In this document: one piece after another, positions 1 to 64,000 of the stretch
Numbering within the stretch: position 1 is the first letter of the stretch
How the letters are laid out: the number at the start of each line of letters is the position of its first letter
From: an uncultured Gammaproteobacteria bacterium
Lineage (GTDB): Bacteria; Patescibacteriota; Patescibacteriia; UBA1558; 2-01-FULL-52-15
Assembly (NCBI GenBank): GCA_964402565.1
Contig: CAYOCJ010000001.1
Coordinates: 504,802 to 568,801, forward strand
Length of the DNA stretch: 64,000 nucleotides
Reading direction: 5' to 3'
Program-made: the position numbers and the translations under genes
The notes under the pieces: generated by a model
Seen by the model: the letters and a program-made list of their open reading frames with translations, nothing else
The model's database searches: none
Told to the model about the DNA's origin: nothing

Positions 1-2
1 AT

Positions 3-1049
3 GAAAATTCCGTAACCTCAGTTGTCAAAAAATCCAATCCAGCGGTCGTATCCATTATCATCAGCAAAGATGTCCCGGTGATGGAACAGTATTATGATCA
101 ACAGCCGTCTGATCCGTTCGGTGATTTTTTTGGACCCTTCAATCTGCAAATACCTCAGTACCGGCAAAATGGGACTCAGAAGCAGGAGGTCGGCGGAGGA
201 TCGGGGTTCTTTGTTTCTGATGATGGCATGATCATTACAAATAAACACGTCGTTGATCAAACTGACGCTCAGTACACCGTATTTACCAATGATGGGAAAA
301 AATTCGATGCTGAGGTCATAGCACGCGATCCCGTCAATGATCTTGCAGTTCTGAAAGTTAAAGGCAGCGGTTTTCCGTATCTTACGTTCGGTAATTCTGA
401 TTCCATCCAAGTCGGGCAAACAGCTATCGCCATCGGAAACGCGCTTGGTGAATTCCGCAATACGGTTTCCGTTGGTGTTATCTCAGGCCTTTCTCGCTCA
501 ATTACTGCCGGCGACACCAGCGGCAAAAGCGAGCTGTTGGAAGGAATAATCCAGACAGATGCTGCCATCAATCCCGGGAATTCTGGCGGACCTTTGCTTG
601 ATCTTTCCGGAGATGTCGTTGGCGTGAACGTTGCAATTGCACAAGGGTCTCAAAGCGTGGGTTTTGCTATTCCAAGCAAGATCGCACAAGGCGTCGTCGA
701 GTCGGTGAAAAAAACCGGCAAAATAGTCCGGCCATTCCTCGGCGTCAGGTATATACCGGTGACCAAGGAATTAAAGGATGCGAATAAACTCACTGTTGAT
801 TATGGAGTTCTAATACAGCGTGGTTCGAACGCCGATGAGTTAGCCATCATCCCGGGCAGTCCTGCAGATAAGGCCGGGCTTCAGGAGAATGACATTATTC
901 TTGAAATGGACGGTCTGAAACTTGATGATTCGCACTCGTTAGCGACCTTGGTTAGAAATAAAGCGGTAGGAGACACAATAACCCTAAAAATACTGCATAA
1001 AGGGGACGAGAAGACTGTATCAGTTAAACTTGAGGAAGCAAAGGAATAA
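3..1049 (+). CDS. htrA: HtrA/DegP-family serine protease with C-terminal PDZ domain; 5'-truncated by the window edge (frame open from nt 3)
   Basis: Trypsin-like core with GNSGGPL catalytic-Ser motif, HVV His region and D-L-A-V-L-K Asp region. C-terminal PDZ-like segment (IIPGSPADKAGLQENDIIL). The frame is open upstream of the track's Met back to nt 3 (ENSVTSVVKKSNPAVVSIII). Confidence 0.85.
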   Translation, partial: ENSVTSVVKKSNPAVVSIIISKDVPVMEQYYDQQPSDPFGDFFGPFNLQIPQYRQNGTQKQEVGGGSGFFVSDDGMIITNKHVVDQTDAQYTVFTNDGKKFDAEVIARDPVNDLAVLKVKGSGFPYLTFGNSDSIQVGQTAIAIGNALGEFRNTVSVGVISGLSRSITAGDTSGKSELLEGIIQTDAAINPGNSGGPLLDLSGDVVGVNVAIAQGSQSVGFAIPSKIAQGVVESVKKTGKIVRPFLGVRYIPVTKELKDANKLTVDYGVLIQRGSNADELAIIPGSPADKAGLQENDIILEMDGLKLDDSHSLATLVRNKAVGDTITLKILHKGDEKTVSVKLEEAKE

Positions 1050-1080
1050 GGAATACTAGAGAGTTCAATTCAGCACACTT

Positions 1081-1108
1081 AAAAAGGACCTTTTAGGTCC
1101 TTTTTATT
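1081..1108 (+). terminator. Rho-independent terminator after htrA
   Basis: Stem aaaggacc / ggtccttt with a tttta loop, followed by a T-run. Confidence 0.6.
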
Positions 1109-1299
1109 ATGGCCTTGACAAAAATCTCACTATATACTATGTTCACTTGTTCTATTGACAAACCCTCAAACAAGTAGGACAATGCAAACACTAAAATCTA
1201 ATGAAAAGCGACAAAAAATCCAATTAAAAATATATTTTTACCTTAGCAAAAAAGCAAGGTATTGAACCTAATTAACATCAGAATTTAAACTAAGACACT

Positions 1300-4200
1300 A
1301 TGTTAAAAAAGCTACATACCAAAAGGGGGGTACGTACCGGCTTTTACGTCTTCGTCATTGCCGGTTTAGTTTTAAATAATTTCAGTAGCATCAGGATCCC
1401 AGTGACCTATGCTGCTGACAGCGGATTCTTCGCAGCAAACGCGACCGTTGCAAGCAATAGCGTCACCAGTCCTGACAATGGCTGGGTATCTGATGATAAT
1501 CGCGCAACGTTCAATGCAACAGGCGATACCGCTGATTATAGCTTCGGAAACCTTGGTTTGCCGGCAAATGCCCAGATCGATGGCATTGAAGTTACGATCG
1601 AAGGCCAGAGATCGAGTAGCCGCAATTTGAGCGCAGCGCTATGGAATGCTTCGAACAGTAACCCAGACGCTTATAGCTCAAGCTCAACCGCAACGTTGAA
1701 CACGAATAGCGACACCGTCGTCACGCTCGGCGGACCAACATCAAAGTGGGGCAAGAACTGGGATTCAAATGATTTTGGTGCATCGTTCAAGATCCGAGTA
1801 GCTGGCGCCTCAGGCAGCGGAAACGCCCTGTTGGATCAGCTTCGAGTCAAAGTCTACTACAGCACCTTACCTCAGAGTGCTGAAAATCCATCACTTCCAA
1901 ACTCATGTGGCTTGGATGTGTCTTTAGTTTTGGACAACTCTGCATCCATCGACAACACTGAACTCGGTCAGATGAAGACTGCTTTCAAAGGTTTCGTTGA
2001 TGCATTAGCACCAGGAACTCCAACAGATTTCTCAGTCACGAAGTTCAATAGCAATGGCAGCACTGTATTGGACCCATTCTCTGCAAACGCAACAACGGTG
2101 AAGAATGCGATCGACTCTGTAACCACCTCAAGCGGTCACACAAACTGGGAAGATGGTTTGAACGTTTCTTTCGGGATCTCAGACCCGCGACCTTCTAATC
2201 CGAACGTCATGGTCTTTGCTTCTGACGGAGACCCAAACCGCAAGATCGGTTCAGTCGCTGACATTTCAGCTTTCGACGCAATGACAGCTGCTATCAATAA
2301 GGCAAATACGATCAAAGGCGCTGGCACTCGAATAATTACTCTCGGTGTCGGTAACGCTATCAATACTGCGAACTTGGTCGATATTTCAAGCGCTGACGCA
2401 AACTTCACTACAGCAAACTTCAGCGATCTGAATACAACTTTACAGAACCTCGCTCAGGAGCTTTGTGGCGGAACCATCACGGTTACCAAGAGAATTGGCA
2501 CCCCAGACAGTTCTGTTGCTGCGGGTGAAGGCTGGACATTCAATATCGGCGGAAACCCGAACAAAAACACTGACACAAATGGACAGACTCCATCAGTAAA
2601 TTTGACGAACGGAACCTACGTTGTAACCGAAACCGGCGGCCCTTCAGGCTATGCGTTCAATAGCGCAACATGCGAAGGCGCGACCAATGATGGTTCGTCG
2701 ATCGCAAATGGCGTTGAAGGAATCCAGGTTGGAACGAATGATATTGTCTCATGCACATTCTATAACACTGCAAATGCAGGAACACTAACCGTCATTAAGA
2801 ACGTTGTTGGCGGTGATGCGCAGGCATCTGATTTCAACCTAACGGTAGATAATGGTAACCCGGGATCATTCCCAGGCAGTTCAATAGGCACTGCGGTTAC
2901 AGTTGCTGCTGGAGCATCATACAATGTTGGTGAAGATCCAGTATCAAACTACTCGCCAAGCTATTCTGAAGGCTGTTCAGGTGTTATGCAGCCAGGTGGC
3001 CAGGTTGAGTGCACTGTTACCAATACATACACACCGCCTCAGGAGACAACCGGAACAGTAACCGTGATCAAAAAAGTCACTAAGGATAATGGCGGCACCG
3101 CTGAAGTGGGCGACTTTACCCTTATGGTTGGCGATACATCTGTTGTATCCGGTGAAGCTAATGCATTTTTCCCTGGGCCATACGCGGTCAGCGAAACCGG
3201 CGGCCCTTCAGGCTATGCGGGTTCATTCAGCGGAGACTGCGATGAAAATGGAAATATAAACGTTGTTGCAGGCGAGTCATATGTCTGCACCATCACCAAT
3301 GATGATATTCAACCGAAACTGACCGTTCAAAAGATCGTTGTTGGCGGTAACCTCGATGCAAATAACGTCCCCTTATTCGTGAATGGAGACCCAGTCACCA
3401 ATAATGTTACGAACGGATTTGATGCAGGGACTTACACTGTCAGTGAAACGCCGCAACCAAACTATATTCCAAGTTTCAGTGAGAATTGTCCAAATGGACA
3501 GATCTCATTGGTAGTAGGACAGGAAGCTACCTGTACCATTACGAACACCTACAATCCGCCGGTCGAACAGGACACGACCAATATCGTCGCAACTAAGATC
3601 GTCTGTCAGGATGAAGCAGACTTGCCGAACTGGGGAGAGACCGGTCAGCCGGATATCACCTCTTCGACAGCTGCAGATTTCTTAGCAACACACCCTGGTT
3701 GCCACTTGGCTCCAGACTGGACCTTCCAATACGGCTTTGCTGATAAAGAAGGCCAGGAAGGTGTCGACAAGCTGCCCGGAGATATCATCGGCGACGCAGA
3801 TGGTACGGACTCTACTGGTATGTGCAATGCACCATACTGCGGAGCTAATACCAATACCGGAACCGGCTACAGCGACTGGAAATCATTCGGACCGACAAAC
3901 GGTTCAGGTGAAGCATCAGTTTCGATCAGCGATCTTGAAGGAGCATCTTCTCTCTGGGTTCGTGAATCATTGAAGCCCGGCTATATCCCGTTCACCTATC
4001 CGCCACAGGGTCCGGATGAGAACAATGTAACTGCTGAGATCTATTGCCATAAGGATACGAACCATTACGACAACTATGACAATATTGAAGATGTCTCAGC
4101 TGGAAATACCTACTACTGTGTAGCATTCAATGCACCAAAGCCATTGACTATCGTTGCAAATAAGATCGTTTGTGAAAATGAATCAGACTTGCCGAACTGG

Positions 4201-5091
4201 GGAGAGACCGGTCAGCCGGATATCACCTCAAGTACCGCGACTGAATTCCTGGACACACATCCAAATTGCCACTTACAACCTGATTGGAAGTTCCAGTGGG
4301 GATATGGTGACAAGGATGGCCAAGAAGGCGTCGATAAGCTTCCAGGCGACTTCGTAGGTGAGGCTACTGCTGCCGGTGATTCAACCGGCATGTGCAGCAC
4401 CCCATACTGCGGTGCGAATACAGAGACAGGCCTTGGCTACTCAAACTGGAAGACTTTTGGCCCTACCGATGTAAATGGTACGACCTCAGTGAATATTTCA
4501 GACCTGCAGGGTGCTTCATTGATCTGGGTACGTGAAGTCTTGAAAGATGGGTATATTCCATTCACCTATCCGCCAGAAGCACCGGATGCTGACAATGTGT
4601 CGGCGGAGATTTACTGCAGCATGGATACTAACCACTACGATAATTACGACAATATCGCAAATCCAGAGCTTGGAAATACATACTACTGCGTAGCGTTCAA
4701 TGCTCCAAAGCCTGGTACTGATGTCTGTAACAATATCGAAGGAATTCAGTCAATTATCCCTGATGGTATGGTCTCGAACGGCGAAGGCGGTTGTGAGACC
4801 CCGCAGGATCCAGGCGGTGGTAGTTCGATCACAACCTCAGGCGGTGGTGGTGGAGGAGGAGGCGGTGGCGGAGGAATTCCGAATTTCCCGAACCAGCCAA
4901 CTGGCTCTGATAATCCAAAAGTAGAAGGTTTCTCTACAACCGTTCCTGATAACCCGACTGTTCTCGGATTCGAAGTATTGCCGAATACAGGCGGTGACCT
5001 TACCGGCTACTATGCGGCTGTCAGCACACTCTTTACGCTTATTCTCAGCACGCTCTACGTAAGCTATCGTAGACGCTCAGCGAAAGCATAA
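1300..5091 (+). CDS. Sortase-anchored surface adhesin: signal peptide, vWA domain (MIDAS DxSxS), several Ig-like/CnaB-like beta-sandwich repeats, two tandem ~189-aa Cys-rich repeats, poly-Gly linker, LPNTG sorting signal
   Basis: N-terminal hydrophobic signal (FYVFVIAGLVL). DVSLVLDNSASID vWA MIDAS motif. Repeated T-V-x-K-x-V / VGG..DA..FNL segments typical of isopeptide/CnaB-type domains. C-terminus LPNTGG followed by a hydrophobic TM segment and an RRRSAKA tail, the classic cell-wall sorting signal. A sortase gene lies immediately downstream. Confidence 0.85.
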   Translation: MLKKLHTKRGVRTGFYVFVIAGLVLNNFSSIRIPVTYAADSGFFAANATVASNSVTSPDNGWVSDDNRATFNATGDTADYSFGNLGLPANAQIDGIEVTIEGQRSSSRNLSAALWNASNSNPDAYSSSSTATLNTNSDTVVTLGGPTSKWGKNWDSNDFGASFKIRVAGASGSGNALLDQLRVKVYYSTLPQSAENPSLPNSCGLDVSLVLDNSASIDNTELGQMKTAFKGFVDALAPGTPTDFSVTKFNSNGSTVLDPFSANATTVKNAIDSVTTSSGHTNWEDGLNVSFGISDPRPSNPNVMVFASDGDPNRKIGSVADISAFDAMTAAINKANTIKGAGTRIITLGVGNAINTANLVDISSADANFTTANFSDLNTTLQNLAQELCGGTITVTKRIGTPDSSVAAGEGWTFNIGGNPNKNTDTNGQTPSVNLTNGTYVVTETGGPSGYAFNSATCEGATNDGSSIANGVEGIQVGTNDIVSCTFYNTANAGTLTVIKNVVGGDAQASDFNLTVDNGNPGSFPGSSIGTAVTVAAGASYNVGEDPVSNYSPSYSEGCSGVMQPGGQVECTVTNTYTPPQETTGTVTVIKKVTKDNGGTAEVGDFTLMVGDTSVVSGEANAFFPGPYAVSETGGPSGYAGSFSGDCDENGNINVVAGESYVCTITNDDIQPKLTVQKIVVGGNLDANNVPLFVNGDPVTNNVTNGFDAGTYTVSETPQPNYIPSFSENCPNGQISLVVGQEATCTITNTYNPPVEQDTTNIVATKIVCQDEADLPNWGETGQPDITSSTAADFLATHPGCHLAPDWTFQYGFADKEGQEGVDKLPGDIIGDADGTDSTGMCNAPYCGANTNTGTGYSDWKSFGPTNGSGEASVSISDLEGASSLWVRESLKPGYIPFTYPPQGPDENNVTAEIYCHKDTNHYDNYDNIEDVSAGNTYYCVAFNAPKPLTIVANKIVCENESDLPNWGETGQPDITSSTATEFLDTHPNCHLQPDWKFQWGYGDKDGQEGVDKLPGDFVGEATAAGDSTGMCSTPYCGANTETGLGYSNWKTFGPTDVNGTTSVNISDLQGASLIWVREVLKDGYIPFTYPPEAPDADNVSAEIYCSMDTNHYDNYDNIANPELGNTYYCVAFNAPKPGTDVCNNIEGIQSIIPDGMVSNGEGGCETPQDPGGGSSITTSGGGGGGGGGGGGIPNFPNQPTGSDNPKVEGFSTTVPDNPTVLGFEVLPNTGGDLTGYYAAVSTLFTLILSTLYVSYRRRSAKA
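3587..4713 (+). repeat. Intragenic tandem duplication (2 x ~567 bp) encoding a 6-Cys domain (KIVC..DLPNWGETGQPDITSST...CHL.PDW...PYCGANT...NHYDNYDNI...YYCVAFNAPKP)
   Basis: Two ~189-aa protein repeats with >75% identity. They include a 44-nt perfectly identical DNA stretch (3619-3662 and 4185-4228). Confidence 0.85.
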
Positions 5092-5108
5092 CAAACCAAC
5101 TGTACGGA

Positions 5109-5765
5109 ATGCAGCTCAGGAAACGATACACATTCCTTGCAATCATCATTCTGGCCATATTCGCGGTAACGCTGATATGGCCAGGGTTTGTTATTAATGC
5201 ATTAAGCGAATTCGTAAGCGGCATTAAACAGGGCAGCGACGTCATACAAAAGATACATACCCCGAGCGACATCTTGTCTGAGATCAATTTCGATGTACCG
5301 ACCGATACCAGCACGTCCACGGTCGCGTTTACACCGCCGGACGAGAATGGCGATAATCATTTGATCATACCGAGCATCGGGGTAAATGGCGAGGTTATCA
5401 TCAGCGACAGTCAAAATGCACTCAATAAAGGATTCTGGCATATTCCAGGCTCCGCAGTTCCGGGTACGAAAGGCAATATCGTTGTTTCAAGTCACCGATG
5501 GTTTCATATACCGCCGAATCCAGTAACGTTCTACCGGATCGATGAAGTCAAGATAGGCGATCCTGTCTTCTATAATTACAAAAACAAGCGCTACACGTAT
5601 CAGGTTACTGAAACGAAGATCGTCGACCCGACTGACGTGCATATCTTGGATCAGGACGAAGATAAATTGACGCTTTTTACCTGCCATCCGTTATTTTCTA
5701 CCAAGCAGAGGTATGTGGTGATAGCTACATTCGTTTCAGTCAGTGACATCCCAGCAAAGGAGTGA
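5109..5765 (+). CDS. Sortase (transpeptidase), N-terminal membrane anchor
   Basis: N-terminal TM segment (FLAIIILAIFAVTLIW). Conserved His region (NIVVSSHR). LTLFTCHP motif matching the sortase TLxTC catalytic Cys. It lies directly downstream of the LPNTG substrate gene. Confidence 0.8.
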   Translation: MQLRKRYTFLAIIILAIFAVTLIWPGFVINALSEFVSGIKQGSDVIQKIHTPSDILSEINFDVPTDTSTSTVAFTPPDENGDNHLIIPSIGVNGEVIISDSQNALNKGFWHIPGSAVPGTKGNIVVSSHRWFHIPPNPVTFYRIDEVKIGDPVFYNYKNKRYTYQVTETKIVDPTDVHILDQDEDKLTLFTCHPLFSTKQRYVVIATFVSVSDIPAKE

Positions 5766-5783
5766 TACACTGTACGAACGCGT

Positions 5784-6557
5784 ATGCAGAAATTGAAAAT
5801 CATTTCCTGGAATGTCAACGGCATCCGGGCCATTTCCAACAAAGGTTTTCTCACGTGGCTGAAAAAAACAAAGCCTGATATCCTCGCCATCCAGGAGACC
5901 AAGGCTCATCCTGACCAACTGTCGAAGGAAATCCTTAATCCTGAAGGTTATTTTTCGTACTGGCATTTAGGCGAGCGCAAAGGGTATAGCGGAGTCGGCC
6001 TATATACAAAAAAGGAGCCTAAGGACCTCAAGGTTTCATTCGGAGAAAAACATCTCGACGCTGAAGGGCGTACTATGATGGCAGATTTCGGCACTTTCAT
6101 CCTGTTCAACATTTATTTCCCGAACGGCGGCCAAGGCGAACACCGCATTAAGTATAAGCTTGAGTACTATGATGCTTTCTTAAAACTTGCGGTCAAGCTT
6201 AAAAAAAATGCGAAAAAAGTAATTTTTTGCGGAGATGTAAATACAGCGCATACAGAGATAGACCTTGCGCGGCCGAAAGAAAATTCGACGGTGACTGGTT
6301 TTTTACCTCAGGAACGTGTGTGGATAGACAAATTTATTGACGCAGGCTTTACCGATACATTCAGGAAATTCAACTCAAAACCCAATAACTATACCTGGTG
6401 GGACTATAAAAGCAGGGCACGAGAACGAAATGTCGGCTGGCGGATCGACTATTTTTTTGCCTCTGAGAACATCGTTGGCAATATCAAAAAATCATATATT
6501 TTACAGGATGTACAAGGCTCTGATCATTGCCCTATAGGCATTGAATTAGAGATTTAG
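5784..6557 (+). CDS. xth: Exodeoxyribonuclease III / AP endonuclease (ExoIII family)
   Basis: N-terminal [20 protein letters not shown] and C-terminal [13 protein letters not shown] motifs of the EEP/ExoIII family. Confidence 0.9.
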
Positions 6558-6601
6558 CTGCATCGCCGTAGTATGGTATACTATGTATAACATACCATTT
6601 T

Positions 6602-6979
6602 ATGAAAGATCGGGTATTTGTCGATAGCGACAATATTTTAAACTGGATACCAGGCAATCAAACCGGCGACGTCGAAGGAACCAGCATGTCAGTGAATGTG
6701 CTGTCAGAGTTATTGGAGGAGCGCAGCCCTTCATGTGTTCTGGTTGACCTTTCGCGCGCACAGCGGCCGAACACGCTGCAGCGCCAGATCATTATCAATG
6801 GCCTGCAATCGAATCGCCACAATATTCAAAAAATCGCGCTTTTCGGTGAATCGCCTTTGATGAAAGCAGTTTCGTACTTTATCATCAATACATCGGGATA
6901 CGAGAACATGAAATTTTTCTCAAGTCGTAATAAGGCGGTGACCTGGCTCAAAGAAGGCGAACAAAAAAGCTCTACATGA
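6602..6979 (+). CDS. Hypothetical small protein, possibly STAS/SpoIIAA-like fold
   Basis: 125 aa with no strong motif. The C-terminal ...FFSSRNKAVTWLKEG resembles STAS-domain ends. Its stop overlaps the start of the next gene (ATGA), which suggests translational coupling. Confidence 0.35.
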   Translation: MKDRVFVDSDNILNWIPGNQTGDVEGTSMSVNVLSELLEERSPSCVLVDLSRAQRPNTLQRQIIINGLQSNRHNIQKIALFGESPLMKAVSYFIINTSGYENMKFFSSRNKAVTWLKEGEQKSST

Positions 6980-8061
6980 AATACGGCGAATCATCTCACG
7001 CGGTAGGCATTGATATCTCTGATGGCAGCCTTGAACTCGCAAATATTCAGGAACGTCGGGATGGCGTTCCTGTTTTGATTGATTATGCGCGAGTTACGCT
7101 GCCGGAGCATGTGATCGTGCATGGGCGCATACAGGACGAACCCTTGCTGGACGAAGCTCTCGAGGAGCTACTCGACCAGACAAGCCTCGAGCTGAGGAAT
7201 GTGTCGGTCTGTACAGCTTTGCCTGATTCTCAGATCATTACGAAAATCTTACCCTTGCCGAAAAGTCCGGAAATCCCTTCTTTTGATTCGCTGCATCAAA
7301 GCGCACAATTGCTCTATAAGAGCCTGAATTTTAGGATTGAGGATCCAGTACTGCAATGGACATTCCATGAGCTCCCTGACACGTCAGGCGAATTGACTCT
7401 TTTTGCAACAGCGGCCGATGCGGTGCATCAGTGGGAACGTTTTTTCAAAAAAGAAGGCATGGATCTCCTGAGCCTTGAAATGGAATCTCTTGCCCTCCAG
7501 CGGGCCTTTATTCAAAAGATCCCTCATAATGAATCGATTGCGCTCATTGATTTCGGTTTTAGAATGACGATCATTTCAATAGTTGATGCCAGCGGCCTTC
7601 GGTATTCGCATACCATAGATCAGGGCGGTTTTGATCTCACCACTGCAATTGCGCGGACCACCTCGGCCAAGCTCGACACTGCAGAGCGTTTGAAAATTTC
7701 AGTAGGTCTAACGAATCGGGCTGACAAACCGCTGCACGCGCTTATCACAAAAAATATCGACGACCTATTGCATCTCATTCATGCGTCCTTACAGGACTTC
7801 GGCGGTGCCGTTGACTCGATCATTATTACCGGAGGAGGAGCGAGGCTTCGGGGCATCCGTGCTGAAACCGAGCATGTGCTCAAAATTCCCACCAAGCGTG
7901 GGATTCCTTGGTTTTCACAAGTCCACCAGGTAAAAGGCCAGCTCAACTCCACACAAATTGAGACCACAAAAATGCCTTTGTACGCCGGCGCTTTAGGTCT
8001 TGCATTGCGCGGCATGAATCGATATACTCTTGCGAAAGGAATTAATTTTATCGATGAGTAA
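6976..8061 (+). CDS. PilM-like actin-fold ATPase (type IV pilus assembly protein PilM family)
   Basis: N-terminal VGIDISDGSLELA (the GIDIGS-type phosphate-1 loop of the PilM/FtsA fold). Central LTLFATAAD...LSLEMESLALQRAF. C-terminal IIITGGGARLRGI, matching the PilM LTGGGA motif. Confidence 0.65.
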   Translation: MKYGESSHAVGIDISDGSLELANIQERRDGVPVLIDYARVTLPEHVIVHGRIQDEPLLDEALEELLDQTSLELRNVSVCTALPDSQIITKILPLPKSPEIPSFDSLHQSAQLLYKSLNFRIEDPVLQWTFHELPDTSGELTLFATAADAVHQWERFFKKEGMDLLSLEMESLALQRAFIQKIPHNESIALIDFGFRMTIISIVDASGLRYSHTIDQGGFDLTTAIARTTSAKLDTAERLKISVGLTNRADKPLHALITKNIDDLLHLIHASLQDFGGAVDSIIITGGGARLRGIRAETEHVLKIPTKRGIPWFSQVHQVKGQLNSTQIETTKMPLYAGALGLALRGMNRYTLAKGINFIDE

Positions 8062-8084
8062 CGTGCTGGTCGAGTTCGCTACAT

Positions 8085-9602
8085 ATGTCGCAGGATAAAC
8101 GAAGTTTTTTAATGTACCGCGCACTGGAAATGTTGCCAGGTATTTTAGTATGGGCAACGTTCATCGCTGTTACTGCTCTGTCACTGGTCAGGCCGATTTT
8201 AGCCATTTATTTTATTATCTTGTTCGATCTCTACTGGCTGCTTCGCGTTTCGTATTTGATGCTGTATATTTTCATATCGTGGACTCGCTATCGAAAGACC
8301 AAACGCATCGACTGGAACGAACAGCTTGAAAAGGACTTTCATGATGCAAAGACAAAACGCTGGAGAGAGTATTGGCATGTTATTTTTCTGCCGACATATA
8401 AAGAACCACTCGAGATAGTTGAGGCGAGCATTCGGGCCATCGTTGATTCATCGTACCTAGATAAAAAAAAGATGATCGTGGTGCTCGCAGGCGAGGAGCG
8501 AGATGGTCAGCATTTCAAATCGGTTGCCGAACACATTACGAAAAACTATCAGCAGCACTTCAATGCATTGCTCGTTACCATTCACCCAAGCGGGATTGAT
8601 GGCGAATTGCCTGGCAAGGGTTCTAATTTGTACCATGCGGGGCATGAAGCGCAAGCGTACATTGACCGGCAGGCTATTGAGTACTCAAAAATAATCGTAT
8701 CCACTTTTGACATCGACACCATCGCGCATCGTCAGTATTTTTCATATTTGACGTATCAATTTTTGAACCACCCAAATCCCTACCGTGCGAGTTTCCAGCC
8801 ATTGACGTTTTATCATAATAATATTTGGGAATCTGATCTCATTACGCGCGTCGTCGCGAATTCGACGACCTTTTGGCTCCTGACGGACCTTGCCCGTTCT
8901 GATCGATTGTTCACTTTTTCATCGCACAGCATGAGCTGGCGCGCTCTCGTAGATATAGGTTTTTGGCAAAATAACATCGTAACCGAAGACTCGCGGATCT
9001 TTTTGCAATGCCTTATCCGCTACAATGGCGATTACCAGGTATTCCCTATGTATATAACGGTTTCGATGAATACCGTCTTCGTAGGCTCGCTGAAACGCAG
9101 CCTGATCAATCAATATAAGCAAATGCGCCGCTGGGCATATGGCGTCGAGCATTTTCCGTATATGGTGTGGCACTTTTCGCGGAATAAAAAAATACCGCTG
9201 AAAAAAAAGATCTCATACCTTTGGAATCAGACTGAAGGCGTATATTCATGGGCAACTGCACCGATCATTATGTTCATCGCAGGACGCCTGCCTCTCATGA
9301 TCACGGACATCAATAAAGATAATTCGATTGTCATTCAGCAGGCACCGCTGATCCTGAGTTTTATCATGACCTTAGCGCTCTGGGGCATCATTGTCATAGC
9401 CATACTCAGCACCCTCATCTTGCCTCCGCGGCCAATGAAAGGGATGAATAAAGTGATCCAGTATGGAGTCATGGTCGCTCAATGGGCCTTGTTTCCGATT
9501 ACCATGATCATTTTCGGGGCATTCCCGGCTATCGACGCACAGACGCGGCTAATGATCGGCAAATATTTGGATTTTTGGGTGACTGAAAAAAAATCCGTCT
9601 GA
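8085..9602 (+). CDS. Processive family-2 glycosyltransferase (cellulose/chitin/PNAG-synthase-like) with N- and C-terminal TM helices
   Basis: DxD (FDIDTIAH), TED motif (VTEDSRIF) and QxxRW motif (QMRRWAYG). Multiple TM helices flank the catalytic domain. Confidence 0.75.
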   Translation: MSQDKRSFLMYRALEMLPGILVWATFIAVTALSLVRPILAIYFIILFDLYWLLRVSYLMLYIFISWTRYRKTKRIDWNEQLEKDFHDAKTKRWREYWHVIFLPTYKEPLEIVEASIRAIVDSSYLDKKKMIVVLAGEERDGQHFKSVAEHITKNYQQHFNALLVTIHPSGIDGELPGKGSNLYHAGHEAQAYIDRQAIEYSKIIVSTFDIDTIAHRQYFSYLTYQFLNHPNPYRASFQPLTFYHNNIWESDLITRVVANSTTFWLLTDLARSDRLFTFSSHSMSWRALVDIGFWQNNIVTEDSRIFLQCLIRYNGDYQVFPMYITVSMNTVFVGSLKRSLINQYKQMRRWAYGVEHFPYMVWHFSRNKKIPLKKKISYLWNQTEGVYSWATAPIIMFIAGRLPLMITDINKDNSIVIQQAPLILSFIMTLALWGIIVIAILSTLILPPRPMKGMNKVIQYGVMVAQWALFPITMIIFGAFPAIDAQTRLMIGKYLDFWVTEKKSV

Positions 9603-9605
9603 CCG

Positions 9606-10526
9606 CTACGATTCGAGAATCGACGGGTGGCCGTTCAGAAAAGCAGAGGAGGGCATGCGTGGCTTTCCTTCAGCTTGTAGTTCTAAAATCTCCAAAGCTC
9701 CATCCGCTGTCTGCATTACAAGAGAGCCTTGAGCTGATTTGCTGAATTTTTTTGTCGGCCGGTAACCTTTAAAAATGCAGGCTGAGTGTATCTTGAGTCG
9801 ACGGCTATCCCACACTATATAACAGCCTGGCCATGTTTGCAGGGCGCGTATCTGGGCGTCCAGCACGGTAATTGACTGAGCAGGATCGAGCAAGCCATCT
9901 TCGGAGTTAATAAGCTTGCAAAATGTCGCCTTCGTATGATCTTGAGGAGTCAGGATGATCGTCGAATCAATGTAAGCACGAAATTTTTTCTTGAGCATTG
10001 CAGATCCCAGAAGTGATAATGTATGAGAGAGGGTTTCGTACGTTTCTGAAGGAGTGCATGCGATAGACTCTTGAGCGATCAATGGACCATGGTCCATTTG
10101 ATTATCAAGCTGAATCAGAGATACGCCGGTTGCGGTATCCTGGTTAAGGATCGCTGCCTGGATTGGCGATGGACCGCGGTACTTTGGCAATAATGACGGG
10201 TGTACATTAATGACGCCAGGCGTTGATAGGTTTAAGATGGCTTCAGGAATAATCTTTCCATATGCGGCGACAACAAATAGACATGGCAGGAATTCCTGCA
10301 GCCTCCGGACGAAATCCAATTCCTTTAAGTTCTCCGGTTCAAATATGGGTACACCGAACGATTCAGCTCTTTGTTTAACGGCGGAAGGCACTGTATTTCG
10401 AAGTCCTCGTCCTTGTTTACGTTCCGGTTGAGTGACCACAGCACTCAAAACACTTTCATCGCGGAGCATATCGAGAATAGGAACGGCAAAATCTGGTGTA
10501 CCCCAGAAGACAACAGAATACTTCAT
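9606..10526 (-). CDS. fmt: Methionyl-tRNA formyltransferase
   Basis: N-terminal VVFWGTPDFAVPIL and a formyltransferase core. It is immediately downstream of def and overlaps it by 4 nt. Confidence 0.9.
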   Translation of the reverse strand: MKYSVVFWGTPDFAVPILDMLRDESVLSAVVTQPERKQGRGLRNTVPSAVKQRAESFGVPIFEPENLKELDFVRRLQEFLPCLFVVAAYGKIIPEAILNLSTPGVINVHPSLLPKYRGPSPIQAAILNQDTATGVSLIQLDNQMDHGPLIAQESIACTPSETYETLSHTLSLLGSAMLKKKFRAYIDSTIILTPQDHTKATFCKLINSEDGLLDPAQSITVLDAQIRALQTWPGCYIVWDSRRLKIHSACIFKGYRPTKKFSKSAQGSLVMQTADGALEILELQAEGKPRMPSSAFLNGHPSILES

Positions 10527-11014
10527 TTTTTTGTAGCGTGTTTAGTGTCAAGCGATCCCTTGGTCACCTGTATCGCGTGGTCTATGATCAAGGTGCCGTT
10601 GATATGGTCGATCTCATGCTGCAGGACAATGGCGCGCATGCCGGTAGCCTTTTCGATTATTTTTTTTCCGTCAACATCCTGATAGGATACGCGAATTTTA
10701 GCTCGTCGCTCGACATAACCGAACAGTCCGGGCACCGAGAGGCAGCCTTCCTCAATGGCAACCGTTTTCGCGCTTGAGAAAGTTATCTTTGGATTCACAT
10801 AGCATTTGTATTTGTCGCCCTCGTCGCCTATTTTTACAATGATGATCGAGATGTTTTTCCCGATCTGAGGCGCTGCCAGACCAATGCCATTCTCACGGAT
10901 CATGGTTTCGTTCATTTGCTCTGCAAGCACGCGCAAGTCGTCACCAAATTCAGTGATCGGTTTTGATGGGTGGTGCAAGCTTGCTTTTGGATGTACGGTC
11001 AATGCTAATGGCAT
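10523..11014 (-). CDS. def: Peptide deformylase
   Basis: The three Def metal-site motifs are present: GIGLAAPQIG, EGCLSVPG and QHEIDHINGTL. Confidence 0.92.
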   Translation of the reverse strand: MPLALTVHPKASLHHPSKPITEFGDDLRVLAEQMNETMIRENGIGLAAPQIGKNISIIIVKIGDEGDKYKCYVNPKITFSSAKTVAIEEGCLSVPGLFGYVERRAKIRVSYQDVDGKKIIEKATGMRAIVLQHEIDHINGTLIIDHAIQVTKGSLDTKHATKK

Positions 11015-11086
11015 ACGTCAATTTATATGATTACGGAAACCAGTATACGAATTGCAGATTGGCACGTCAACTGCCGTTAGCGTGCT

Positions 11087-11884
11087 TCAGGCGAAATTAA
11101 GCTGTGCAGTAAGATACCCGACGCCAAGCGGGGATTCAAAGCTAAGCACGTTTACTGAATACGAACGTTCATCAATGATCCCGCACAAAAGCGCAATGGA
11201 ACGCAAAGCACATTCTGATAGCCTTTTCGTTTCATCCGTTTCCATGGTCATAATCGAACGCAGGTCACCAGCGAACACCTTATCATGAATTGCTTTATTA
11301 AATGCTGATGCTCCCGGCAATACGCCTCCGGGTGCATGCTTGCTTGCACCATGGGAAAGATCGCCTGATGCGATCACACCTATGCGCTTGGTGGTTGTAT
11401 TAATTTTTCGATTGATGGCAACGCCTAGATCATAATGCTGGCTCAGTGTCAGATCAGGTGAGGTTCCGATGGGTACAATGCGCAGTGCGTCGGCGCTGTA
11501 GCCGCGCAGTACATGAAAAAGAGGTATGGTCAGTCCATAGTCTAACTCCTGGTTTTCGATCAATGAGATCGGTATCTTCGTTTCCACAGATTCTTTAATA
11601 GAATAGCCGAAACCAACGTCATTATAGAGTTTGAGCGAGTCAGATAAATTGCCGTATGCGGTGAAGGCCGCGAGCAACTCAGGTCTTTGGTTTATGGTAA
11701 GTGCATGTGCGACGCGGAACGCATGCGGCGTGATAGCAATAATCGTGTCCACCTTTGCCGCATAGAGGTTCTCAGAAAGTTCGCGAAAAGCCTTCATGGT
11801 TCCCCGCAGCTTCGGCAAGTGCTCCTTGCCAATATCCGGCACTGCCATCACAGGATGCGGCGTCAAAGCAGCAAAAACGAGCAT
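11087..11884 (-). CDS. Memo1/LigB-superfamily protein (AmmeMemoRadiSam-system protein B-like / class III extradiol dioxygenase fold)
   Basis: Recurrent His-containing motifs TPHP..., ITPHA and ASGDLSHG resemble the Memo/LigB metal-site pattern. The family assignment is tentative. Confidence 0.4.
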   Translation of the reverse strand: MLVFAALTPHPVMAVPDIGKEHLPKLRGTMKAFRELSENLYAAKVDTIIAITPHAFRVAHALTINQRPELLAAFTAYGNLSDSLKLYNDVGFGYSIKESVETKIPISLIENQELDYGLTIPLFHVLRGYSADALRIVPIGTSPDLTLSQHYDLGVAINRKINTTTKRIGVIASGDLSHGASKHAPGGVLPGASAFNKAIHDKVFAGDLRSIMTMETDETKRLSECALRSIALLCGIIDERSYSVNVLSFESPLGVGYLTAQLNFA

Positions 11885-11893
11885 ACAAAAATG

Positions 11894-13327
11894 TTACTTA
11901 ACAATGATAGGGTCTCCGGTCGGGTGTAGATCGAGCACAGCGTCGCTCGTGGTGATGATATTTGACCATTTGTAGCCAATAGTCGTGAAGACCTTTTCCG
12001 AAGTGACATGTCTTTTTTTTCCATTCGATATGACATAGACATCCGGACCTGATCCCTTGACCAGTACGCCGTCTCGCAATAAAACCGGGAAGCCACTTGG
12101 ATATTTCGAAAGGGTATCGGAAGCGACCAAGCTTGTTTTCATAGTTGGATAGTCGATTTGCATGATAGCCTTGTCCAAAATAGGATAGCGCCTTCCGGAC
12201 TCAACGTAGAAGATCTCTTTCGTCTTTTTATCCTGAAGTAGCGCTCCGGTAGGGTATGCATCGCTCAGGCTGATCGGCCTGCCGTCAGGGATCACGCTGG
12301 CTGCTTCGTCAGTAATATCTTCGACTTCTTCCGGATTGAAGCCTAAATTTTTAAATACATCCGGGGATGTAATCAAGCGCTTTTGATCAACTGTAAGCAA
12401 ATAGATCGACCCTGATGTTTTTGCTTTGACCAGCGAGTAGGCAGGAAAGTCAATGGAATAATCCTCAGGGTACAACTCCAAGTCTGTCTTTGTAATAGGC
12501 ACCACCAGTTTCGGGTCGTATCTGGAAACCAGCGCAAGCCGAGAAGTGAATGCATGGCGGACCGAATCTTTGATCAGCCACACGCCTGCTTCGCCGGGAA
12601 CTTGCACCAAGGTCGTGTCAGGCAGGATCGAAACGAAATACCGCTGCCAAAGCGCCTGGAAAAGCTTATTGCCGTGAAGATGCGGCGTATAGTTATACAG
12701 TGCAGCAGTTACTCTGTTCTTTGGAGAGACCGTTATGCCGTCTACGGTCGACTGCCTGCCTGGTTGATATGAGTATTCGTCAATATGGTCGTAATAATAC
12801 CGGAACTGTTCTGCGGCGCTCGGGATTTGTTTGTAAATGCCTCTCCACCGCTCATTGCATGCCTGCCCGTCAAGACATCCGTATCCTGTAGCCCAATCAA
12901 GCTGGTTTTGGGTAGGGGATGGTTCTTCTATAAGACTTTGTTCCTTTTGCAGCAAAACGAGCAAAAACTGCGGGTTGATGTGATGATTTTGTGCTGCTCG
13001 AAATATTTGCTCAGCAATTGACAACCGTTCACCCGTATCGAGCGTACTAAAATACGTCGACAAATAACTCTGCTTACTGGTCAAAAAATCTTGGATGTCC
13101 TGCTGATCCATGGTCTGATAGGCGACCATTTCTTCATCAGAAATGATATACGAGTAATCAAAGGTATCATCCGTTTGTGCAAACGCATGGAGAGGCAGAA
13201 CCGAGGCCAACAAAAAAATTGAAAGTCCGACAGCTAGCGGCTTATATGCATACATAGTGAATGTAGTGTTGACGAAAAGCAGAGCATATTGTTTGACTAT
13301 TATAGCATATATGCACGATATACTCAA
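11894..13327 (-). CDS. Secreted protein with N-terminal signal peptide and four C-terminal ~55-aa repeats (probable cell-envelope binding)
   Basis: Signal peptide (LAVGLSIFLLASVLPLHAFA). Four degenerate repeats with the pattern G..Y.i..g.kr.I.S..vF...G.....I.... Confidence 0.45.
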   Translation of the reverse strand: MSISCIYAIIVKQYALLFVNTTFTMYAYKPLAVGLSIFLLASVLPLHAFAQTDDTFDYSYIISDEEMVAYQTMDQQDIQDFLTSKQSYLSTYFSTLDTGERLSIAEQIFRAAQNHHINPQFLLVLLQKEQSLIEEPSPTQNQLDWATGYGCLDGQACNERWRGIYKQIPSAAEQFRYYYDHIDEYSYQPGRQSTVDGITVSPKNRVTAALYNYTPHLHGNKLFQALWQRYFVSILPDTTLVQVPGEAGVWLIKDSVRHAFTSRLALVSRYDPKLVVPITKTDLELYPEDYSIDFPAYSLVKAKTSGSIYLLTVDQKRLITSPDVFKNLGFNPEEVEDITDEAASVIPDGRPISLSDAYPTGALLQDKKTKEIFYVESGRRYPILDKAIMQIDYPTMKTSLVASDTLSKYPSGFPVLLRDGVLVKGSGPDVYVISNGKKRHVTSEKVFTTIGYKWSNIITTSDAVLDLHPTGDPIIVK

Positions 13328-13369
13328 CTATTTATTGCTTTTTTATGTCTCTTCGGTACAATCCAGACT

Positions 13370-13927
13370 ATGAAAACAGCGCGTTTATTCATTGCTGTGC
13401 ACGTTCCCCAAAAAATTCAGAACACGCTCCTCAGACAGATGGGGCAGCTCGGGCTAACCTCTGAAAATATACGTCCTGTGCCGCTGTCTGACATTCATTT
13501 GACATTGAAATTTATCGGTGAAACAGACGATACGCATATCCCGCCATTACTCGAGATCCTGAAGGTTGTTGCTGAGCGAAATCAGTCATGTGAAATTACC
13601 ATTGAAGGCGGCGTTCTCTTGCCGCCCCGTAAACCGCGAACGTTCGGAGTGCGAATGCAGCACTCAGGTCAATTGCAAGACCTCTATGAAGATATCGATG
13701 ACGAGCTTTCTGCAAACGGTTTATCTGATCGAGATGTCAGGAAATTTTACCCCCATATCACCCTTGCACGGACAAAAGGTCTGATGACACCGCATGAAAT
13801 ATCACAAATACTTTCATGGCCCTGCAAGGGAATGTCCTTCATTGCTGAAGATATTAGATTAATAGAAAGCACCTTGCGTCCCCAAGGGCCGCTCTATACT
13901 GTACTTACCTCAGAACCCTTACAATGA
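13370..13927 (+). CDS. thpR: RNA 2',3'-cyclic phosphodiesterase (2H phosphoesterase, LigT/ThpR)
   Basis: Two H-x-T-x motifs (HLTLKFIG and HITLART). The start was moved to the internal MKTARLFIAV, because the track start at 13289 overlaps the upstream minus-strand gene. Confidence 0.75.
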   Translation: MKTARLFIAVHVPQKIQNTLLRQMGQLGLTSENIRPVPLSDIHLTLKFIGETDDTHIPPLLEILKVVAERNQSCEITIEGGVLLPPRKPRTFGVRMQHSGQLQDLYEDIDDELSANGLSDRDVRKFYPHITLARTKGLMTPHEISQILSWPCKGMSFIAEDIRLIESTLRPQGPLYTVLTSEPLQ

Positions 13928-14637
13928 AGTCTTTTCAATTGCTCGGTATTAAAATATCATTCCTCGATCGACAGGCGCTGAACGACCGGCTAACTCAGAT
14001 GCTGTCTGGAGACAGAATGAATCAGATAGCTACCATCAACCCGGAATTTATCGTTGCCGCTCATAGCGACGAAGAGTACCGGAAACTGCTGCAGCAAGTC
14101 GATCTGGCAACGCCTGATGGCACGGGCATCATTCTGGCAGCACGCATACACCGTATGCGGGTTTCATTTGCTGACCGCATTACAGGAGTTGATCTGACTA
14201 TGCGGGTACTTGAAATTGCCCATGCACAGAAACTTTCTGTATGCATACTCCTCAAAGCAAACAGCCTCAGCTCAGATGATACGGTCAATGCAAAGATCTT
14301 AGAACTCTTTCCTGGATTACATCTTCGAATTTTTAGAGCGCCGATCGATGTGCACCGAATAGGAGAACATTCGCCGCACGTTTTATTCGTCGCTTTCGGA
14401 TCGCCTAGCCAGGAATTCTGGATACGCGAACACCGTAACGATTTGCCGACCATTCGCATAGCCATGGGTGTCGGTGGGACATTCGATTTTATTTCTGGTA
14501 AAATACAACGAGCTCCGGCTATATTGAGAGCAGGAGGGCTTGAATGGGTATGGCGGCTGCTTCGCGAGCCAAAGCGCCTGCCCCGAATTCTGCGGGCAGT
14601 ACTTGTCTTTCCCTTCATTGTTCTAACTAAAAAGTAG
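13924..14637 (+). CDS. WecB/TagA/CpsF-family glycosyltransferase (GT26)
   Basis: LLGIKISFLD...ATINPEFIV...DLATPDGTGII matches the GT26 (WecG/TagA) N-terminal consensus. Confidence 0.7.
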   Translation: MKSFQLLGIKISFLDRQALNDRLTQMLSGDRMNQIATINPEFIVAAHSDEEYRKLLQQVDLATPDGTGIILAARIHRMRVSFADRITGVDLTMRVLEIAHAQKLSVCILLKANSLSSDDTVNAKILELFPGLHLRIFRAPIDVHRIGEHSPHVLFVAFGSPSQEFWIREHRNDLPTIRIAMGVGGTFDFISGKIQRAPAILRAGGLEWVWRLLREPKRLPRILRAVLVFPFIVLTKK

Positions 14638-16062
14638 ATGAAAAAAATAGTAACACGTTTTGCGCCGTCCCCGACCGGATATCTGCATATCGGCGGATTA
14701 CGGACAGCACTGTTCAGCTATCTATGGGCGAAAAAGAACCATGGCCATTTTCTGCTTCGCATCGAGGATACTGACCAAAAACGGGAAGTCCCTGGTGCAA
14801 CGCAAAAATTGATCGAAACACTTGGTCTATTCGACATTCGAACTGACGGAGATCTTGTCATACAGTCAGAACATGCAAAAACCGGAGTATACAAAAAATA
14901 CGCAGAGCTCCTGGTCAGCAAAAAAAATGCATACTATTGTTTCTGCACCGAACAACGGCTCACTGAACTGCGTGCAGCACAGCATGCGTCGAAACAGCCG
15001 CCGCGATATGACGGGCATTGCCGTCATTTGTCAGAGGATGAAATAAAAAATAACCTGGCCAAAAAAATCGAACATGTTGTTCGCATTGCAATTCCGGAAC
15101 GACAAACCATCGTTGCAGAAGATGTTATTCATGGAAAACTATCGTTCGAAAGTGCAACGTTGAATGACGCAGTGCTTCTAAAATCCGACGGCATACCAAC
15201 ATACCACCTTGCCAATGTCGTTGACGACCATCTGATGCATATCTCGCATGTCATACGAGGCGAGGAGTGGATCCCGTCATTTCCGCTGCACATACTCTTA
15301 TACGATTTTTTTGGATTTGATAAACCAATATTTTGTCATTTGCCTTTAATCCTAAATCCTGACAAGTCAAAACTATCTAAACGGCAAGGCGATGTCGCTG
15401 TGGAGCAGTACCTTGAAAAAGGATATCTGAAAGAAGCTCTTTTGAATTATGTCGTTTTTTTGGGATGGAACCCCGGCACTGACAGAGAGATCTTTTCACT
15501 CAAAGAACTCATTCATGATTTCGAACTGGACAAACTGCACTCGGCTGCGGCAGTATTCAGCATCGACAAACTAAATTGGTTCAATAGCTGGTACATAAAA
15601 AATATACTTGCAACAAAAGCACCGGACGAGTTATCAAGCAGCATCGCTCCATTTTTACCGGGGATTGATGCTGAAAAGCGGCTCGGCGTGTTTAACCTGT
15701 TTTTTGAACGCATCAACCGACTTGATGAGCTTGCATCCCTTGCGCAGTTCTTATGGAAATTACCGCATTACGAAAGCGACCTTCTCATTTTCAAAAAAAG
15801 CGACAGTGAAACTACGATCAGGGGCTTGAAGCTTTGCGCTGATCGATTCACCTCATTCAGCGACAAGTGGACTCCTATTAATTTGGAATTACTGCTTAAA
15901 AAAGCAGCCGAGGAGCAGGGGTTGAAGCTAGGGGATGTATTTTGGCCGTTGCGTGTTGCTGTCTCAGGACTTGCAGCAAGCCCTGCGCCGACAGATATAG
16001 CTGCCTTTCTCGGAAAGGAGGAGACTCTGTCTCGCATACAAAGATCGCTTGATAAGCTCTAA
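14638..16062 (+). CDS. gltX: Glutamate--tRNA ligase
   Basis: HIGH motif (PTGYLHIGGLRTALF), KMSKS-type KLSKRQG and a class I catalytic core. Confidence 0.92.
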   Translation: MKKIVTRFAPSPTGYLHIGGLRTALFSYLWAKKNHGHFLLRIEDTDQKREVPGATQKLIETLGLFDIRTDGDLVIQSEHAKTGVYKKYAELLVSKKNAYYCFCTEQRLTELRAAQHASKQPPRYDGHCRHLSEDEIKNNLAKKIEHVVRIAIPERQTIVAEDVIHGKLSFESATLNDAVLLKSDGIPTYHLANVVDDHLMHISHVIRGEEWIPSFPLHILLYDFFGFDKPIFCHLPLILNPDKSKLSKRQGDVAVEQYLEKGYLKEALLNYVVFLGWNPGTDREIFSLKELIHDFELDKLHSAAAVFSIDKLNWFNSWYIKNILATKAPDELSSSIAPFLPGIDAEKRLGVFNLFFERINRLDELASLAQFLWKLPHYESDLLIFKKSDSETTIRGLKLCADRFTSFSDKWTPINLELLLKKAAEEQGLKLGDVFWPLRVAVSGLAASPAPTDIAAFLGKEETLSRIQRSLDKL

Positions 16063-16093
16063 AGCGAGGGTAACTTTATAGAATGCTCTTTTT

Positions 16094-16103
16094 GTGCTAT
16101 ACT
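16094..16103 (+). promoter_or_regulatory. Extended -10 promoter element (TGcTATACT) upstream of the M23 peptidase gene
   Basis: tgtgcTATACT lies 16 nt upstream of the ATG at 16119. Confidence 0.4.
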
Positions 16104-16118
16104 ATGCTTTGAAGAGCT

Positions 16119-17387
16119 ATGATTCAAACAAACACACAAAGAAAATTTAGGCTAACATACGCAGTTGTACCCATTTTTTTGGGTATTTTTTTATACATTT
16201 CGACCGGACTATATGCTGCAGTAGAGCTGAATCTCAATGCGAATTATGACCAGGAGATCTGGCAACTTAACCAGCAGATCAACGATAAACGCAAAGAAGC
16301 TGATTCCCTCAAGCAGCAGGCAGACCTCTATAAAAAAAGCCTGGCGTCAAAACAGCGACAGATTGCGACTCTTAACTACCAAGTATCGACATTAAATCAA
16401 ACTATTACGAAGATTTCTCTAGAAAAGGAAGCGCTCGAAGTCGAGGTCGACGAGATCAATCTCCGCATCAAAAACAACGAGCTTAAGATGCAGGCAACCG
16501 AGGAGAATGTGCAGGAACAGAAGGACCACCTTGCTGATCTGGTGCGTACGCTGTATCAGACTGACAAACAGGATAACCTGCTCATGATCTTGGCAACCAA
16601 CAATGACCTCGGCGATTACCTTTCGCAATTGCAGCACCTGCAGAGCATACAGGGCGGTGTGCTGACCGGACTCGATTCTCTTGGAAACCTAAAAATAGCT
16701 CTTGCCGGAGAACAGAGCAGCCTTGACTCTAACAAGCAAAGTCTCAGTGACCTGCAGGATGAGTTATCCCAAAAAACGCAGCTGCTTGAAGACCAAAAAG
16801 ATGCAAAATTTTCATTGATCGATGAGACGCGAGGACAGGAAAGCAAATATCAGCAGCTGATCCAAGATCTCAAGAGCGAACAAGACAGGACCAACAATGA
16901 CATCGTCAACTTAGAACAAGTTGCCCGCGAAAAATTAAATCGGCAGATCAAGGCCGGAACAGCCAAAGATCTCGGATCAGGTCCTATGATCTGGCCGATC
17001 GCTTCCCGAAAGATCACGACGTATTTTCATGATCCTGACTATCCTTTCCGAAATGTCTTTGAGCACCCTGCTATCGACATCGCGACCCCGCAAGGCACAC
17101 CTATCGCGGCTGCAGCATCGGGGTATGTTGCACGAGCAAAGGATGCGGGCATGGGATATAGCTATATCATGTTGATACATGATAACGGCATTTCAACTGT
17201 CTATGGACATGTCAGCGCTATTAATGTCACCGAGGGCACGTTCGTGACGCAGGGGCAGATCATCGGAGCATCAGGCGCAACACCGGGCACCCCAGGTGCT
17301 GGAAGATTGACTACCGGACCGCATTTACATTTTGAAGTGCGTTTGAATGGGATACCAGTCAACCCCCTCAATTACTTGCCAGAATAA
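16119..17387 (+). CDS. M23 (LytM) family metallopeptidase with N-terminal TM segment and long coiled-coil (EnvC-like)
   Basis: C-terminal HLHFEVR and the HD...G..Y.H M23 motifs. About 250 aa of heptad-rich coiled-coil precede the catalytic domain. Confidence 0.88.
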   Translation: MIQTNTQRKFRLTYAVVPIFLGIFLYISTGLYAAVELNLNANYDQEIWQLNQQINDKRKEADSLKQQADLYKKSLASKQRQIATLNYQVSTLNQTITKISLEKEALEVEVDEINLRIKNNELKMQATEENVQEQKDHLADLVRTLYQTDKQDNLLMILATNNDLGDYLSQLQHLQSIQGGVLTGLDSLGNLKIALAGEQSSLDSNKQSLSDLQDELSQKTQLLEDQKDAKFSLIDETRGQESKYQQLIQDLKSEQDRTNNDIVNLEQVAREKLNRQIKAGTAKDLGSGPMIWPIASRKITTYFHDPDYPFRNVFEHPAIDIATPQGTPIAAAASGYVARAKDAGMGYSYIMLIHDNGISTVYGHVSAINVTEGTFVTQGQIIGASGATPGTPGAGRLTTGPHLHFEVRLNGIPVNPLNYLPE

Positions 17388-17413
17388 TTTGATCAAAGCG
17401 AAAGGCGGTCCGC

Positions 17414-17469
17414 AGATGCGAGCCGCCTTTTTCGATTCCAAAGATGCGAGCCGCCTTTTTCGATTCCAA
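17414..17469. repeat. Perfect 28-bp tandem duplication (agatgcgagccgcctttttcgattccaa x2) overlapping the terminator of the M23 gene
   Basis: Direct reading of the sequence. The first copy includes the ggcgg...ccgcc + ttttt terminator-like hairpin. Confidence 0.8.
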
Positions 17470-17479
17470 GCGATATTGC

Positions 17480-17770
17480 TTACTTGGAAGAGTTGGGATG
17501 AAGCATGAAAGAGAATTGTTGTGACCTGCGAGCGGGAGGCACTTGAACCGCAGGCTCGATCTTCTTGACCCTCAGAGGCGTTCTTCGAGCGACGATTTGC
17601 TCGAAAATGCCGCAGCGCTCTTCGCCGCGAACCACGTAGCCTATCCAGGCGCCGTATAGCTTGCGAGCGGGGTAGGCTGCCAGGTCTTTCTTTCGGATGA
17701 CTCCTTTCCCGTACTTTTTCATAGCACGGTAGTGCAAGATGTCGACCAGCTCGTCTTTGTACATGCACAT
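17480..17770 (-). CDS. Hypothetical small basic protein (unsupported by homology)
   Basis: 96-aa ORF in a 420-bp gap, with a GGAG 9 nt upstream of its ATG. No recognisable motif. It could be non-coding. Confidence 0.25.
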   Translation of the reverse strand: MCMYKDELVDILHYRAMKKYGKGVIRKKDLAAYPARKLYGAWIGYVVRGEERCGIFEQIVARRTPLRVKKIEPAVQVPPARRSQQFSFMLHPNSSK

Positions 17771-17887
17771 CTCCGTACCGGCTATACCGGATTGAAAGAA
17801 CTATGGAATTTATTATAGTACATAAATCTAATAATGTCAAGTATACCGATTTACAGAAAGCATGCTTTACAGTAACCTATATACAGT

Positions 17888-19021
17888 ATGCGACCAACAA
17901 ATTCAGGCGTATATTTATTGCTTTTAATCGCATTTGCCATCACCGTAGGCGGATCGCTTGCCTCATATGGCCGCGGTGTATTAACTGCCATCGCTGATTT
18001 TGACACTTCGATCTCGATTGAGGAGAAGTCGATCCATCGCGAGAAACCAAAAAAAATCGTTTCAAAGGGACTATATCTTACTGCCTACTCGGCATCCAAC
18101 CCTAAGAAGCGAGCCGAAATAATTGACCTTATTCGCCGAACTGAGCTCAATACCGTAGTGATAGATATTAAGGACTATAGCGGGTATGTGCTGTATGACA
18201 GTGCCATACCGATGGTACGCGATCTAAAAACCAAGAAAGTCATTGTTAAAGACATGCGAGCGGTTATCAGTGAGTTCAAAAAAGCTGGGATTTACGTCAT
18301 CGCGCGCCAAACTGTTTTTCAAGACCCCGTTCTGGCTAATGCAAAGCCTGAATGGGCCATCAAGGTTGCTGGAGGAGGATTATGGAAAGATTTCAAGGGC
18401 TTATCGTGGGTCGATCCGACCGTTCATGATATCTGGAAGTACAATATGTCCATTGCAAAAGAAGCCATCAAGCTTGGTTTCGATGAGGTCAACTTTGACT
18501 ATGTCCGATTTCCCAGTGATGGAAATATTAAGACCGCAGTGTATGCAGACCTGCAGGGAGACAAAGCTGCAACCATGAAATCGTTCTATAGCTTCGTACA
18601 GCAGCAAATGAAAGACCAGCCGGCCTATACGTCGTTTGACTTATTCGGGCTAGTCCTTGAGTCCCATGACTTTGACATGAATATAGGCCAGAAGCTGACC
18701 TCTGCTTTGGACCAGGTAGATTATATCTGCCCTATGACATACCCTTCGCATTATCCGGCAGGATATCTGAGTTTTTCAAACCCAGCTGACCATCCCTATG
18801 AGGTCGTCCATAACGGACTGGTAAAATCTGAAGTTATCATGCAAACCGCACAGCGATCGAAGCTTCGGCCCTGGGTGCAGGCATTTAATCTTGGTGCAGT
18901 GTATGATGCTGACAAGATCAGGGCACAGATACAGGCGATCGAGGAGTCAGATTATTCAGCAGGGTGGCTGCTCTGGAATGCATCAAATAGGTACACTGAT
19001 GCAGGCTTGAAAGCGAAATAA
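17888..19021 (+). CDS. Putative glycoside-hydrolase-like TIM-barrel protein (DUF4015-type), N-terminal TM/signal
   Basis: NTVVIDIKDYSGYVLYDS...GIYVIARQTVFQD...FDEVNFDYVRFP matches the DUF4015 putative glycosyl hydrolase pattern. Confidence 0.55.
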   Translation: MRPTNSGVYLLLLIAFAITVGGSLASYGRGVLTAIADFDTSISIEEKSIHREKPKKIVSKGLYLTAYSASNPKKRAEIIDLIRRTELNTVVIDIKDYSGYVLYDSAIPMVRDLKTKKVIVKDMRAVISEFKKAGIYVIARQTVFQDPVLANAKPEWAIKVAGGGLWKDFKGLSWVDPTVHDIWKYNMSIAKEAIKLGFDEVNFDYVRFPSDGNIKTAVYADLQGDKAATMKSFYSFVQQQMKDQPAYTSFDLFGLVLESHDFDMNIGQKLTSALDQVDYICPMTYPSHYPAGYLSFSNPADHPYEVVHNGLVKSEVIMQTAQRSKLRPWVQAFNLGAVYDADKIRAQIQAIEESDYSAGWLLWNASNRYTDAGLKAK

Positions 19022-19080
19022 AAGCTTTCACCTTTTGTATAATGATGATAGAGTAGTACAAGAAAATTAATAATAGTATA

Positions 19081-19584
19081 ATGAATCAGCAAAAAACAAT
19101 AGCAATGGTCGTCGGATCGCTTGCGGTCATCGTCATCCTTGGAGTGATAGTTATGATGCAACCGGCGCATATCATCACACCGGCGAACACAAATACGAAC
19201 GAAACGCTTACAGAAAATGCTAATATTAATCAACCAGTGCCAGAACAGCCAACAACTATGGATACACTCAAGACTGAAACAGTGAAGAAAGGAAGCGGTC
19301 CAGCAGCACAAGCAGGTAATGAAGTAACCGTGCATTATACAGGCACGTTAGACGACGGAAGCAAATTTGATTCGAGCAGAGACCGGGGAACACCTTTTAC
19401 ATTCACGCTCGGGCAGCACCAGGTGATCGAAGGCTGGGAACAGGGCGTGCTCGGCATGCAGGTCGGTGAAGAGCGAAAACTGACCATTCCTTCAAGCCTC
19501 GGTTACGGTGACACTGGCTATCCGCCGGTGATACCAGCGAAAGCAACACTGCACTTCGACATTGAATTGCTGGGAATCAAATAA
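19081..19584 (+). CDS. FKBP-type peptidyl-prolyl cis-trans isomerase with N-terminal TM anchor
   Basis: [65 protein letters not shown] is a canonical FKBP domain. Confidence 0.92.
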
Positions 19585-19592
19585 ATGAAAAT

Positions 19593-19630
19593 AAAATCAC
19601 CCCGACCAACGTCGGGGTGATTTTTTCTTT
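19593..19630. terminator. Bidirectional rho-independent terminator between convergent genes
   Basis: aaaatcaccccgac-caac-gtcggggtgatttt hairpin with T-runs on both strands. Confidence 0.7.
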
Positions 19631-19635
19631 GTCCG

Positions 19636-20094
19636 CTACAATGTTTCGTCAACTCCTTGGCCAGTACTATCTTCTGCTATTGGTGTAACCTTGCAGGCCT
19701 TGCGGTCAGCGGTGAACTGTCTCCACGAGGCATGCTTCGCGTCGCGGAACGTTTTGCGTATGGTTCGCACTGAATCCCGGTAATTCTTCCAGGCAGCCTT
19801 CAATGCTGCTCTGCGCGCAACCTTATCAGTAATGCCCCAGGCAGTAACCAGGGCATTCTTTCGCGTCATCAGAGCTGTCTTTATCGCTGCACTATAGGTA
19901 TCTAAAGCCGATATAATGGCAGTGTCACGCTTTTCAACAGCTGCTTGAATGCATGCAGGATCAAACGGAGGATTGGTATTCGTATTGATCGGGGGCAAAT
20001 CGATCGAAACTTGGGCTCTTCCTACGGATACAGGTGAGAACAACAAGGTTCCTAGGACCGCAAAAAAAGCTAACATGCTGACAATTTTCTTCAT
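19636..20094 (-). CDS. Secreted hypothetical protein (signal peptide, alpha-helical, Lys/Arg-rich)
   Basis: Signal peptide FFAVLGTLLFSPVSVGRA. No known motif. Confidence 0.5.
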   Translation of the reverse strand: MKKIVSMLAFFAVLGTLLFSPVSVGRAQVSIDLPPINTNTNPPFDPACIQAAVEKRDTAIISALDTYSAAIKTALMTRKNALVTAWGITDKVARRAALKAAWKNYRDSVRTIRKTFRDAKHASWRQFTADRKACKVTPIAEDSTGQGVDETL

Positions 20095-20220
20095 AGAATT
20101 ATTATGGTTAATAGTTTTGGAGAGTTCGACGAGGCTCTACATACTGATGACGTATCCAAGATATTTTCTTTCAAGTCGAACTATAGTATAGCACAAAACA
20201 ACAGTTTCTATGCAATTGAC

Positions 20221-20399
20221 GGGGGCTGTTGACTTGTGATCGGCACAAGCAGTAAGGTCGAATTGCAGGTCGGATGCCGCAATCCTGGCTTACAAGATGC
20301 GGGTCGTCAGAAACGACAACGAAAGGAGATAACTCTTGGATACGTTCGACTTGTAGTGGGGCAGGCCCTTTTCGAAGGACACTGCCCCTTCCACTTTTT
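20221..20399 (+). ncRNA. Candidate small structured RNA of unknown family (GC-rich, multi-hairpin, ends in an intrinsic terminator)
   Basis: About 180 nt and GC-rich relative to its flanks. It contains a series of hairpins (cuugug-AUCGGC-acaag; guaagg...cuuac; gucg-ucagaaa-cgac). It ends with ggggcag-N17-ctgcccc + ttccacttttt, which is a terminator only on the plus strand, and no plus-strand CDS precedes it. It could not be matched to tmRNA, SRP RNA, RNase P or 6S by eye. Confidence 0.3.
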
Positions 20400-20408
20400 A
20401 AAGCCCTA

Positions 20409-21740
20409 TTAATCCACTGATCCTGAAAACATCGGTATCCCTAAACGCCGCCGTTTCGTCTCATCCTTGAATAATTGGGTCATGCGCCTCGGCGCATCGC
20501 CCCGTGCACCCAAATGTTGAGAAAAATTATGTGCCTGAAAGCTCGAGGCAAGATACACCACATGCTTCCCGTAATAGCCCGCGAGCTCATCCATGCCTTT
20601 ATATACATAGGATAATTTCTCAGCGCGCACGCTGGCGCCGAATAGATCCATCTGATGCACATCATCAGTAGTCAAATCCAATAGAACCACGCCGGTCATA
20701 CGGTAGCGGAGCGTCGGGTCAAAAAAATCATCAAAAGAATCTTCAAGAACCTTAATGATCTCATTTGGATACGCGCTTGCCCGCGTTAGTTTCGCTGATA
20801 TGGCATATTCCTTGAATTCCTGAGTTCTCAATACGAAAACTACTTCTTTAGCAGCCTGATGATGGCGCCGTGCTTTAATACAGGCATTTTCAATGTTCTT
20901 GGACAGTTGCGCGAGCACGAATGTACGCTCGGATGAGGGGGGAGTAAAGGTCTTCATCTTTTGAATAGAATAATATGTTTCATGTTCATCCGTCAGAAGA
21001 CTCATAACTGAGATGCCGTTCAGCTCCTGCCATATCTCAATAAATGGTTTTGAAAAATGTTTCCGCACCCAAGCCTCCGGACGCTCTGCAAAGGCAAGGG
21101 CAGTGGTAATGCCATACTTCGCCAACAGGGCAGTAGTCTGAGGCCCGATGCCCCAAACGTTGCCAGCAGGGAGGTCCCGCAAAAAATCCTGACGGGTCCG
21201 GGCGCTGATAAGCGTCAGGCCATGGGGCTTATTCCACTTTGAAGCAACCTTTGCCAATACCTTGGTTGGCGCAAGGCCGATGGAAAAAGTAAAACCAAGC
21301 TCGCGCGTCAGGTCGCTATCGATCTTTTCAGCGATCTGGCGATAGGAACTATGCAATGGCCTTCGCATACCGGTAATGTCCGCGAAGCACTCGTCGATCC
21401 CGTACTCTTCGAGGTCCGAGGTATAACGGCGCACAATGCTATAAAATCGTTTCGAAAGGAGACTATAGGTCTCATAATCAGACGGTATGATGATCACCTG
21501 TGGAATAAGTTTTTTGATCTCAGCAAGGCTCATGCCGCGAGTAGCGCCTTGTGCTTTTGCCTCATAGCTGATGCTTGAAGCAATACCGCGTTCTTTGCCG
21601 GTGACGACCGGCTTGCCTTTCAATTTGAAGTTCAGGGACTGCTCGCAGGACGCAAAAAAAGCATCTCCATCGATATGGAGAATCGCGCGCGGGAATGACG
21701 AATGTGCTCCAAATGGCATACGATCAATATTTACGGACAA
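20409..21740 (-). CDS. dinB: Y-family DNA polymerase (DNA polymerase IV / DinB-UmuC family)
   Basis: N-terminal ILHIDGDAFFASCEQ (the Y-family catalytic DxD/FF motif). The UmuC-like core overlaps the lexA stop by 17 nt. Confidence 0.88.
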   Translation of the reverse strand: MSVNIDRMPFGAHSSFPRAILHIDGDAFFASCEQSLNFKLKGKPVVTGKERGIASSISYEAKAQGATRGMSLAEIKKLIPQVIIIPSDYETYSLLSKRFYSIVRRYTSDLEEYGIDECFADITGMRRPLHSSYRQIAEKIDSDLTRELGFTFSIGLAPTKVLAKVASKWNKPHGLTLISARTRQDFLRDLPAGNVWGIGPQTTALLAKYGITTALAFAERPEAWVRKHFSKPFIEIWQELNGISVMSLLTDEHETYYSIQKMKTFTPPSSERTFVLAQLSKNIENACIKARRHHQAAKEVVFVLRTQEFKEYAISAKLTRASAYPNEIIKVLEDSFDDFFDPTLRYRMTGVVLLDLTTDDVHQMDLFGASVRAEKLSYVYKGMDELAGYYGKHVVYLASSFQAHNFSQHLGARGDAPRRMTQLFKDETKRRRLGIPMFSGSVD

Positions 21741-22290
21741 CCGCTTTCACGATCGCTGCGATCTTAAGCTCATCTTTCGGCACAATGGGCGGATACTTTG
21801 GGTTACCAGGCTGCAGCCATGTCTTGCCTTTTTCTTTACGCAAATACTTCATGGTCCAGCCAGTGTCTATTTCAGCAATAACGATATCGCCATCACGAGC
21901 ATCGCTGCGCCGCTCGACCAAAACCATATCACCCGGCATGATGCCTGCCTCGATCATTGAATCGCCTGATACTTTAAGAAGATAGGTTGCATCGCGATGT
22001 TCTATCAAATACTCATCCAGGCTCATAGTATCCGTAAGCTCTTCTTCAGCAGGGGACGGAAAGCCAGCTTCGACAGCACCCAAAAGAGAAATAGACCCCA
22101 TGAGCTTATTGGGGATAAGTTTACCCTTCGCATCCTTGCTCAATATGCCCTCAGAAAGGTAGTTCCTAACCAATTTATAGGCCGAATTCTTTGATTTAAA
22201 GCCCATTAGACGCATGATCTCAGCATAACTGGGCATCCGACGGTTCTGCCTATAAAAATCGTTTATTTTGTGAATTCTTGAAATGGCCAT
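21724..22290 (-). CDS. lexA: LexA repressor (wHTH + S24 peptidase)
   Basis: N-terminal winged HTH (YAEIMRLMGFKSKNSAYKLVRNYL). S24 Ser-Lys dyad context (KVSGDSMIEAGI ... K). The start was trimmed to MAISRIHK at 22290, because the track's upstream TTG start lies inside the -35 box. Confidence 0.85.
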   Translation of the reverse strand: MAISRIHKINDFYRQNRRMPSYAEIMRLMGFKSKNSAYKLVRNYLSEGILSKDAKGKLIPNKLMGSISLLGAVEAGFPSPAEEELTDTMSLDEYLIEHRDATYLLKVSGDSMIEAGIMPGDMVLVERRSDARDGDIVIAEIDTGWTMKYLRKEKGKTWLQPGNPKYPPIVPKDELKIAAIVKAVVRKY

Positions 22291-22296
22291 AGATAT

Positions 22297-22326
22297 AGTA
22301 TAGGTGAACGTTCGTTCACCTGTCAA
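22297..22326 (-). promoter_or_regulatory. lexA promoter: -35 TTGACA, 18-nt spacer, -10 TATACT; transcript probably leaderless or with a very short leader
   Basis: Minus strand reads TTGACA-ggtgaacgaacgttcacc-TATACT. The ATG lies 7 nt after the -10. Confidence 0.6.
22302..22321. promoter_or_regulatory. LexA operator (SOS box): 20-bp near-perfect palindrome AGGTGAACGTTCGTTCACCT, GAAC-N4-GTTC (Cheo-box) type
   Basis: 9-bp inverted arms. It is located exactly in the lexA promoter spacer. The GAAC-N4-GTTC core matches Gram-positive LexA boxes. Confidence 0.7.
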
Positions 22327-22372
22327 ATGCCAGGCCTTAGCAAAGGGTTTTTACTTTTTCACTGATAGAGAA

Positions 22373-23098
22373 TCAGATCTTTTCAGCACAGACGATCAGG
22401 GAGAGTCCAATGAGGGGACTCAGAATGCCGTTCATCAGTTGAGCAAGCGGCAGCATCTGTTCATACAGCTTTACGCCAGAACGGGGGATGCTTGTTTTCT
22501 GGGCTATACCACCCATGAACGCCCAGCCAGGTATGCCGAATGGATTAAAGTAGCGAACGCTGAGGGGTTTCATAGAGTGCCTGGTGACCAGATCAATGCA
22601 TGATTGTTTCGTATATCTGCGTTCATGGCCGAGAGCCTTGTCGAGATGATTAAAAAGCATAGGCAGCGCAGGAACGAATAGCACAATGCGGCCACCAGGT
22701 TTCAGTAATGATCGCATGCTTTCGACAGCAATATCATGATGACGGATATGCTCGAGAACATTGATCGCAAAGATACTGTCAATAGTTCCTTGCAGCCCTT
22801 GGACTGCCGAACCGGCCGCATCGAGCGGCACATTCAAATCAATACGATGTGAGCCGAGATAATTTGGATTCCCCCGGAAGCGCTTATCAAGATCATCGCA
22901 GTAGACCATTTCATAATCGCTCAAAAAACAACGAAACTCCTTAAGCGCCAACTCTGAAAAGGTGCCGGTCCCGCTGCCGAATTCAAAAACTGTCCCTTTC
23001 AGAAATGGCCGTATAGCGCTATACATCCACTGGTTCAGCTTGTGAGCGTCTCCCAAGGTTTCAAGCGTCGTGTGGCCGGTATATTCGAAATGCTCCAT
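22373..23098 (-). CDS. Class I SAM-dependent methyltransferase (small-molecule/protein MTase type)
   Basis: Motif I VFEFGSGTGTFS and motif post-I/II spacing typical of Methyltransf_11/23. Confidence 0.7.
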   Translation of the reverse strand: MEHFEYTGHTTLETLGDAHKLNQWMYSAIRPFLKGTVFEFGSGTGTFSELALKEFRCFLSDYEMVYCDDLDKRFRGNPNYLGSHRIDLNVPLDAAGSAVQGLQGTIDSIFAINVLEHIRHHDIAVESMRSLLKPGGRIVLFVPALPMLFNHLDKALGHERRYTKQSCIDLVTRHSMKPLSVRYFNPFGIPGWAFMGGIAQKTSIPRSGVKLYEQMLPLAQLMNGILSPLIGLSLIVCAEKI

Positions 23099-23103
23099 GG
23101 TAT

Positions 23104-24048
23104 TTATTTTTTTAGGGGATGAAATTTCTGATGCTCTGATTCAGCATAACGATCTGACGCATGTACATAGCGCGTCGTCGTATCAAGTGATTCATGGCCG
23201 AGGAGGACTTGAATTGCGGCCGGGTTAGCTCCTGATTCTGCCAAATAGGTTGCAAAACCATGCCGCAGGCTATGCGCGCTCGTTGGCACATTGATATTCA
23301 AAGCTTCCCGATACTCTTTGATCTTTGCCTGCAAATAATTGGATGAAATGCCTTTGAAGCTGCTGCCGGTATTTCTGCCGCGCAATGGTACCCACAGATG
23401 CGGCAAGCGATCGCCGCGAGTCTTCAAATAGCGGTCGACCTGTTTCAAAGCGCGCTCAGTCAGATACACAAAACGCTCCTTTTTGCCTTTTCCTTTGATA
23501 AAGATCTTGCCGGACTTATAATCGATCTGGTCGCGTTTCAGGCTGAGGAGCTCAGAAATACGCATGCCGGTAGCAAACAGCATCTCAAGCATAGCGCGAT
23601 TGCGCAAACCAACATGTGCATCTTTTTCAAGAGCCTCAGGAGACTCAATGAGCTTGATGAGTTCATCAAGTTCAGCGACTCTGCCATGTTTCTTGTCAGT
23701 GCGGATCAATTTGATCGCCTCGGGCGCCATCGGAACCTTCTCATCCATGTCGATCATAAACTTCAGATAATTCCGTAGTGATGAAAGCATGCGGTTAACT
23801 GAAAAGCTTGAAAGCTTGCCATGTACCTTAGCGCCTTTAGCAGTACGCCTATTGATAGAGTAGAGGTAGGCTTTATAGTCCTCAATAGTAGATTTCTTGA
23901 TAGAGGAGAACTTGGTCTTTTGATACGTCAAAAAATTCTCAAACGTTGTTAAGTCGCGCTCATAATTCAAAAGAGTTTCTTCAGAATAATTGTTGCTCTG
24001 CAAGAATCTGAGAAAGGTCTCTTTTTTTGGAAGCGGGGAATCAGGCAT
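23104..24048 (-). CDS. Tyrosine site-specific recombinase, XerC/XerD-type
   Basis: N-terminal SAM-like core-binding domain (ETLLNYERDLTTFENFL). Catalytic R..HxxR..Y signature (HSLRHGFATYL ... LLGHESLDTTTRYVH). Confidence 0.8.
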   Translation of the reverse strand: MPDSPLPKKETFLRFLQSNNYSEETLLNYERDLTTFENFLTYQKTKFSSIKKSTIEDYKAYLYSINRRTAKGAKVHGKLSSFSVNRMLSSLRNYLKFMIDMDEKVPMAPEAIKLIRTDKKHGRVAELDELIKLIESPEALEKDAHVGLRNRAMLEMLFATGMRISELLSLKRDQIDYKSGKIFIKGKGKKERFVYLTERALKQVDRYLKTRGDRLPHLWVPLRGRNTGSSFKGISSNYLQAKIKEYREALNINVPTSAHSLRHGFATYLAESGANPAAIQVLLGHESLDTTTRYVHASDRYAESEHQKFHPLKK

Positions 24049-24426
24049 AGGTTGCTTCAGCAGTATAGCATACGCGGTGGATTAAATCGAGTGTTTGGGA
24101 TATTATACTCAGTTAATATATATTCCTAGATAAAGCCATTAAAGCCTTATGCCGGCTAAAAATTACATTTAATAGACCAAGCTATGGCCACTCTATACAG
24201 ACATCTGACTCTTATGTGCCTAAGCAGTTATTTAAAATTTAAATTATAGCTGTCTACATACCTTTATATACAAATAAGGCCTTTCTAACACAGGCTTTGA
24301 ATTCTAAGCCAAAGGTATCAAGATACCCTTCAAAGCAAATTTAAAGCGCTTATAGATACTGAGATCCTGTCTCTATACCCCATCAGACTACCTTAACTAC
24401 CAAATAGTTAAGCGTCATAAAATAAT

Positions 24427-27042
24427 TTAGCAACCAATACTCGTACAGCCTGTTTGCGTACAAGTAATACTACATGATGGCTGCACTGGCCCATTCGCAA
24501 ATGTATTGACGCCAAACACATTGTATGAGAAAGACTTTGCTTTTGTATCCCCTGCGCAAAAGGTATAGTCAAAACGATATGGTAATGCTGGCCACGTCGC
24601 CTGAGTCGCAGGTTCATCGATAGTACAAATCTTCTTACCTACGGCAGGTAATTCCTTTCCTGAACAATTAGTGCCTTGATCAGCTTGAATAGATCCGCCT
24701 TTGAGCTGGCATACTGTCAGTGCTGAAACAAGTGCGTTTGCCGTTGATTTTGCTGATGCTACACTCGTGTTATAGAGCTGATTACCAACTCCTGCGCTAG
24801 TCTCTGCTCCTAAATTCCGGGGCGGATACCAAACATCATAATAATCTAATTTACCCGGACCTGCGGGCTCATAACCTTTTGTCACTTCATCGCCATCGGA
24901 GTAGCCATCGCCATCTGAATCTTTTTTATTTGGATCCGAACCATAGTATGCTTCGACAATATCCGGCAGCCCATCAGCATCAGTATCAACGGCTAATGCC
25001 ACCTTTGCCTCCACTGAGATCTCAGTAGCATTTGCCGTGTTGACGCCATTCACATAATTAACAGCCTCATTCACGCCAAATCCGTTCGACATCCCCATGA
25101 ATCCTCCGCCTCCATTGCTTGCCTGTTCTTTTACGCGATGCGGAATTTGCATGGTATATTTCAATGTATACGCATCAGGATTGGTCAGCTTCTCGTATAT
25201 AAACTGCTGTCCGGTGAAACCATCCTGCGGAACAGTTTTCAAGAATGGCGTTTCAGCCAGCTGCTTCTCATACTCCGGATCATTGAAAGAGTTAAAACTA
25301 TCAGGAAAGTCGATCTGAACACCTGTCGCGTTGGTATTGGTAACGGTCTTTTTCGGCGCTTTCGTGAGCTTGCCTCGCGGCGTCGTCAACTCATCGAGTG
25401 AAGCAGGATAAGCCCCGGTATAGGATTTAAACTCAGACAAGGCGCTTCGAACCAGATCTACATTGGTTTGTTGACGCTGTGCACGGTACATTTCTTTTGT
25501 CATGCCGGTAAGCGCTAGTTGCGCATCTTCGAACGATATAGCACCAGCCGGCTCCTCTACCACGACCGGAACATTGATATTGCTTAAGCTCAATGTGAGA
25601 TCAAGTCCGATCTGTTTATCCTTCAGTTTCGTAGCTTTCGCGCCCGGTACGATCCTGAAGCGGTATGACATCTGGACCGGATAACCGGTGTTCTTATCGA
25701 TCAGTATCTTTAACTTGGTATTATTTTTTATAAAGGTTAAGTACTTGGTAAAGGTATCCGTTTTCATGTACCGAAGTGATGTTTCGTCAAGCTTTACCAT
25801 GGCATCAGCTCCGAACTTATCCTGTAATTCCTTGCTCAAATGCTCATACCAGGCAGCGACTTTTGTCTCGTCATACGTAACATTGTAGGCATAGGCCTGG
25901 GTCGTCCCTAAGCTTTCATCAGGCAATGACATGTCAACTTGCAGCACTTTGTCTTCATCCATAGTTTTCAGGATCGTCTGGAACTGTTCCAGCGCCTGAG
26001 TATTCTTCTGCTGCTTATCTCCGATAAACGTACCGATATATGACAAGTCTGAATATCCTACCAAATCCTCCGGCACTGCCTTGATCCATTTATTTTTAAT
26101 GGCGGTCAGATCAATGAATAGAGACGGAAATTTGGAAACCATGCCATAGTAGGTATCGCCTTTTTTCCGCAGCTCAAACTCGGCAGCGACATTGAAGTCT
26201 CCAAACGAAGCGTCCCCTCCAAGATGAAAATTGGCGTCTGCTTTTTTTGCCTGATCTTTCGTCGACGTGCCGCCTGCTCTGAGGTTAAAACTGAAATCAG
26301 ATGGCGCATAATCGAGGTACTCATCAGCGCCCTGCTCAAGCGTCGAAACCCAGGATGGCCTATGCGGTTCACCATTAAAGTAAAAATATGATTCGCTTTT
26401 CTTAGATAAGGTCACTTTTTTGCCATCGACCTGTGTTACTTCTTTTTTGCTATAGCCGGCGACTGCTTTTACGGCATCATCAGTCTCAAACGTGACTGAA
26501 AGCGCATAATCATCATTGCCAGCGTTTAATGCATAGGTAAAATCGCTCAGGTTCTTGGCTGTGAGTGCCGGCACATCAGAAAGCTGATTTGGATATGCGG
26601 TATTGCTTTGACGGTATACCGATAATGCGGACTGGATTGACTGCGCATCAGACACCCTATTCGCATCTCGCTCATACATTTGCGTGTCATTCACAAATTC
26701 AGGAAAGGTAAGAGGCTCGAACGCAGTCGCTCCTGCTTCCCTCGGCTCAGCCTGCAGGCCGAACTTAGCTTCGTACGTTGCTGAGTTTATCGACTGAATT
26801 TTAGAAAAAAAGTTTGCAAAAGCACTTTGCTTCGAAGCAGGACCCATACCCTGGAATGGCCAGATCTTAAAATAAAAAGCGGCTCCTGCATAGGAACCAA
26901 TCACGAGGACGCCGAGTAAGACGATAATAACCATCCATGGCGTTTTTTTAGCTGCCGGCTGCAATGGCTGTGACGACTCAGGCATGGTCGTAACCGGCAT
27001 AGGCGCCTGCTGCGGCGGCTGTTGATATGGTTGTTGGTCCAT
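24427..27042 (-). CDS. Large membrane-anchored surface protein: Pro/Gln-rich N-terminus, single TM, TSP3-like Ca-binding aspartate repeats, Cys-rich C-terminal domain
   Basis: TM segment WMVIIVLLGVLVIGSYAGAAFYF. DTDADGLPD...DSDGDGYSDGDE resembles type-3 thrombospondin Ca-binding loops. Ten Cys lie in the last 100 aa. Confidence 0.6.
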   Translation of the reverse strand: MDQQPYQQPPQQAPMPVTTMPESSQPLQPAAKKTPWMVIIVLLGVLVIGSYAGAAFYFKIWPFQGMGPASKQSAFANFFSKIQSINSATYEAKFGLQAEPREAGATAFEPLTFPEFVNDTQMYERDANRVSDAQSIQSALSVYRQSNTAYPNQLSDVPALTAKNLSDFTYALNAGNDDYALSVTFETDDAVKAVAGYSKKEVTQVDGKKVTLSKKSESYFYFNGEPHRPSWVSTLEQGADEYLDYAPSDFSFNLRAGGTSTKDQAKKADANFHLGGDASFGDFNVAAEFELRKKGDTYYGMVSKFPSLFIDLTAIKNKWIKAVPEDLVGYSDLSYIGTFIGDKQQKNTQALEQFQTILKTMDEDKVLQVDMSLPDESLGTTQAYAYNVTYDETKVAAWYEHLSKELQDKFGADAMVKLDETSLRYMKTDTFTKYLTFIKNNTKLKILIDKNTGYPVQMSYRFRIVPGAKATKLKDKQIGLDLTLSLSNINVPVVVEEPAGAISFEDAQLALTGMTKEMYRAQRQQTNVDLVRSALSEFKSYTGAYPASLDELTTPRGKLTKAPKKTVTNTNATGVQIDFPDSFNSFNDPEYEKQLAETPFLKTVPQDGFTGQQFIYEKLTNPDAYTLKYTMQIPHRVKEQASNGGGGFMGMSNGFGVNEAVNYVNGVNTANATEISVEAKVALAVDTDADGLPDIVEAYYGSDPNKKDSDGDGYSDGDEVTKGYEPAGPGKLDYYDVWYPPRNLGAETSAGVGNQLYNTSVASAKSTANALVSALTVCQLKGGSIQADQGTNCSGKELPAVGKKICTIDEPATQATWPALPYRFDYTFCAGDTKAKSFSYNVFGVNTFANGPVQPSCSITCTQTGCTSIGC

Positions 27043-27107
27043 GAAAAAAAATTACTAGTAAGTGACTCCAGTATAACATATCGCTGGTGCTCTGAATATT
27101 GACTTAT

Positions 27108-28421
27108 CTACAGGCGGCCTATCGAATAATACTCAAAGCCGAGCTCCCGCATATCAGCCGGGATCCAGATATTTCTGCCGTCAATGACTAATTTTTTCTT
27201 CATGAGCTGGCCCACGTGCTTAAAATCAACGCTGCGGAACTCATCGCATTCAGTGACCAGCACCAGCGCGTCTGCACCGGTAACCGCTTCCAAGGCATTT
27301 GCGGCATACTGTATGTCCGCAAAATACATTTTTTTACTCATTTCCATTGCAATAGGGTCAAAAGCGACGACCTGTGCTCCGGCTTCAAGCAATTGTTTGA
27401 TCAGAACCACGGACGGAGCTTCACGCATGTCATCAGTTTTTGGCTTGAATGCTAATCCCCATAGTGCAATTTTTTTGCCGCTCAGGTCCGGCATGCTCGC
27501 CTTCAATTTCGCAAAGGGTATATTTTTTTGGTGCACATTCACGTCCTGAACCGCCTGAATAATTTTAAAGTCATAGCCAGCATCTTTTCCGGTCAGGATC
27601 AGCGCGTCGACATCTTTTGGAAAACAGCTTCCTCCGAACCCAATGCCCGCATGCAGGAAGCGCCTGCCGATGCGATCATCGAGCCCCACTCCCCGCTCAA
27701 TGGCGATAATATCTCCTCCGACGCGTTCGCTGAGCTGGGCGATCTCATTCATGAAAGAGATCTTCGTCGCCAGTAAAGCGTTCGAAGCATATTTGATGAT
27801 CTCAGCGCTTTCAATATTTGTTGTAAAGAACACCGAACCTTTGTCGATGATCGGGGCATAGAGTTTGCGCATACTATCAACTGCCTTCTCAGATTCAGCG
27901 CCAACCACAATGCGGTCAGGTTTTAAACAATCTGCGACCGCGACGCCCTCACGCAGGAATTCAGGGTTTGACACCTGATCATATCCAAAGGTTACACCGC
28001 GCTTCTTGAACTCTGTTAAAATTATTTCCTTGCACAGCTTACCTGTGCCTACCGGTACGGTAGATTTGTTAACGAATAACTTATAAGCGTCTGCGTAGGT
28101 GCCGAAATCAACGGCTACTTGCTTGACGGCAGTAAGATCAGCACGATGATCCTTATCCGGAGGCGTGCCTACTGCTGAAAACACTACTTCGGCCCATGTG
28201 ATGCCGGCTGGTATATCTGTTGAAAATCTGAGTCGACGTGCCGCCGCATTTCTTTTCACCAGATCTTCCAAACCAGGCTCATAGATAGGCAGGATATTGT
28301 TCTGAAGATTCTCGATTTTGACCGTATCCAGATCAACGCATATGACCTCATGGCCCGTTTCAGCAAGACATGCTCCAACGGTCAATCCCACATAGCCTGT
28401 GCCAACGACGGTAATACGCAT
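27108..28421 (-). CDS. ugd: UDP-glucose 6-dehydrogenase (nucleotide-sugar dehydrogenase family)
   Basis: MRITVVGTGYVGLTVGACLAETGHEVICVD Rossmann start. The catalytic Cys region GGSCFPKD is present. The start was trimmed to MRITV at 28421, directly after the stop of the upstream gene. Confidence 0.85.
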   Translation of the reverse strand: MRITVVGTGYVGLTVGACLAETGHEVICVDLDTVKIENLQNNILPIYEPGLEDLVKRNAAARRLRFSTDIPAGITWAEVVFSAVGTPPDKDHRADLTAVKQVAVDFGTYADAYKLFVNKSTVPVGTGKLCKEIILTEFKKRGVTFGYDQVSNPEFLREGVAVADCLKPDRIVVGAESEKAVDSMRKLYAPIIDKGSVFFTTNIESAEIIKYASNALLATKISFMNEIAQLSERVGGDIIAIERGVGLDDRIGRRFLHAGIGFGGSCFPKDVDALILTGKDAGYDFKIIQAVQDVNVHQKNIPFAKLKASMPDLSGKKIALWGLAFKPKTDDMREAPSVVLIKQLLEAGAQVVAFDPIAMEMSKKMYFADIQYAANALEAVTGADALVLVTECDEFRSVDFKHVGQLMKKKLVIDGRNIWIPADMRELGFEYYSIGRL

Positions 28422-28422
28422 C

Positions 28423-30033
28423 TTAGTATCCGTAATGAATGAACTGCTCTGCCCGAGCCAATTGCGGATCGCCATTCGGCTGCGCTTCAACGATGATGTC
28501 AGGCGTGATGCCAACCGAATTGATGCTCGTGCCGCCCGCGGTGAACCATTCGAATGTGGTCATTTTCATGCCCGATCCGTCGGCAAAATTGTAGATGCTT
28601 TGGCCGGTTCCTTTGCCGTAGGTCTTGGTCCCGATCACGGTCGCATCATGGTGCTGCATGAGCGCTGAAGTGAATATCTCAGATGCCGAGGCCGTGCCTT
28701 CATTCGTCAGAATGACAGTCGGGATATTCGGCACATCGCGGCCCGCTGAAGCTTCATAATTTGTCGTCTGATTCGGCCAATGCTCAGAGTAGATGAGTTC
28801 TCCGTTCGTCAGCCAATAATCAGCAAGTTGAGCAGCTGAATCAGTCACACCGCCGCCATTATTGCGCATATCAATAATGATCCCTTTTGTTGACGGCGTG
28901 ATGAGCTTGTCGACCAAATTCTGAAATTGAGGGATAAGGCTGGTCGTAAATACCGAAAACTTGAAGTAAGCGATAGACCCGTTATCCAGTGCTTCTCCGT
29001 CGACATCTGGAATGGTTATTTTTTCCCGGGTGATCGAATACTCGCTTGACGTGCCAGTGCTCGGACGAAGTATTTGCAGCTTGACGATGGTTCCTGCCGG
29101 GCCTTTGATGCGTGAAACAGCAGATTCGACAGATATGCCTTTTGCCGACTCGCCATTGATGCTCAGGATCTGATCCTTGGGCAAGAGGCCGGCGCGTTCC
29201 GCAGGAGCATCCTTCACGAGCCAATCAACAAAAAGTGTTCCGTCCAGAGTATCGATAGAGGCGCCTATCCCCTCGAGCGTCGTATTCCCGGTAAAATATT
29301 CATCGAATTTTTTATTTTTTTCAGGAGAGAAGAATTGCGTATATTTATCTCCGGTGGCCTCTGCCATGCCTTCCAGCGAACCATAATACAGGTCCTGGCC
29401 CGTAAATGTATCTTTATACAAATGGTTTTCTTCGATGATGTTGAATACGTCGCCGTACAGGCTTGGATCTATGTCAGGTATCGTGTTTGGAACAATATCC
29501 TGCTGGTCTGCAGTGAAGCCAAGTTTTTTTGTTTCAGGAATCTGATCAAGCCGGTCAGCGCTTATGTCCAAAGCTAAACCTTGTGCGACCGTAAACCCTT
29601 CATTCCCATTTTGCAAGAAGTACATTTTGAGATCCAGAGGATTCAAATACCATGCTTTGCCATTCGCGTCCACCTGCAGCATGATCGCGCCTTTGAATTT
29701 TTGAAGCATGTCATAGGAAACGACATGCGCCTTTGTATCTGTCGAGGGTAATTGCTGTAATGTCTGTTTCGTTATGCCTTTTCCCTCATTCGTAAGTAGT
29801 CGCGAAAAGCTATTTGATGTATTCACCGCGTACCGCTCGCCAGATGACGGATCGACATACCAATATTGGTCTGTGCCCCCTTTTCGTTCGACCAAAAACG
29901 TTCCTTTATACATGCTGACGTCGATCTGATCGCCAATGACCGTTTCCGCGTGCACGGGAGCTGACATGATATACAGAGAACCGGATACTACCATTCCTCC
30001 GACAACCAGGGCATATAATCTTCGATAACGCAT
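28423..30033 (-). CDS. ctpA: S41-family C-terminal processing peptidase with PDZ domain
   Basis: PDZ (LSINGESAKGISV...), IIDMRNNGGG and TNEGTASASEIF (Ser nucleophile region). Confidence 0.85.
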   Translation of the reverse strand: MRYRRLYALVVGGMVVSGSLYIMSAPVHAETVIGDQIDVSMYKGTFLVERKGGTDQYWYVDPSSGERYAVNTSNSFSRLLTNEGKGITKQTLQQLPSTDTKAHVVSYDMLQKFKGAIMLQVDANGKAWYLNPLDLKMYFLQNGNEGFTVAQGLALDISADRLDQIPETKKLGFTADQQDIVPNTIPDIDPSLYGDVFNIIEENHLYKDTFTGQDLYYGSLEGMAEATGDKYTQFFSPEKNKKFDEYFTGNTTLEGIGASIDTLDGTLFVDWLVKDAPAERAGLLPKDQILSINGESAKGISVESAVSRIKGPAGTIVKLQILRPSTGTSSEYSITREKITIPDVDGEALDNGSIAYFKFSVFTTSLIPQFQNLVDKLITPSTKGIIIDMRNNGGGVTDSAAQLADYWLTNGELIYSEHWPNQTTNYEASAGRDVPNIPTVILTNEGTASASEIFTSALMQHHDATVIGTKTYGKGTGQSIYNFADGSGMKMTTFEWFTAGGTSINSVGITPDIIVEAQPNGDPQLARAEQFIHYGY

Positions 30034-30098
30034 AAAAATAGCTTAATGATTTAATGGATGGCTACAGACTAGCACAAAGCTAGTTAAAAGGAAAAATA

Positions 30099-30971
30099 CT
30101 ACTTCAGATAGACATTATCATCATAACGGAGGTCTATATATTCTGCCGGCGCCTCAAAGTTACGATCCTGGAGATACACAGAAAGACGCTGTAATTGAGG
30201 GTGAATATCCTTATTCGGATCTACGTACACGCGAAATCCCTTATCGGTCGAAACGATAATGCGATCCTTGTCGTCAGTTAGATGAAAGCCGGTAAGCGCA
30301 GCCAGCTGGATCGATTGGCCCCAATCCTCAGCAATGGTCGTAGCTTTTTCCAGATAGTCTACCGGAATGCTGCGCTCTTTAACCGCGCGCTCATCAGCTA
30401 TCAGCAATTGATTCGGCTGAGGTTTGTCGACGGTTTCAAGAGCTTTCCCATCAGTGCCTAAGGTAAAATAGCCGTCCGGTGTTTGCACCACAAATGCAGT
30501 GATGCGCTCATGGACCGAGATCGTGACCGTATGCGGAAAAGATACATGCAGCGATGTGACGGTCAGATAAAACCGCTGCTCAAGCCTTTTCCTCATTTTT
30601 GTCTGAGCCAATAAGAAATAATTATCATTGCGGAAGATGAACAGCCGGCGTCTGTGCAATTCATCCATGATGAAGGATTGCACCTGTTCCAGAGGAATAT
30701 ATTTCAAACCCTGTATGCGCACATCGGTGATCCTGAACTGAGGGATCTGAAAGATGCTCTGCATCAGCAAAAAAACAGCGATCACAATAATGGCGATTTT
30801 CGCATACCGATAGCTCGCGGTCGGCGTTTTTCGTGAATACTGATTCTGATACAATGCTGAGCGGCCGGTGATCTGTGGGGCCATGCCGCCGTGATTTGCA
30901 ATAAACCGCGCCCGCGGCGTTTGATACAATTTTTGATTGATGCGTGGTATGCGTTTGTCCATACTGAACAC
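30099..30971 (-). CDS. ftsQ: Cell-division protein FtsQ/DivIB-like (TM + POTRA)
   Basis: Cytoplasmic N-terminus, then TM segment IAIIVIAVFLLMQSIF, then a POTRA-like FRITDVRIQGLKYIPLEQVQSFIM. Confidence 0.6.
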   Translation of the reverse strand: MFSMDKRIPRINQKLYQTPRARFIANHGGMAPQITGRSALYQNQYSRKTPTASYRYAKIAIIVIAVFLLMQSIFQIPQFRITDVRIQGLKYIPLEQVQSFIMDELHRRRLFIFRNDNYFLLAQTKMRKRLEQRFYLTVTSLHVSFPHTVTISVHERITAFVVQTPDGYFTLGTDGKALETVDKPQPNQLLIADERAVKERSIPVDYLEKATTIAEDWGQSIQLAALTGFHLTDDKDRIIVSTDKGFRVYVDPNKDIHPQLQRLSVYLQDRNFEAPAEYIDLRYDDNVYLK

Positions 30972-32098
30972 TAACTACTAATACGGCGCGGCAACAAAGG
31001 ATTGATGCGCGTAACGATCTCATAGTTGATCGTTCCTGCATGCTTCGCCAGCTCCTCAGCTGTTATTCTTTCCGAGCCTTGTTTTCCTATAAGGACCGCT
31101 TCGTCGCCCGATCGAGCATGCACCTGATGAGGCAATTCAGCCATGGTCAGGTTCATGCATATGCGTCCTCGTACCCGGCATCGCCGCCCTGCGATAAGTA
31201 TAGATGCTGCATTCGATAATTTCCGGTCATAGCCGTCAGCATAACCTATCGCTACGGTAGCGATACGCGTTTTTTTCTGTACACGATAACTCATCCCGTA
31301 ACCTATTGGATCTCCGGCTTTATGTTCCTTGATCTGTAAGATGGTTGTTTTCCAGGTAAGAACGGGCCGCAGCTGTATGTGCGTTCTATAGAATTTTTTG
31401 CTGTCCTTCGACGGCCATAACCCGTAAAGGGCTATTCCCAAACGCACGCCTTCATGAAGATATGACGATCCGCGCAATGCAGATGCGCTGCATGCAATAT
31501 GAGCAGGAGGCGCGGAGAAGCCTTTTTTCCGAATCGCATCAAGGCAAGCCATGAAGCGTTTGTGCTGGGTCTTTGTATATCGTTCATTAACATTTTCAGA
31601 ATCTGCGAAATGTCCGAAAATGCCGACGACATTCAGATGCTCCATTTGAAGCACCTGTACGATCTGATCGATCTCATCATGTTCAAAGCCCAAGCGGGCT
31701 GTCCCTACGTCCAGTTTGATATGCACCTGTATCTTCCTTTTCATCCGCTTACTAAGAGCATTCAGATATTTTGCAGAGCGTACATCGAAAATCGGCAATT
31801 CTACTCCTGCCCGGATGGCCAGTTTCAACTGGGCCTGATCCCGCTGCCACATGCTGAGTACAATGATCCTCTTTCGCGTCAGTTTTGTGAGCATCAAACT
31901 CTCGTCAAGACTGGCTACCATGAATCCGGAGACCGACGCATCAGATCGTAATACGCGCAACACCTCGACCATGCCGTGCCCATATGCATTACTTTTGACC
32001 ACACAAAAAAGGTCGCGGTTTCCGATAATTTTTTTGAAGACTTTGACATTATGCTGAAGTGCCGAGCGCGACACCTCAACCCATGAAAGATGCTGCAT
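30971..32098 (-). CDS. alr: Alanine racemase
   Basis: PLP-Lys motif CVVKSNAYGHG and the typical fold length. Confidence 0.88.
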   Translation of the reverse strand: MQHLSWVEVSRSALQHNVKVFKKIIGNRDLFCVVKSNAYGHGMVEVLRVLRSDASVSGFMVASLDESLMLTKLTRKRIIVLSMWQRDQAQLKLAIRAGVELPIFDVRSAKYLNALSKRMKRKIQVHIKLDVGTARLGFEHDEIDQIVQVLQMEHLNVVGIFGHFADSENVNERYTKTQHKRFMACLDAIRKKGFSAPPAHIACSASALRGSSYLHEGVRLGIALYGLWPSKDSKKFYRTHIQLRPVLTWKTTILQIKEHKAGDPIGYGMSYRVQKKTRIATVAIGYADGYDRKLSNAASILIAGRRCRVRGRICMNLTMAELPHQVHARSGDEAVLIGKQGSERITAEELAKHAGTINYEIVTRINPLLPRRISS

Positions 32099-32101
32099 AC
32101 G

Positions 32102-33370
32102 CTATAGGTGCTTTTCTATCCTCTGCTGCCCGCCCATGTATGGCTGTAACACATTCGGTATGCTAATAGACCCGTCAGCATTCTGATACTGTTCAAGCAA
32201 TGCTATTAAAATGCGCGGGCTTGCGACGACCGTATTATTCATCGTGTGCGGATACTGGGTTCGTCCGCCGGCATCCTTATACCTCATATTTACGCGGCGT
32301 GCCTGCCAATCGGTCAAATGCGAGCAGCTATGCGTTTCACCATAGGCATTCCTGGATGGCATCCAGGTTTCGATATCATACATTTTGTACTTGCCGGCTC
32401 CCATATCGCCGGTGCAGATGCTCAACACGCGATACGGTAATTCCAGATCCTGCAGCACTTCTTCTGCAATGTGGAGCATTTCTTCGAACAGTGCCATTGA
32501 CTTGGATATATCGTTCTCAGCGATGACCACCTGCTCTATCTTCCAGAACTCATGGACTCGATACAATCCTTTTGTATCTTTGCCATAGCTGCCGATTTCA
32601 CGGCGATAGCATGGAGAAATTGCACAGTACTTTAATGGCAGCTCAGAAACATGTAACAGTTCATCAGCACGATAGGCCAGCGTGGATGCTTCGCTGGTAC
32701 CGACCAGGAAGCGATCGTCCACGTTATAAATTTCTTCTCTGCCTGCAGGGAAATGGCCAGACCCGATCAGTGCAAACTCCTTCACCATGGTAGGCGTAAG
32801 CAGGACATGAAAACCTTTAGCGCGCATCTTATTCAGGCAATGGGTAAACAAAGCCCATTGCAGCAATACCAGATCGTTCTTCAAAAAATAACCCCTGAAG
32901 CCGGCGACTTTAACACCGCGGTCAATGTCGATCAAATCCAAATCTTCGCCCAGCTTCATGTGATCCTTAAGCTGAAAGTCAAACTTTTTTGGCTCGCCCC
33001 ATGTACGAAACACGGTATTGCCGGTCTCATCGGTTCCAATAGGTGTGTCGTCTGACGGGATATTTGGCACCAGGAGCATCAGCTCGTGATAGCGGTCCTC
33101 TGCCAGCTTCAAGCGAGGTTCCAATTCAGCGATCTTCTCTTTCAATGCTTTGCCTACAGCGATCGATTGTGCGTCAGGCTTCCCGCCTTGCTGTTGGATC
33201 TGCGCTGAATGCTCATTACGCTGTTTCTGCAAAGACTCTACGGCCTGCAGAAGCTCCTTGCGATCTGCGTCAGCTTTGAGAAGTGAATCAAGATCAAGCG
33301 TTATACGCTTATCCGTGATAGCTTTTCGAACGGTCTCAAGATTTTTTAGTATGTATCCGATATCGAGCAT
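32102..33370 (-). CDS. serS: Serine--tRNA ligase
   Basis: N-terminal coiled-coil arm plus class II motifs (FRGY..., GSGHFPAGREE..., and motif 3 near the C-terminus). Confidence 0.9.
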   Translation of the reverse strand: MLDIGYILKNLETVRKAITDKRITLDLDSLLKADADRKELLQAVESLQKQRNEHSAQIQQQGGKPDAQSIAVGKALKEKIAELEPRLKLAEDRYHELMLLVPNIPSDDTPIGTDETGNTVFRTWGEPKKFDFQLKDHMKLGEDLDLIDIDRGVKVAGFRGYFLKNDLVLLQWALFTHCLNKMRAKGFHVLLTPTMVKEFALIGSGHFPAGREEIYNVDDRFLVGTSEASTLAYRADELLHVSELPLKYCAISPCYRREIGSYGKDTKGLYRVHEFWKIEQVVIAENDISKSMALFEEMLHIAEEVLQDLELPYRVLSICTGDMGAGKYKMYDIETWMPSRNAYGETHSCSHLTDWQARRVNMRYKDAGGRTQYPHTMNNTVVASPRILIALLEQYQNADGSISIPNVLQPYMGGQQRIEKHL

Positions 33371-33383
33371 GGTCGTTTATTAC

Positions 33384-35033
33384 TTAATTAGAGGCGCCGC
33401 TTTGATCCGCGCCCTCGGGATCATTTAACGGCTGCGTTGCATCATCACTGGCAGCACTCACATCAGCAAGACGCTGCAATACAAAATCTCTATCCAGGGC
33501 AGACAGGAACCATCCTGCCTGGGGGCCAGAATTTTTTCCCAAGAAACTTATGTAGATCGCGGAAAAAAGATCAGCAGGAGCAATGGCAAGCGTTGCCTTT
33601 ACCTCATGGATTTGCGTATGCAGCTCTTCACCAGTGAGTTCGTCATGTTCGCGAATATACTCGTAGATAGAACGCAACGACTGACGCTGTAAGGAGGTGA
33701 ACTCTTTTGCACCTTCGGGCGGTGCTTCTTGAATATCAAATTTATACTTTTCAGGGCTATACTGGGACAGCCATATTTTTGCATAGCGGGCCCTATCCTG
33801 ATACTCGCTCGCATCTGCATCGGTCAGTTGAGAACCTTTCATAGACGCAACTTTCTTCGCAAGATCAATGTGAGGCATTTGCACCAGATACGCTATCTGT
33901 GAGAAACGCGGCAGAAACGCTTCCTGAATCATGTTCCTGGACGAAGCCGGATAACATAATGGAAAAACCGATGTCCAATCTGATGCAGCGTTCTTAAAGT
34001 ATTCGCCTGCAATGGTGTCGAAATGATCATAGAGAATCGGAATGGTGTCTCCATAGGGTTCAAAGTCAATCTCATGCTTCGGCTCCTTCATCATAAGAAA
34101 GCGCAGCATGCGCGTCGGCAAAAGATCAGCAATTTCTTTTGCTGATGACCCTTTGCCTTTTGACGAGGACATCTTCGCACCACCGAGGGTAAAAAAATTA
34201 TAGGGAATATCGAGCGGCTCAGGGAACTGATAGATCTCTTTCAAAATTCGGCGCGCGATATCTCGCGATCCGCCTTTCGTATAGTGATCCTTTCCTCCGC
34301 CTTCCAGATGCACGCCTAGCACCATGAACTTTGCCGCCCATTCTACTTTCCAAGGCAATTTCGCTCGTCCGTCAAATGGATCTACTTTGCCAGAATGGCC
34401 GCAACCGACGGCCCACTTCACCAAATCAGCACTGCACGCATAAGATACTTGCTTGCCGTCCCATGCGGTCACCTTTGTAGTGCCTACTTTGCGGCATTGC
34501 TCACAGATGACCTGTAAGGGAAACCAATCATCGCCCTTATCAGATCCAGAAACCTCTTTATATATTTTTCTTATCTTGTCTGCATTGTCCAATGCAAGGC
34601 GAATGGCATTATTATATTTCCCGCCCAAATAAAGCGTACTCGAGCGATAGTACTCGGGCGTAAAGCCGGTATGTTCAACAGCAACCATAAACTCCTGCGC
34701 CCAGTACTCTGCATAGTTCGGTGCTGTCGGATCCGGTGAGGGTACCTCATACAAAGGACGCCCCATATAGGGACGATAGAGCTCCTGGTCAAGGTAGACC
34801 GGCAAACCGTCCATTGGGTCAAAATCATTCACTTCGAATAGGTACTTGTTTGGAATCTTCGCTTCGGTCAGCACATCTGAAACTATGCCATGAATGACGA
34901 CGCCTCTGAGCGAACCCACATGTACTCTGCCGGACATCGTTTTTTCATCGCGAATAATAAGAGGCTTGCCAGCGGCAATTTCTTTTGCAAAACGATTTTT
35001 AGCTGAATCTCGAAGTTTATATCCCCAAAACAT
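33384..35033 (-). CDS. lysK: Lysine--tRNA ligase, class I (LysK type)
   Basis: SGRVHVGSLRG (HIGH-equivalent) and KMSSSKG (KMSKS-equivalent), as in archaeal-type class I LysRS. Confidence 0.8.
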   Translation of the reverse strand: MFWGYKLRDSAKNRFAKEIAAGKPLIIRDEKTMSGRVHVGSLRGVVIHGIVSDVLTEAKIPNKYLFEVNDFDPMDGLPVYLDQELYRPYMGRPLYEVPSPDPTAPNYAEYWAQEFMVAVEHTGFTPEYYRSSTLYLGGKYNNAIRLALDNADKIRKIYKEVSGSDKGDDWFPLQVICEQCRKVGTTKVTAWDGKQVSYACSADLVKWAVGCGHSGKVDPFDGRAKLPWKVEWAAKFMVLGVHLEGGGKDHYTKGGSRDIARRILKEIYQFPEPLDIPYNFFTLGGAKMSSSKGKGSSAKEIADLLPTRMLRFLMMKEPKHEIDFEPYGDTIPILYDHFDTIAGEYFKNAASDWTSVFPLCYPASSRNMIQEAFLPRFSQIAYLVQMPHIDLAKKVASMKGSQLTDADASEYQDRARYAKIWLSQYSPEKYKFDIQEAPPEGAKEFTSLQRQSLRSIYEYIREHDELTGEELHTQIHEVKATLAIAPADLFSAIYISFLGKNSGPQAGWFLSALDRDFVLQRLADVSAASDDATQPLNDPEGADQSGASN

Positions 35034-35188
35034 AAAAAAACGTCGGTTACCCTCGTCTTACAATTCTACCTAATTAAGGCCTAAAAATCAATGATTTTTG
35101 ATCTTGACGCCGCAAAATAGTTTGCTAGGCTGATTGAAAGTTTCGTTCATTCCAATACATCCGTTATTCATCACCAAAGGAGGTGTAC

Positions 35189-35563
35189 ATGAGCAGCTTG
35201 AGGATGGTCCGAGACCTGCGTTTCTGGGGTGTTCTAGTGGTTCTGTTGATCACCGGACTCATCGGCTATGGACTGGGCCAAGGCAAAGGATCAGCAGGCG
35301 ATGTGGCCCACACTTTATTGGGCCTCGTCTGCTCTGGCGTCGGAGCCTTTCTCCTCAATGCGGTAATCATGCCATCCTTTGATCGTTCGAACGGAAATGA
35401 ATCAGGCATGATTGCCGGCATCTTACTGGTTCTCTTTATTCTCGCCGGACTCGTGGTCGGAACGCTGTGGGCGCTCTTCTTCGGACCAAGCGTCGCGCTT
35501 TTCGTCGTGTCGATCGGCATTCAGCTTTTCGGCATAGTCGTGGCCTGCTTCACAGTCAACTAA
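35189..35563 (+). CDS. Small integral membrane protein (3-4 TM helices), hypothetical
   Basis: AAAGGAGG SD lies 5 nt upstream of the ATG at 35189. The sequence is highly hydrophobic. Confidence 0.5.
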   Translation: MSSLRMVRDLRFWGVLVVLLITGLIGYGLGQGKGSAGDVAHTLLGLVCSGVGAFLLNAVIMPSFDRSNGNESGMIAGILLVLFILAGLVVGTLWALFFGPSVALFVVSIGIQLFGIVVACFTVN

Positions 35564-35626
35564 ACCAACAAACCATAACAAGGATTTGCAAATGCAAATC
35601 CTTGTTCACTTTATAACTCGCTAATA

Positions 35627-36259
35627 TTAAACCGAACGTTTATCGCTATTTGATGACCTGATTTCTTTCGACAGTATCTTGCAAGCATCGTCGAACTGAT
35701 AGCAATAGACTTCGCCCGTACCAATTTCAAGATCGCCTATGGTATCATCAGTGATTTGTTCGAGGTGTTTCACAAGTGCCCGCAAAGAATTACCGTGAGC
35801 AACGATCAATACATTTTTTGCCTGAAGCAAATCATTTTTAATCTGCTCCTCATAGTACGGGACTACCCTCGCATGCACGTCTTTCAATGATTCGCCTTCA
35901 GGTATCGGCACATCCCAGCCGCGGCGTAATGCCTGGAACGCCTCGTCGCCTATCTCTTCCTTGACCTGCCATTTATTTTTCCCGGTATGAATACCGTAAT
36001 GCCGTTCATTGATCGCATGGTGGCGCCTGGTTTCTAACTCTTCGATACCAAGCTCTTTCAAAATTTCAGCGAGTGTTTGATGGGTGCGGCGTAGTGCTGA
36101 CACATAAGCGATGTGGATCGTTTCGTTTTTCAGGGCTTCCCCAGCGGCTCGCGCCTCAGCAATGCCTGTTTCTGATAAGTCAACATCAGTATGGCCGGTC
36201 CATTGGCCGAGATCATTCCATGTTGATTTGCCGTGGCGGACTAGAAAAAGGAAGGCCAT
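35627..36259 (-). CDS. gpmA: 2,3-bisphosphoglycerate-dependent phosphoglycerate mutase (histidine phosphatase superfamily)
   Basis: LVRHGKSTWN...GQWTGHTDVDLSETG matches the dPGM RHGE/QWN signature. Confidence 0.82.
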   Translation of the reverse strand: MAFLFLVRHGKSTWNDLGQWTGHTDVDLSETGIAEARAAGEALKNETIHIAYVSALRRTHQTLAEILKELGIEELETRRHHAINERHYGIHTGKNKWQVKEEIGDEAFQALRRGWDVPIPEGESLKDVHARVVPYYEEQIKNDLLQAKNVLIVAHGNSLRALVKHLEQITDDTIGDLEIGTGEVYCYQFDDACKILSKEIRSSNSDKRSV

Positions 36260-36261
36260 AG

Positions 36262-37566
36262 CTATTGCAACGCTGATGCCCCGGCATAGACGGCGCCAGC
36301 ACCTAATGACTGCTCTATGCGCAGGAGCTCGTTATATTTCGCAATACGGTCGGTACGAGACATTGAACCTGTCTTGATCTGGCCGGTGCCAAGACCAACG
36401 GCAATATGCGCGATGCTTACATCCTCGGTTTCGCCCGAGCGATGCGAGATAATAGCTTTCCAATTCGCCTTATGCGCCATATCGACTGCTTGTATGGTTT
36501 CAGTCAAAGTGCCGATCTGGTTCACTTTCACCAGGATTGCGTTTGCAGCTTGTTCGCGTATACCGCGTTCCAAAAATTTTACATTGGTAACCAGCAGATC
36601 ATCACCGACCAGCTGCATACTCTTGCCAAGCTTTGCTGTCATCTGCGACCATCCGGACCAATCATCCTCAGCTAAACCATCTTCAATGGATCGGACAGGA
36701 AATTCTTTTGAGAAATTTTCATACAAAGCGATCATTTCTGCGCTGCTATGTGCGGCATGCTCTGTCGCCAAGTTATATACTCCATCTGAAAAAAGTTCGC
36801 TTGCTGCAACATCCAAAGCAAATGCAATATCCGTACCAAGTGTATAGCCAGCTTTCGCAACTGCCTCAGCAATGAGCTCCAGAGCTTCTCTATTCCCCTT
36901 CTTGACCGCTGGCGCATAACCCCCTTCATCGCCGACTGTCGTGCCATACCCCTTTGTTTTCAAAACCCCCGCAAGCGCATGAAAGACCTCAGCCTGCATC
37001 TGTATCGCCTGTCTGAATGTTCTTGCACCCACAGGCATGATCATGAATTCCTGAATATCTGTGGAGCCTGCTGCATGCTGACCGCCATTGATGATATTGC
37101 ACAGAGGCAGCGGTAAGCACATCTCGCGTTTCACACTGGATACATCGCGAATATACTGAAAGAGCGGAACTTTCTTTGACAGAGCAGCTGCTTTTGCTGC
37201 TGCGAGTGAAACAGCGAGGATCGCATTAGCCCCCAGATTGCTCTTCGTTTCAGTTCCGTCTAATTCGATCATTTTCTGATCAATGACCGTTTGCTGAGAC
37301 GCGTCGGTGCCGATCAAAGCACGGCTGATCGGGCCTGTTACATTATCGACTGCTTTCAAAACGCCCTTGCCACCGTAGCGTGACATATCTCCATCGCGGA
37401 GCTCATGAGCCTCATGTGAGCCAGTAGACGCTCCTGAAGGAACCGCTGCCCTCCCGAGGCTTCCGTCATCCAAGATAACATCCGCCTCTACCGTCGGGTT
37501 TCCGCGTGAGTCTAGAATCTCCCTTGCTTGGATTGATTTAATTTTCATGCCGTTCAAACGTAACAA
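36262..37566 (-). CDS. eno: Enolase (copy 1)
   Basis: [32 protein letters not shown] and KYNELLRIE motifs. Confidence 0.93.
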
Positions 37567-37690
37567 TGCTTATAAGAAGATAAGTATAGCTAGACACTTT
37601 TACATTGTCTAGCTGGAACGAACGTACAAAATATATGATAAGGCTTAGCAAACTGCCATGCCTGAATCTTGCAGTGTACCGGCAGGCAAA

Positions 37691-37939
37691 CTACTTCCTG
37701 CTATTCATAATCTTAAACCAATACAAAATATTTTTATCCCGCGCCTTGCATTCTTTGAATGCAGCGAAAGCCTTCGCATAATCTGCTTTGCACAGCATGA
37801 AAATTGACGCTTTCTCAGTATCTACGCCGCGAAGTTCTTCATAGATCTGCGCAGCAAGGTCCTGCCAAGGCTGCACCGGGTTATTCTTTTTTGACCCGGT
37901 GACATTCCTATTCTTTAAGATATCCTCAATGCTTTCCAT
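37691..37939 (-). CDS. Hypothetical small protein
   Basis: 82-aa ORF upstream of the Nudix gene with no recognisable motif. Confidence 0.35.
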   Translation of the reverse strand: MESIEDILKNRNVTGSKKNNPVQPWQDLAAQIYEELRGVDTEKASIFMLCKADYAKAFAAFKECKARDKNILYWFKIMNSRK

Positions 37940-37945
37940 ACCGTA

Positions 37946-38389
37946 TCATTTCTGAATTTGAGAGGACCAAAAAATTTTTTTATCATGCAGCCATTCAGCT
38001 ACACTTTCCTTCAAACCGGCGGGCAGGATATGCGTCGCGGACATTTCCGTCAAAGGCAGCCATGCAAATGAAATGTGATCTTCGCGCGAGCGCACTTCAG
38101 ACTGTGCAAGCGATCCGACAAAGACAAAACTATACTCATGCCGTTTTTGCCCGTCCTGAACAAAAAAATTCTCTGCGCTGCCCATATAGTCGCCAACATG
38201 AAGATCTAAACCGGTCTCTTCTTTTAGTTCGCGGACCAGGCATGCTTCCGCAGTTTCACCAAATTCAATATGCCCGCCTGGAAAAAAATAATGTCCTTTT
38301 CCCTGCGCTCTGCATAACAATATGCGGTCGTCATGGACAATAACAGCCCGTGCCACTAATTCAATGCCGTGCAGTTCAAGCATGCTCAT
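37946..38389 (-). CDS. NUDIX hydrolase
   Basis: Nudix box GGHIEFGETAEACLVRELKEETGL. Confidence 0.88.
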   Translation of the reverse strand: MSMLELHGIELVARAVIVHDDRILLCRAQGKGHYFFPGGHIEFGETAEACLVRELKEETGLDLHVGDYMGSAENFFVQDGQKRHEYSFVFVGSLAQSEVRSREDHISFAWLPLTEMSATHILPAGLKESVAEWLHDKKIFWSSQIQK

Positions 38390-39191
38390 ATTCGATGTGA
38401 GGATTGCTCTTTCCGCGGTACTTCATGAAATACTTGATATAACTGATATTATGCGCACGGGTGCTTTTATTGAAGAGCAGCGACAGTGCGGTGCCCTCCG
38501 AAGACCCTCCGCGCATACGAATCGCCTTTGCTTGCGGGACATACCAGACTTCATACTTTTGTTCCCAAAATCGTCGACACCAGTCAGTATCCTCAAGATA
38601 CAGGAAAAAACTTTCATCCAGATGCCCGACGCGCTCAAGCGAGCTCATGCGGGTAAGATAGCATGTACCAAAAAGCCAATCAACGCGTCGCTCAGTCGCG
38701 TGGTCCCATTCACGCAAAAAATACCAATCGAGCCATCGTTTCCCAAAAGACGTCGATCCGAGAAACGTTCTTCGAAAGAACGGCAGCCAGGGGTTTGGGA
38801 ATCTGCCGCATGTATACTGTAATGTACCATCTCCATTGCTGATCGCCGGCCCTGCAATGCCTGCCATCGGATGCTTCTCCATAAAAGCATGCAGCGTTTC
38901 GACCAGCGCCGCGGTCAACACCGTATCAGGGTTAATGATCAATGCGTACGCTCCCTGAGCATTTCTCAAACCGATATTATTGCCGGCTGCATATCCATTA
39001 TTATGCTCTGATTGAATAAATCGAACCTGCGGAAATGCATGAGCCATAAGCTCGCCGATGCCGTCATTCGAGTTATTATCTACGACGATAACTTCGACGC
39101 TGAGAGCACACGGCTGTAGATAGAAATGCTTAAGCTGCTCTGCAACCAGCTTCTTGCTTTTATAATTGAGTATGATGATCGAAACATCCAT
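38376..39191 (-). CDS. Glycosyltransferase family 2
   Basis: SIIILNYKS...VIVVDNNSNDG plus DxD context. Confidence 0.85.
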   Translation of the reverse strand: MDVSIIILNYKSKKLVAEQLKHFYLQPCALSVEVIVVDNNSNDGIGELMAHAFPQVRFIQSEHNNGYAAGNNIGLRNAQGAYALIINPDTVLTAALVETLHAFMEKHPMAGIAGPAISNGDGTLQYTCGRFPNPWLPFFRRTFLGSTSFGKRWLDWYFLREWDHATERRVDWLFGTCYLTRMSSLERVGHLDESFFLYLEDTDWCRRFWEQKYEVWYVPQAKAIRMRGGSSEGTALSLLFNKSTRAHNISYIKYFMKYRGKSNPHIEYEHA

Positions 39192-39192
39192 A

Positions 39193-40248
39193 TCATTGAA
39201 GGAGTTGAGCCATGTCTTTCAGCAACGCTGCTTTATTTTTTTGGATCATACGCCTTTTCTTCTTGAACTTCGGCAACAGTTGGAAAAATTCCAACATTCC
39301 CTTCGGGCTTGAGCCGTCCAAAAAAGCTAAATAAAAAAACTTTCCTGTCTCGAACCAGATCACTGACGGCAATTTTTTTAGCGTAATACGCCACTGATGA
39401 TTTTTGTATACCGTGAGCAAATGGTTCCGATATGAGTATCGGTTTATGCCTGAGCGCTTTTTTCGATCAGAACGGTTTTTGGGACTAAGCTCTTGCATGT
39501 ATGAAAACTCAGTTCCATCATTTCCATTTGTGCTTACTGCGCGTATCGTACGCTGATGAAATGCTATTGCATCGCCGACCAAATGCTGCTCGCAATTCTG
39601 CAAGTTAAGCCGCCAGGCAATATCGACATCTTCCTTGTATAAGAAAAAATCCTCGTCAAAATACTCGTTACCGACGCCGCCGATCCGCGGTAGTTTCACG
39701 GCTTCAAGAGCAGACCTGCGGAACATGACGCATGCACCGCTTAATCCAAAAACGCGATGAGAAACCGTTGCTTGATTTTTTTCACTCTGCATGATATCGG
39801 ATGATCGATACGGTCCCTTCACTTGTATCCCGCAGCTGTCGATCGTCCCGACTGGCTGATGCGCAGCATGGTCCCATGAGAGCAGCTTCGGTCCGACCGC
39901 GCCTGCGTGGGCATGCGCATCTGCATATCGCACCAGGCGTTCGAGGCAATGTTCTTCAAAAATAAAATCAGGGTTCACGACAAGCACATATTCAGATTTT
40001 GACCAGGCAATCGAGAGGTTATGCGCCTTTGAAAAGCCGATATTTTCCTTTTGGCGGATGACCTTCGCACTAGGCATGCATTCGCTGACCACCGCTGCTG
40101 ATCGATCATAGGAAGCATTATCGATAGCGATCAATTCCCAGTCAGTGAATGTCTGAGCATGCAAGGAATCGCAAAAATCATGCAGGTATTTCTCGCTATT
40201 ATACGTGACGACGCTGATAGAGATTTTAGGCATATGCAGGTTCAACAC
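39193..40248 (-). CDS. Glycosyltransferase family 2
   Basis: ISISVVTYNSEKYL...LIAIDNASYDRS. The start may be a few codons downstream (MPKISI), since it overlaps the upstream gene by 23 nt. Confidence 0.82.
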   Translation of the reverse strand: MLNLHMPKISISVVTYNSEKYLHDFCDSLHAQTFTDWELIAIDNASYDRSAAVVSECMPSAKVIRQKENIGFSKAHNLSIAWSKSEYVLVVNPDFIFEEHCLERLVRYADAHAHAGAVGPKLLSWDHAAHQPVGTIDSCGIQVKGPYRSSDIMQSEKNQATVSHRVFGLSGACVMFRRSALEAVKLPRIGGVGNEYFDEDFFLYKEDVDIAWRLNLQNCEQHLVGDAIAFHQRTIRAVSTNGNDGTEFSYMQELSPKNRSDRKKRSGINRYSYRNHLLTVYKNHQWRITLKKLPSVIWFETGKFFYLAFLDGSSPKGMLEFFQLLPKFKKKRRMIQKNKAALLKDMAQLLQ

Positions 40249-41695
40249 TATGCTGTAGAACCAGCATCGTCAAGAGCACATAGCCAATGCCTAATGGGTG
40301 GTTCAAATACGGGCTGACGACATGCACGATCAGGATAAAAAAAAGTCCCGAAAGCATGGAGGCTGCCCACAATGCGTCAGTCGTGTCTGCTTTCGAAATG
40401 CGCATGCTGCGGCGGAATTGGCGCACCATAATGAATGCCCAGAGAAGCATCCCGAATAATCCCCATTTCAACCATTGGTCTAGGTACCCCCACTCAAAAG
40501 AATACGTAATGACATTTCCATCGGGGTTAGATGGATTTTTGATGCGGGGATCATTTGAATGATAGCGGACCGTTGTTCCGAAGCCCTGGCCTAAAAAGGG
40601 CGACACTTTGATCGCTGAGAGCAAAGGACCCAGCAGCTGAGCACGGGAGGTGCCGGCAGCATCATTTGCGGAGAAGCGGTCAGTCAATGCGCCCTGTATA
40701 TCCTTTCCCCCATTCGGAATAAAAATAAAAGCTACTACCAGAAACCCTGCTATCGCTAAGCTTATAAACACCTTCAATGATAGATGCACAGAGTCCATGA
40801 AGCGAATTTTTCTGCGAAAGACCGCGATCGCAAAGGTCAGACCCATGGCTACGAATAAGCCGATCCAATAACTGCGCGACATGCTTGCTATAATGCCCGC
40901 GAACAGCACCCCAAGGTACACAATGCGATTGACGCGCATCGTATGATCGTGAATGATCTCGGTGACTGCGTGCATGATGGCTATGCCGATGAACAGTTGT
41001 GATTGAATAAAGATGCGCCAAATCGCAGTTCCCGTGGCAGTGATCTCGCCGACTCTCGTATCTCTAATCCATAGATAGAGATACTGCACATTCAGAGCTT
41101 CATACTGGTTGGTAAAAATATTCATCAAGATCAGTGTTTTAAATGACAGCGCTAACGCAGCTCCGGTGAAGAGCGCTTTCAGAGCCGGGATCGTTTTCTG
41201 ATCATAGACCAGGTGCCATAGGGGAATATACAGCAAATACAGATATGCATTACCGTCAAAAAAAACTGCTCCAAGCGGATGATGCAATCCCAGCCCCCGC
41301 AGCGTTGCCCACGCTGCAGGCAAAGCCAATAGCGCGTACTGCAAAGCATCGCGCTGAAAACCATGCAATGGCACAAATCTGCCTGAGTAGCGTTTCCAGG
41401 CCCAGAATCCCACGCAGATCACAAATAATACTATCCGCACCGGCAAATGCACGGGACCTAATTGCCATTGCAATTCAGAGCCGAATGAACCCCAGGTCAG
41501 CTCAGCAAGCGGCAAAATGAGCAGATTGCGTTCATCCCTTGCGATACAAAAAAAGATAAAAAAGATGACCAGTGGGAGCAGGCACCAGTTAAAAAACGGA
41601 AAGGTATAGGCAGCAAGGGAAATAACATCCAAAACAAAAAAAGCTGTAATTGCATACAACACGTTGCGTGCTATTGATGGACTGTTATTTTCCAT
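40226..41695 (-). CDS. O-antigen polymerase/ligase-like polytopic membrane protein (Wzy/WaaL superfamily)
   Basis: About 12 predicted TM helices with a large periplasmic loop. It is embedded between GT genes and a Wzx flippase. Confidence 0.5.
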   Translation of the reverse strand: MENNSPSIARNVLYAITAFFVLDVISLAAYTFPFFNWCLLPLVIFFIFFCIARDERNLLILPLAELTWGSFGSELQWQLGPVHLPVRIVLFVICVGFWAWKRYSGRFVPLHGFQRDALQYALLALPAAWATLRGLGLHHPLGAVFFDGNAYLYLLYIPLWHLVYDQKTIPALKALFTGAALALSFKTLILMNIFTNQYEALNVQYLYLWIRDTRVGEITATGTAIWRIFIQSQLFIGIAIMHAVTEIIHDHTMRVNRIVYLGVLFAGIIASMSRSYWIGLFVAMGLTFAIAVFRRKIRFMDSVHLSLKVFISLAIAGFLVVAFIFIPNGGKDIQGALTDRFSANDAAGTSRAQLLGPLLSAIKVSPFLGQGFGTTVRYHSNDPRIKNPSNPDGNVITYSFEWGYLDQWLKWGLFGMLLWAFIMVRQFRRSMRISKADTTDALWAASMLSGLFFILIVHVVSPYLNHPLGIGYVLLTMLVLQHSVEPAYA

Positions 41696-42548
41696 AGCCG
41701 CGTATGCGTTGATAGACAGCGACCATCACCAGATTCAGCGGCACCGTCGCGAGTATGGAAAGATACCCGCGAAGTCCATAGTGCTTGCTATAGTAATGCA
41801 AGGCGCTTCGATTAAATAATTTTTGTTTCACGAGCGGCAGCGACTGGGAGAAGCTGCGTCCGCCATGGTGCGTGACCAGCACATGCGGTATATACCTGAT
41901 GCGTTCCCCTGCTTCACGGAATCGCTTGCTGAGATCGACTTCTTCGAACCAAAGAAAAAAACCTTCGTCAAAAAAACCTATGCGATCGAGCACCTCTTTG
42001 CGAATGAACATAGCCGCACCCATAGGCTGGTCTATATCCTGCTGCAGAGAAGGATCAAAATCATCGGCATAATACCGGCGCATGACCTTCACATGCGAAA
42101 GAAGGTATTGTAATTTCAATAAAATAATGACCTGTGAAGTAATGGTCGGGTCGCGCCTGATCGATCCTTTTTGAAAACTCCCGTCAGCATTGACGATCTG
42201 CGGCGCTGCAACGGCGACTCCGGGATGGTCGTCCATAAAGCTGATCAGCGATTCAAGAACTCCCTCATGTAACTCAGTGTCGGGATTTAAAATAAAAACA
42301 TACCTACCCTGCGCTTGTGCAAGGCCAATATTATTCGCGCGAGCGAATCCCCTGTTCATCCCCTGTGCCTTAACCTGCACCCATGGGTATTCGTCACGAA
42401 GCATTTCGAGGCTGCCGTCCGTGGAGCCATTGTCAACCACAATGACTTCTATGGTATAGGCATTGGTCCTGCGATGGATCGAGTCTAAGCATAATTTCAG
42501 ATACTCACGGACATTCCAGTTGACGATGATAATGGAGCAATCGACCAT
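41685..42548 (-). CDS. Glycosyltransferase family 2
   Basis: CSIIIVNWNVREYL...VIVVDNGSTDGS. Confidence 0.85.
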   Translation of the reverse strand: MVDCSIIIVNWNVREYLKLCLDSIHRRTNAYTIEVIVVDNGSTDGSLEMLRDEYPWVQVKAQGMNRGFARANNIGLAQAQGRYVFILNPDTELHEGVLESLISFMDDHPGVAVAAPQIVNADGSFQKGSIRRDPTITSQVIILLKLQYLLSHVKVMRRYYADDFDPSLQQDIDQPMGAAMFIRKEVLDRIGFFDEGFFLWFEEVDLSKRFREAGERIRYIPHVLVTHHGGRSFSQSLPLVKQKLFNRSALHYYSKHYGLRGYLSILATVPLNLVMVAVYQRIRGYGK

Positions 42549-42549
42549 A

Positions 42550-43716
42550 TCAGACGCTTAACTTCTTATCGATGATATCAAGCATCTGGCGGGTACTCGC
42601 TGACCATGAATATTCCTCGACCACCTGCGCACGGGCACGGTGCAACTCAGGCGTATCTTCCTGTAATGCGACGAATAGCTTTCTATTCATATCCTCATCC
42701 GTTTCCGCGATATACACATACTCTTTCAGCGAATCGACCCCAGAGCTCGAAGTAGCGAGCACCGGTATGCCACAGGCTAGGTATTCGTACATTTTCATCG
42801 GATTCGTCGAGGTGACGAATGCTGATGCCCGGTGCGGAATTAAGCCGACATCAAACTGCTGAATATACATGGGCGCTTCGGCGTATGATTTATAACCGAG
42901 CAGATGAATATTCGGCACTTCTTTCAAGGAACCGGCATCTGCATCATGCCAAACGGGGCCCACGATAACGAATGATTTGGCAGGATTTTTTTTCGCCAGG
43001 AATTTTATGAGATCAATGTCTACACGGTCTTGGACAACTCCGATATACCCGATGATTGGTTTTGGCAAGTCGGCGATATCGCGATTCACCAGCACATGCT
43101 TCGACTGGTAATGCGTTATGTCGACGCCGTTCGGAATCCAATAGACATTCGACTGATTATCAAAAAGCTTCTGGAGATCATCCGCGACCGTAAAGATCAC
43201 ATCGGTGGTTTTCTTGATCTGTTCGTAATTTTTTTTCAATCGCTCCTTGAATCGCGCATAGGAAGCATGCTCGATCCAATTATCAACGGCATCGAAAACG
43301 GTCAATTTTGGATCCAGCTGCTGGATATACGGTGTCATGAACGGGAAATATGACCAGACTACGCTCTCATGAAAATCGAGTTTCGCAGCTATTTTTTTTA
43401 CGCTCTGTATAAAATGGCCTGGCCGGATGCAAAACTCACTATTTGAATATACATACAGTTTATCAGAAAGCTTCGTTACTTTATCATATAATGACCACGA
43501 TATGACTTTTCCGTCCTTCAGAGGCGGTACAACATTTTCTATATGATTCCGCAGCGCTCTCTTCAAGGTCAACGGCGGATAATCGACCGCAAGAATTTTA
43601 CGTACCTGTTCGGATTGCAAAAGCTGGCGCAGTACATGATAGTTGCGATTGCTGACACCGCGCTGCCACTCAGCATATCCTGACATATTGAACATGATGA
43701 TATCGAACTGTTTCAT
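42550..43716 (-). CDS. Glycosyltransferase, GT-B fold (GT4-like)
   Basis: C-terminal GLIPHRAS...NPMKMYEYLACGIPVLATSSSGV matches the E-x7-E GT4 motif region. Confidence 0.7.
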   Translation of the reverse strand: MKQFDIIMFNMSGYAEWQRGVSNRNYHVLRQLLQSEQVRKILAVDYPPLTLKRALRNHIENVVPPLKDGKVISWSLYDKVTKLSDKLYVYSNSEFCIRPGHFIQSVKKIAAKLDFHESVVWSYFPFMTPYIQQLDPKLTVFDAVDNWIEHASYARFKERLKKNYEQIKKTTDVIFTVADDLQKLFDNQSNVYWIPNGVDITHYQSKHVLVNRDIADLPKPIIGYIGVVQDRVDIDLIKFLAKKNPAKSFVIVGPVWHDADAGSLKEVPNIHLLGYKSYAEAPMYIQQFDVGLIPHRASAFVTSTNPMKMYEYLACGIPVLATSSSGVDSLKEYVYIAETDEDMNRKLFVALQEDTPELHRARAQVVEEYSWSASTRQMLDIIDKKLSV

Positions 43717-43719
43717 AGC

Positions 43720-44814
43720 TTATGACAATATTTGCTCCAATACTTCTGCCTGCTGTTTCCAATCAGGAATAACGCTCAAATGCTGCTGAGCGTTCTTGCC
43801 AAGGAAGGCGGCTAGCTCGCGATCCTGCAGCAAATGGACCAGCGCTTCAGTGATATCCTCCAGGTTTTCGCCGTCTGCATATACCCCGCAGGCGTCGCCG
43901 CCGATCGCTTCAGCAGTACCCGGTGTTTTTCCCGCAAGGATGGGCAATGCAAAAAAAGCAGCCTCGAGGTATACGATGCCAAAACCTTCAATATCTCCTC
44001 CTATCGTACGTGTCGGCATCGCGAACAACGAAGCTTGTTTATAGTAAGCGCCCAATTTCGAGTCAGGCAGATCGCTGATGATATCGACGTGGCGCTCCAG
44101 GTGCAATTCGGTGATCAGCTCCTCTAAGTAACCCCGGTCAGGTCCGTCGCCTACAATGCAATAATGAGCATCGGGCACTTTTTTGATAACTTCCGGCATC
44201 GCCTGAATGATCATATCCTGTCCTTTGCGCTTGACCAGGCGTCCCACGGTTAAAATTAATTTCTTTTTTCCATACTTTTTTATCGCCTCGCCTGCTGCCT
44301 TATCATTTACGGATAATTTACCTTTATTGAAGTATGGGGTGATCACGGTAATCGGCGATTGCAGTTTCAGATCTGCAACTATCTTTTTAGTTGCCTGGCT
44401 ATTAACCACGATATGCTGCGCACCCTTTAAAATACTCGTGGTCATAGACCGCTTGTTTGCAAGCCCCAGATTGATATCAAGGCCATGCAACGATATGACA
44501 TACGGTATTTTCAAAGATTTGCCTACCGCTTGAGCTATATTACCGAGAGGAAGTACATTAGGCGTCATAATGCACTCGATGCCATGCTCTTTGGCTATTT
44601 TTTTTACTACTGAGATGCCTCTGAACCAGCTTGGCTTCATGAAAGAAGACAGGAGTTTTTTGTTGATGATCGGCACTCTTCGGTCAGATGCTTTTTGATC
44701 GGTCAATACGATGTACCTATGCGGAGGCAGATGTTCAAATAAGTTATAGCAATACCTGGCTATGCCGCCACGGTATGGATAGTATTCATGCGTTAGTAGT
44801 AAGGTCTTTTTCAT
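43720..44814 (-). CDS. Glycosyltransferase family 4
   Basis: LLLTHEYYPYRGGIARY N-terminus and a C-terminal FGIVYLEAAFFALPILAGKTPGTAE (EX7E) motif. Confidence 0.85.
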   Translation of the reverse strand: MKKTLLLTHEYYPYRGGIARYCYNLFEHLPPHRYIVLTDQKASDRRVPIINKKLLSSFMKPSWFRGISVVKKIAKEHGIECIMTPNVLPLGNIAQAVGKSLKIPYVISLHGLDINLGLANKRSMTTSILKGAQHIVVNSQATKKIVADLKLQSPITVITPYFNKGKLSVNDKAAGEAIKKYGKKKLILTVGRLVKRKGQDMIIQAMPEVIKKVPDAHYCIVGDGPDRGYLEELITELHLERHVDIISDLPDSKLGAYYKQASLFAMPTRTIGGDIEGFGIVYLEAAFFALPILAGKTPGTAEAIGGDACGVYADGENLEDITEALVHLLQDRELAAFLGKNAQQHLSVIPDWKQQAEVLEQILS

Positions 44815-46268
44815 GCCCGTTTCAAAAGCGCTTTTACTTGATGCAGCGTCTCATGCGTAATAATGTTCTGCACCCAAAGTCCGGCTACGTACACTCCTAC
44901 CCCGGCCAGAATAGCAATATACCATGGTCCATAGTGAAGCAACCCTCGAATAACAACGTAGCATAAGGCGCCGCTCAACAAAATTCTGAATGCGATCGAC
45001 AGAGCATCAGCGCTGTCAAAATGCAGTACTGTTTGCGCAACCATGATACCCAGCACAAAGACAACCGTCGTACTGATAAGAGATGCGATAGCTGCACCAG
45101 TGATGCCCAGCAAAGGGATCAAGATCACATTCAAAAAGACCGTGGCCACAACCCCGACAGCCAAATGCAGCGTCTGGCGGTTTTGCCTTCCGATGGCATT
45201 CAAGAGCGATCCAATGGGAAAATTTATAAAAAGAAGCGGCAGCGAAGCACAGAGCAAAATCAGCGGCATCACCGATCCTGCAAATTCATCTCGGTACACC
45301 AGCGGTATGATCACGCGCGCTGAACCTGCAATAATTGCAACAACAGGTACTGAAAAGATCAGCAGATAGGTGCATGCCTGTACGAAAATTCTCGGCAGCC
45401 GTTCACGGTCATGATGCCACATTGAGGTAAATGCCGGGTACAAGCTGGCTACGAATGCCATCGGAATGAACTGAAATGCAAAAGTGATCTTGTAGGCGAC
45501 ACTGTAAAGGCCAACGGCTGTGTCATTCAACAGTGCTTTAACGAGAATGGTGTCAGTGTACGCATTCGCTTTGATGCATAACATGGCTACTGCAAACGGA
45601 GCAGCCAGATACAGCAGGCGGATCAGCAGTTTTTGATCAAAGGCCACTGGCGCATGATTGACGAGCATCTTGCGCATAGCAGATATGCCTATCGCGCAGT
45701 TCACCATGCTGCCCAAGAGCAAGGCGCACATGAGAATGGTGACCGGCGCATGTTGATACATTGCAATGCCGCCTGCGCATAATACGGTCACCTGAAACAC
45801 AACGGCAGAAATGCTTTCGTACCATAGATTTTGAAAAGCGCGCACTGTGGCAAATAACGATAAGGATACGGTATCGAAGACCGCAATAGCAAGCGCAATA
45901 TAGATCAAATGCCTCTGAACAGCGTCGGGAGCGATCCATCCGCTCAGCCCAATAAGACCAAGGATCAATACAACAGCAAGCGCTGCTTTAATATACAGCG
46001 TGTGCCAAAGTATCTTTTTTGCATGCTCATGGTCACGGGCCACCTCGCGGGTCAATGCCGGCGTCAAACCAATATCAACAATGCCGATGACTATCCCTGC
46101 TACTGAAAGCGCAAAAAAATACTTGCCGGTCAACGCAGCGCCTAATGACCGGGCGATAAAGACAAAATACAAAAAAGAGAGCGCTTTCTGTATGGTCAGT
46201 GCAGCAATGTAAAATGTCGTATTTTTGGCTATTCTCGTACCCGTAACAGCTGTTTGCATGATGCTCAT
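44811..46268 (-). CDS. wzx: Wzx-type polysaccharide flippase (MOP superfamily)
   Basis: About 14 TM helices. The N-terminal NTTFYIAALTIQKALSFLYFVFIARSLG is typical of Wzx/PST family proteins. Confidence 0.75.
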   Translation of the reverse strand: MSIMQTAVTGTRIAKNTTFYIAALTIQKALSFLYFVFIARSLGAALTGKYFFALSVAGIVIGIVDIGLTPALTREVARDHEHAKKILWHTLYIKAALAVVLILGLIGLSGWIAPDAVQRHLIYIALAIAVFDTVSLSLFATVRAFQNLWYESISAVVFQVTVLCAGGIAMYQHAPVTILMCALLLGSMVNCAIGISAMRKMLVNHAPVAFDQKLLIRLLYLAAPFAVAMLCIKANAYTDTILVKALLNDTAVGLYSVAYKITFAFQFIPMAFVASLYPAFTSMWHHDRERLPRIFVQACTYLLIFSVPVVAIIAGSARVIIPLVYRDEFAGSVMPLILLCASLPLLFINFPIGSLLNAIGRQNRQTLHLAVGVVATVFLNVILIPLLGITGAAIASLISTTVVFVLGIMVAQTVLHFDSADALSIAFRILLSGALCYVVIRGLLHYGPWYIAILAGVGVYVAGLWVQNIITHETLHQVKALLKRA

Positions 46269-46534
46269 TATAGCAAGATATCAGGCCTTTAGACAACAAA
46301 AACTTCAACGCCGCCCGTGGTTTGCGGACAGTGTTATTGCGGCCCAAATCGCCGCTATCACCCATTCTTTGAATCTGAATCAGTCTTACATGCGCGACAT
46401 CCCCCGCATTCTATGCAGTGATCGGTTGGCGTTCCACAACCATCACAATTCCTTGGATACTTCTCGCTTCCGGTTTTTCTCTTGCAGGCATCACACCAGA
46501 TGCTCATGGTAGGCTCCTTTGTAGGTACGAAGTT

Positions 46535-46564
46535 CAAAAAAGAATAGTCCTTTCGGACTATTCT
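46535..46564 (-). terminator. Rho-independent terminator ending the ribosomal-protein operon (after rpsI)
   Basis: Minus strand reads agaatagtcc-gaaa-ggactattct followed by TTTTTT. Confidence 0.7.
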
Positions 46565-46588
46565 GTCGAAATATACTGTAACGTAATG

Positions 46589-46996
46589 TTAACGCTTTGA
46601 CCACTGAGGAGCTCGTCGTGCTTTCTTCAAACCCGGCTTCTTACGCTCTTTCACGCGCGGATCTCGAGTCAACATGCCATTTTTTTTGAGGGTTGCGCGG
46701 TATTCCTCGTTCATGACGATTAATGCTCTTGCAATACCAAGGCGAATTGCTTCAGCCTGGGAATTAATGCCGCCGCCTTGTACTTTGATAGTTACCGGCA
46801 GCATCTCATGGCCGGTCAATTTCAACGGGCTCATGATGACTTCCTGCCACTGCGGATAGTTGAAGTATGCGTCGTAATTTCTGTCATTCACGGTGATCGA
46901 AACTCCAGAACCAGCTTTCGCGTGAAGACGAACACGGGCGATCGATGATTTGCGCCGGCCAACTGTTGCAATATAATCTTTCTTCTTGGTCACCAT
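46589..46996 (-). CDS. rpsI: 30S ribosomal protein S9
   Basis: C-terminal ...KKARRAPQWSKR and an S9 core. Confidence 0.93.
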   Translation of the reverse strand: MVTKKKDYIATVGRRKSSIARVRLHAKAGSGVSITVNDRNYDAYFNYPQWQEVIMSPLKLTGHEMLPVTIKVQGGGINSQAEAIRLGIARALIVMNEEYRATLKKNGMLTRDPRVKERKKPGLKKARRAPQWSKR

Positions 46997-47001
46997 AGGT
47001 A

Positions 47002-47373
47002 TTATTTGGCTTTCTTTGCTTTAGTAAAAGTTAATCGCTTGATCATGACCGGACGCAGTTTGTTCTTTGGCAACATGGCATAGACCATTTTTCTCAAAAG
47101 CTCTTCCGGATTCGTCGCCATGCGTTCACCCAGGCTTTTACTCATAATGCCGCCAGGATAGCCCGTGAAACGATGATATTTCTTATTTGAAAGTTTCTTA
47201 CCGGTGAACTTCAGCTGTGCAACGTTTTCGACCGCAACAAAATCACCCGCATCAATGTGATGCTGAAAGCTGACTTTATGCTTGCCCTGCAGCCAGGTCG
47301 CAATCTGGCTTGCAAGCCTGCCGCCAACTTTTCCTGCTGCATCTACAGAGTGTTTTGTGCGTTCAATGGTCAT
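47002..47373 (-). CDS. rplM: 50S ribosomal protein L13
   Basis: The L13 core is ...DAAGKVGGRLASQIATWLQGKHK.... The start was trimmed to MTIERTKH at 47373, 2 nt after the rplQ stop; the longer track ORF overlaps rplQ. Confidence 0.88.
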   Translation of the reverse strand: MTIERTKHSVDAAGKVGGRLASQIATWLQGKHKVSFQHHIDAGDFVAVENVAQLKFTGKKLSNKKYHRFTGYPGGIMSKSLGERMATNPEELLRKMVYAMLPKNKLRPVMIKRLTFTKAKKAK

Positions 47374-47374
47374 A

Positions 47375-47725
47375 TTATACAAATTCAATGCGAACCATAG
47401 GCGCTGCATCACCCTGGCGCTGACCGAGCTTGGTGATGCGCAAATAGCCGCCAGGTCGCTCTTTATAGCGAGGTCCAAGCACTTCAAGAATTTTCTTAAC
47501 CGCTTTTTTCTCAGGCAAATACTTTCCCAGTTCCTGTTTAGCATGCAGAGACTTGACCTTGCCTTTCGTTACCAGGCGTTCAACAACGGGACGAATGGCA
47601 CGCGCCTTCGTCGCTGTGGTCGTTACTTTCTCATATAAAATAACGCTAGTCGCCAAATTCGAAAGCATAGCCTTGCGCGGCCCTGTCTTCCTTCCAAATT
47701 TAAATACTTTCTTTTGGTGGCGCAT
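47375..47725 (-). CDS. rplQ: 50S ribosomal protein L17
   Basis: MRHQKKVFKFGRKTGPRKAMLSNLATSVI matches the L17 N-terminus. Confidence 0.92.
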   Translation of the reverse strand: MRHQKKVFKFGRKTGPRKAMLSNLATSVILYEKVTTTATKARAIRPVVERLVTKGKVKSLHAKQELGKYLPEKKAVKKILEVLGPRYKERPGGYLRITKLGQRQGDAAPMVRIEFV

Positions 47726-47730
47726 ACGTG

Positions 47731-48501
47731 TTATTCAGCTGATGGTGCTTCTTCATTTTTTTCTGCTTTGTCTGCTTTCTCAGCCTTGGCCTTCTTCTTT
47801 GATTCCTTTACCGGCTCTGCTCCTGCAATTGCTGAGAACTGTTCCTGCAAGATGGCGACGCATTTCTGGACTGCATCTTCAGCGCTCATTGTGCCGTCAG
47901 TCGTTACTGATAAAACTACTTTCTCATAATCAGTACGTTGGCCGACTCGCGTATGCTCGATATTGAAACCGACATTAGCAATCGGGCTGAAGATCGAATC
48001 GATTTGCATCAAACCAATATCCTTCTTATCAACCACACGCTCCTCGACTGGCTCGTAGCCAATGCCTTTCTTAACCACAATTTCCATTGAAAGATCAGCC
48101 TTTTTATCCGTCAGAGTAGCGATAACCATATCAGTATTGATGATCTCAACATCAGCATTCTTCTTTATGTCTGCAGCGGTGACTTCCTTTTCGCCTTTTG
48201 CATGCAATTCAAGCGTTACCGGCTCATCACTGTGGCAAACGACGCGGAGTTTCTTCAAATTCATCATGATCTGTACGATATCTTCCTTCACATGATCCAG
48301 CGTATCGTATTCATGCTGTACGCCATTGACCTTGATGGCACATACTGCTGCGCCTGGCAATGATGATAACAGCACGCGTCGAAGCGCATTGCCTACCGTC
48401 GTTCCATAGCCAGGATAGCAAGGCTCAATGACGACCTCAGTCATATTGTTCTTGCCTGCAGTGTATTTCACCGTTGTTGGTGTTGGAATTGCGCTCGACA
48501 T
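47731..48501 (-). CDS. rpoA: DNA-directed RNA polymerase alpha subunit, NTD only (no alpha-CTD; Lys/Ala/Glu-rich tail)
   Basis: The alpha-NTD core is EPCYPGYGTTVGNALRRVLLSSLPGAAV. The protein is 256 aa and ends in ...KESKKKAKAEKADKAEKNEEAPSAE with no helix-hairpin-helix CTD. The next gene (rplQ) starts 6 nt downstream, so there is no room for a CTD. Confidence 0.85.
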   Translation of the reverse strand: MSSAIPTPTTVKYTAGKNNMTEVVIEPCYPGYGTTVGNALRRVLLSSLPGAAVCAIKVNGVQHEYDTLDHVKEDIVQIMMNLKKLRVVCHSDEPVTLELHAKGEKEVTAADIKKNADVEIINTDMVIATLTDKKADLSMEIVVKKGIGYEPVEERVVDKKDIGLMQIDSIFSPIANVGFNIEHTRVGQRTDYEKVVLSVTTDGTMSAEDAVQKCVAILQEQFSAIAGAEPVKESKKKAKAEKADKAEKNEEAPSAE

Positions 48502-48528
48502 AGCTTCGTAGTGTTAGTTTTTAAATTT

Positions 48529-49143
48529 TTAACGTGAATAGAACTCGACGATAAGATATGTTTCGATATTTTGCGGGAGCTCTTCAGGCTTTGGTTCTGC
48601 GGTCACCGTGATCGAAAGATCCTTAGCATTAACTGACAACCAGCCGGGAACATCTGCCTTTTTCATAGTTTCAAGTACATTCTTCCAATAGGTCGCTCCT
48701 GTTTTTGTGGCTCGCACCTTAATGACTTGGCCGACTTTCACGGTATATGACGGAATATCGACGCGGGCGCCGTTGATCTCGAAATGGCCATGGTTCACAA
48801 GCTGACGAGCTAATTGCTTCGTCGATGCGAGGCCTGAGCGGAACACCACATTATCAAGCCTCTTCTCAAGCAAGGTCATCAAATTAGTCCCAGCGCTGCC
48901 AGGCAATGCCTGAGCCTTTTTAAATGTATTTCTAAATTGACGCTCCAGCAAACCATAGATAAACTTGGCCTTCTGCTTTTCTCGCAGCTGCTTGCCATAA
49001 TCAGAGAGCTTGCCACGCGTCTTTTTCTGTCCATGCTGTCCCGGCGGATAATTCCGCTTAACAACTGGGCACTTGAAACTATCGCAAAGTTTGATTCCTT
49101 CGCGGCGGCAGAGTTTATGCTTTGGTCCTGTTTTACGAGCCAT
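48529..49143 (-). CDS. rpsD: 30S ribosomal protein S4
   Basis: MARKTGPKHKLCRREGIKLC N-terminus and an S4 domain. Confidence 0.93.
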   Translation of the reverse strand: MARKTGPKHKLCRREGIKLCDSFKCPVVKRNYPPGQHGQKKTRGKLSDYGKQLREKQKAKFIYGLLERQFRNTFKKAQALPGSAGTNLMTLLEKRLDNVVFRSGLASTKQLARQLVNHGHFEINGARVDIPSYTVKVGQVIKVRATKTGATYWKNVLETMKKADVPGWLSVNAKDLSITVTAEPKPEELPQNIETYLIVEFYSR

Positions 49144-49149
49144 ACTGTT

Positions 49150-49581
49150 TTATACTCTTCGGGCTTTCTTAGCGCGCACGCCATTGTGCGGGATCGGGGT
49201 TGTGTCCTTGATCGAGAGCACTTCAAGTCCAGCGCCATGCAAAGCGCGGACTGCTGATTCGCGTCCCTGTCCTACGCCTTTCACAAATACATCCACTTCT
49301 CGAAGCCCATATTCGCGGGCTTTCTCAACTGCAGCGCGTGAAATGATACCAGCTGCATAGGGCGTTGATTTCTTCGGCCCCTTGAACCCATTCTTCCCAG
49401 CGGATGACCAAGCCAGAACATTGCCCTGCGGATCAGTAATGCTGACGATAGTATTATTATAGGTTGCCTGCACATAGGCGCGGCCACGCGGAACGATCTG
49501 CTTCTTCTTTTTGCGTGCTTTAACCTTCGGCGCTGCAACTGCATCGGTAGTATCTGCTGCTGGTTTCTTTTGTTCGTCCAT
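49150..49581 (-). CDS. rpsK: 30S ribosomal protein S11
   Basis: C-terminal ...[18 protein letters not shown]. Confidence 0.93.
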
Positions 49582-49595
49582 AGTCTCTATAAAAA

Positions 49596-49985
49596 TTATG
49601 TCTTCTGAGCAGCTGCCTTACGACCGCTTCCCATAGTCTTACGTACATTGCCGCGTACAGTCCTGGTATTAGTCTTGGTGCGCTGGCCGCGTACCGGCAA
49701 ATGCTTCGCGTGTCGCGAACCGCGATAGCTATTGATCTCTTTCAATCGCTTGATGTTCGAAAGCACTTCGCGCCTCAAATCACCCTCGACCCGATGCGTA
49801 TCTTCAATCACGCGTCGAAGATTATTTACTTCGCTTTCTGAAAGATTTTTCACTCTGGTATCCGGATTGATCTTCAGCTGGGCAAGGATTTTTTGAGATG
49901 TGGTAAGCCCGATACCGTAGATATAGGTAAGCGCTACTTCAACTCGCTTCTCCACTGGAATGGTAACTCCTGCTATACGTGCCAT
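49596..49985 (-). CDS. rpsM: 30S ribosomal protein S13
   Basis: [26 protein letters not shown]. Confidence 0.93.
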
Positions 49986-49988
49986 AGA

Positions 49989-50102
49989 TTATCCTTGTCT
50001 CTGCTTATGCTTAGGATTTTCGCAAATAACAACCAAACGTCCCTTTCTGCGGACCTTTTGGCATTTTGAACAAATTTCTTTTACAGAAGCTCGTACCTTC
50101 AT
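49989..50102 (-). CDS. rpmJ: 50S ribosomal protein L36 (37 aa; absent from ORF track)
   Basis: Manual translation of the minus strand gives [37 protein letters not shown] with the zinc-ribbon C..C...C..H pattern. It sits between infA and rpsM, as in canonical operons. Confidence 0.88.
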
Positions 50103-50106
50103 TCGA

Positions 50107-50340
50107 TTATTTACGATATGTTATGCGCCCCTTGGTGAGGTCGTACGGACTGATCTCAACCCGAACTCTGTCACCTGGTATCAAGCGAATTTTATTCATC
50201 CGCATTTTTCCGGACAAATGACACAAAATTTCATGTCCATTATCCAAAGTCACCTTGAATGTAGCGCTCGGAAGTAATTCCTCGACCACACCCTCCATCT
50301 CTATAAATCCTTTGGACGTATCTTGGCTGTCTTGTGGCAT
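50107..50340 (-). CDS. infA: Translation initiation factor IF-1
   Basis: S1-like OB fold: [60 protein letters not shown]. Confidence 0.92.
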
Positions 50341-50398
50341 TAGTCTCTCTTAAACAAAAACTATAATCAGCCGTAAAGGCTGAAAATAACTCGTGATA

Positions 50399-50426
50399 AT
50401 TATACAGTTTTTCTCTAACCTGTCAA
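50399..50426 (-). promoter_or_regulatory. Sigma70-type promoter of the infA-ribosomal operon (-35 TTGACA, -10 TATAAT)
   Basis: Minus strand reads TTGACAggttagagaaaaactgTATAAT, about 55 nt upstream of infA. Confidence 0.6.
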
Positions 50427-50498
50427 GAATTAAAGCTCCCGCAGTACCTTAAACCAACTGCATGTAAAAACAGCACTAATATTAGCATTTTCTGACTA

Positions 50499-50527
50499 TT
50501 GACAAAAATTAGATAATCGTGTATATT
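50499..50527 (+). promoter_or_regulatory. Divergent outward-facing consensus promoter (-35 TTGACA, 17-nt spacer, -10 TATATT)
   Basis: Plus strand reads TTGACAaaaattagataatcgtgTATATT. It drives the GC-rich 250-nt unit described below. Confidence 0.55.
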
Positions 50528-50605
50528 GTTGACGATTGATTTCTGGTCTTCGAGTCCGGCAAACAGTCCACAAACCAAAACCAACGTCGAAAGGGAGGTG
50601 GTACC

Positions 50606-50707
50606 TTGAACAAGTTCCATTGCACCGCAGCGCGGAGCGCGCATCTGGGCCTGAAGGCCATTTATAACAACGCGACCGGCGACGCCGAGACCAGCTCGAT
50701 CAACTGA
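50606..50707 (+). CDS. Candidate small ORF (33 aa, TTG start) inside a GC-rich promoter-terminator cassette; may instead be part of a non-coding RNA
   Basis: Strong SD GGGAGGTG lies 5 nt upstream of TTG. Predicted peptide: (M)NKFHCTAARSAHLGLKAIYNNATGDAETSSIN. No homology recognised. Confidence 0.25.
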   Translation: MNKFHCTAARSAHLGLKAIYNNATGDAETSSIN

Positions 50708-50724
50708 TCGACCAGGCCGACGGC

Positions 50725-50790
50725 AAGGGGCAGCACTCGTGGAAATGGGAAGACCATTTTCAATGAGCAGCTGCCCCTTCTCTTTTCCAA
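50725..50790 (+). terminator. Rho-independent terminator of the small plus-strand unit
   Basis: ggggcagc ... gctgcccc two-tier stem followed by ttctcttttcc. Confidence 0.55.
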
Positions 50791-50794
50791 AAAA

Positions 50795-52549
50795 TTATTC
50801 GAGTACAGCCTTAATACGCCTGACGCCAGCAGAACTAGCTTCTTCCTTTTGAATCTTAAGCTTTCCCATATCTTTCGTGTTCTGCACATGCGGACCACCG
50901 CAAATTTCTTTACTAAAGTCGCCCACAAAATAGACTTTGACTTTGTCTCCATACTTGTGCTCAAAAACACCTGTTGCGCCAATCTTCTTCGCATCAGCGA
51001 CTGACATCTCTTCGAAATGAACATCATGTCCCTTGGCGATCTCGGTATTGACCATTTCCTCTATTTTGTGAATCTCATATTCTTCAAGCTTGCGAGGAAA
51101 TGTAAAATCAAAACGCAAACGCTCAGCCGTGATATTACTGCCACGCTGGTTAATATCCTCGCGTCCCAAGATGCGCTTCATAGCCTCGAGCATGAGATGG
51201 TTTGCTGTATGATACTTCACTGTTTGATCACTATGATCAGCAAGTCCACCTTTGAATTTCCCGGCTGAGGCGGTGCGGCTTTTATCTTGATGGTCTTTCA
51301 TCAATGCAGTAAAGCTAGCAACATCGACTGATATATTCTTTTCATGTGCAAGCTCCTGCACCATTTCCAGTGGAAAACCATAACTTGAAAATAAGGTAAA
51401 TGCATCTTCACCAGAAATAGTTCCAGCTTTTGCATATTTCTCGAAAGTTCTGGTTCCTTGATCTATTGTCTTTGAAAACTTTTCCTGCTCCTTATGCAGC
51501 TCCTCTACTACTACATCATGATTACGTCCAAGTTCTGGATAGTCATTGTGATATTCTCGTGTAACGATCTGAACCAATGAATCAAATTCTTTGGAATCCA
51601 AATCAATCATCTTCGCGTAGCGTACCATACGGCGAATCAACCTGCGCAGGACATAACCCTGGTCAACATTCGAAGGCCGGATAGCTCGTTCATCAGCCAG
51701 CATGAAAACAGTAGCACGAATATGATCAACGATGATCCTAACAGCTCGATCGTTTCCTTGTGCCTTTTTCGCTGTTCGATTCACATGCGTAATGAGCGGC
51801 TCAACCGTATCAATGCTATAGACCGAGTCCTGACCATCAAGCACTGCAACGGTGCGCTCCAAGCCCATACCAGTATCAACATTTTTCTGCTTCAATGGCG
51901 TATAGGAGCCATCTTTCTGTTTTTCATAGGCCATAAATACATTATTCCAAATCTCGATCCAACGGCTATCTTTCGGATCATATATCTTGGGCGCAGGCTC
52001 ATTAGCGCTCCAGTAAAATATCTCTGTGTCAGGTCCGCAAGGACCAGAATCTCCTACTGGTCCCCAGAAATTATCATCGAGATACGCGATCCGATCTTTT
52101 GAAACGCCATGTAGTTGCCAAAGATGCGCTGTTTCTTCATCTCGTGGAATACCTTCTTTTTCATTGCCGTCGAAAACAGTAAATGCCAATTTATCCAGAG
52201 AAATACCAAGATATTTTTTATCTGTAAGGAATTCAAAGCTCCATTCAACGGCATCTGTTTTGAAATAGTCGCCTAAAGACCAATTGCCGAGCATTTCGAA
52301 AAAAGTCAGATGCGTACCATCGCCTACTTCATCGATATCCCCGGTACGGATACACTTCTGTGCATTGGCGAGCCTGAGACCCTGCGGATGCTTCTCTCCT
52401 TTGAGAAATGGGGTTAAGGGGTGCATACCAGCTGTGGTAAAGAGCACGGTCGGATCATTCTCTGGAATCAAAGAAGCCGAAGGCACGATCTCGTGGCCTT
52501 TGGAACGGAAAAAATTGAAGTAGAGGTTTTTGAGCTGACGGCTAGTCAT
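50795..52549 (-). CDS. alaS: Alanine--tRNA ligase, short form (catalytic + tRNA-binding + editing domains; lacks the C-terminal C-Ala domain)
   Basis: N-terminal FNFFRSKGHEIVPSASLIPENDPTVLFTTAGM. Editing-domain HTANHL...CGGPHV Zn motif. The gene is 584 aa, versus about 870 aa for typical AlaS. The start was trimmed to MTSRQLK at 52549. Confidence 0.85.
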   Translation of the reverse strand: MTSRQLKNLYFNFFRSKGHEIVPSASLIPENDPTVLFTTAGMHPLTPFLKGEKHPQGLRLANAQKCIRTGDIDEVGDGTHLTFFEMLGNWSLGDYFKTDAVEWSFEFLTDKKYLGISLDKLAFTVFDGNEKEGIPRDEETAHLWQLHGVSKDRIAYLDDNFWGPVGDSGPCGPDTEIFYWSANEPAPKIYDPKDSRWIEIWNNVFMAYEKQKDGSYTPLKQKNVDTGMGLERTVAVLDGQDSVYSIDTVEPLITHVNRTAKKAQGNDRAVRIIVDHIRATVFMLADERAIRPSNVDQGYVLRRLIRRMVRYAKMIDLDSKEFDSLVQIVTREYHNDYPELGRNHDVVVEELHKEQEKFSKTIDQGTRTFEKYAKAGTISGEDAFTLFSSYGFPLEMVQELAHEKNISVDVASFTALMKDHQDKSRTASAGKFKGGLADHSDQTVKYHTANHLMLEAMKRILGREDINQRGSNITAERLRFDFTFPRKLEEYEIHKIEEMVNTEIAKGHDVHFEEMSVADAKKIGATGVFEHKYGDKVKVYFVGDFSKEICGGPHVQNTKDMGKLKIQKEEASSAGVRRIKAVLE

Positions 52550-52740
52550 GGGAATTAGTATATTGTAAAAGTACAAGGAAAACAAGATTTTTTATATTCA
52601 GGAGCTTTTACTACTATAAACTATTGACAAAATATATTATTTATGCTATTTTACTCGGTCTTTTGCATCACAGTCAGAAGGCTTAGTTCTTCGAAATCAC
52701 AATTTACGGCGACTATGGTCGCTCTAAGAAGGGAGAAAAT

Positions 52741-53994
52741 GTGCGCTTTCAAAAACGTCTTTTTCTGTTCATCGCGGCCGCTCTGTTGAGCGCAACTCAA
52801 CTCAGCGCCCAAGCACCGCCAGAAATGCTCAGTCTTTCCGCGCCCTACGGATACAACGGTGAGACGGTGGCGATCGACGGGCACTATCTCTTCGGTCCCT
52901 ACCAGACGACGGTGACATTCAACGGTTCTCCTGCGCTGATCATCTTCCAGAGGACCTACGGATCAGATTCACCAATCCTCCAGGAGATCGTCATGCTGGT
53001 TCCGGATGATGCCTGCTCGGGCCCAGTGTGCGTACGGACGCCGTACGGAACGACTTGCTGGCCAGATTCATTCACAGTCTGGCCGTATTCCGAAACGGAT
53101 GATGACTTCATCGGTGACCACTGCGACAACTGTCCGAGTGTAAACAACCCCGACCAGTCGGACAGCGACGGTGACGGGGTCGGCGACGCTTGTGACAATT
53201 GCCCGACCATCTACAATCCGAGTCAATCGGATTTCAACTCCGACGGCCAGGGAGACCACTGCGACAACGACGACGGCACCGTCTATCTCTCGTTGCCCGA
53301 AAAAAGTACGATCGAGTGGGACGGCGACTCAGGAGCCCATCCCTGGAACATCTACCGAGGTGATCTAGCGGAGCTCCGAGCGAGCGGAACCTATACGCAG
53401 CCTAGCGGCACGAATCCTGGAGCTGGACGAGAGTGCAGCCTGATGCAAGTTCAAACCACAGACTTCGACGTTATCAACCCCGGTGAAGTGTGGTTCTATC
53501 TCGTGAATGGTACCTACCCGAACGGGATCGAATACGCTCTTGGCGCGGATTCGAGTGGAACCATGCGACCGAACGACAATCCGTGCGGTGTTCAAACGCC
53601 TAACACATTTACGGCAAAATACTGGAACACACCAATGTACCAGTACGAGCCGCCGATGCCGACGTGGGCACCGGACATCGTGACACAGGTTCCCACGGTC
53701 GACTTCAACTGGGGGCAAGGCTCTCCAGATCCTGCCATCACCAACGACCACTTCATGGCGGAATACACGAAGTACCAATTCTTTGTAGGCGGCCCCTATC
53801 AGTTCAGGGCAAAGGTCGATGACGGAGTTCGAGTCTTCGTCGATGGCTACAGGGTCATCGATGAATGGCGCGATCAGGGTGAGCCGACCTTCTATGGCAA
53901 CATTACCCTCAACGAAGGACTGCATGCCATCAAAATCCTCTACTACGAGGATGGCGGCGGTGCTGTCATCCAGGTAAACTGGCAGCGTCAGTAG
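52741..53994 (+). CDS. Secreted protein with thrombospondin type-3 Ca-binding repeats and a C-terminal PA14 domain; GTG start; GC-rich relative to neighbours
   Basis: Signal peptide [19 protein letters not shown]. Three DxDxDGxxDxCDNCP TSP3 repeats. PA14-like [26 protein letters not shown]...[22 protein letters not shown]. Confidence 0.7.
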
Positions 53995-54067
53995 CAATCA
54001 TCCGCGGGGGACGATCACTATCAATTCGGAATCAACCGAAGCGATACGGATCTCCCCCGCTTTTCTT

Positions 54068-55183
54068 TTACGTAATTACCCCACTCCCGACAAGTTCCTT
54101 ACCATTATAAGCAGCGAAAGTTTGGCCTGGTGAAACTGCTCTTTGCGGGCGAGCGAAGCGAGCCCGCACAATTACTTTGCCCTCTGACTTCACGACGGGA
54201 TTTTTCGACTTCGTCCCGCTTCGCGGGACTTCGCTCAAAATGACTGCCTGATCCTGTTGCCGATAGCGTATCTTTGCTTTGCACTTCAATGGAAAGCAAA
54301 GCGGCTTGGCAACCAAATGCCAGTCTGAAACAGTAATTTCTTTTTTGAAAAGCTGTAATTGATGTTCAGTGCCAACAACTAAGCGATTCTTTTTCAGGTC
54401 TTTATCTATGACATAGAGCGCCGGTCCTCCGCCAATATGAATTCCTTTCCTTTGGCCGATAGTGTAGTAATACACTCCCTGATGCTGCCCGAGTACTTTC
54501 CCATTCGTATCAACGATATCTCCTTTCTTTGGCTTGATCCATTCTTTCAAGAAATCGTCCATATCAATATTTCCGACAAAACATACGCCCTGGCTGTCAG
54601 GCCTAGTAGCATTTGGTAATTTAATTCTCTTCGCAAGAGTCCGTACCTCAGGCTTTGTTATCTCCGCCAATGGAAAAACTACATGAGATAATTGCTCCTG
54701 TCCCAGTCCTGCCAGAAAATACGATTGATCCTTGTTCTTGTCCTTGCCTTTCAATAGATGAAAGATGCCGTCTTTTGTCTTTTTCACTCCTGCATAATGC
54801 CCTGTAGCGATTGATTCGTACCCCTCTTTTTTTGCACGATCCAAAAACACACCGAACTTGATTTGCGTATTACACATGATGTCGGGATTTGGTGTTCTGC
54901 CGCTCTTATACTCATAGACCATATAGTCAAAAACCTGTTTGTGATACTCTCGTTCAAAATTCCAAGTCTCGAAAGGAATTTTCAAAAACCTTGCTACTCT
55001 ACGAGCTTCTCTCATGTCCTCTTTCCAGGGGCAATCGACACCTTTCATTGGCAATGAGAAATTCTTCATGAATACGGCATGTACTTCATAGCCTTGTTTT
55101 TTCAGCAGATAGGCAGAAACAGCAGAGTCTACGCCGCCCGATAATCCGATCAAAATGTTCTTCTTACTTTTCATAAGATGCAC
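54068..55183 (-). CDS. mnmA: tRNA-specific 2-thiouridylase
   Basis: PP-loop ILIGLSGGVDSAVSAY. The Cys pair and C-terminal barrel are typical of MnmA. Confidence 0.88.
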   Translation of the reverse strand: MHLMKSKKNILIGLSGGVDSAVSAYLLKKQGYEVHAVFMKNFSLPMKGVDCPWKEDMREARRVARFLKIPFETWNFEREYHKQVFDYMVYEYKSGRTPNPDIMCNTQIKFGVFLDRAKKEGYESIATGHYAGVKKTKDGIFHLLKGKDKNKDQSYFLAGLGQEQLSHVVFPLAEITKPEVRTLAKRIKLPNATRPDSQGVCFVGNIDMDDFLKEWIKPKKGDIVDTNGKVLGQHQGVYYYTIGQRKGIHIGGGPALYVIDKDLKKNRLVVGTEHQLQLFKKEITVSDWHLVAKPLCFPLKCKAKIRYRQQDQAVILSEVPRSGTKSKNPVVKSEGKVIVRARFARPQRAVSPGQTFAAYNGKELVGSGVIT

Positions 55184-55353
55184 TATCTATAATGCAGGCA
55201 CCGACGCTTCACACCCGGGCCCGCTCTTTAGGGTGTCCAGCGCACGCGCCTGCATCATGATTCATTGTACAAACTTACTCACTACGAGCAGGGATGTGTG
55301 TCGAAAGTCCCTTGCGTAGCATGGGATGCGAAACGGCAGCCCGGCGAGAATAG

Positions 55354-56340
55354 TTATAAATACCTTTCCTTATTCTTCTGATGCTCGGCGAACGTTTTTG
55401 CATAGTGGACAGTGCCGGCGCTATCCGTTAAAAAATAATAATACGGATTCGACTCAGGGTAGATCACCGCTTTGAGGGCGTCAAGGCTTGGGTTACCTAT
55501 GGGGCCAGGGGGAAGGCCGCGATATTTGTAGGTATTGTAGGGCGAGTCTATCAGCAAATCCTTGGCCGTGGATTTTGTTCGGCCGCTATCAGTTATGTAA
55601 TTCACCGTGGCGTCTGATTGCAGGGCGATATTGTCTTTGAGCCGTTTCAGGAAAATATCAGCCACGATTTTACGATCCTTGGTTTGGGAAACTTCCTTTT
55701 CAATGATCGAAGCTAAAATGACAACCTCCTCTATCGTACTTTTTTGTTTTGCAATAGCCTCACGCATGTCCTGGCTCATCTTCGAGTCAAAATTCCGGAG
55801 CATTTTTTGCAGCAGCTGCTTCGTATCTCTATCAGTATCTACCGCATACGTATCGGGAAACAAATATCCTTCGAGAGTAGCCTTGCCGATCGGCTTCAGA
55901 AAGTCATAATTGCCGTTCCACAGCTCCGCATTCTTGGTCAGGGAGTCAAATGCATCAGCTGAAAATCCCTGTTTCGAAAGGTAGGTGCGATATTCCTTCA
56001 GATCCCAACCCTCGATCAATGTGACCGTTCCTCCGGTGGCAAATTTTCCTGACGTAAGAACAGTGATGACCTGCAGGACATTTTGATCGGGTGTCAGTGA
56101 ATAGGTGCCTGCGTGGATTTTGGCTTCTGCATGCATTGCCCGCACCAGGATGTCAAAGGCCAGCGAACTTTTGACCAGGCCGGCTGACTTCAGCGTGCGT
56201 CCGACTGCATTCACTCCTTGTCCGGCTCCGACGCGAAAAATTTGTTCATGCGCATCAGCAGAAACTGCTCCTAAAAGCGAAACTGACCGGAACAAAAAAA
56301 TTACACCTAAGAGTACTAGCAGTATAAGAAACTTGCGCAT
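55354..56340 (-). CDS. mltG: Endolytic murein transglycosylase MltG (YceG-like)
   Basis: N-terminal TM segment. Conserved YRGLPPGPIGNPSLDALKAVIYPE motif. Confidence 0.85.
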   Translation of the reverse strand: MRKFLILLVLLGVIFLFRSVSLLGAVSADAHEQIFRVGAGQGVNAVGRTLKSAGLVKSSLAFDILVRAMHAEAKIHAGTYSLTPDQNVLQVITVLTSGKFATGGTVTLIEGWDLKEYRTYLSKQGFSADAFDSLTKNAELWNGNYDFLKPIGKATLEGYLFPDTYAVDTDRDTKQLLQKMLRNFDSKMSQDMREAIAKQKSTIEEVVILASIIEKEVSQTKDRKIVADIFLKRLKDNIALQSDATVNYITDSGRTKSTAKDLLIDSPYNTYKYRGLPPGPIGNPSLDALKAVIYPESNPYYYFLTDSAGTVHYAKTFAEHQKNKERYL

Positions 56341-56343
56341 AGG

Positions 56344-57432
56344 CTATAGATGATCCTCCAAGCCCAGCTCCTTCATTTTCTCGAGTAATTCTTTGATGTC
56401 TGCTGATTGCTTTAACGACGATATAAACAAAGCATCTTTGGTATCGATCACTGCAAGGTCATGGATGTCATTAGCGACTAATACTTTTTTCCCAACGGTC
56501 GAGTATAGTAAATTATTTGTTGCATTTGAGTGCACCACGGTGCCGCGGGTTACGTTTGCGGATGTCTCTGATTCTGCCATTCGCTTAACGACATGCCATT
56601 TGCCCAAGTCGCTCCAGCCGATTCGATTTGATACGCTCATTGCAAGCTTTTCAACGTGCTCAGTGAGAGCGGTCTCGATGGTAATTTTTTCAAGCTCAGC
56701 ATACTTCGCTCGAATACGAGGATCGGAAGGATCATGGACCATGATCTTGGCTACCTCGCGGCATATCTCGAACATACCAGGCTGAAATTTCTCGAACAGA
56801 TCGAGAACGGTGCCCAGACGCCAGATATACATGCCCGTATGCGCATAGTATACGCCGGATTTCATGATCTCCTTCAAAAAATCGGGCTCAGGCTTTTCTA
56901 CGATATCGTCGATCTCGAAGATGCCTTCAGCTCCCACCTGCTGCAAATTCTTCCCGGCTTTAAAATAGCTGTAGCCGGTATCAGGATAACTCGGCGTCAC
57001 AGCCGGGGTCAAAATGTAATCATGATGAGACTTGATGAACTGTTCGCTAGCGCGCAACAGATCCTGAAATGCACCTACATCTCCTATGAAATCGTCTGAG
57101 GGCAATGAGGCAATGATTTCGCCTCGATCTACGAATTCTGCCACGTAACAGACCTCAAGGCACATGGACGGGCCGGTATTTCGCGTATCAGTTTCAATGA
57201 TCTGATTTGCTGCCGGTATCTCAGGCGCTAATTCGCGAAAGCGTTCGACAAAACGCTCGTTTACTGAAACGAATACATCTTCAGGTCCATGGATGAGGGG
57301 TGTCAGGCGCTCATACGTCATCCGGATCATGGATTGCTCGCCGACCAGGTTTTGGAATTGCTTCGGATTGGTTTTACGGCTCAATGGCCAAAGCCTTGTC
57401 CCGATACCGCCTGCTCGAATGACGTATTTCAT
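56344..57432 (-). CDS. manC: Mannose-1-phosphate guanylyltransferase-like sugar nucleotidyltransferase
   Basis: AGGIGTRLWPLSRKTNPKQFQ, the GGxGTRLxPLS nucleotidyltransferase signature. Confidence 0.78.
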   Translation of the reverse strand: MKYVIRAGGIGTRLWPLSRKTNPKQFQNLVGEQSMIRMTYERLTPLIHGPEDVFVSVNERFVERFRELAPEIPAANQIIETDTRNTGPSMCLEVCYVAEFVDRGEIIASLPSDDFIGDVGAFQDLLRASEQFIKSHHDYILTPAVTPSYPDTGYSYFKAGKNLQQVGAEGIFEIDDIVEKPEPDFLKEIMKSGVYYAHTGMYIWRLGTVLDLFEKFQPGMFEICREVAKIMVHDPSDPRIRAKYAELEKITIETALTEHVEKLAMSVSNRIGWSDLGKWHVVKRMAESETSANVTRGTVVHSNATNNLLYSTVGKKVLVANDIHDLAVIDTKDALFISSLKQSADIKELLEKMKELGLEDHL

Positions 57433-57521
57433 ATATAATACTGTAACAAAAACACGTGAAAAAGACTACTCGCTGCACTTCTTTTCTCAATTCCTACGAT
57501 AGATGCTATACTAACTATGCT

Positions 57522-57944
57522 ATGCGTCTATTTATAGTACCTATTGCGGTCATGCTGGTAACCCAGGCGATAAAGCTGTCTATTGAATATTACCAGGGAA
57601 ATTTCAGCTGGAGTCACGTCAATAGCTACGGCGGCATGCCATCATCACATGCGGCTTTTGTCTCTTCGCTGTCCTATACGCTGGCGCATTACGACGGGAT
57701 CAGCAGCCCTGCCTTCGCAGTTTCAATAATTCTTTTAGTTATTGTACTGCGCGATGCCATGGGCTTCCGCTGGCAACTAGGCATTCACGGCAAAATACTG
57801 AATAAGCTGATCAAAGAACTCCCGGCAACAAAAGAATATCAATTTCCGGTACTCTCAGAACGACTCGGGCATACGCCCCTCGAGGTGACTGTCGGGCTTG
57901 TGACAGGCATCATCCTCAGCATGATCGCCATAGCGCTCATTTAG
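57522..57944 (+). CDS. Divergent PAP2 / acid-phosphatase-vanadium-haloperoxidase-related membrane protein (DUF212, YuiD-like)
   Basis: YGGMPSSHAAFVSSL motif. The start was moved to MRLFIVP. Confidence 0.65.
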   Translation: MRLFIVPIAVMLVTQAIKLSIEYYQGNFSWSHVNSYGGMPSSHAAFVSSLSYTLAHYDGISSPAFAVSIILLVIVLRDAMGFRWQLGIHGKILNKLIKELPATKEYQFPVLSERLGHTPLEVTVGLVTGIILSMIAIALI

Positions 57945-57951
57945 GGGCCGA

Positions 57952-59547
57952 CTAGAGTAGCGATATCCCGATAATCTCATCGGGTTTTTTTAACCCCATT
58001 ATTTTTAAAATGGTCGCAGTTATATCCGGCAAAATACCGGCAGATGAAGCCATACTCAAATCGTGTCCACGAATACCATAGGAGACATTTTTACCCTGCC
58101 ATGGTTTACCAATAATGATAAAGGGCACCGGATTATTTGAATGCATCTTATCAACCGCGCCAGTTTGTAAATTAAAGAGGCTTTCGGCATTACCGTGATC
58201 TGCAGTAATCAAAACCGCACCATCATAGGCAAGGGCAGTATCGACGATCTGACCTATGCACTCATCCAGCACCTGAACGGCTTCGATCGTTGCCTGCAAA
58301 TTTCCGGTGTGGCCTACCATGTCTGCATTGGCAAAGTTAACGACGATAAAGTCATATTTCGACTCGCGGATCTCGGATATCAACCGAGCCGTGATTTCCC
58401 GGGCGCTCATTGCTGGTTTTTGATCATAGGATGCAGATTTTACTGATGGTATCAAGATATGCTCCTCGCCGGGATATTTCTTCTCCTGGCCTCCGTTAAA
58501 AAAATAAGTCACATGCGCATATTTTTCTGTTTCTGCGATATGCAGCTGGGCTAAGCCTGCGTCGCTTATGACTTTAGCCAGAGGCATCGTAACTGCTTCC
58601 GGAGGAAAGGCGACAGGCACCGGCAAATCTTTTTCATACTCGGTCATTGCAAGAAAATGCAGATCCTGCATATACACACGTTCAAATTTATTAAAACCCG
58701 GAAGTACAAAAGCTTTCGTTAACTGACGTGCCCGGTCGGCGCGAAAGTTAAAGAAGACAACACCATCCCCATTTGAGATCGTTGCCACCGGTTTTCCATG
58801 ATCAGTGATGACCGTCGGCACTAATTGCTCGTCATAGACGCCCTTATCGTATGACTCCTGAATGGCCTTCTGCGGATCGTCAGACATGACATCAGCAACA
58901 CCCTGTACCATAGCGCGATACGCTTTCTCAGTGCGATCCCACCTATTATCCCTGTCCATGGCATAGAAACGGCCGGCAAGCGTAGCGATTTTTCCAATGC
59001 CTAATTTTTTCAACACATCCTGCAGCTTACTGACAAAGGTCAATCCGCTATTGAGCGGCGTATCTCTGCCGTCGAGAAAACAATGTATAAATACCTTCTC
59101 CATTTTTTGCTGTTCGGCCAATTCTAACAGCGCATACAGGTGCTCATTGAAGCTATGCACGCCTCCCGAGCTGACCAAACCTATGATATGCAATGCCGTG
59201 CCGTTCTTTTTGACCGTCTTGTACAGCTCGAGAAATTCTTTATTCTGAAAAAAAGTTCCGTCTGCGATCGATTTTGAAATACGCGGCAGGCTCTGATACA
59301 GCACTCTGCCTGATCCAAGGCTCAAGTGGCCCACCTCCGAATTGCCTACCTCGCCCCACGACAAGCCTACTGCTTCCCCTGCGGCCTGTATGGACATGGC
59401 CGGATAATTCGTCAAATACGAATCCATGTTCGGCGTCTTGGCAAGACTGATGGCATTAGCCCGGGATGGCGGCGCAATGCCCCACCCGTCGAGTACGATC
59501 AGTACCACAGGGCGCGGTCGGACAAATGGTGCATTCGAGGGTGGCAT
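57952..59547 (-). CDS. gpmI: 2,3-bisphosphoglycerate-independent phosphoglycerate mutase (copy a)
   Basis: VLIVLDGWGI, GNSEVGHLSLGSGR (catalytic Ser) and ITADHGN. Confidence 0.9.
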   Translation of the reverse strand: MPPSNAPFVRPRPVVLIVLDGWGIAPPSRANAISLAKTPNMDSYLTNYPAMSIQAAGEAVGLSWGEVGNSEVGHLSLGSGRVLYQSLPRISKSIADGTFFQNKEFLELYKTVKKNGTALHIIGLVSSGGVHSFNEHLYALLELAEQQKMEKVFIHCFLDGRDTPLNSGLTFVSKLQDVLKKLGIGKIATLAGRFYAMDRDNRWDRTEKAYRAMVQGVADVMSDDPQKAIQESYDKGVYDEQLVPTVITDHGKPVATISNGDGVVFFNFRADRARQLTKAFVLPGFNKFERVYMQDLHFLAMTEYEKDLPVPVAFPPEAVTMPLAKVISDAGLAQLHIAETEKYAHVTYFFNGGQEKKYPGEEHILIPSVKSASYDQKPAMSAREITARLISEIRESKYDFIVVNFANADMVGHTGNLQATIEAVQVLDECIGQIVDTALAYDGAVLITADHGNAESLFNLQTGAVDKMHSNNPVPFIIIGKPWQGKNVSYGIRGHDLSMASSAGILPDITATILKIMGLKKPDEIIGISLL

Positions 59548-59549
59548 AC

Positions 59550-61106
59550 CTACTTTCGTATGAGACTCGACCCTGTCATGAGGTCTGGTTTATCAACGTG
59601 CAATAGCTCAAGCAAGGTTGGCGCAATATCAGCGAGGATGCCTTTCTTGCGAAGCTGCAGCTTCGGCCCTTTTTTGATGATAATGCAGGGCACGGGATTT
59701 TTTGAGTGTTCAGTGTCTATCTCACCGGTTGTTCTATTTACCAGTTCCTCTGCATTGCCGTGATCTGCAGTAATGCATATCATACCGTTCTTTGCGAGAA
59801 CCGCTGCAACCATTTTACCAAGACAATGGTCTACGTACTCTGCTGCTTCGATGGTAGCCGGTACGCTTCCCGTATGCGCCAGCATGTCTGCATTTGAAAT
59901 ATTAACCCCGATAAAATCATACCTGTCGCTACTTATTGCTTTCAAAAATTGGCTGGTGATAGACGGCAGGCCCATTTTCGGAGTTTTTTTGTATGAAAGC
60001 ACGTCCGGTGATGGGACCATGATGCGCTTTTCGCCTGCGACCGGCCGGTCATAACCGCCATTAAAGAAATAGGTCATGTGCGCGTATTTCTCGCTCTCAG
60101 CGATATACAATTGCCGGAAATTGCTCAGCACGACCGGCAAGGTGTCCACGATGTCGCGGCTCGGATATGCAGTGAGAATCGTTTCCAGATCCGGGCCAAA
60201 ATCAGTCATGGCGACGAAAAAAACATTTTTTAATACTTTCAAGCGCTTAAATGCATGTGCATTGACCTTTTCAAAATCAAATTGCGTAAACGGCTTTGAG
60301 AGCTGCCGAGCGCGATCAGACCGTAAATTGAAAAAAACAACACTGTCCTTGTCGCTTATCTTCCCCACCGGCTTGCCATTTGAGGTGATCACGGTCGGCA
60401 GAATGAACTCATCGGTCTCGCCGCGATTATACGCATGCAGAACAGCATCCTCGGCTGAACTCGCTGTCTGGGGCGCTACGCCGCGAACCATTGCATCGTA
60501 AGCTAATTGCGTATGCTTCCAGTCCTTTTTCCTGTCCATCGCATATGCTCTGCCGATAATAGAAGCTATGGTGCATTGTGCGTTGAACAAATTCTGATAC
60601 TTGCGAAGAAGCCGGATCGCAGAATACCGGGAGCTGTCCCGTCCATCCGTAAACAAATGCAGATAAATATTCTTAACCTTTTGGTAGCGGAAAAATGTAA
60701 TAAGCGCTATCAGATGATCAGGCTGCGAATGTGCGCTTTGTCCGTTCGACAAGAGCCCCATCAAATGCACATTCGATTTATACTTGCGGGCATGTTTTGC
60801 TGCCTGCAAAAAAGCAGGATTCTTGAAAAAAGTTCCGTCTGAGATCGAGCGCGAGATCATCACGCTGTCTTGTTCGACAATGCGTCCTGCTCCGATATTC
60901 ATATGGCCTGCTTCGGAATTTCCATCCTGGCCAAGCGGCAATCCCACATGGACCGATGAAGCCAATAATTCTGTGTATGCGTACTTACGCTTAAACTCAT
61001 CCATATGGGGCGTTTTTGCCTGATAGAGCGCATTGCTCTCATCATGGGGGCCGATCCCCCAGCCATCAAGAATAAATAGCACAAATGGTTTGCTAGTTTT
61101 TGCCAT
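59550..61106 (-). CDS. gpmI: 2,3-bisphosphoglycerate-independent phosphoglycerate mutase paralogue (copy b, ~35-40% identity to copy a)
   Basis: FVLFILDGWGIGP, GNSEAGHMNIGAGR and ITADHGNAE. The start was trimmed to MAKTSKPF at 61106. Confidence 0.85.
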   Translation of the reverse strand: MAKTSKPFVLFILDGWGIGPHDESNALYQAKTPHMDEFKRKYAYTELLASSVHVGLPLGQDGNSEAGHMNIGAGRIVEQDSVMISRSISDGTFFKNPAFLQAAKHARKYKSNVHLMGLLSNGQSAHSQPDHLIALITFFRYQKVKNIYLHLFTDGRDSSRYSAIRLLRKYQNLFNAQCTIASIIGRAYAMDRKKDWKHTQLAYDAMVRGVAPQTASSAEDAVLHAYNRGETDEFILPTVITSNGKPVGKISDKDSVVFFNLRSDRARQLSKPFTQFDFEKVNAHAFKRLKVLKNVFFVAMTDFGPDLETILTAYPSRDIVDTLPVVLSNFRQLYIAESEKYAHMTYFFNGGYDRPVAGEKRIMVPSPDVLSYKKTPKMGLPSITSQFLKAISSDRYDFIGVNISNADMLAHTGSVPATIEAAEYVDHCLGKMVAAVLAKNGMICITADHGNAEELVNRTTGEIDTEHSKNPVPCIIIKKGPKLQLRKKGILADIAPTLLELLHVDKPDLMTGSSLIRK

Positions 61107-62373
61107 GTAATTCCCGTTCAATTTCCAGCAATCGATTATACTTTGCAATGCGTTCGCCGCGGGCAGTAGACCCTGTTTTAATAAAATCCGCATTAACACC
61201 TACGGCAAGGTCTGCAATAAATGTGTCCGGGGTCTCACCGCTTCGATGCGAAATAGCAGTTGCATAGTTGTGCTGCTGTGCAAGCTGAATGCAAGATAGC
61301 GTCTCCGTTAATGTCCCGATCTGATTCAACTTGATCAAAATACTATTTGCGGCCCCCTGGTCGATGCCTTTTTGCAGCCTTTTAACATTGGTCACAAAAA
61401 GATCATCGCCGATCAGCTTTAGTTTTTCATGATGCGCCTTGGATCGTGCGGTATACTGTTGCCATGCCCGCCAGTCTTCCTCGGCAAAAGGATCTTCAAT
61501 TGCGCTAATAGGATACTCGCGAATAAGCCCGTCATAGTATTCGGCCAGTTCAGATGAATCCATTTCTGTATGCTCAAGCTGTAACTTATATTTTTCTATT
61601 TCATGATCATAGAAAACCGATGATCCTGCGTCGATGCCAAGGGCAATCTCGCTTCCCGGCGTATAGTTGGCTTGCTCAATGGCATGCAGCAGCAGATCAA
61701 AGACGCGACGATGATTAGGAAAATTCGGCGCATATCCGCCTTCATTGCCCAGATCGGTATCCATATGTTCTGAAGTTAATACTGATCCTAGTGCATGAAA
61801 AATTTCACTGCCCTGCTCTAAGCGTTCAGCAAACGCTGTTGCATGATGCGGAATGATCCAGAATTCCTGGATATTGAGATTCGTCGCAGCATGCATACCT
61901 CCGTTGATGACATTGATAAGCGGAGTCGGCAAGTGATAGTCCTGATCGTCGCTTTCGCTCAGCGATCTAATATACCTATAGAGCGGCACGCCGAATGCTT
62001 GCGCAGCAGCACGAGCACAAGCGAGCGAAACGCCTAAAATCGCATTTGCTCCTAAGCGGCTTTTATTTTCAGTGCCATCAAGACCTATCATCAATTGATC
62101 CAGCCTCTGTTGATCATTCACATACATACCTGAAAGATGGGCAGCGATTTCGTTATTTACATTTGCAACAGCTTTCAAAACCCCTTTACCTCCGTATCGC
62201 TTCTTGTCGCCGTCGCGCAATTCAAATGCTTCAAAGGTGCCAGTAGACGCGCCCGACGGCACTGAAGCAGTTGCCTGCATGCCATTTTCCAAATGGACCG
62301 TTACTTCAAGCGTAGGATCGCCGCGGGAGTCCAAGATTTCCAATGCCTCGATTTTTTTTATTTTTTTTGACAT
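61093..62373 (-). CDS. eno: Enolase (copy 2; SHRSGETPD variant of the SHRSGETED motif)
   Basis: ILDSRGDPTLEVTV, SHRSGETPDTFIADLAVG and KYNRLLEIE. The start was trimmed to MSKKIKKIEALEI at 62373, 3 nt after the pgk stop. Confidence 0.9.
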   Translation of the reverse strand: MSKKIKKIEALEILDSRGDPTLEVTVHLENGMQATASVPSGASTGTFEAFELRDGDKKRYGGKGVLKAVANVNNEIAAHLSGMYVNDQQRLDQLMIGLDGTENKSRLGANAILGVSLACARAAAQAFGVPLYRYIRSLSESDDQDYHLPTPLINVINGGMHAATNLNIQEFWIIPHHATAFAERLEQGSEIFHALGSVLTSEHMDTDLGNEGGYAPNFPNHRRVFDLLLHAIEQANYTPGSEIALGIDAGSSVFYDHEIEKYKLQLEHTEMDSSELAEYYDGLIREYPISAIEDPFAEEDWRAWQQYTARSKAHHEKLKLIGDDLFVTNVKRLQKGIDQGAANSILIKLNQIGTLTETLSCIQLAQQHNYATAISHRSGETPDTFIADLAVGVNADFIKTGSTARGERIAKYNRLLEIERELHGKN

Positions 62374-62375
62374 GA

Positions 62376-63539
62376 TCACTTCTTCTTCACCAGCGGTCGC
62401 AATGCAGGGCACGGTGTTCCCTGCAAGAACGACAGCATGGCTCCTCCTCCTGTTGAAACAAAATGAATCTTTTTCTCCGCTTTTGCAGCAAGCACAGCTT
62501 TTACTGTTTCGCCGCCACCGATATATGCTTTAGCGCGCGCTTTCATTAGAATGTGGACCAAAGCATGCGTTGCCTTCGCATAACGCGGGTCTTCAAAGTA
62601 ACCCAATGGCCCGTTCCAGATCACGGTACGCGCTTTTTGGATAACCTGCTCATACAAAGCGATGGTATCAGGACCAAGGTCCAGTATCATCTCACTTTTA
62701 CGAACGCTCCCGACTGCAGAGACGCGCGCTTTTGCAGTTAGCGATGAGGATACCAAGGCATCGACCGGCAGTTTCAGCTTATTGCTCATGAGATTCTTGC
62801 TCCAGGCAAGCATATGCGGTTCAATTTTTGATCTACCGACATCGTAATTCAATGCTGCAAGGACATTGTTCGCCAAAGCACCGCCCAGGAGCAAATACTC
62901 AACTTTTCGGAGCATGCGCTTCAGTAAAACGATCTTTGATGAAATTTTATTACCCCCTACAATAGCTACGATAGGATGTGCTGCATGACTCAGCAATCCA
63001 TAGAGACGCTCGACCTCATACTGGAGCAAAAAACCCGCATAGGACGGCAAATGACGAGTCACGGCGACCATGGATGCATGATTTCGATGTATATTGCCGA
63101 ATGCATCATCGACATATACATCTGCTAAAGCAGCCAATTCTTTACCGAGCCTGGGATCATTTTGTTCTTCCCGGATATCAAATCGAATGTTTTCAAGGCA
63201 TGCTATCTGGCCGGGTTTTAGTTTTTTTGACCATGCAGCATAGTCGTCCATGCTTCCGTTCCAAAAGGCTATCGGCTTTCCCAAAAGCCTCGTCAGAGCA
63301 GCGACTATCGGCTTCAGGCTCAAGTCATGATCATGGCCATGCGGCCTGCCACGATGCGACACCACGATAACTCTCGCTTTTTTCTCGAGGAGATATCGTA
63401 TAGTCTTGAGCGAGCTCTCTAGCTTCCACAGATCATCAGGCCCTATCTTCCCCTTTGTCACTGATGCATTCAAATCGCATCGAAGCAAAACCCGTTTGTT
63501 TCGAAGTAGCAGCACAGAACGTATGCTTCGCAATTTCAT
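62376..63539 (-). CDS. pgk: Phosphoglycerate kinase
   Basis: VLLRCDLNA...VIVVSHRGRP N-domain and C-domain GGGA/GGGE motifs. Confidence 0.9.
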   Translation of the reverse strand: MKLRSIRSVLLLRNKRVLLRCDLNASVTKGKIGPDDLWKLESSLKTIRYLLEKKARVIVVSHRGRPHGHDHDLSLKPIVAALTRLLGKPIAFWNGSMDDYAAWSKKLKPGQIACLENIRFDIREEQNDPRLGKELAALADVYVDDAFGNIHRNHASMVAVTRHLPSYAGFLLQYEVERLYGLLSHAAHPIVAIVGGNKISSKIVLLKRMLRKVEYLLLGGALANNVLAALNYDVGRSKIEPHMLAWSKNLMSNKLKLPVDALVSSSLTAKARVSAVGSVRKSEMILDLGPDTIALYEQVIQKARTVIWNGPLGYFEDPRYAKATHALVHILMKARAKAYIGGGETVKAVLAAKAEKKIHFVSTGGGAMLSFLQGTPCPALRPLVKKK

Positions 63540-63940
63540 TATTCGGCGATTGAAATTTTAGTTATACCCGGCAGATCCGCCAAAAAACATAAATGATTCA
63601 CTGTTGTATCAGCAACCGCATAATCCAGGATCCACGTATTGATATCAAGCATGACGCCGGCTGTTGCAAAATAGTCCTTCACATCCTGCGACGGCTTCTC
63701 TGAAAAATGAATCAACAACTGGATCGGCGCTGTGGAGCTCTTTCTCGCATTCAGAAGTTGTTTCTCAAATAAAGGACTTTTCGCGCAACTCAAATACGAA
63801 CCGATCGGCTTCTCAGTACTATACAAAAAATCCAAAGAAAATCGTTTAGCATCTTTTCCTAAATAAAAAAGAGCCAGCATAACGAGCACGATAATGGCTA
63901 TGACAAACTTATATTTTTTTGCTAATTGCAGGATTGCCAT
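63539..63940 (-). CDS. Hypothetical membrane-anchored protein
   Basis: N-terminal TM segment VIAIIVLVMLALFYL. No recognised motif. It overlaps the pgk start by 1 nt. Confidence 0.4.
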   Translation of the reverse strand: MAILQLAKKYKFVIAIIVLVMLALFYLGKDAKRFSLDFLYSTEKPIGSYLSCAKSPLFEKQLLNARKSSTAPIQLLIHFSEKPSQDVKDYFATAGVMLDINTWILDYAVADTTVNHLCFLADLPGITKISIAE

Positions 63941-64000
63941 ACAGTCCTATACCTGCATAGTATACCATAATACTGCTGCATGTTTAAACCCAGTCTCTCT

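Follow-up and report, generated by a model that had tools for sequence, protein, structure and literature searches.

A probable adhesin–sortase cassette with a VWA head and a CnaB-type stalk in a Patescibacterium

Results

Organization of the locus

The locus consists of two genes on the same strand of the window, by which we mean the whole 64-kb stretch of DNA that was analyzed: a gene for a large LPNTG surface protein, called the adhesin below, and a gene for a sortase, which are separated by 17 nt (5092–5108) (Table 1). These ORFs and the gap between them, together with a run of 12 glycines (aa 1181–1192, nt 4840–4875), the LPNTG and RRRS elements and the TLFTCHP motif of the sortase, had been listed in the original prediction, and all of them lie where it had placed them. 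Upstream of the adhesin, direct reading of the sequence revealed a terminator-like hairpin after htrA, which a consensus scan left unflagged because extension of the stem consumes the T tail, and two sigma-70-like promoter matches were also found there. No terminator-like site separates the adhesin from the sortase or the sortase from the gene that follows. Only one LPXTG C-terminus occurs in the 64-kb window, which contains neither a second LPXTG protein nor a shaft pilin; it also contains no tRNA, and its peptidoglycan-related genes encode YceG and an M23 peptidase. No sign of a mobile element was seen around the two genes, and the flanking synteny with related loci L005/L006 is continuous.

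Table 1 Coordinates of genes, domains and putative transcription signals at the adhesin–sortase locus.
Feature	Position (nt)	Strand	Description
Terminator-like hairpin after htrA	1082..1108	+	AAAAAGGACC-TTTTA-GGTCCTTTTT; direct sequence reading
Two sigma-70-like promoter matches	1115..1183	+	TTGACA-17-TATGTT and TTGACA-17-GACAAT; upstream of adhesin; 10/12 each, consensus matches only
Gene for LPNTG surface protein (adhesin)	1300..5091	+	1263 aa, ATG start
Signal peptide	1300..1413	+	aa 1–38; basic n-region, FYVFVIAGLVL h-region, VTYA/AD cleavage-like site
N-terminal all-beta domain	1414..1905	+	aa 39–202; AF2 model, pLDDT about 85–90, beta strands only
VWA domain with MIDAS	1906..2469	+	D212, S214, S216, T281, D309; bracketed by C203/C389
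Four prealbumin/CnaB-like domains	2470..3567	+	aa 391–492, 494–578, 585–670, 672–752; Lys/Glu/Asn triad and one Cys pair each
Cys-rich repeat 1	3568..4146	+	aa 757–949; CnaB-fold domain with Cys-bearing insertions
Cys-rich repeat 2	4147..4716	+	aa 950–1139; 73% identical to repeat 1
Short C-x21-C module	4726..4794	+	aa 1143–1165, CNNIEGIQSIIPDGMVSNGEGGC; no Pfam match
Gly/Pro/Thr-rich spacer	4795..4977	+	aa 1166–1226; holds Gly12 and conserved VLGFE box
Cell-wall sorting signal	4978..5091	+	LPNTG (aa 1227–1231), hydrophobic segment, RRRSAKA tail, stop codon
Sortase gene	5109..5765	+	218 aa, ATG start; N-terminal TM about aa 7–29; catalytic domain aa 84–207; H129, C192 (TLFTCHP), R201

Architecture of the adhesin

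A homology search with the adhesin returned 154 proteins at E ≤ 1e-5, the best of which is 47% identical, and the named homologs belong to Patescibacteria or Saccharibacteria. The Logan copies end inside the gene. The hydropathy maximum of the 1263-aa protein falls in the N-terminal h-region, which together with the stretch that follows LPNTG makes up its two most hydrophobic 12-aa stretches. Cleavage of the signal peptide probably occurs at VTYA/AD, and homolog segments begin at a conserved AADTGF. The N-terminal all-beta domain gave only a chance-level match in Pfam at E ≤ 10 and no match in a profile search of the PDB, and it is found together with VWA in many homologs.

The VWA assignment is based on a Pfam match above the family cut-off (aa 206–380, E 2e-14) and on a Rossmann-like fold. 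Alignment of the window protein with 31 homologs (n = 32) revealed the MIDAS that had been anticipated, with D212, S214, T281 and D309 present in 32/32 sequences and S216, which completes the D212-x-S214-x-S216 element, in 31/32. The domain is contiguous (aa 203–389), with invariant cysteines C203 and C389 at its ends, and is flanked by a self-contained N-terminal beta-sandwich on one side and a self-contained first prealbumin-like domain on the other. Its closest relative is PTMP1, a matrix protein, and its similarity to tip pilins does not rise above that to non-pilus A-domains.

The stalk that follows has the characters of the CnaB type, namely a CnaB/transthyretin-like fold with a Lys in the first strand, a catalytic Glu and an Asn in the last strand. 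Pfam applied to the full adhesin matched SpaA at aa 414–457 and SpaA_2 at aa 585–665, and once aa 391–756 were scanned alone, SpaA_2 matched four stretches (E 2e-18). Across 337 instances of the prealbumin-like domain, the K, E and N residues are each 97% conserved and the two cysteines of the pair 89% and 99%. Behind these domains lie the two Cys-rich repeats, each with 6 of the 24 cysteines of the whole adhesin. A BLAST self-comparison of the adhesin returned the identity match only, and the repeats were compared directly instead: at the DNA level the 189-aa unit recurs with a period of 567–570 nt and 72–75% identity. The original prediction described these repeats as novel. This description holds insofar as Pfam at E ≤ 10 returned nothing usable and a profile of the repeat gave a single, chance-level match against the PDB, but the repeats have the known CnaB/transthyretin-like fold, and their domain, which no Pfam model covers, is widespread, occurring in about 1000 protein clusters. 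K10, E133 and N188 of the repeat are invariant in 36 sequences. Alignment of its profile with prealbumin-like domain 3 by hhalign covered the last strand only (14 columns, probability 1.4%), and homology between the two kinds of domain is supported by fold and triad positions, not by sequence. The C-x21-C module is present in one copy here and in three in the ortholog of L005/L006.

For the C-terminal spacer, Pfam at E ≤ 10 returned nothing usable. Over the 32 residues after LPNTG the 17-aa hydropathy rises to 1.69, and RRRSAKA closes the protein, in agreement with the proposed sorting signal; with its N-terminal signal peptide the protein has the full set of sequence features of an LPXTG surface protein. 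An NCBIfam scan of the adhesin at E ≤ 0.01 gave no match, so the call of the sorting signal rests on direct reading and hydropathy. The VLG box upstream of LPxTG is conserved in Patescibacteria, and the LPxT[GS] motif and this box persist where the remainder has been replaced; many adhesin homologs lack LPXTG and finish with a simple TM segment or with different modules at the C-terminus. The [YFW]PK pilin motif does not occur in the adhesin sequence.

The sortase

The ORF at 5109–5765 encodes a sortase domain, as had been proposed, with 94.2 bits for PF04203 (aa 86–207, E 6.6e-27; cut-off 26.6) and 79.4 bits for TIGR01076 sortase_fam (cut-off 39.35). Its N-terminal TM segment has a 19-aa hydropathy of 2.65. 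H129, C192 and R201 are the same in all 20 clade members and line up with the catalytic residues of 8t28 and 8gr6. The nearest PDB sequence matches are class C enzymes (E about 1e-12). However, the class C and class E models named in the original prediction both fell short of their cut-offs (NF033745, 70.8 vs 160 bits; class E, 79.3 vs 160 bits), as did SrtD (78.9 vs 140) and class D (71.3 vs 165), and no class A or B model was among the NCBIfam matches at E ≤ 0.01. A motif-level test revealed no DP[FWY] lid upstream of the catalytic domain in 20/20 clade members, and a C-terminal TM is likewise absent from all 20, in which only 17–30 non-hydrophobic residues follow the catalytic Cys. Judged by its sequence, the enzyme fits no curated class and is not assignable to class C, D or E. 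Among named lineages, Candidatus Komeilibacteria carry the closest relatives of the sortase locus, and the small-genome organism is a Patescibacterium.

Pairing and head exchange in related genomes

Two independent metagenome loci carry a sortase directly downstream of a VWA-LPXTG homolog. An adjacent substrate, defined as an ORF on the same strand that combines an LxxT[GS] signal with a hydrophobic segment and a basic tail, accompanies 28 of 81 related Patescibacteria sortase genes and mostly lies upstream of the sortase. In a group of Dojkabacteria and Saccharibacteria sortases the context is fixed and an adjacent substrate is absent. Four syntenic loci (L006, L007, L008 and L010) keep the order X-sortase-ExoIII-STAS-PilM-GT2(-Fmt), where X always ends in VLGFE-LPxTG and its domains differ. 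The head domains are extremely variable among the syntenic loci, and the stalk end and anchor are kept. The head is an exchangeable module at a chromosomal site that retains its sortase and anchor and part of the stalk. More generally, the substrates of related loci are domain mosaics that include DUF11, PA14, beta-propeller and DUF4215 domains. Four loci (L002, L023, L044 and L065) encode two sortases and extra small sorting-signal proteins; in other loci, the small neighbours belong to DUF11 or are FN3-like, and none is recognisable as a shaft pilin.

Discussion

Most Patescibacteria are thought to be attached to other microbes, and to our knowledge few of their contact molecules are known besides type IV pili and Pam pili, a recent addition. 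How would the two genes described here contribute to such contact? We consider it probable that they form a cassette of substrate and sortase by which the Patescibacteria cell covalently anchors an adhesin to its wall. A promoter in the 250 nt between htrA and the adhesin gene probably drives both genes as one transcript, and the signal peptide suggests that the 1263-aa precursor is exported by Sec. Outside the cell, conserved residues and folds predict up to 12 disulfides and, probably, Lys-Asn isopeptide bonds in the six CnaB-type domains. The C-terminal hydrophobic segment and RRRS tail would retain the protein in the membrane, where, by analogy with characterised sortases, H129/C192/R201 would cleave LPNT|G and pass the adhesin to an amine of a peptidoglycan precursor; LPNTG and VLGFEVLPNTGG are candidate substrate peptides. 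The Gly12/Pro-rich spacer would then cross the wall and the six-domain stalk would project the beta-sandwich and VWA head, on which a MIDAS-bound cation may ligate an acidic group that belongs to a matrix ligand or to the surface of a partner or host. A role of the adhesin in host attachment is plausible.

One alternative is that the protein is a pilus tip whose LPNTG threonine a sortase joins to a lysine on a shaft pilin from another part of the genome. In Firmicutes and Actinobacteria, LPXTG proteins that bear a VWA serve as tip pilins, the stalk has the pilin-type CnaB fold and K/E/N triad, class C enzymes are the closest sequences to the sortase in the PDB, and the related loci with two sortases and small sorting-signal proteins would be compatible with such assembly. 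However, in the tip pilins SpaC (Lactobacillus rhamnosus GG), RrgA (S. pneumoniae), GBS104 and PitA the VWA domain is inserted within a CnaB-type domain, whereas here it is a contiguous N-terminal module that is no closer to tip pilins than to non-pilus A-domains, and the stalk domains here are predicted to carry disulfides as well. Also in contrast to those systems, the adhesin has no pilin motif and no shaft or basal pilin gene nearby, the small neighbours elsewhere do not resemble shaft pilins, and the sortase scores below the class C cut-off. The tip-pilin-like, SpaC-type architecture of the original prediction is for these reasons not upheld; with neither the class C lid nor a C-terminal anchor on the sortase and no shaft pilin in the window, a wall-anchored adhesin, which had been offered as the fallback, is the better reading, and we regard a pilus tip as quite unlikely.

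Two further alternatives concern what the protein does and how it is held. As a component of a surface coat or matrix, it would use its VWA and Cys-rich domains for self-association, metal capture or protection, and the variability of the head would reflect escape from phages or predators rather than host range. The extreme head variation, the mosaic content of the substrates and the kinship of the VWA with a matrix protein are in keeping with this idea, and attachment itself has so far been put forward as a hypothesis in the CPR literature (PMC4736985). Such a role nevertheless appears unlikely, as the complete, invariant MIDAS is typical of ligand-binding A-domains and a single-copy locus with a long stalk is better suited to projecting a binding head than to forming a coat. 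It is also conceivable that the adjacent sortase does not process the adhesin, the hydrophobic segment being a plain membrane anchor, or that the enzyme links the protein to an acceptor other than peptidoglycan. In keeping with this, the sortase belongs to no curated class from which its acceptor nucleophile could be read, many homologs end in something other than LPXTG, and the structure of the CPR envelope is poorly known (PMC5220378). We find this highly improbable, however, given that the gene pairing recurs across distant Patescibacteria, that the sorting motif and VLG box persist through replacement of the remainder of the protein, and that the catalytic triad is invariant.

The wall-anchored adhesin favoured here can be compared with several other known systems. 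Cna, SdrD and other MSCRAMM-type proteins with B repeats carry a DEv-IgG 'dock-lock-latch' A region and belong to Gram-positive bacteria, whereas the present protein has a beta-sandwich and VWA head, includes two Cys-decorated CnaB domains without a Pfam model, and belongs to a Patescibacterium. The VWA proteins Mfa5 (type V pilus tip), PilB (type IV minor pilin, S. sanguinis) and LapA depend on the assembly of type V or type IV pili or on a T1SS, in contrast to the sortase anchoring proposed here. The sortase family and the large, variable, Cys-rich extracellular proteins of CPR bacteria represent the same gene category in the same superphylum. A sortase is encoded in more than half of CPR genomes and is linked to the disulfide-forming MdbA/VKOR system (Meheust et al. 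2019, PMC6744442), and attachment has been proposed for large Cys-rich exported CPR proteins with strain variation (Anantharaman et al. 2016, PMC4736985). Those surveys worked at the family level, whereas here one substrate–sortase pair is dissected, which adds the exchange of heads at a syntenic site, the recognition of the Cys repeat as a CnaB domain and the VLG box upstream of LPxTG. The 'novel pilus system in CPR' of a 2026 preprint was considered as a relative of this locus and rejected, as it concerns donor-strand-exchange Pam pili, which are unrelated to sortase.

More tentatively, we hypothesize that a Komeilibacteria-like lineage keeps a fixed chromosomal site with a dedicated, Patescibacteria-specific sortase outside classes A–F that reads [VIL]LG-x(2-9)-LPxT[GS], next to a single 'slot' gene whose head is swapped wholesale on a constant anchor and stalk end. 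Such a slot might then serve as a cassette-type determinant of the host range of an episymbiont, and exchange of its head would resemble the swapping of phage receptor-binding proteins.

The cassette is a well-built example of an already known type of system, and the picture of CPR bacteria with sortases and large, variable, Cys-rich surface proteins is unchanged by the locus. Two annotations, the Cys-decorated CnaB domain and the Patescibacteria VLG box upstream of LPxTG, can be reused elsewhere. For the biology of these organisms, the locus offers a concrete attachment candidate, with a MIDAS head open to mutation and a sortase and sorting peptide suited to assays in vitro, and related genomes with different heads at the same site constitute a natural experiment.

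Results

At this locus the original prediction placed a sortase beside an LPNTG-anchored vWA adhesin, and the two ORFs, the vWA/CnaB-type domains, the sorting signal and the sortase are all present as it had them, with a gap of 17 nt between the genes. No terminator-like site was found between the adhesin, sortase and exoIII genes, and the adhesin and sortase genes are presumably co-transcribed. Homologs of the adhesin at E ≤ 1e-5 number 154, and the best of them is only 47% identical; those that are named come from Saccharibacteria, Paceibacterota or 'Patescibacteria group'. A sortase identical to that of the window (P0121) lies on a 633-kb NCBI contig and in two Logan assemblies, and among named organisms Candidatus Komeilibacteria come closest at the sortase locus, a placement that fits the earlier guess of a small-genome, possibly episymbiotic organism. 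Records of L006, L007, L014, L016, L023 and other compared loci are titled 'uncultured Gammaproteobacteria bacterium' while the loci are clearly Patescibacteria-like, and these MAG titles are probably placeholder or wrong taxonomic labels.

Features of the window and their positions (nt)
Feature	Position	Strand	Basis
Hairpin followed by a T-run, 3' of htrA (upstream of the adhesin gene)	1082-1108		
Two good sigma-70-like matches	1115-1183		
Adhesin ORF, 1263 aa	1300-5091	+	ORF reading
VLG box and LPNTG region, adhesin aa 1217-1231	4948-4992		
Sortase ORF, 218 aa	5109-5765	+	ORF reading
PilM-like gene	6976-8061	+	
871-aa protein	24427-27042	-	
417-aa secreted-looking protein	52741-53994	+	

The adhesin matches the Pfam models VWA (aa 206-380), SpaA and SpaA_2. 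A confident AlphaFold model of aa 38-396 (17-sequence alignment as input; pLDDT 86.3, pTM 0.80) resolves the head into two domains, the N-terminal one all-beta and the VWA after it Rossmann-like. The claimed metal-ion-dependent adhesion site (MIDAS) is borne out by the alignment of the protein with 31 homologs, D212, S214, S216, T281 and D309 being conserved in 31-32 of the 32 sequences. C203 and C389, which bracket the VWA and are conserved in all 32, would form a disulfide clamp as in vWF A-domains. Since fold relatives include the sortase-pilus tip adhesins SpaC, PitA, RrgA and GBS104 as well as Mfa5, PTMP1, ANTXR2, collagen VI, vWF-A3 and integrin I-domains, the fold denotes a ligand-binding A-domain and not specifically a tip pilin. 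The N-terminal beta-sandwich has no relative in Pfam or the PDB and co-occurs with VWA in many homologs. Many VWA-headed homologs (P0012, P0017, P0021, P0024, P0025, P0028, P0045, P0048 and others) end without LPXTG, in a conserved Cys-containing module (...PTG[YL]VY-TT-R-IN-L-CP-L...).

The adhesin holds 24 cysteines. Scanned separately against Pfam, aa 391-756 give four SpaA_2-type stretches, each a prealbumin-like domain with a TVxK start, a YxVxE...GY centre and a CTxTN end. Over 337 instances in the homolog set, conservation is 97% for each of Lys, Glu and Asn, and 89% and 99% for the Cys pair. This Lys/Glu/Asn layout is that of isopeptide-forming CnaB domains, and isopeptide bonds are predicted to form here. 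Two Cys-rich repeats of 189-190 aa are 73% identical to each other (567-570-nt period, 72-75% identity in DNA). The original prediction called them novel 6-Cys repeats; they are new to Pfam, with no match even at E ≤ 10, but are not a new fold, being Cys-decorated CnaB-type domains, and with them the adhesin counts six stalk domains of CnaB type. A full HMMER scan of 1.84 billion representatives returned 1011 clusters with the repeat domain at E ≤ 1e-3 and 930 at E ≤ 1e-10, in one to four copies within large multidomain proteins; the usual instance is ~156 aa long, and the window version has a ~35-aa insertion with one extra Cys pair. The same strain was assembled independently in L003 and L004 (Logan SRR12313479 and SRR12313480), with 100% identity to the window; their contigs break off within the adhesin gene, at window 4200 where Cys repeat 2 begins and at 4735 shortly after it closes, which suggests that the repeats interrupted assembly or that the population varies there.

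A Gly12 run (aa 1181-1192) precedes LPNTG (aa 1227-1231), which on re-inspection is followed, as predicted, by a hydrophobic segment and a basic RRRSAKA end; the stretch after LPNTG and the signal-peptide core are the two most hydrophobic 12-residue stretches of the protein. Among 100 sorting-signal proteins (the window protein, C-termini of L001-L076 substrates and P-series homologs), 59 have a [VIL]LG box 2-9 residues upstream of LxxT[GS], against a background of 1.2% of random 12-aa windows in the same proteins. In the Komeilibacteria-like clade the box reads KVLGFE-x-LPxTGG, and it possibly extends the signal that Patescibacteria sortases recognise.

The expected sortase-domain match was obtained (PF04203, 94 bits). 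The enzyme has a single N-terminal TM segment and a TLFTCHP motif; H129, C192 and R201 are invariant in 20 aligned clade members and line up with the catalytic residues of solved sortases. General sortase models are passed, and class C, D and E models reach only 71-79 bits against cut-offs of 140-165 bits. A DP[FWY] lid motif and a C-terminal TM segment are absent in all 20 members. Judged by these sequence features, the sortase is left without a class assignment, its top PDB sequence matches to class C enzymes, at only E ~1e-12, notwithstanding.

In two independent metagenome loci a sortase gene lies directly downstream of VWA-LPXTG homologs. Of 81 sortase genes (80 reference-genome loci sampled by sortase-clade profile, plus L001 and L002), 28 adjoin a same-strand ORF, usually upstream, whose C-terminus combines LxxT[GS] with a hydrophobic segment and a basic tail. 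Dojkabacteria and Saccharibacteria make up most of the rest, and in these two groups the context of the sortase gene is fixed and includes no neighbouring substrate. The adjacent substrates (180-1481 aa) are often very Cys-rich and are mosaics of SdrD_B, SpaA, DUF11, DUF4215, PA14, FN3-like, beta-propeller, cadherin-like and sometimes VWA domains. A possible fibre-plus-sortase system of a different Patescibacterium is L002 (JGI Ga0172379_10000087, 1-11037), where genes for two Peptidase_M73 (TasA/camelysin-like) proteins and an S26 signal peptidase occur with those for a small LAETG protein, one sortase, a 1459-aa VWA-LPNTG protein and another sortase.

GCA_964422585.1 (L005/L006), at ~70% DNA identity, has the gene order of the window: HtrA, X, sortase (72% identical), ExoIII, STAS-like, PilM, GT2, Fmt. 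Its X, the gene at the adhesin position, encodes 781 aa. Signal peptide, Gly run and VLGFE-LPNTGG anchor are common to this product and the window protein, as are the two Cys repeats (73% identical), and a short C-x21-C module occurs three times against once in the window; the N-terminal domain, the VWA and the four prealbumin-like domains give way to two DUF4215 repeats and an N-terminal region of unrelated sequence. The more distant syntenic loci L007, L008 and L010 keep the sortase and downstream genes. The complete substrate genes of L007 and L008 differ again in domain content, and that of L010, cut at the contig start, shows its anchor end alone. What these loci conserve is therefore the sortase together with the anchor end of its substrate, with the VWA head as one among several modules that can be exchanged. 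Both Cys repeats of L005 (8292-9424, with its L006 equivalent) are identical as protein, versus 73% in the window, a sign that the repeats of that MAG were recently duplicated, homogenised by gene conversion or collapsed in assembly.

The PilM-like gene, three genes downstream of the sortase, has a STAS-like gene and a membrane GT2 as neighbours and no adjacent pilN/pilO; the block is syntenic in L006, L007, L008 and L010. The N-terminus of the 871-aa protein is T2SSG/type IV pilin-like and its C-terminus Cys-rich (...CSITCTQTGCTSIGC), and it also has bacterial TSP3 repeats; the protein has the look of a giant type IV pilin-like protein and is a further attachment candidate. A PA14 domain is present in the 417-aa protein, which also matches the thrombospondin type 3 repeat (PF02412) weakly, under the Pfam cut-off.

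Discussion

Does the adhesin cap a pilus, or is it itself fixed in the wall? The tip-pilin-like reading of the original prediction is quite improbable, every specific hallmark examined being absent: there is no shaft pilin within the 64-kb window, no [YFW]PK pilin motif in the adhesin sequence, no class C feature in the sortase, and no CnaB domain is interrupted by the VWA. A surface-coat or protective role is unlikely, and a role without sortase processing very unlikely indeed. The best-supported reading, which we consider probable, is a wall-anchored, MIDAS-headed adhesin processed by the adjacent sortase. Such an adhesin would be exported by Sec, fold oxidatively and be retained by its C-terminal anchor; the sortase would cut LPNTG between T and G and pass it to the wall, from which the spacer and six-domain stalk would project the MIDAS head to bind a partner surface.

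A sortase family occurs in more than half of CPR (Patescibacteria) genomes and has been linked to MdbA/VKOR disulfide machinery (Meheust et al. 2019, PMC6744442), and a sortase as well as large, very Cys-rich, strain-variable extracellular proteins have been described in Peribacteria, with a proposed role in attachment (Anantharaman et al. 2016, PMC4736985). The literature searched yielded no experiments on the substrate of a CPR sortase, and the locus is a well-resolved further case of a known type. What it adds is modest: a head swap at a syntenic site, an unmodelled Cys-decorated CnaB domain, a sortase clade without class assignment, and the VLG box.

Follow-up and report, generated by a model that had tools for sequence, protein, structure and literature searches.

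The window, the whole stretch of 64,000 nucleotides that was analysed, contains a single long reading frame with a sortase gene behind it (Table 1). The deduced 1263-aa protein ends in an LPXTG motif, a hydrophobic segment and a basic tail, and has a sortase encoded nearby, as an LPXTG surface protein should. Its match to the anchor model TIGR01167 reached 14.9 bits, just below the cut-off of 15.9, and the downstream sortase scored 79.4 bits against TIGR01076, over the cut-off. The order adhesin then sortase is likewise found in the contig L081 and in L001, the syntenic ortholog from another species, in which the proteins of the flanking genes are 72-82% identical to those of the window. An exact-product look-up of the 1263-aa protein gave no record. 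Its sequence features suggest an adhesin of a Patescibacteria (CPR) bacterium that is anchored by sortase and carries a VWA domain as its likely adhesive head. Each of the SpaA/SpaA_2 stalk domains shows a Lys...Glu...Cys...Cys-x3-Asn pattern, and K7, E52, C66, C78 and N82 are invariant in alignment A3. The short Cys-bounded motif CNNIEGIQSIIPDGMVSNGEGGC is present in one copy in the window gene versus three in the ortholog.

Table 1. Features of the surface protein gene and the adjoining sortase gene (positions are those of the window).
Feature	Position	Strand	Details and evidence
Sortase-anchored surface protein gene (fibrillar adhesin), predicted, 1263 aa	1300-5091	+	Single long ORF; Pfam VWA, SpaA and SpaA_2 matches; near-threshold LPXTG anchor match
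N-terminal signal sequence: basic MLKKLHTKRGVR, hydrophobic stretch, then TYA/AD	1300-1416	+	Inferred from the translation; kept in ortholog P0003
von Willebrand factor A (VWA) domain, aa 206-380	1915-2439	+	Pfam PF00092, E 2.1e-14; DxSxS motif is DNSAS, aa 212-216
Four prealbumin-like (SpaA/SpaA_2) stalk domains, aa ~390-760	2467-3579	+	Pfam PF19403 (4 stretches), PF17802
Module copy 1, long form, aa 762-948, 6 Cys	3583-4143	+	Putative isopeptide triad K766/E889/N944
Exact 46-nt tract, copy 1, encoding DLPNWGETGQPDITS	3617-3662	+	Putative gene-conversion patch
Module copy 2, long form, aa 951-1138, 6 Cys	4150-4713	+	Putative triad K955/E1079/N1134; repeat search, alignments
Exact 46-nt tract, copy 2, same as 3617-3662	4184-4229	+	Logan contig L081 begins inside, at 4200
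Short Cys-bounded motif CNNIEGIQSIIPDGMVSNGEGGC, start (CNNIEGIQ); motif extends beyond 4749	4726-4749	+	Repeat family D2 of L001; alignment
Run of 12 glycine codons, flexible linker	4840-4875	+	
Cell-wall sorting signal: LPNTG (4978-4992; aa 1227-1231), hydrophobic segment (5008-5067; aa 1237-1256), RRRS tail	4978-5088	+	TIGR01167 near threshold
Sortase gene, 218 aa, directly downstream of the adhesin gene	5109-5765	+	TLFTCHP active-site motif; Pfam PF04203, E 6.6e-27

The initial annotation had described two tandem copies of a six-cysteine module in one gene, and the repeat search and the protein alignment both bore this out. Direct repeats were found at 3582-3797/4149-4364 (spacing 567, 75% identity), 3931-4092/4501-4662 (spacing 570, 72%) and 4101-4142/4671-4712 (90%), all within the one ORF, with a period of 567/570 nt. 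The motifs listed for the module (DLPNWGETGQPDITSS, CHLxPDW, PYCGANT, NHYDNYDNI and YYCVAFNAPKP) were all found in both copies. Their cysteines are aa 769, 801, 842, 847, 916 and 940 in copy 1 and aa 958, 990, 1032, 1037, 1106 and 1130 in copy 2. The copies are identical at 138 of 188 positions in protein (73%), with one 1-codon indel, and at 394 of 561 in DNA (70%). Chance similarity between them was rejected. A DGR variable region was also rejected, because the copies show no adenine-specific pattern of differences and each repeat is a complete coding module. Tandem Repeats Finder, with its period limit of 500, did not report the pair.

Module family, predicted fold and candidate cross-links

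Neither copy matched a Pfam family at E<=1, and Pfam, NCBIfam and the PDB held no sequence match to the module, the PDB sequence search remaining at chance level. Pfam was also negative over the module region in 10 relatives and, at E<=10, for the C-terminal half, an insert-deleted construct and short-form members. Alignment of the module profile with SpaA_2-like profiles by hhalign gave non-significant E values of 0.1-0.2, and no significant module match was obtained with the sequence models of the CnaB-like class (Pfam clan Transthyretin, CL0287: SpaA, SpaA_2-4, Cna_B, SdrD_B, FctA, pilinD1/D3, DUF5979, DUF7601). A word-indexed homology search returned only 2 matches with one copy and 11 with an alignment; the family became visible only in an exhaustive search of representatives. 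This search recovered 1045 representative clusters at E<=1e-3, of which 676 were at E<=1e-30. The species-representative genomes contain 317 module loci, and the titles of these genomes refer to lineages of Patescibacteria and to DPANN archaea; on the archaeal-labelled contigs, genes for Elp3, deoxyhypusine synthase and geranylgeranyl reductase adjoin the module gene. The proteins of the family carry 1-4 modules each, adjacent pairs being 37% to about 100% identical; many giant proteins have a single copy, and tandem repetition is frequent as well. Judged by sequence, the module is a large family that lacks a Pfam or NCBIfam model and is carried by surface proteins of both CPR bacteria and DPANN archaea.

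The structure model of the module has the seven-stranded CnaB/prealbumin-like beta-sandwich, with an insertion of about 90 residues behind its first strand (a helix, an LPNWG loop and a long-form Cys-bridged loop). Pilin shaft and B-repeat stalk domains were its best structural matches. Foldseek against the PDB gave weak hits (best E 0.01, TM about 0.3-0.4). The module is predicted to be a so far unnamed domain related to the cross-linked CnaB domains in the stalks of Gram-positive pili. The earlier view of an unnamed domain holds for sequence families (Pfam, NCBIfam, PDB), but the fold is the known pilin sandwich and the family is large.

K5, E128 and N183 (module numbering) occur together in 255 of 265 instances, and all 103 locus copies have the triad, 13 of them on archaeal-labelled contigs. 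In the five instances with L, A, I or M in place of K5, E128 is replaced as well; four S/N replacements retain E128. In the model, the triad residues fall within strands 2-8 (the first), 123-128 (central) and 178-183 (the last). The order of Lys, Glu and Asn and the E-to-N spacing (55) fit the CnaB-like class, to which the SpaA_2 triad Lys497/Glu571/Asn627 belongs (Table 1 of PMC12617251). In addition, the module sequence VRExxxPGY resembles the pilin E-box, and the C-x3-N of the last strand is the same as in the window's own SpaA_2 domains. As to the cysteines, C8 and C40 are invariant in the family, C155 and C179 were jointly changed to Ala in both cases of replacement (2/2), and neither C81 nor C86 occurs without the other (both in 38 of 38 long forms). 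Isopeptide bonds and disulfides have been reported together in SpaA_2-type domains (PMC12617251).

Proposed role of the module

We propose that each copy forms an autocatalytic Lys-Asn isopeptide bond from the first to the last strand, with Glu as the catalyst (triads in Table 1). Two family-wide disulfides, C8-C40 and C155-C179, would add stabilisation, and the extra Cys pair in the long-form loop may be a third covalent stabiliser. The two modules would then serve as rigid, protease- and force-resistant spacers that keep the VWA head off the wall.

Alternatively, the module could be mainly ligand-binding (adhesive or lectin-like, possibly Ca2+-dependent), with a site made from the elaboration of about 90 residues and from invariant acidic and aromatic residues. 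Such a function would suit the many invariant residues beyond the triad (E11, L14, P15, N16, W46, F48, W99, E152, D158, Y162, D163 and N164), an N-terminal elaboration without counterpart in plain CnaB domains, and the single-copy modules of many giant proteins. We nevertheless consider it unlikely as the main function, for the module has the stalk domains on one side and the wall anchor on the other, distal to the VWA head, is often tandemly repeated, and resembles most closely the shaft and stalk domains named above. The stalk and ligand-binding roles are compatible with each other. The invariant E11, LPN 14-16, E152, D158 and YDN 162-164 are left without a role by the stalk model and could belong to a site for a ligand or metal.

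Age of the duplication and the identical tract

The pair had been taken for a recent duplication of high repeat identity; the alignment gave a much lower value. Copy 1 and copy 2 are 70.2% identical in DNA, and their identities to the module of the ortholog L001 are 72.5% and 70.2%. By the NG86 method, dS between the copies is about 4 (saturated) and dN is 0.19, and the same codon is used at 70 of the 138 identical residues (51%; about half outside the 46-nt run). Near-identity at synonymous sites along the whole length, as in a young duplicate, was not found, identity being limited to that run. Since the copies are as diverged from each other as from L001 and the synonymous sites are saturated, the duplication is not recent; by these distances it goes back at least to the divergence from the closest relative that has been sequenced. 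Neither of two metagenome contig scans, made with a degenerate DLPNWGETGQPDIT pattern and with the copy 1 protein, found close relatives.

The initial annotation had noted perfectly identical stretches, of which one of 44 nt was singled out. An exact run does exist, but it is 46 nt long, and it is the only long one, the second-longest exact match being 15 nt. The Logan assembly of run SRR12313479, which is independent, starts exactly at window position 4200, which is 30 nt (k-1) short of where the second tract ends, and its contig matches the window perfectly over the following 10358 nt. A start inside the tract is how a k=31 graph should behave where an exact repeat is real. Two independent assemblies are the same as the window downstream of the tract and are uninformative on copy number. 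The Logan contigs were located via the neighbouring xth gene, and they break inside the repeat.

The 46-nt direct repeat, at its in-frame spacing of 567 nt, could support unequal exchange. A copy-number change of the module in this organism is plausible, because L001 carries two copies identical over 564 nt with the same 567-nt period, although this perfect duplicate comes from a short-read MAG and its copy number could be an assembly artefact. It is a different matter to suppose that the duplication is recent and that identical stretches drive frequent expansion and contraction, so that the length of the adhesin varies. The exact repeat, the L001 copies and the range of module number and pair identity across the family would all accord with this, but the saturated synonymous sites, the overall DNA identity, a distance between the copies equal to that from another species' copy and the lone long stretch of identity make it improbable, and the agreement of the two assemblies past the tract leaves it without help on copy number.

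The 46-nt tract stands out from its surroundings. No run of 46 nt arose in 20000 simulations that drew each synonymous codon independently according to the codon usage of the gene, and 7 of 20000 permutations of the observed same-codon states attained the observed codon run. The tract is significantly longer than the background divergence predicts, which is a mark of gene conversion; a second mark is that it is unconserved at synonymous sites between species while the copies group by gene. Between the window and L001, synonymous differences occur at most codons of the tract, and in an NJ tree the module copies group by protein and not by position (P0005, P0006, P0009, P0010). The two copies of L001 are fully homogenised, over 564 of 567 nt. 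Exact runs of 50, 58, 78 and 85 nt are also held by intragenic pairs only 70-78% identical in DNA (L002, L040, L049, L063). The tract includes the ETGQ linker, which is variable between proteins and identical within a protein; to judge from this distribution, the pattern is a signature of homogenisation and not a shared functional sequence. The run is thus a significant local anomaly; from these patterns it is best read as a short gene-conversion tract, and would represent a patch transferred between the copies later than the duplication. Long tracts fall in the N-terminal KIVC..DLPNWG..PDIT region of the module in four of seven intragenic pairs (window, L002, L049, L063), a preference that gene conversion explains only loosely. 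That the identity is instead kept by selection on nucleotides (for instance as part of an mRNA structure, as a site for regulation or recombination, or through strict codon choice) is very unlikely, since this shared N-terminal position would fit it but the many synonymous differences from L001 indicate a tract without nucleotide-level constraint, the tracts of L040 and L058 lie elsewhere in the module, and the linker differs among proteins.

Significance and comparison with known systems

CPR bacteria and DPANN archaea, the two major groups of ultrasmall episymbionts, live attached to host cells, and their attachment proteins are poorly understood. We regard it as probable that the locus encodes an old tandem pair of stalk modules of about 188 residues in a sortase-anchored VWA adhesin, with a CnaB-like fold, covalent stabilisation and a later conversion patch. 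The wider proposal, that the module is an unmodelled isopeptide and disulfide CnaB-like stalk family common specifically to CPR/Patescibacteria and DPANN surface proteins, with copies partly homogenised by gene conversion, is more tentative and falls a little short of what we would call probable. If it is true, a module shared by CPR and DPANN would imply transfer across the domains of life, and attachment structures that both groups build in a similar way. Two diverged domains in tandem are nothing unusual for an adhesin, and the interest lies in the module. According to a survey of 2025, every predicted intramolecular isopeptide bond falls in one of 26 Pfam families (PMC12617251); by sequence the module matches none of these, yet it has the fold and an almost invariant Lys/Glu/Asn triad. 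Confirmation of the bond would add a new family to the catalogue of isopeptide domains, bring DPANN surface proteins within the range of CnaB-like isopeptide chemistry, and provide a handle for adhesin annotation in CPR/DPANN and possibly new Tag/Catcher scaffolds.

Among known systems, the Ole e 1-like pollen allergens (Lig v 1, 6YOA; Pla l 1, 4Z8W) resemble the module in fold only; they are eukaryotic secreted single-domain proteins without the Lys/Glu/Asn triad and without a repeat or anchor context. The CnaB-like (transthyretin-clan) isopeptide domains of Gram-positive pilins and fibrillar adhesins (SpaA, SpaA_2/3/4, Cna_B, SdrD_B, FctA, GramPos_pilinD1; RrgB 2Y1V, SpaA 5F44) are among the closest. 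The module differs from them in being undetected by the HMMs of those families, in its size, about twice that of a plain CnaB domain with the additional residues (roughly 90) after strand A, in its four invariant cysteines, and in its origin from Patescibacteria and DPANN archaea, not Bacillota or Actinomycetota, with a bond that is only putative here. The B-repeat units of the Staphylococcus aureus collagen adhesin Cna and of the Sdr proteins are likewise stalk repeats, without sequence similarity to the module. The Cna B units are about 187 aa long and number 1 to 4 between strains. Within a gene these repeats are nearly identical, in contrast to the 73% identity of the module copies, and one Cna B unit consists of two CnaB domains, whereas one module unit is a single elaborated domain.

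Repeat anatomy and age of the duplication

The adhesin gene, on the + strand at positions 1300-5091 of the window, is one open reading frame of 1263 aa. A direct-repeat search recovered three collinear segments, spaced 567, 570, and 570 nt apart and 72-90% identical. The initial annotation had described a tandem Cys-rich module here, and the alignment bears this out: two adjacent copies are present, each with six Cys residues and every motif that had been quoted. Protein identity between the copies is 73% and DNA identity 70%, with one single-codon indel. A third copy was searched for in the 64-kb window and none was found. The longest exact DNA match between the copies (3617-3662 = 4184-4229) does exist as a long run, with a length of 46 nt instead of the 44 nt first given; the second longest is 15 nt.

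The annotation had further proposed that the duplication is recent, which is refuted by the divergence of the copies. Codons are the same at 70 of the 138 residues common to both, and the NG86 estimates are 0.19 for dN and about 4 for dS, so that synonymous divergence is saturated. The nearest relative found is a syntenic locus, L001 (CAYRBH010000001.1), in which the order of protease, surface protein, sortase, and xth is kept; the proteins flanking its gene are 72-82% identical to their window counterparts, and the AlaRS proteins of L001 and the window share 85% identity. DNA identity between copy 1 and copy 2 is 70.2%, and identity to the L001 module is 72.5% for copy 1 and 70.2% for copy 2, indicating that the split between the copies is about as old as that between the two species. 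The neighbor-joining (NJ) tree of copy 1, copy 2, and the L001 module is near-star.

The exact run and probable exchange between copies

The 46-nt run is a real statistical anomaly: with synonymous codons drawn independently, a run of this length was reached in 0 of 20000 simulations, and the observed codon run was matched in 7 of 20000 permutations of same-codon states. Constraint at the nucleotide level was ruled out, the window and L001 being synonymously different at most codons of the tract. Comparable exact runs recur inside module pairs of other genes (50 nt in L002, 58 nt in L040, 78 nt in L049, and 85 nt in L063) that are merely 70-78% identical in DNA overall. The runs often, though not always, lie over the N-terminal KIVC..DLPNWG..PDIT segment; most of these four cover that segment including a linker that differs from protein to protein. 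In the NJ tree, the copies of P0005, P0006, P0009, and P0010 group by protein and not by position, and the two L001 copies match exactly over 564 of 567 nt (L001:3996-5126, period 567 nt). Taken together, the run statistics, the synonymous differences from L001, the recurrence, the grouping by protein, and the L001 identity point to concerted evolution of the intragenic repeats by short-tract gene conversion; in the window, conversion would have left one patch, the 46-nt run. The L001 pair itself may have been homogenised completely, may stem from a very recent duplication, or may be a short-read assembly artefact.

The Logan k=31 assembly of SRR12313479 starts inside the second tract, exactly 30 nt short of its end, and shows no other difference from the window; this break independently confirms the exact repeat. 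In another independent assembly (SRR12313480) the break falls at window position 4735, just past copy 2 and about 100 nt ahead of the Gly12 run.

Since 567 nt equals 189 codons, unequal exchange at the tract would stay in frame and length variation could result; the recombinogenic length variation proposed initially is thus plausible on sequence grounds. The L001 duplicate and the CxNIxGxQ motif downstream of the modules, one in the window versus three in L001, indicate that the lineage does undergo changes in copy number. For the window gene, the evidence stops short of frequent or ongoing change.

Architecture of the adhesin and its locus

Features of the adhesin gene, its relatives, and the window (window positions unless a locus is named)
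Feature	Location	Strand	Remark
Signal sequence	N-terminal end	+
Region of about 160 aa	1417-1900 (aa ~40-200), ahead of VWA	+	no Pfam/NCBIfam match
VWA domain	after ~160-aa region	+	DxSxS motif
SpaA/SpaA_2 domains, four	between VWA and modules	+
Module copy 1	3583-4143 (aa 762-948)	+	protein alignment
Module copy 2	4150-4713 (aa 951-1138)	+	protein alignment
Cys-bounded motif C-x-N-I-E/D-G-x-Q...PDG...G-x-C	4726-4800, after modules	+	three diverged copies at L001:5138-5385; also after modules in family protein P0004
Gly12 linker	4840-4875	+
LPNTG, hydrophobic segment, RRRS	C-terminal end	+
870-aa protein	24427-27042	-	single NCBIfam match, weak and local: gliding-motility lipoprotein CglD
Lysine-tRNA ligase	33384-35033	-	class-I (archaeal-type)
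Alanine-tRNA ligase	50795-52585	-	short form, 595 aa
Module pairs with exact runs	L049:3257-4477; L063:3998-5072; L040:353-1864; L002:596-1780
Module in giant surface proteins	L019, L020, L021, L023, L029, L031, L044, L048, L061, L067, L077		DPANN-labelled contigs

A sortase gene starts 18 nt downstream of the adhesin gene. The signal, VWA, SpaA/SpaA_2, modules, LPNTG anchor, and adjacent sortase together make a fibrillar adhesin layout, and the best-supported reading of the two modules is that they would serve as covalently stabilised stalk units projecting the VWA head. The invariant acidic and aromatic residues of the module might also have a direct binding role. The window gene and its L001 ortholog have the signal peptide, modules, and C-terminal anchor in common and differ in head and stalk (window 1300-3579 versus L001:3341-3995): the ~160-aa region, VWA, and four SpaA-type domains in the former, an N-terminal domain of another type and two DUF4215 Cys-rich repeats in the latter. 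The locus has stayed fixed while its domains were shuffled.

The window belongs to a Patescibacteria genome. The next-best named relative of its AlaRS is a Komeilibacteria (Patescibacteria) sequence, at 66% identity. ARAGORN found no tRNA genes in the 64 kb. The 870-aa protein may be another surface protein.

The module family and its predicted fold

No Pfam or NCBIfam model matched either window copy, no Pfam model covered the module in ten relatives, and PDB sequences, searched with a profile, yielded chance-level matches only. An exhaustive profile search nevertheless recovered 1045 representative clusters (50% identity), 676 of them at E<=1e-30. The proteins are about 300-3300 aa long with 1-4 modules each. 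A short form of about 150-170 aa has four Cys; the long form, to which both window copies belong, is extended by about 35 aa that make up a Cys-bridged loop. Species-representative genomes hold 317 loci, and the record titles include many Patescibacteria lineages as well as DPANN archaea (Woese-, Micr-, Iain-, Burarchaeum). On several of the contigs labelled archaeal, the neighbouring genes are of archaeal type (Elp3, deoxyhypusine synthase, geranylgeranyl reductase). A KaiC/ArlH-like gene is also found among such neighbours. The L023 protein, the sole archaeal-labelled one checked, has no LPXTG at its C-terminus. Several 'binchicken' MAG titles ('uncultured Gammaproteobacteria', 'Bdellovibrionales', 'Saccharibacteria') look unreliable.

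Structure prediction of one repeat, as had been suggested, succeeded (AlphaFold2, 42-sequence alignment; pLDDT 84.5, pTM 0.84), with weak Foldseek agreement with a CnaB-type fold. In the model, K5 lies in the first strand, E128 in a central strand, and N183 in the last strand (module numbering). The three occur together in 255 of 265 instances and in all 103 copies of the fetched loci, archaeal ones included; where K5 is L/A/I/M (5 instances) E128 is replaced too, and where it is S/N (four) E128 is kept. Among the Cys residues, C8 and C40 never vary, C155 and C179 disappear as a pair, and C81 and C86 never occur one without the other. The module profile has no significant similarity to SpaA_2-like domain profiles; a CnaB/prealbumin-like fold is supported as a prediction, sequence-based membership in CnaB-like families is not supported, and the isopeptide and disulfide bonds are putative. 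The statement that the domain belongs to no named family holds by sequence, but its predicted fold is the well-known CnaB/prealbumin sandwich, and the module sits among more than 1000 related clusters. We regard it as representing a family of putative isopeptide domains in CPR and DPANN, CnaB-like but elaborated, for which there is no existing model.

The module's VRExxxPGY is similar to the pilin E-box, and its last strand has the same 'C-x3-N' as the window's own SpaA_2 domains. In RrgB, Lys-Asn bonds are formed with an essential Glu (PMC3132780). CnaB-like isopeptide domains with Lys/Glu/Asn triads have been listed (PMC12617251), and K5/E128/N183 of the module have a like arrangement and order.

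Follow-up and report, generated by a model that had tools for sequence, protein, structure and literature searches.

We found that two lineage-specific genes have been inserted directly before the gene for a GT2 synthase in one Komeilibacteria-related clade, where they now share its promoter. The first of the two encodes a small STAS-like protein, and the second encodes a soluble paralog of PilM. This pairing of a PilM paralog and a STAS-like protein with a GT2 synthase is real and unusual. In literature on PilM together with STAS, on PilM-like proteins together with polysaccharides and on Komeilibacteria, we found no description of such a module. The features of the locus are collected in Table 1, and the window, as used below, is the whole 64-kb stretch of DNA that was analysed.

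Table 1. Features of the three-gene locus, with positions in the window
Feature	Position	Strand	Product	Basis or remark
Extended -10 promoter-like box TGGTATACT	6574..6582	+		19 nt 5' of the STAS-like start codon
STAS-like gene	6602..6979	+	125 aa; SpoIIAA-like/DUF7793, putative STAS superfamily; small, soluble	Pfam, orthologs, dN/dS, no TM
ATGA overlap of STAS-like stop and PilM-like start	6976..6979	+		Seen directly in the sequence
PilM-like gene	6976..8061	+	361 aa; soluble PilM paralog, actin/ASKHA fold, nucleotide-binding motifs kept	HMM, AF2, Foldseek
PilN-N-terminus-like tail, in cis	8038..8058	+	G355-I-N-F-I-D-E361	Alignment, model pLDDT
GT2 gene	8085..9602	+	505 aa; membrane-integrated, cellulose/hyaluronan-synthase-like fold

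Operon structure and distribution

The initial annotation described a three-gene operon in which the first two genes overlap by ATGA and the third follows after 23 nt. These coordinates are exact, and the operon additionally has a promoter-like box of its own. The box lies directly 5' of the STAS-like gene and is the probable start of the transcription unit, which would have a very short leader. Variants of it (TGGTATACT, TGCTATACT or TAGTATAAT) occur 12-25 nt 5' of the STAS-like ATG in related loci (L003, L004, L007, L008, L010, L011 and L019). The sequence TGNTATACT is found seven times in the window, where 1.1 occurrences are expected, and five of these seven sit 13-27 nt upstream of an ORF start. 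No extended -10 box occurs within positions 6602-9602. Given that there is a box just 5' of the first gene and none internally, the three genes are probably one compact transcription unit. A generic sigma-70 and terminator scan gave nothing informative, and Rfam and tRNA scans were empty. A 7-bp inverted repeat (6573-6598) was considered as an operator, and was dropped because it is not kept in relatives.

The ATGA overlap suggests that translation of the STAS-like and PilM-like genes is coupled. The 4-nt overlap recurs in L003, and gaps of 2-44 nt separate the two genes in other loci. The spacing between the PilM-like and GT2 genes is -4, 0, 1 and 2 nt in four relatives, so GT2 would have to be transcribed through the pair there, unless a promoter lies within the PilM-like coding sequence. 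All three genes are real and under purifying selection, with dN/dS values between two relatives of 0.06 (STAS-like), 0.11 (PilM-like) and 0.06 (GT2). We rejected the idea that the PilM-like gene is a decaying pseudo-paralog, because its dN/dS is comparable to that of fmt and def, although dS is near saturation.

The grouping of the three genes proposed in the initial annotation recurs in related genomes. The triad is intact in all nine distinct genomes that have the pair and in which GT2 is visible, and the pair, with 13 clusters in each family, was never seen away from GT2. In one locus (L018), the triad is kept while a ClpB-like gene replaces xth upstream and the PilM-like protein has only 26% identity. 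A metagenome scan with the STAS-like alignment yielded only three short extra loci, each with the STAS-like gene followed by the PilM-like gene. Since the pair arose once, the nine genomes represent one evolutionary event plus retention. Moreover, unrelated genes (GT2-fmt-def) also keep their order in these genomes, so conserved adjacency by itself is weak evidence. In compact CPR genomes, genes that have nothing to do with each other are often transcribed together.

The PilM paralog and its C-terminal tail

The product of the middle gene is a PilM, rather than an FtsA, by both HMM scores and fold. It matches PilM_2 (PF11104) with 90.1 bits (cut-off 27) over residues 11-346 of 361, as against 38.7 bits for FtsA (PF14450), a score that is also over its cut-off. 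With the more specific models it reaches 106.9 bits for TIGR01175, which is under the pilM subfamily cut-off of 133, and 53.7 bits for TIGR01174 ftsA (cut-off 175.85). As far as profile scores can tell, its membership in PilM therefore holds at the Pfam level but not at the level of the NCBIfam 'pilM' subfamily. A profile of the PilM-like family searched against the PDB scored 79-87 bits with PilM and at most 40 bits with FtsA. The AF2 model (pLDDT 92.8) has 5EOU, 5EQ6, 5EOX, 3JC8 and 2YCH as its top Foldseek matches, with FtsA ranking lower; the best of them is 5EOU, a PilM:PilN1-12 chimera (TM 0.77-0.79). Among the orthologs, G11, D13, D192, G194 and G286 are invariant and G287 is nearly so. 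Only 13 clusters score at least 209 bits, and the next scores fall to at most 119 bits.

The initial annotation had left FtsA as the competing assignment. An FtsA-type division protein would explain why the PF14450 score is over its cut-off, why FtsA structures are the next-best fold matches and why ftsQ occurs in the window (30099-30971) without an adjacent ftsA. However, the HMM and PDB profile scores given above speak clearly against this assignment. The C-terminal amphipathic membrane helix of the FtsA type is absent, as is any other membrane helix or hydrophobic segment in the protein, and the chain ends instead in a GINF tail that fits a PilN motif. In addition, a division protein would be expected in all genomes, and the PilM-like protein occurs in one narrow clade only. 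We thus regard a division role of this kind as highly improbable.

Comparison with PilM of type IVa pili (P. aeruginosa 5EOX/5EOU, T. thermophilus 2YCH and M. xanthus 3JC8) reveals the same actin-like fold with a 1C domain (TM 0.77-0.80). The phosphate-1, phosphate-2 and adenosine motifs are kept, as is the C-terminal GLALRG helix. By contrast, the gene lies outside any pilMNO(PQ) operon, has no separate PilN or PilO to go with it and stands beside the STAS-like and GT2 genes. The alternative offered in the initial annotation, that this PilM is divorced from its pilMNO context because pilN, pilO and pilT are missing from the window, is right. Indeed, the window has no pilB, pilC, pilT, pilN or pilO gene, and neither pilN nor pilO is present in the operon or in the loci of relatives. 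In none of the loci is the gene part of a type IV pilus cluster; its neighbours are xth (or the ClpB-like gene), the STAS-like gene, GT2, fmt and def.

This observation can be sharpened, because the clade also has a PilM in a pilus locus (L013; Komeilibacteria GCA_016204595.1). The two proteins are 30% identical and are reciprocal nearest relatives. They share a C-terminal KGINF[LI]E tail, and neither has an adjacent pilN or pilO. Although the pilus-locus gene comes after pilB, pilC and pilin genes, the PilM-like gene has no pilus context. The pilus-locus ORF also has an N-terminal extension of ~90 aa with three hydrophobic helices that is absent from the PilM-like protein. The data support the view that the PilM-like protein is a clade-restricted paralog of the clade's own pilus-locus PilM.

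In 12 PilM-like orthologs, I356 and N357 of the tail are invariant, and G355 and F358 are nearly invariant. In the alignment of the family profile, the tail falls on R-INL, the PilN peptide fused in 5EOU, and the mean AF2 pLDDT over residues 351-360 is 94. Because the tail aligns with the N-terminal peptide of PilN, the protein looks like a PilM-PilN fusion that was truncated after the PilM-binding motif, which would be all that it retains of PilN. From the alignment and the model, we infer that the tail docks in the protein's own PilM groove, in cis.

An arrangement of this kind has been engineered in P. aeruginosa, where the structure of a PilM-PilN1-12 chimera was solved (PMC5805733). In both proteins, the PilN N-terminal motif is on the PilM C-terminus, and '...GLALRG-sreslsk-GINF' aligns with '...GLALRS-FDSSGMAR-INL'. 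Unlike the chimera, the PilM-like protein is natural, its motif is I-N-F-[ILVM] and its chain ends 1-3 residues later. Natural PilM-PilN fusions in Patescibacteria (P0135, P0159, P0170 and P0216) have the same junction, consisting of GLALRG, a linker of 6-11 residues and (G)IN[LF]L; in P0170 it reads 'AGINFLSS'. These fusions do not end there: a basic stretch follows, then a TM helix and an extracytoplasmic domain. The PilM-like protein, by contrast, ends right after the motif and lacks a TM helix. The Patescibacteria fusions can be likened to GspL/EpsL of type II secretion, a fusion of PilM-like and PilN-like parts, which also continues past the motif to a TM helix and an extracytoplasmic domain, neither of which the PilM-like protein has. 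EpsL and XpsL have been described as structural homologs of PilM, with the secretion ATPase as their binding partner (PMC6325625).

The GT2 synthase and the STAS-like protein

The motifs and flanking TM helices that the initial annotation attributed to the GT2 are borne out. D209xD211 (FDIDT), T300-E301-D302 and Q346xxR349W350 are invariant in 40 homologs, as is a KGSNL motif. Hydrophobic helices flank the GT domain at residues 13-62 and 414-485 (model helices 3-73 and 336-491). The protein matches Glyco_trans_2_3 in Pfam (32.1 bits), and its fold resembles that of the solved processive synthases of the BcsA/HAS/Chs class. By sequence, a search of solved structures with the single protein found nothing and a profile found only BcsA (E 0.036), and so the classification rests on fold. 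It is a membrane synthase of the cellulose/hyaluronan-synthase-like class and a predicted processive polymer synthase.

With BcsA, hyaluronan synthase and chitin synthase, as well as the minimal cellulose-synthase-like PcManGT, the GT2 shares the D, DxD, TED and QxxRW motifs and a layout with two helices at the N-terminus and several membrane helices at the C-terminus. It differs in having no PilZ domain and no sequence-level match to any solved synthase. No Bcs, Pga or Ica accessory genes (BcsB, a PilZ/c-di-GMP receptor, PgaB/D or IcaD) are beside the GT2 gene, and no secretion partners of the module are present. The term 'regulated exopolysaccharide or pilus-glycan secretion module' used in the initial annotation is best kept as a conjecture. 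We found no description of the product or control of this GT2 in the literature.

More than 5,800 homologs of the GT2 occur across Patescibacteria, the best 120 of which are at least 56% identical, and their usual neighbours are fmt-def. The nearest outgroups (61-62% identity) lack the STAS-like/PilM-like pair; in one outgroup locus (L002), pilins and PilC are encoded a few genes upstream of GT2. The GT2 is a Patescibacteria-wide, housekeeping-type gene, and in thousands of genomes, the nearest outgroups included, it works with no such pair. Only four GT2 positions are specific to the triad clade (W97, M396, W433 and D496). We considered whether an N-terminal cytoplasmic peptide, YRxLE[IM]xPG, serves the PilM-like protein as a docking site particular to this clade, but this peptide is conserved in 40 of 40 homologs whether the pair is present or absent, and the idea was rejected.

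The STAS-like protein just misses two Pfam models, DUF7793 (PF25056; 24.8 bits, 2.4e-5, cut-off 26) and SpoIIAA-like (PF11964; 22.6 bits, 1.8e-4, cut-off 25). PF11964 is matched by all 13 orthologs, with a best value of 1e-8. These orthologs make up only 13 clusters, with 52-100% identity. Among 1.84 billion representatives, one 50%-identity cluster was found at E<1e-30, and the profile retrieved ~500 weak, unannotated small relatives. The sole PDB match of the profile is an uncharacterised protein, 3BL4 (E 0.058). The family is a generic, uncharacterised family of small proteins. The STAS-like protein has no TM segment. Its conserved segment, VDL[ST][RK]AxRPN, includes R55-P56-N57, which we take to be the position of the SpoIIAA phospho-site, based on an alignment by eye. 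The orthologs have no conserved Ser or Thr at this position, whose register was set by eye only, and the operon and its neighbourhood contain no gene for a kinase or phosphatase. Given both of these observations, the protein probably is not a phospho-switch, and the phospho-hallmarks of partner switching seem to be absent from its sequence.

Possible roles of the pair

We tentatively favor, with rather less than even confidence, a reading in which the STAS-like and PilM-like proteins are a cytoplasmic accessory module of the GT2 synthase, with a putative contact to it. The cis-docked tail would make the PilM-like protein constitutively 'PilN-bound' and free of the membrane. Coupled translation would yield the STAS-like protein in stoichiometric amounts, and it would bind the PilM paralog. 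The pair would then work from the cytoplasmic side on the synthase with which it is co-expressed, either as an accessory scaffold or as a regulator. It might gate polymer synthesis or localize it, and might do so in concert with the pilus machine, because PilM contacts PilB and PilC. A full evolutionary scenario is possible but doubtful: a PilM would have been duplicated and reduced until, of its membrane partner, only a self-binding PilN motif was left, and it would then have gained a STAS-like adaptor as its partner and been enlisted to regulate or scaffold the Patescibacteria-wide GT2 from the cytoplasm. The conserved L-E-[IM]-[IL]-P sequence in the GT2 N-terminus resembles INLLP of PilN, and in that case this sequence and the cis tail might compete for the PilM groove.

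There is a precedent in that a STAS-only protein, SypA, controls polysaccharide production in Vibrio fischeri (PMC4517449). Like SypA and the SpoIIAA/RsbV switches, the STAS-like protein is a small, stand-alone, putative member of the STAS superfamily encoded with polysaccharide genes (PMC4517449, PMC8256260). It differs in fitting PF11964/DUF7793 rather than classical STAS, and no gene for a kinase or phosphatase of the SypE/SpoIIAB type is nearby.

The pair could also be a regulator of type IV pili that merely shares an operon with GT2. PilB or PilC would then be contested between a soluble, self-capped PilM paralog, acting as a decoy or adaptor, and the membrane-anchored PilM of the pilus locus, and the STAS-like protein would be the input or partner of the paralog. 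The pilus ATPase can be pulled down with PilM (PMC6325625), and the closest relative of the PilM-like protein is the clade's pilus-locus PilM, with the same GINF tail and its three N-terminal hydrophobic helices. Moreover, no adaptation to the pair is evident in the GT2, whose family works without the pair elsewhere. However, the pair is never in or beside a pilus locus, the window is devoid of pilus machinery genes, and the overlap or 0-2 nt spacing to GT2 persists in several genomes and across a rearrangement upstream. On balance, this is the main competing reading, which we regard as somewhat unlikely.

Less likely still is some other cytoplasmic role, for example in a lineage-specific cytoskeleton or scaffold, with the place beside GT2 being historical. 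Proteins with an ASKHA/actin fold have taken on many different roles, the family of the STAS-like protein is generic, as described above, and gene order is generally conserved in these genomes. On the other hand, the protein has kept its PilM features (the full-length PilM_2 match, the PilM-like fold and the PilN-like tail), and its operon coupling to GT2 is tight and persistent. We find it very hard to credit a pilus-glycan module, in which GT2 would glycosylate pilins and PilM would tie it to the pilus. The co-occurrence of a PilM-like protein with a glycosyltransferase and the pilins and PilC near GT2 in the outgroup locus are the sole evidence for it. The GT2, by contrast, has the full membrane architecture of a cellulose/hyaluronan-synthase-like enzyme with QxxRW, and its conservation extends to genomes with and without the pair. 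Pilin O-glycosylation systems use enzymes of the oligosaccharyltransferase type, unlike this GT2.

The favored reading, an accessory module of the synthase, bears on the biology of Patescibacteria. These are ultrasmall episymbionts that attach to the host by means of their surface structures, namely pili and envelope polymers (10.1101/2024.11.25.624915). Because this uncultured clade is a narrow one of 13 protein clusters and the functional link is an inferred one, the immediate impact is modest. In the evolutionary scenario given above, the PilM-like protein would be, as far as we found in the literature, the first member of the PilM family that works with a glycan synthase and not a filament machine. 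In H. pylori, PilMNO homologs were co-opted by a non-pilus, flagellar machine (PMC10823254), and the present case would add to such reuse of PilMNO parts outside pili. A natural PilM that has only the docking motif of PilN mirrors the engineered PilM:PilN1-12 chimera. Provided that the docking in cis predicted from the alignment and model is right, the PilM-PilN groove interaction can stay in cis when the rest of the alignment complex is lost. Finally, a lineage-specific cytoplasmic module that is wired to the GT2 promoter would give a handle on the control of this synthase.

Gene order, conservation and transcription

The three ORFs of the triad (a STAS-like gene, a PilM-like gene and a GT2 gene; see table) lie exactly where the initial annotation had placed them. 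The ATGA overlap that it claimed between the STAS-like stop and the PilM-like start, and the 23-nt gap between the PilM-like stop and the GT2 start, are both seen in the sequence. By Pfam, the GT2 matches Glyco_trans_2_3 at 32.1 bits, and the STAS-like protein matches DUF7793 (24.8 bits) and SpoIIAA-like (22.6 bits), both slightly below the cut-offs. SpoIIAA-like is matched by 13 of 13 orthologs of this small protein, with a best E-value of 1e-8. Judging from hydropathy, membrane helices occur in the GT2 only, not in the STAS-like or PilM-like protein. The public gene call of a protein identical to the GT2 has 496 aa, from M10 (window 8085-8111); an alignment of 40 homologs favours the longer form, which begins at 8085 and has 505 aa.

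Upstream on the same strand are HtrA, a large surface protein, a sortase and exonuclease III (xth), and downstream, in convergent orientation, are fmt, def and a LigB-family gene. Relatives retain the sortase, but their large cargo proteins vary (DUF4215, SGL/Vgb_lyase, SpaA). In all related loci, outgroups included, the LigB-family gene has the gene without a Pfam match as its neighbour. Besides a glycan cluster, the rest of the window holds housekeeping genes and one large pilin-like protein; a TGTTATACT box stands in front of its gene, with an integrase gene alongside. The absence of pilN, pilO and pilT had been claimed, and indeed no pilB, pilC, pilT, pilN or pilO occurs within the 64-kb window.

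Coordinates of the features discussed (window positions unless a locus is named)
Feature	Position	Strand	Remarks
STAS-like ORF	6602-6979	+	125 aa
PilM-like ORF	6976-8061	+	361 aa
GT2 ORF	8085-9602	+	505 aa
Extended -10 box TGGTATACT	6574-6582		19 nt 5′ of STAS-like ATG
Inverted repeat ATGGTAT/ATACCAT	6573-6598		7 bp, perfect; 12-nt spacer
VWA/SpaA surface protein, then sortase	1300-5765		1263 aa (surface protein), weak LPXTG match; just 5′ of xth
Protein without Pfam match	11894-13327	-	443-496 aa; orthologs in L001-L007
Integrase	23104-24048
Pilin-like protein	24427-27042	-	871 aa; weak T2SSG/pilin-like N-terminal match, bacterial TSP3 repeats
Wzx/Wzy-type glycan cluster	38376-46268
Tandem cofactor-independent phosphoglycerate mutase paralogs	57952-59547, 59550-61199	-	iPGM_N + Metalloenzyme
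DHO_dh-family gene (PF01180)	L001:4917-5996		Abuts or overlaps orthologous GT2 start; Komeilibacteria-like/Nomurabacteria-like outgroups
DHO_dh-family gene (PF01180)	L002:4905-6008		As for L001
Pilus-locus PilM	L013:7725-9092		Contig JACQKJ010000053.1; end of pilus cluster, after pilB, pilC and pilin genes

The GT2 family is large (more than 5,800 matches, the best 120 all at least 56% identical). The names on its homologs include Candidatus Komeilibacteria, Parcubacteria and “Patescibacteria group”, which places the window in a Patescibacteria (CPR) genome, and the GT2-fmt-def order is widely kept. The order STAS-like, PilM-like, GT2 is present in all genomes with a GT2 of at least 67% identity and a visible flank. 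The triad genes, whose conservation as neighbours was a premise of the initial annotation, are thus adjacent in 9 of 9 such genomes (the window and the homologous loci L003, L004, L006, L007, L008, L010, L011 and L018). The STAS-like/PilM-like pair is also found on two further short contigs. The most informative locus is L018, in which a ClpB-like gene lies upstream in place of xth and the triad is intact; the PilM-like protein there has just 26% identity, and the stop of its gene overlaps the GT2 start.

None of the outgroup loci L001, L002, L016 and L017 has a STAS-like or PilM-like gene 5′ of the GT2. A DHO_dh-like gene precedes the GT2 in L001 and L002 (GT2 identity about 58%), and an M23 peptidase or small genes precede it in L016 and L017 (61-62%). 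The DHO_dh-family gene is a further conserved, unexplained partner of the GT2 in two outgroup lineages.

Only 13 clusters of PilM-like orthologs reach at least 209 bits, followed by ordinary PilMs at 119 bits or less. The STAS-like protein likewise has 13 clusters, which merge into one at 50% identity in a set of 1.84 billion representatives. Both proteins are clade-restricted, and the triad clade is narrow and uncultured. Between L004 and L007, dN/dS is 0.06 for the STAS-like gene, 0.11 for the PilM-like gene and 0.06 for the GT2, and 0.05, 0.13 and 0.13 for the comparison genes xth, fmt and def, with dS near saturation (1.1-1.7). All three triad genes are evidently functional and under purifying selection.

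An extended -10 box precedes the STAS-like gene, and seven relatives have TGGTATACT, TGCTATACT or TAGTATAAT 12-25 nt 5′ of the start of the ortholog. The TGNTATACT form has 7 copies in the window (at 6574, 16095, 20185, 24062, 27070, 57504 and 63959) against 1.1 expected, a number reached in 0 of 100 shuffles, and five of the seven stand 13-27 nt 5′ of an ORF start. Given this enrichment and position, the TGNTATACT type looks like the promoter normally used by this organism, one with very short leaders. The pattern suggests a dominant promoter type whose leaders are very short or absent, with no obvious Shine-Dalgarno sequence. An inverted repeat overlaps the box and ends 3 nt 5′ of the STAS-like ATG; it is not kept in the upstream regions of relatives.

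No such box was found inside 6602-9602. The PilM-like and GT2 genes are separated by -4 nt (an ATGA overlap) in L018, 0 nt in L008, 1 nt in L007, 2 nt in L004, 23 nt in the window, 26 nt in L003 and 60 nt in L006. In four genomes or more there is hardly room for a separate GT2 promoter, unless this lies inside the PilM-like coding sequence; the computational support for the predicted three-gene transcription unit is therefore good.

A PilM with a PilN-like tail

PilM wins over FtsA in the HMM comparison proposed in the initial annotation: PilM_2 matches the PilM-like protein over its full length at 90.1 bits (E 1.8e-25; Pfam), and FtsA at 38.7 bits. Against solved structures, a profile of 12 orthologs reaches 79-87 bits for the PilMs of P. 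aeruginosa and M. xanthus, 44 bits for that of T. thermophilus and no more than 40 bits for FtsA. The AF2 model has high confidence (pLDDT 92.8, pTM 0.92). Its best structural match is 5EOU, an engineered P. aeruginosa PilM:PilN1-12 chimera (E 5.6e-26, TM 0.77-0.79); PilM alone and FtsA rank lower. That the protein is an FtsA is only a minor possibility. Five of the nucleotide-binding residues (G11, D13, D192, G194, G286) do not vary, and G287 hardly does.

The C-terminal tail is also conserved: I356 and N357 never vary and G355 and F358 seldom do, against a mean column identity of 52%. The family profile pairs “...GLALRG-sreslsk-GINF” with “...GLALRS-FDSSGMAR-INL” of 5EOU, which includes the fused PilN N-terminal peptide. 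Four ordinary Patescibacteria PilM homologs are complete PilM-PilN fusions that share this junction: GLALRG is followed after 6-11 residues by (G)IN[LF]L, and then come a basic stretch and a TM helix. One of them, P0170, reads “AGINFLSS...”. The window protein ends 3 residues past the (G)IN[LF]L-type motif, without the TM helix, and its residues 351-360 have a mean pLDDT of 94, above that of surface loops. The tail alignment, the shared junction, the truncation and the pLDDT lead us to read the protein as a probable truncated PilM-PilN fusion, and we infer that its groove is filled in cis by its own tail.

The synthase and the STAS-like protein

The GT2 motifs listed in the initial annotation (DxD, TED and QxxRW) correspond to D209xD211, T300-E-D302 and Q346xxRW350 and are invariant in 40 homologs. 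By sequence, the protein matches no solved structure; BcsA comes closest, at E 0.036. With Foldseek, its AF2 model (pLDDT 85) matches Chlorella virus hyaluronan synthase over the full length (TM 0.54), and we thus predict a cellulose-synthase-like membrane GT2.

The STAS-like protein belongs to a family of generic stand-alone proteins of 120-135 aa, with the conserved core VDL[ST][RK]AxRPN...QR. The sole PDB sequence match of its profile is 3BL4, an uncharacterised protein. At what we take to be the position of the SpoIIAA phospho-serine, placed by eye against the SpoIIAA sequence and a lead only, there is no conserved Ser or Thr. A search of the neighbourhood found no kinase or phosphatase gene near the STAS-like gene. 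A phospho-switch in the style of SypA or SpoIIAA (PMC4517449, PMC8256260) is therefore unlikely.

Possible roles and origin of the pair

With the gene identities, the operon, the clade-specific gain and the PilN-like tail established, we propose that the PilM-like tail would cap its own groove in cis, that the STAS-like protein would bind the PilM paralog (start overlap or tight spacing is found in most relatives) and that the pair would act on the co-expressed synthase. We hold this coupling to the synthase tentatively, at somewhat less than an even chance. The linkage is persistent, sometimes overlapping, and outlasts upstream rearrangement, and the pair is absent from any other context. Yet the pair was gained in a single evolutionary event, gene order in these genomes is conserved generally, and the GT2 occurs in all outgroups without the pair, working alone. 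There is also no sign of co-adaptation in the GT2: its N-terminal motif is the same with or without the pair, and the 40-homolog alignment has only four clade-specific positions (W97, M396, W433 and D496). The clearest of these appears to be D496 (window 9570-9572; tail YL[G/D]FWVTEK), which is Asp in 8 of 9 triad-clade and Gly in 31 of 31 outgroup GT2s.

PilM is known to bind PilB or PilC (PMC6325625), which favours the main rival: a soluble, self-capped PilM-like protein that serves as decoy or adaptor for either one and modulates the pilus motor, its co-transcription with the GT2 being incidental. We consider this rather unlikely. Some other role for the pair is more doubtful still, and a pilin-glycosylation module is a minor alternative.

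Each part of the triad is known in kind: a PilM, a STAS-superfamily protein and a CesA/HAS-like GT2. Two features appear to be new: a natural PilM that keeps nothing of PilN but the docking motif, and its constant association, in one operon, with a STAS-like protein and a glycan synthase; we found no description of either in the searchable literature. The PilM-like protein would be a natural equivalent of the engineered chimera 5EOU, and also a shortened form of the Patescibacteria PilM-PilN fusions or of GspL-type fusions. As one precedent, PilMNO parts are reused outside the pilus in the H. pylori flagellar cage (PMC10823254).

The triad-bearing Komeilibacteria genome GCA_016204595.1 has a second PilM homolog on another contig, in the pilus locus L013. 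This protein is 30% identical to the window PilM-like protein, and its C-terminus reads “...GLALKGLNRGHLKKGINFLE”, ending KKGINFLE. Its best BLAST matches are the STAS-linked paralogs (143-168 bits), with ordinary Patescibacteria PilMs at 134 bits or less. The window protein is therefore a paralog of the clade's pilus PilM. The first 90 or so residues of the L013 ORF contain three hydrophobic helices, and the ORF is followed by neither pilN nor pilO in the pilus locus. The PilN/PilO anchor may have been replaced in this clade by a self-anchored, self-capped PilM. The simplest history is that a tail-bearing pilus PilM was duplicated within the lineage, and that one copy shed its membrane anchor and was placed with a STAS-like gene before the GT2.

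Follow-up and report, generated by a model that had tools for sequence, protein, structure and literature searches.

The interval 20095-20408 of the 64-kb stretch of DNA analysed here (hereafter the window), which is the gap bounded by two minus-strand genes, probably holds an independently transcribed small non-coding RNA (sRNA) gene on the plus strand; we put the probability of this reading at roughly 0.7. The sRNA gene would be divergent from a gene for a 152-aa protein and independent of the dinB gene on its other side, and it likely represents a new, previously uncatalogued family. This reading is supported by a conserved promoter, a four-way-junction fold with compensatory changes, an asymmetry between the two strands, and the lack of both a conserved open reading frame (ORF) and a corresponding Rfam family. 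The initial annotation had proposed a candidate novel sRNA, and this core idea was supported by the comparative evidence, whereas the 5' end, the length, the analogy to tmRNA and 4.5S RNA, and the role given to a set of inverted 10-mers were not.

Locus and homologues

The gap is flanked by the following two genes.

19636..20094, minus strand: divergent gene for a 152-aa hypothetical secreted-type protein, with no Pfam match
20409-21719, minus strand: dinB, encoding a Y-family DNA polymerase (DinB/UmuC-like; Pfam IMS and IMS_C)

The genes preceding dinB encode a LexA-like S24 peptidase, a methyltransferase, and a XerC-type recombinase. The contig is metagenomic, and its nearest named relative, a Candidatus Komeilibacteria MAG, places it in the Patescibacteria (CPR). 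The GC content was 0.34 in 20095-20220, 0.52 in 20221-20399, and 0.49 in the coding flanks. Thus, the element had been described as clearly more GC-rich than its flanks, which is true of the AT-rich left flank (0.52 versus 0.34) but not of the right side, where the coding flanks are about equal to it.

Homologues of the element were found in three other metagenomic contigs, L082, L084, and L085 (a further contig, L086, is identical to L085). The 2.2-kb contig L082 encodes the closest DinB (80% identity); in a syntenic gap of 322 nt it carries the element in partly conserved form. When 5.8 billion proteins were searched with the 152-aa protein, only three other homologue clusters were obtained; the two closer ones (L084 and L085/L086) have the element upstream of the gene, and the element was absent from L087, which encodes a homologue at 49% identity. 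The position of the element relative to the 152-aa gene was the same in L082, L084, and L085. On its other side, the neighbour was XerC in L085 and a methyltransferase in L084, both loci being without dinB. Because the element is kept beside the 152-aa gene in these two loci, it appears to travel with that gene independently of dinB. A linkage to dinB was rejected, as blastn, nhmmer, a motif search, and a covariance model all failed to find a homologue in 80 genome loci encoding a DinB of 56-66% identity.

The genes just past the 3' end of the element vary, being methyltransferase-LexA-DinB, a methyltransferase with an extra RNA, or XerC directly, and this variable neighbourhood is compatible with an RNA gene that acts as an insertion boundary. 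No gene on the same strand was found downstream of the element in any locus; the next genes (dinB, XerC, or the methyltransferase) lie on the opposite strand. Furthermore, no second copy of the element was present in the 64-kb window or in the 80 dinB loci.

Two covariance models were used. Model R1, built from two sequences (the window and L084), found L082 at E = 1e-8, and L085 was top-ranked among its weak matches. Model R2 gave no matches beyond its four training sequences in approximately 750 kb of related loci. Pattern scans yielded 3 matches in metagenome contigs and 17 in viral contigs, all of which were attributed to chance and none of which matched model R2. The putative sRNA family is thus far known from four contigs, all belonging to a single Patescibacteria lineage.

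It had also been stated that no plus-strand coding sequence precedes the element. Purely mechanical ORFs are nonetheless present on the plus strand, at 20104-20232 (42 aa), 20236-20412, and 20274-20420 (lengths of 42, 48, or 58 aa), and the Logan assembly (SRR12313479) annotates the 42-aa one as a gene. None of them, however, is conserved in the three relatives: position, frame, and peptide sequence were unrelated among the four homologues, and gene callers left the corresponding gaps of L082, L084, and L085 empty.

Predicted promoter and transcript ends, and the fold

The promoter and the ends of the predicted transcript consist of the following features, P1 being the closing helix described below and P5 the terminal hairpin.

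20216..20220, plus strand: upstream TTGAC box; together with the -35 box it makes a direct repeat of TTGAC whose copies begin 13 nt apart, seen in the window and in all three relatives (L082, L084, L085)
20221..20228, plus strand: spacer GGGGGCTG between the TTGAC boxes, unconserved, upstream of the -35 and -10 boxes
20229..20234, plus strand: -35 box TTGACT, which reads TTGAC[TA] across the four homologues and keeps a constant distance from P1
20253..20258, plus strand: putative -10 box TAAGGT, 18 nt after the -35 box, proposed from conservation
20264..20399, plus strand: predicted sRNA transcript of ~137 nt; covariance models match 20263-20394 and 20259-20401
20389..20399, plus strand: 3' tail UUCCAC and U-run, with [AU]UCCA after P5 in all four homologues
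20185..20193, minus strand: TGCTATACT, putative extended -10 box for the 152-aa gene, conserved in all four loci

The whole promoter unit of the window spans 20216-20258. A common layout was observed in all four homologues, namely ATTGAC-N8-TTGAC[TA], 17-18 nt, and a TAnnnT-like hexamer ending 8-10 nt before GTCGGAT. The aligned -10 hexamers were TAAGGT in the window, TAGGTT in L082, TAAGTT in L085, and CAAATT in L084. These features suggest that the structured RNA has its own sigma-70-type promoter directly upstream, with a probable start near 20264. A generic promoter scan did not call this promoter because its -10 box is weak (3/6 matches). On the other side, AGTATAGCA or AGTATACCA, the plus-strand reading of 20185-20193, was kept in 4/4 loci, and we regard this stretch as the probable extended -10 box of the 152-aa gene.

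The 5' end had been placed at GGGGGCUG (20221-20228) on account of a resemblance to tmRNA and 4.5S RNA. This octamer corresponds to promoter spacer DNA, and ACACTGTA, AAAGATAC, and AGAACTAC take the place of GGGGGCTG in the relatives. Since GGGGGCTG is an unconserved spacer between the two TTGAC boxes, the resemblance is spurious. The RNA is shorter than the ~180 nt originally given, with a predicted length of ~137 nt (~20264-20399) in the window and 137-168 nt among the four homologues.

At the 3' end, the plus strand contains a hairpin formed by GGGGCAG (20358-20364) and CTGCCCC (20382-20388), followed by TTCCACTTTTT, with TTTTT at 20395-20399. The proposal that this is a terminator on the plus strand only held: the hairpin is followed by TTCCAC and TTTTT, a terminator scan flagged the plus strand only, and the hairpin has no U-run after it on the minus strand. 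The tail continues into a U-run in the window and L084; L082 has instead a small terminator of its own (GGCC hairpin and U6), and L085 has no obvious one, so that a plus-strand U-run or terminator lies 3' of the element in 3/4 homologues.

Independent minimum-free-energy folds of the four RNAs gave one architecture, in which P1 and three hairpins form a four-way junction followed by P5. The consecutive hairpins noted at the outset were all recovered, and the fold of 20221-20400 on the plus strand was more stable than that of shuffled sequences (z = -3.6). The parts of the fold are as follows.

20264..20276, plus strand: P1 5' strand (UGCAGGUCGGAUG), with invariant GUCGGAU, pairing with 20343-20355
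20277..20302, plus strand: P2 hairpin, at the same position in all four homologues with differing sequences
20303..20317, plus strand: P3 hairpin GUCGU-CAGAA-ACGAC, with a U-A pair changed to C-G in L084 and a 7-bp stem in L085
20321..20328, plus strand: Shine-Dalgarno-like GAAAGGAG across J3/4 and the 5' side of P4, shared by the window, L084, and L085 and replaced by GAAAGGGG in L082
20324..20337, plus strand: P4 hairpin AGGAG-AUAA-CUCUU, kept in all four homologues and longer in L082 and L085
20338..20342, plus strand: J4/1 linker GGAUA, a conserved junction strand
20343..20355, plus strand: P1 3' strand (CGUUCGACUUGUA), with invariant YCGACU
20358..20388, plus strand: P5 terminal hairpin of 12 bp with a UUCG loop, doubling as the terminator stem; 11-15 bp in all four homologues with differing sequences

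P1 is a 13-bp closing helix in which 92% of the cells were paired in the four sequences, with changes on one side and on both sides. The junction strands are 0/0/6/5 nt long, and the J4/1 linker plus the base after it is GGAUAC in two of the four homologues and GGAAAC and GCAAAC in the other two. Conservation thus sits in the P1 core (GUCGGAU/YCGACU), the junction strands (GAAAGGAG and GGAUAC), and the tail (UCCA), whereas the hairpin loops are unconserved. A pseudoknot between the conserved tail UCCA and UGGA was considered and rejected: UGGA[AU] occurs in each RNA but at differing places.

In the four-sequence alignment, 79% of the cells paired, compared with 34-48% when the partners were slid. 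The covariation score was 0.321 versus 0.233 in shuffles and was reached by 2/500 shuffles; because the alignments contain only four distinct sequences, two of which are 87% identical, this score has little statistical power, and such a shuffle control can be exceeded by the kinship of the sequences alone. The MAFFT/CM alignment misaligned the variable hairpins of L082 and L085. A manual helix-by-helix structural alignment, which leans toward the structure, gave 93% pairing and double changes in every helix. Taken together, the evidence from the four sequences is consistent with a conserved fold at a level that is not statistically decisive.

Known RNA families and distant relatives

At gathering thresholds, no Rfam family matched in the 64-kb window or in six related loci, and the local region gave only chance matches at E <= 10 (the terminator hairpin, or a hairpin with AAGGAG). 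The Rfam check suggested in the initial annotation gave no family for the element at either level. ARAGORN detected 0 tRNA or tmRNA genes in the window and six related loci, and the Rfam SRP models matched neither at the gathering score nor at E <= 10; tmRNA, 4.5S RNA, and other known RNAs were rejected, since the window and six to eleven related loci were negative by ARAGORN and Rfam apart from chance matches. The likeness to tmRNA and 4.5S/SRP RNA comes down to the octamer at 20221-20228 and a tail with CCA behind a GC-rich hairpin, whereas the element lacks a T-arm, a tag reading frame, and the SRP domain IV motif. The conserved GGGG(C/G)UG 5' end of those RNAs is not part of the element RNA, given that the relatives have unrelated octamers at this place.

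The NiCo (czcD) riboswitch RF02683 matched L084 only, at 24.6 bits, which is below its gathering threshold of 37 bits; no NiCo match was obtained at E <= 10 in the window, L082, or L086. The two have several features in common: in each, a four-way junction RNA of ~100 nt precedes a terminator hairpin, a GGGACAG-like stretch occurs, and the sequence around the P2/P3 boundary is locally similar (L084, CGGGCCG...CGGCA; window, GCGGGUCG...CGACA). However, the junction strands measure 1/2/1/2 nt in NiCo versus 0/0/6/5 nt in the element, and the element has neither a metal-efflux (czcD-type) gene nor any other gene downstream on the same strand. Moreover, the NiCo alignment recruits nucleotides upstream of the predicted start and breaks P1, which is supported by covariation. 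Membership in this family was rejected because of the broken P1, the missing match in the other homologues, the differing junction lengths, and the absence of a same-strand downstream gene.

Trans-encoded sRNAs with their own promoter and intrinsic terminator, such as the streptococcal csRNAs and the RsaE-type sRNAs of Firmicutes, provide a generic comparison. The element resembles them as a stand-alone intergenic gene of ~140 nt with a sigma-70-type promoter, a terminal hairpin with a U-run, no conserved ORF, and a C/U-rich single-stranded stretch near the 3' end; distant relatives also have several tandem units at one locus. It differs from them in that no Rfam sRNA family resembles it by sequence or by covariance model, and in that its conservation lies in P1 and the junction strands, not in the hairpin loops. 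A four-way-junction core is unusual among base-pairing sRNAs. In the literature consulted, nothing was found on sRNAs of this kind from the Candidate Phyla Radiation (CPR).

In distant Komeilibacteria-like relatives, the gene order is DUF4015, FKBP, gap, and dinB, without the 152-aa gene. The gaps of these relatives (L091 and L112; L002, units 2 and 3; L109) contain one to three plus-strand units. These syntenic RNAs resemble the element in their location, between the FKBP gene and a convergent dinB, and in their strand; in a TTGACN-16/18-TAnnnT promoter; in a P1 formed by the 5' end and the segment before the long hairpin (GUCGRA/UYCGAC or UCCGGG/CCCGGA); and in a 10-15-bp hairpin, often with a GGCAG...CUGCC base, followed by a C-rich tail (CCAC..UUUUC). 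They differ from it in their cores, which are ~70-180 nt long and of other sequence, and in a separate small terminator after the tail. A scan for YCG(G)AC, a stem of >= 10 bp, and a CC-tail in both strands of ~0.9 Mb gave six matches, all of which were in syntenic gaps and on the expected strand. A covariance model of the shared 3' module was attempted for these RNAs and dropped because the MAFFT alignment was too poor. Models R1 and R2 did not detect the units of L091, L112, L002, and L109, and homology of the distant syntenic RNAs to the element is therefore suggested by position and layout only.

A more far-reaching possibility, which we regard as rather doubtful, is that the element is the first recognised member of a structured-RNA family spread across a clade of Komeilibacteria-like Patescibacteria and defined by the GUCGRA/UYCGAC P1, the GGCAG...CUGCC hairpin, the C-rich tail, and a fast-evolving junction domain. 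The four-way junction would then be a pocket for a specific protein or a small ligand, that is, a new RNA class instead of another antisense regulator.

Alternative readings and possible function

An alternative, which we consider improbable, is a cis-acting element of the riboswitch or attenuator type, in which a ligand, or translation of a mini-ORF behind GAAAGGAG-UUG, would set the read-through of P5 and thereby produce antisense RNA into the convergent gene (dinB in the window). The concentration of conservation in the junction strands instead of the loops would suit such an element, as would the position of P1 immediately before the terminator hairpin and the sub-threshold NiCo match of L084. 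In addition, the Shine-Dalgarno-like box is followed 5-7 nt on by UUG in 4/4 homologues, and the resulting 6-7-codon frame stops 0-1 nt before P5 in 3/4. However, the mini-ORF peptides are unrelated, and in L082 the frame is 33 codons long and reads through the terminator. P1 and P5 occupy separate segments, without any evident antiterminator pairing. This reading is further opposed by the lack of a same-strand downstream gene in any locus, the varying identity of the convergent gene (dinB, methyltransferase, or XerC), and the absence of a NiCo match in the window, L082, and L086 even at E <= 10.

The structure might instead belong to a minus-strand transcript, either as a structured 3' UTR of dinB (a processing or stability hairpin) or as a long 5' leader of the 152-aa gene; this is quite unlikely. 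The minus strand also folded better than shuffles (z = -3.5 to -5.1), and the terminator scan found no intrinsic terminator of dinB's own, which makes read-through plausible; the inverted repeats of the window, described below, could form a long-range helix in such a read-through transcript. Against this, the z score of the refined RNA on the plus strand was -4.7, and the values for the plus and minus strands of the four homologues were -4.7/-3.9, -2.9/-1.6, -5.6/-3.8, and -5.5/-4.9, the plus strand being more negative in z and lower in free energy in 4/4. Twenty G.U cells of the plus strand become C.A mismatches on the minus strand, and the TTGAC and TAnnnT boxes and the U-runs are signals on the plus strand only. 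The element is kept where dinB is absent, and the putative extended -10 box of the 152-aa gene (20185-20193) lies downstream of the element, so that the leader of this gene need not include it.

A feature acting at the DNA level, such as a segment that inverts or moves by way of its inverted repeats, or a hotspot of recombination beside the XerC-type recombinase, was likewise weighed in view of the repeats listed below.

20150..20181 (20150-20161 and 20172-20181), strand not assigned: left arms of two window-specific inverted repeats, the right arms being at 20334-20353 within the sRNA

The swapped inverted 10-mers of the initial annotation are real and perfect, pairing 20150-20161 with 20334-20345 (12 nt) and 20172-20181 with 20344-20353 (10 nt). 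Two such repeats arose in 2/1000 dinucleotide-type shuffles, and they are not a product of chance. As a part of the RNA, they did not stand: they were not found in L082, L084, or L085 and are therefore lineage-specific, forming no part of the conserved RNA. This non-randomness and the variable gene content past the 3' end of the element would be in keeping with a DNA-level feature, but the RNA fold is kept in the three relatives where the repeats are absent, the inverton or MITE type is opposed by the single copy in the 64-kb window and the absence of any in the 80 dinB loci, and compensatory changes in internal hairpins are unexpected at a recombination site. We hence consider a DNA-level function very improbable.

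The right arms of the repeats correspond to the P4 3' strand, J4/1, and the P1 3' strand, and the left arms lie in the promoter/5' UTR region of the 152-aa gene, just downstream of its extended -10 box. By this position, the leader of the 152-aa mRNA in this genome would repeat two segments of the sRNA in the same sense. P1b and the loop of the 152-aa leader hairpin are complementary (GUCGAAC/GUUCGAC) over 7 nt in the window but over only 4 nt in L084 and L085. RNAduplex predictions of the sRNA with the leader of the divergent gene were uninformative, since long inputs gave unrealistic full-length duplexes.

Finally, a small protein gene or dual-function RNA encoding a peptide of 42, 48, or 58 aa or from the 6-aa mini-ORF is scarcely credible, for although the three plus-strand ORFs exist, one of them was called in the Logan assembly, and the strong Shine-Dalgarno-like GAAAGGAG with its following UUG is conserved, the ORF positions, frames, and peptides are unrelated among the four homologues and no gene was called in the equivalent gaps of L082, L084, and L085.

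For the independently transcribed plus-strand sRNA, which we prefer, the following course may be envisaged from the conserved sequence features. The sigma-70-type promoter (-35 box at 20229-20234, -10 box at 20253-20258, and the extra TTGAC box 13 nt upstream) would initiate transcription near 20264, and transcription would stop at the P5 hairpin and U-run (20358-20399) to yield the ~137-nt RNA. The 5' end would pair with 20343-20355 as the 13-bp P1 and close the four-way junction with P2-P4, to be followed by P5 and the UUCCAC tail. The folded junction could then be recognised by a partner, which may be a protein, the ribosome through the perfect anti-anti-SD GAAAGGAG, or a ligand, and the single-stranded Shine-Dalgarno-like GAAAGGAG and the C/U-rich tail may add base-pairing contacts. 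With low certainty, we favour such a partner-recognised junction over a classic antisense sRNA with a loop seed, which would fit less well, because the conserved positions fall in the P1 core, junction strands, and tail rather than the loops.

Novel lineage-specific sRNAs are to be expected in any poorly studied phylum, and the element is in this sense a solid candidate, not a surprise. Little is known of the regulatory RNAs of the Candidate Phyla Radiation, whose members have tiny genomes and few regulators. An sRNA gene delimited from promoter to terminator would offer a tangible way into RNA-based regulation in these uncultured bacteria; this candidate has a conserved multi-helix core and stays at one locus as neighbouring genes come and go. 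The broader positional family, if real, would show that such RNAs turn over rapidly while retaining a common frame.

Inverted copies and the leader of the divergent gene

The segment of the sRNA (the putative plus-strand RNA of ~137 nt) that comprises the 3' strand of helix P4, the linker J4/1, and the 3' strand of helix P1 (20334-20353) has perfect inverted copies of 12 and 10 nt at 20150-20181, which lie in the promoter/leader region of the divergent 152-aa gene, in an order swapped relative to the sRNA. Such copies arose in 2 of 1000 shuffles, indicating that they are non-random, and they were restricted to the genome of the window. Target mimicry is one possible explanation, as are a long-range helix within dinB read-through RNA and a recent rearrangement.

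In the minus-strand leader of the 152-aa gene (20118-20193), the leader and promoter elements were conserved as listed below.

Conserved elements in the leader and promoter of the 152-aa gene
20185-20193, minus strand, putative extended -10 box TGCTATACT of the promoter
20147-20152, ATGACG
20121-20138, hairpin AGAG...CTCT in the leader

The loop of this hairpin contained TCGAC in the window and in the close relatives L084 and L085. On the mRNA strand the loop reads GUCGAAC and is complementary to the 3' strand of sRNA P1 (GUUCGAC); the window has 7 complementary nt, the relatives only 4. At the other end of the gene, between it and the convergent FKBP gene, a perfect hairpin of 14 bp was found at 19593-19624. 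With an A-run on one side and a T-run on the other, it is a textbook bidirectional intrinsic terminator.

Further promoter-like sites and structured stretches

Downstream of the sRNA in L084, a second unit was observed in tandem arrangement (~120-320, minus strand), consisting of a promoter-like site (TTGACT-16/17-TACTAT) and, after it, ~165 nt of GC-rich structured sequence with a hairpin and a U-run at the end; an Rfam search of this unit gave no match. The 1.3-kb gap between FKBP and dinB in L002, a Komeilibacteria MAG (1630-2970, minus strand), held three tandem units of promoter plus structured RNA, and several copies of an ~18-nt motif, CCTCTAACGGGGTTGAC, occurred there in both orientations and supplied the -35 box. 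In L111, another relative, a TTGACT...TACTAT promoter-like site adjoined a XerC-type recombinase gene and was followed by ~330 GC-rich nt ending in a hairpin and a T-run (8079-8440, plus strand), which may be another unannotated structured RNA.

DinB homologues and variation in gene content

Homologues of the DinB-like polymerase with 56-66% identity were present in MAGs (loci L002-L081) whose labels span very different phyla, namely Patescibacteria, Actinomycetes, Nitrospirales, Acidobacteria, Deltaproteobacteria, and even a Bathyarchaeia bin. This spread points either to horizontal transfer of the cassette or to evolution at an unusually slow pace, or else to contigs that were mis-binned.

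The close relatives differed in gene content immediately past the sRNA 3' end.

Content past the sRNA 3' end
Window, 20409-23098, XerC, methyltransferase, LexA-like, and DinB genes
L084, 1-666, methyltransferase gene and an extra RNA unit
L085, 3689-5000, XerC gene directly past the end

The region beyond the sRNA 3' end thus looks like an insertion/deletion hotspot adjoining a tyrosine recombinase.
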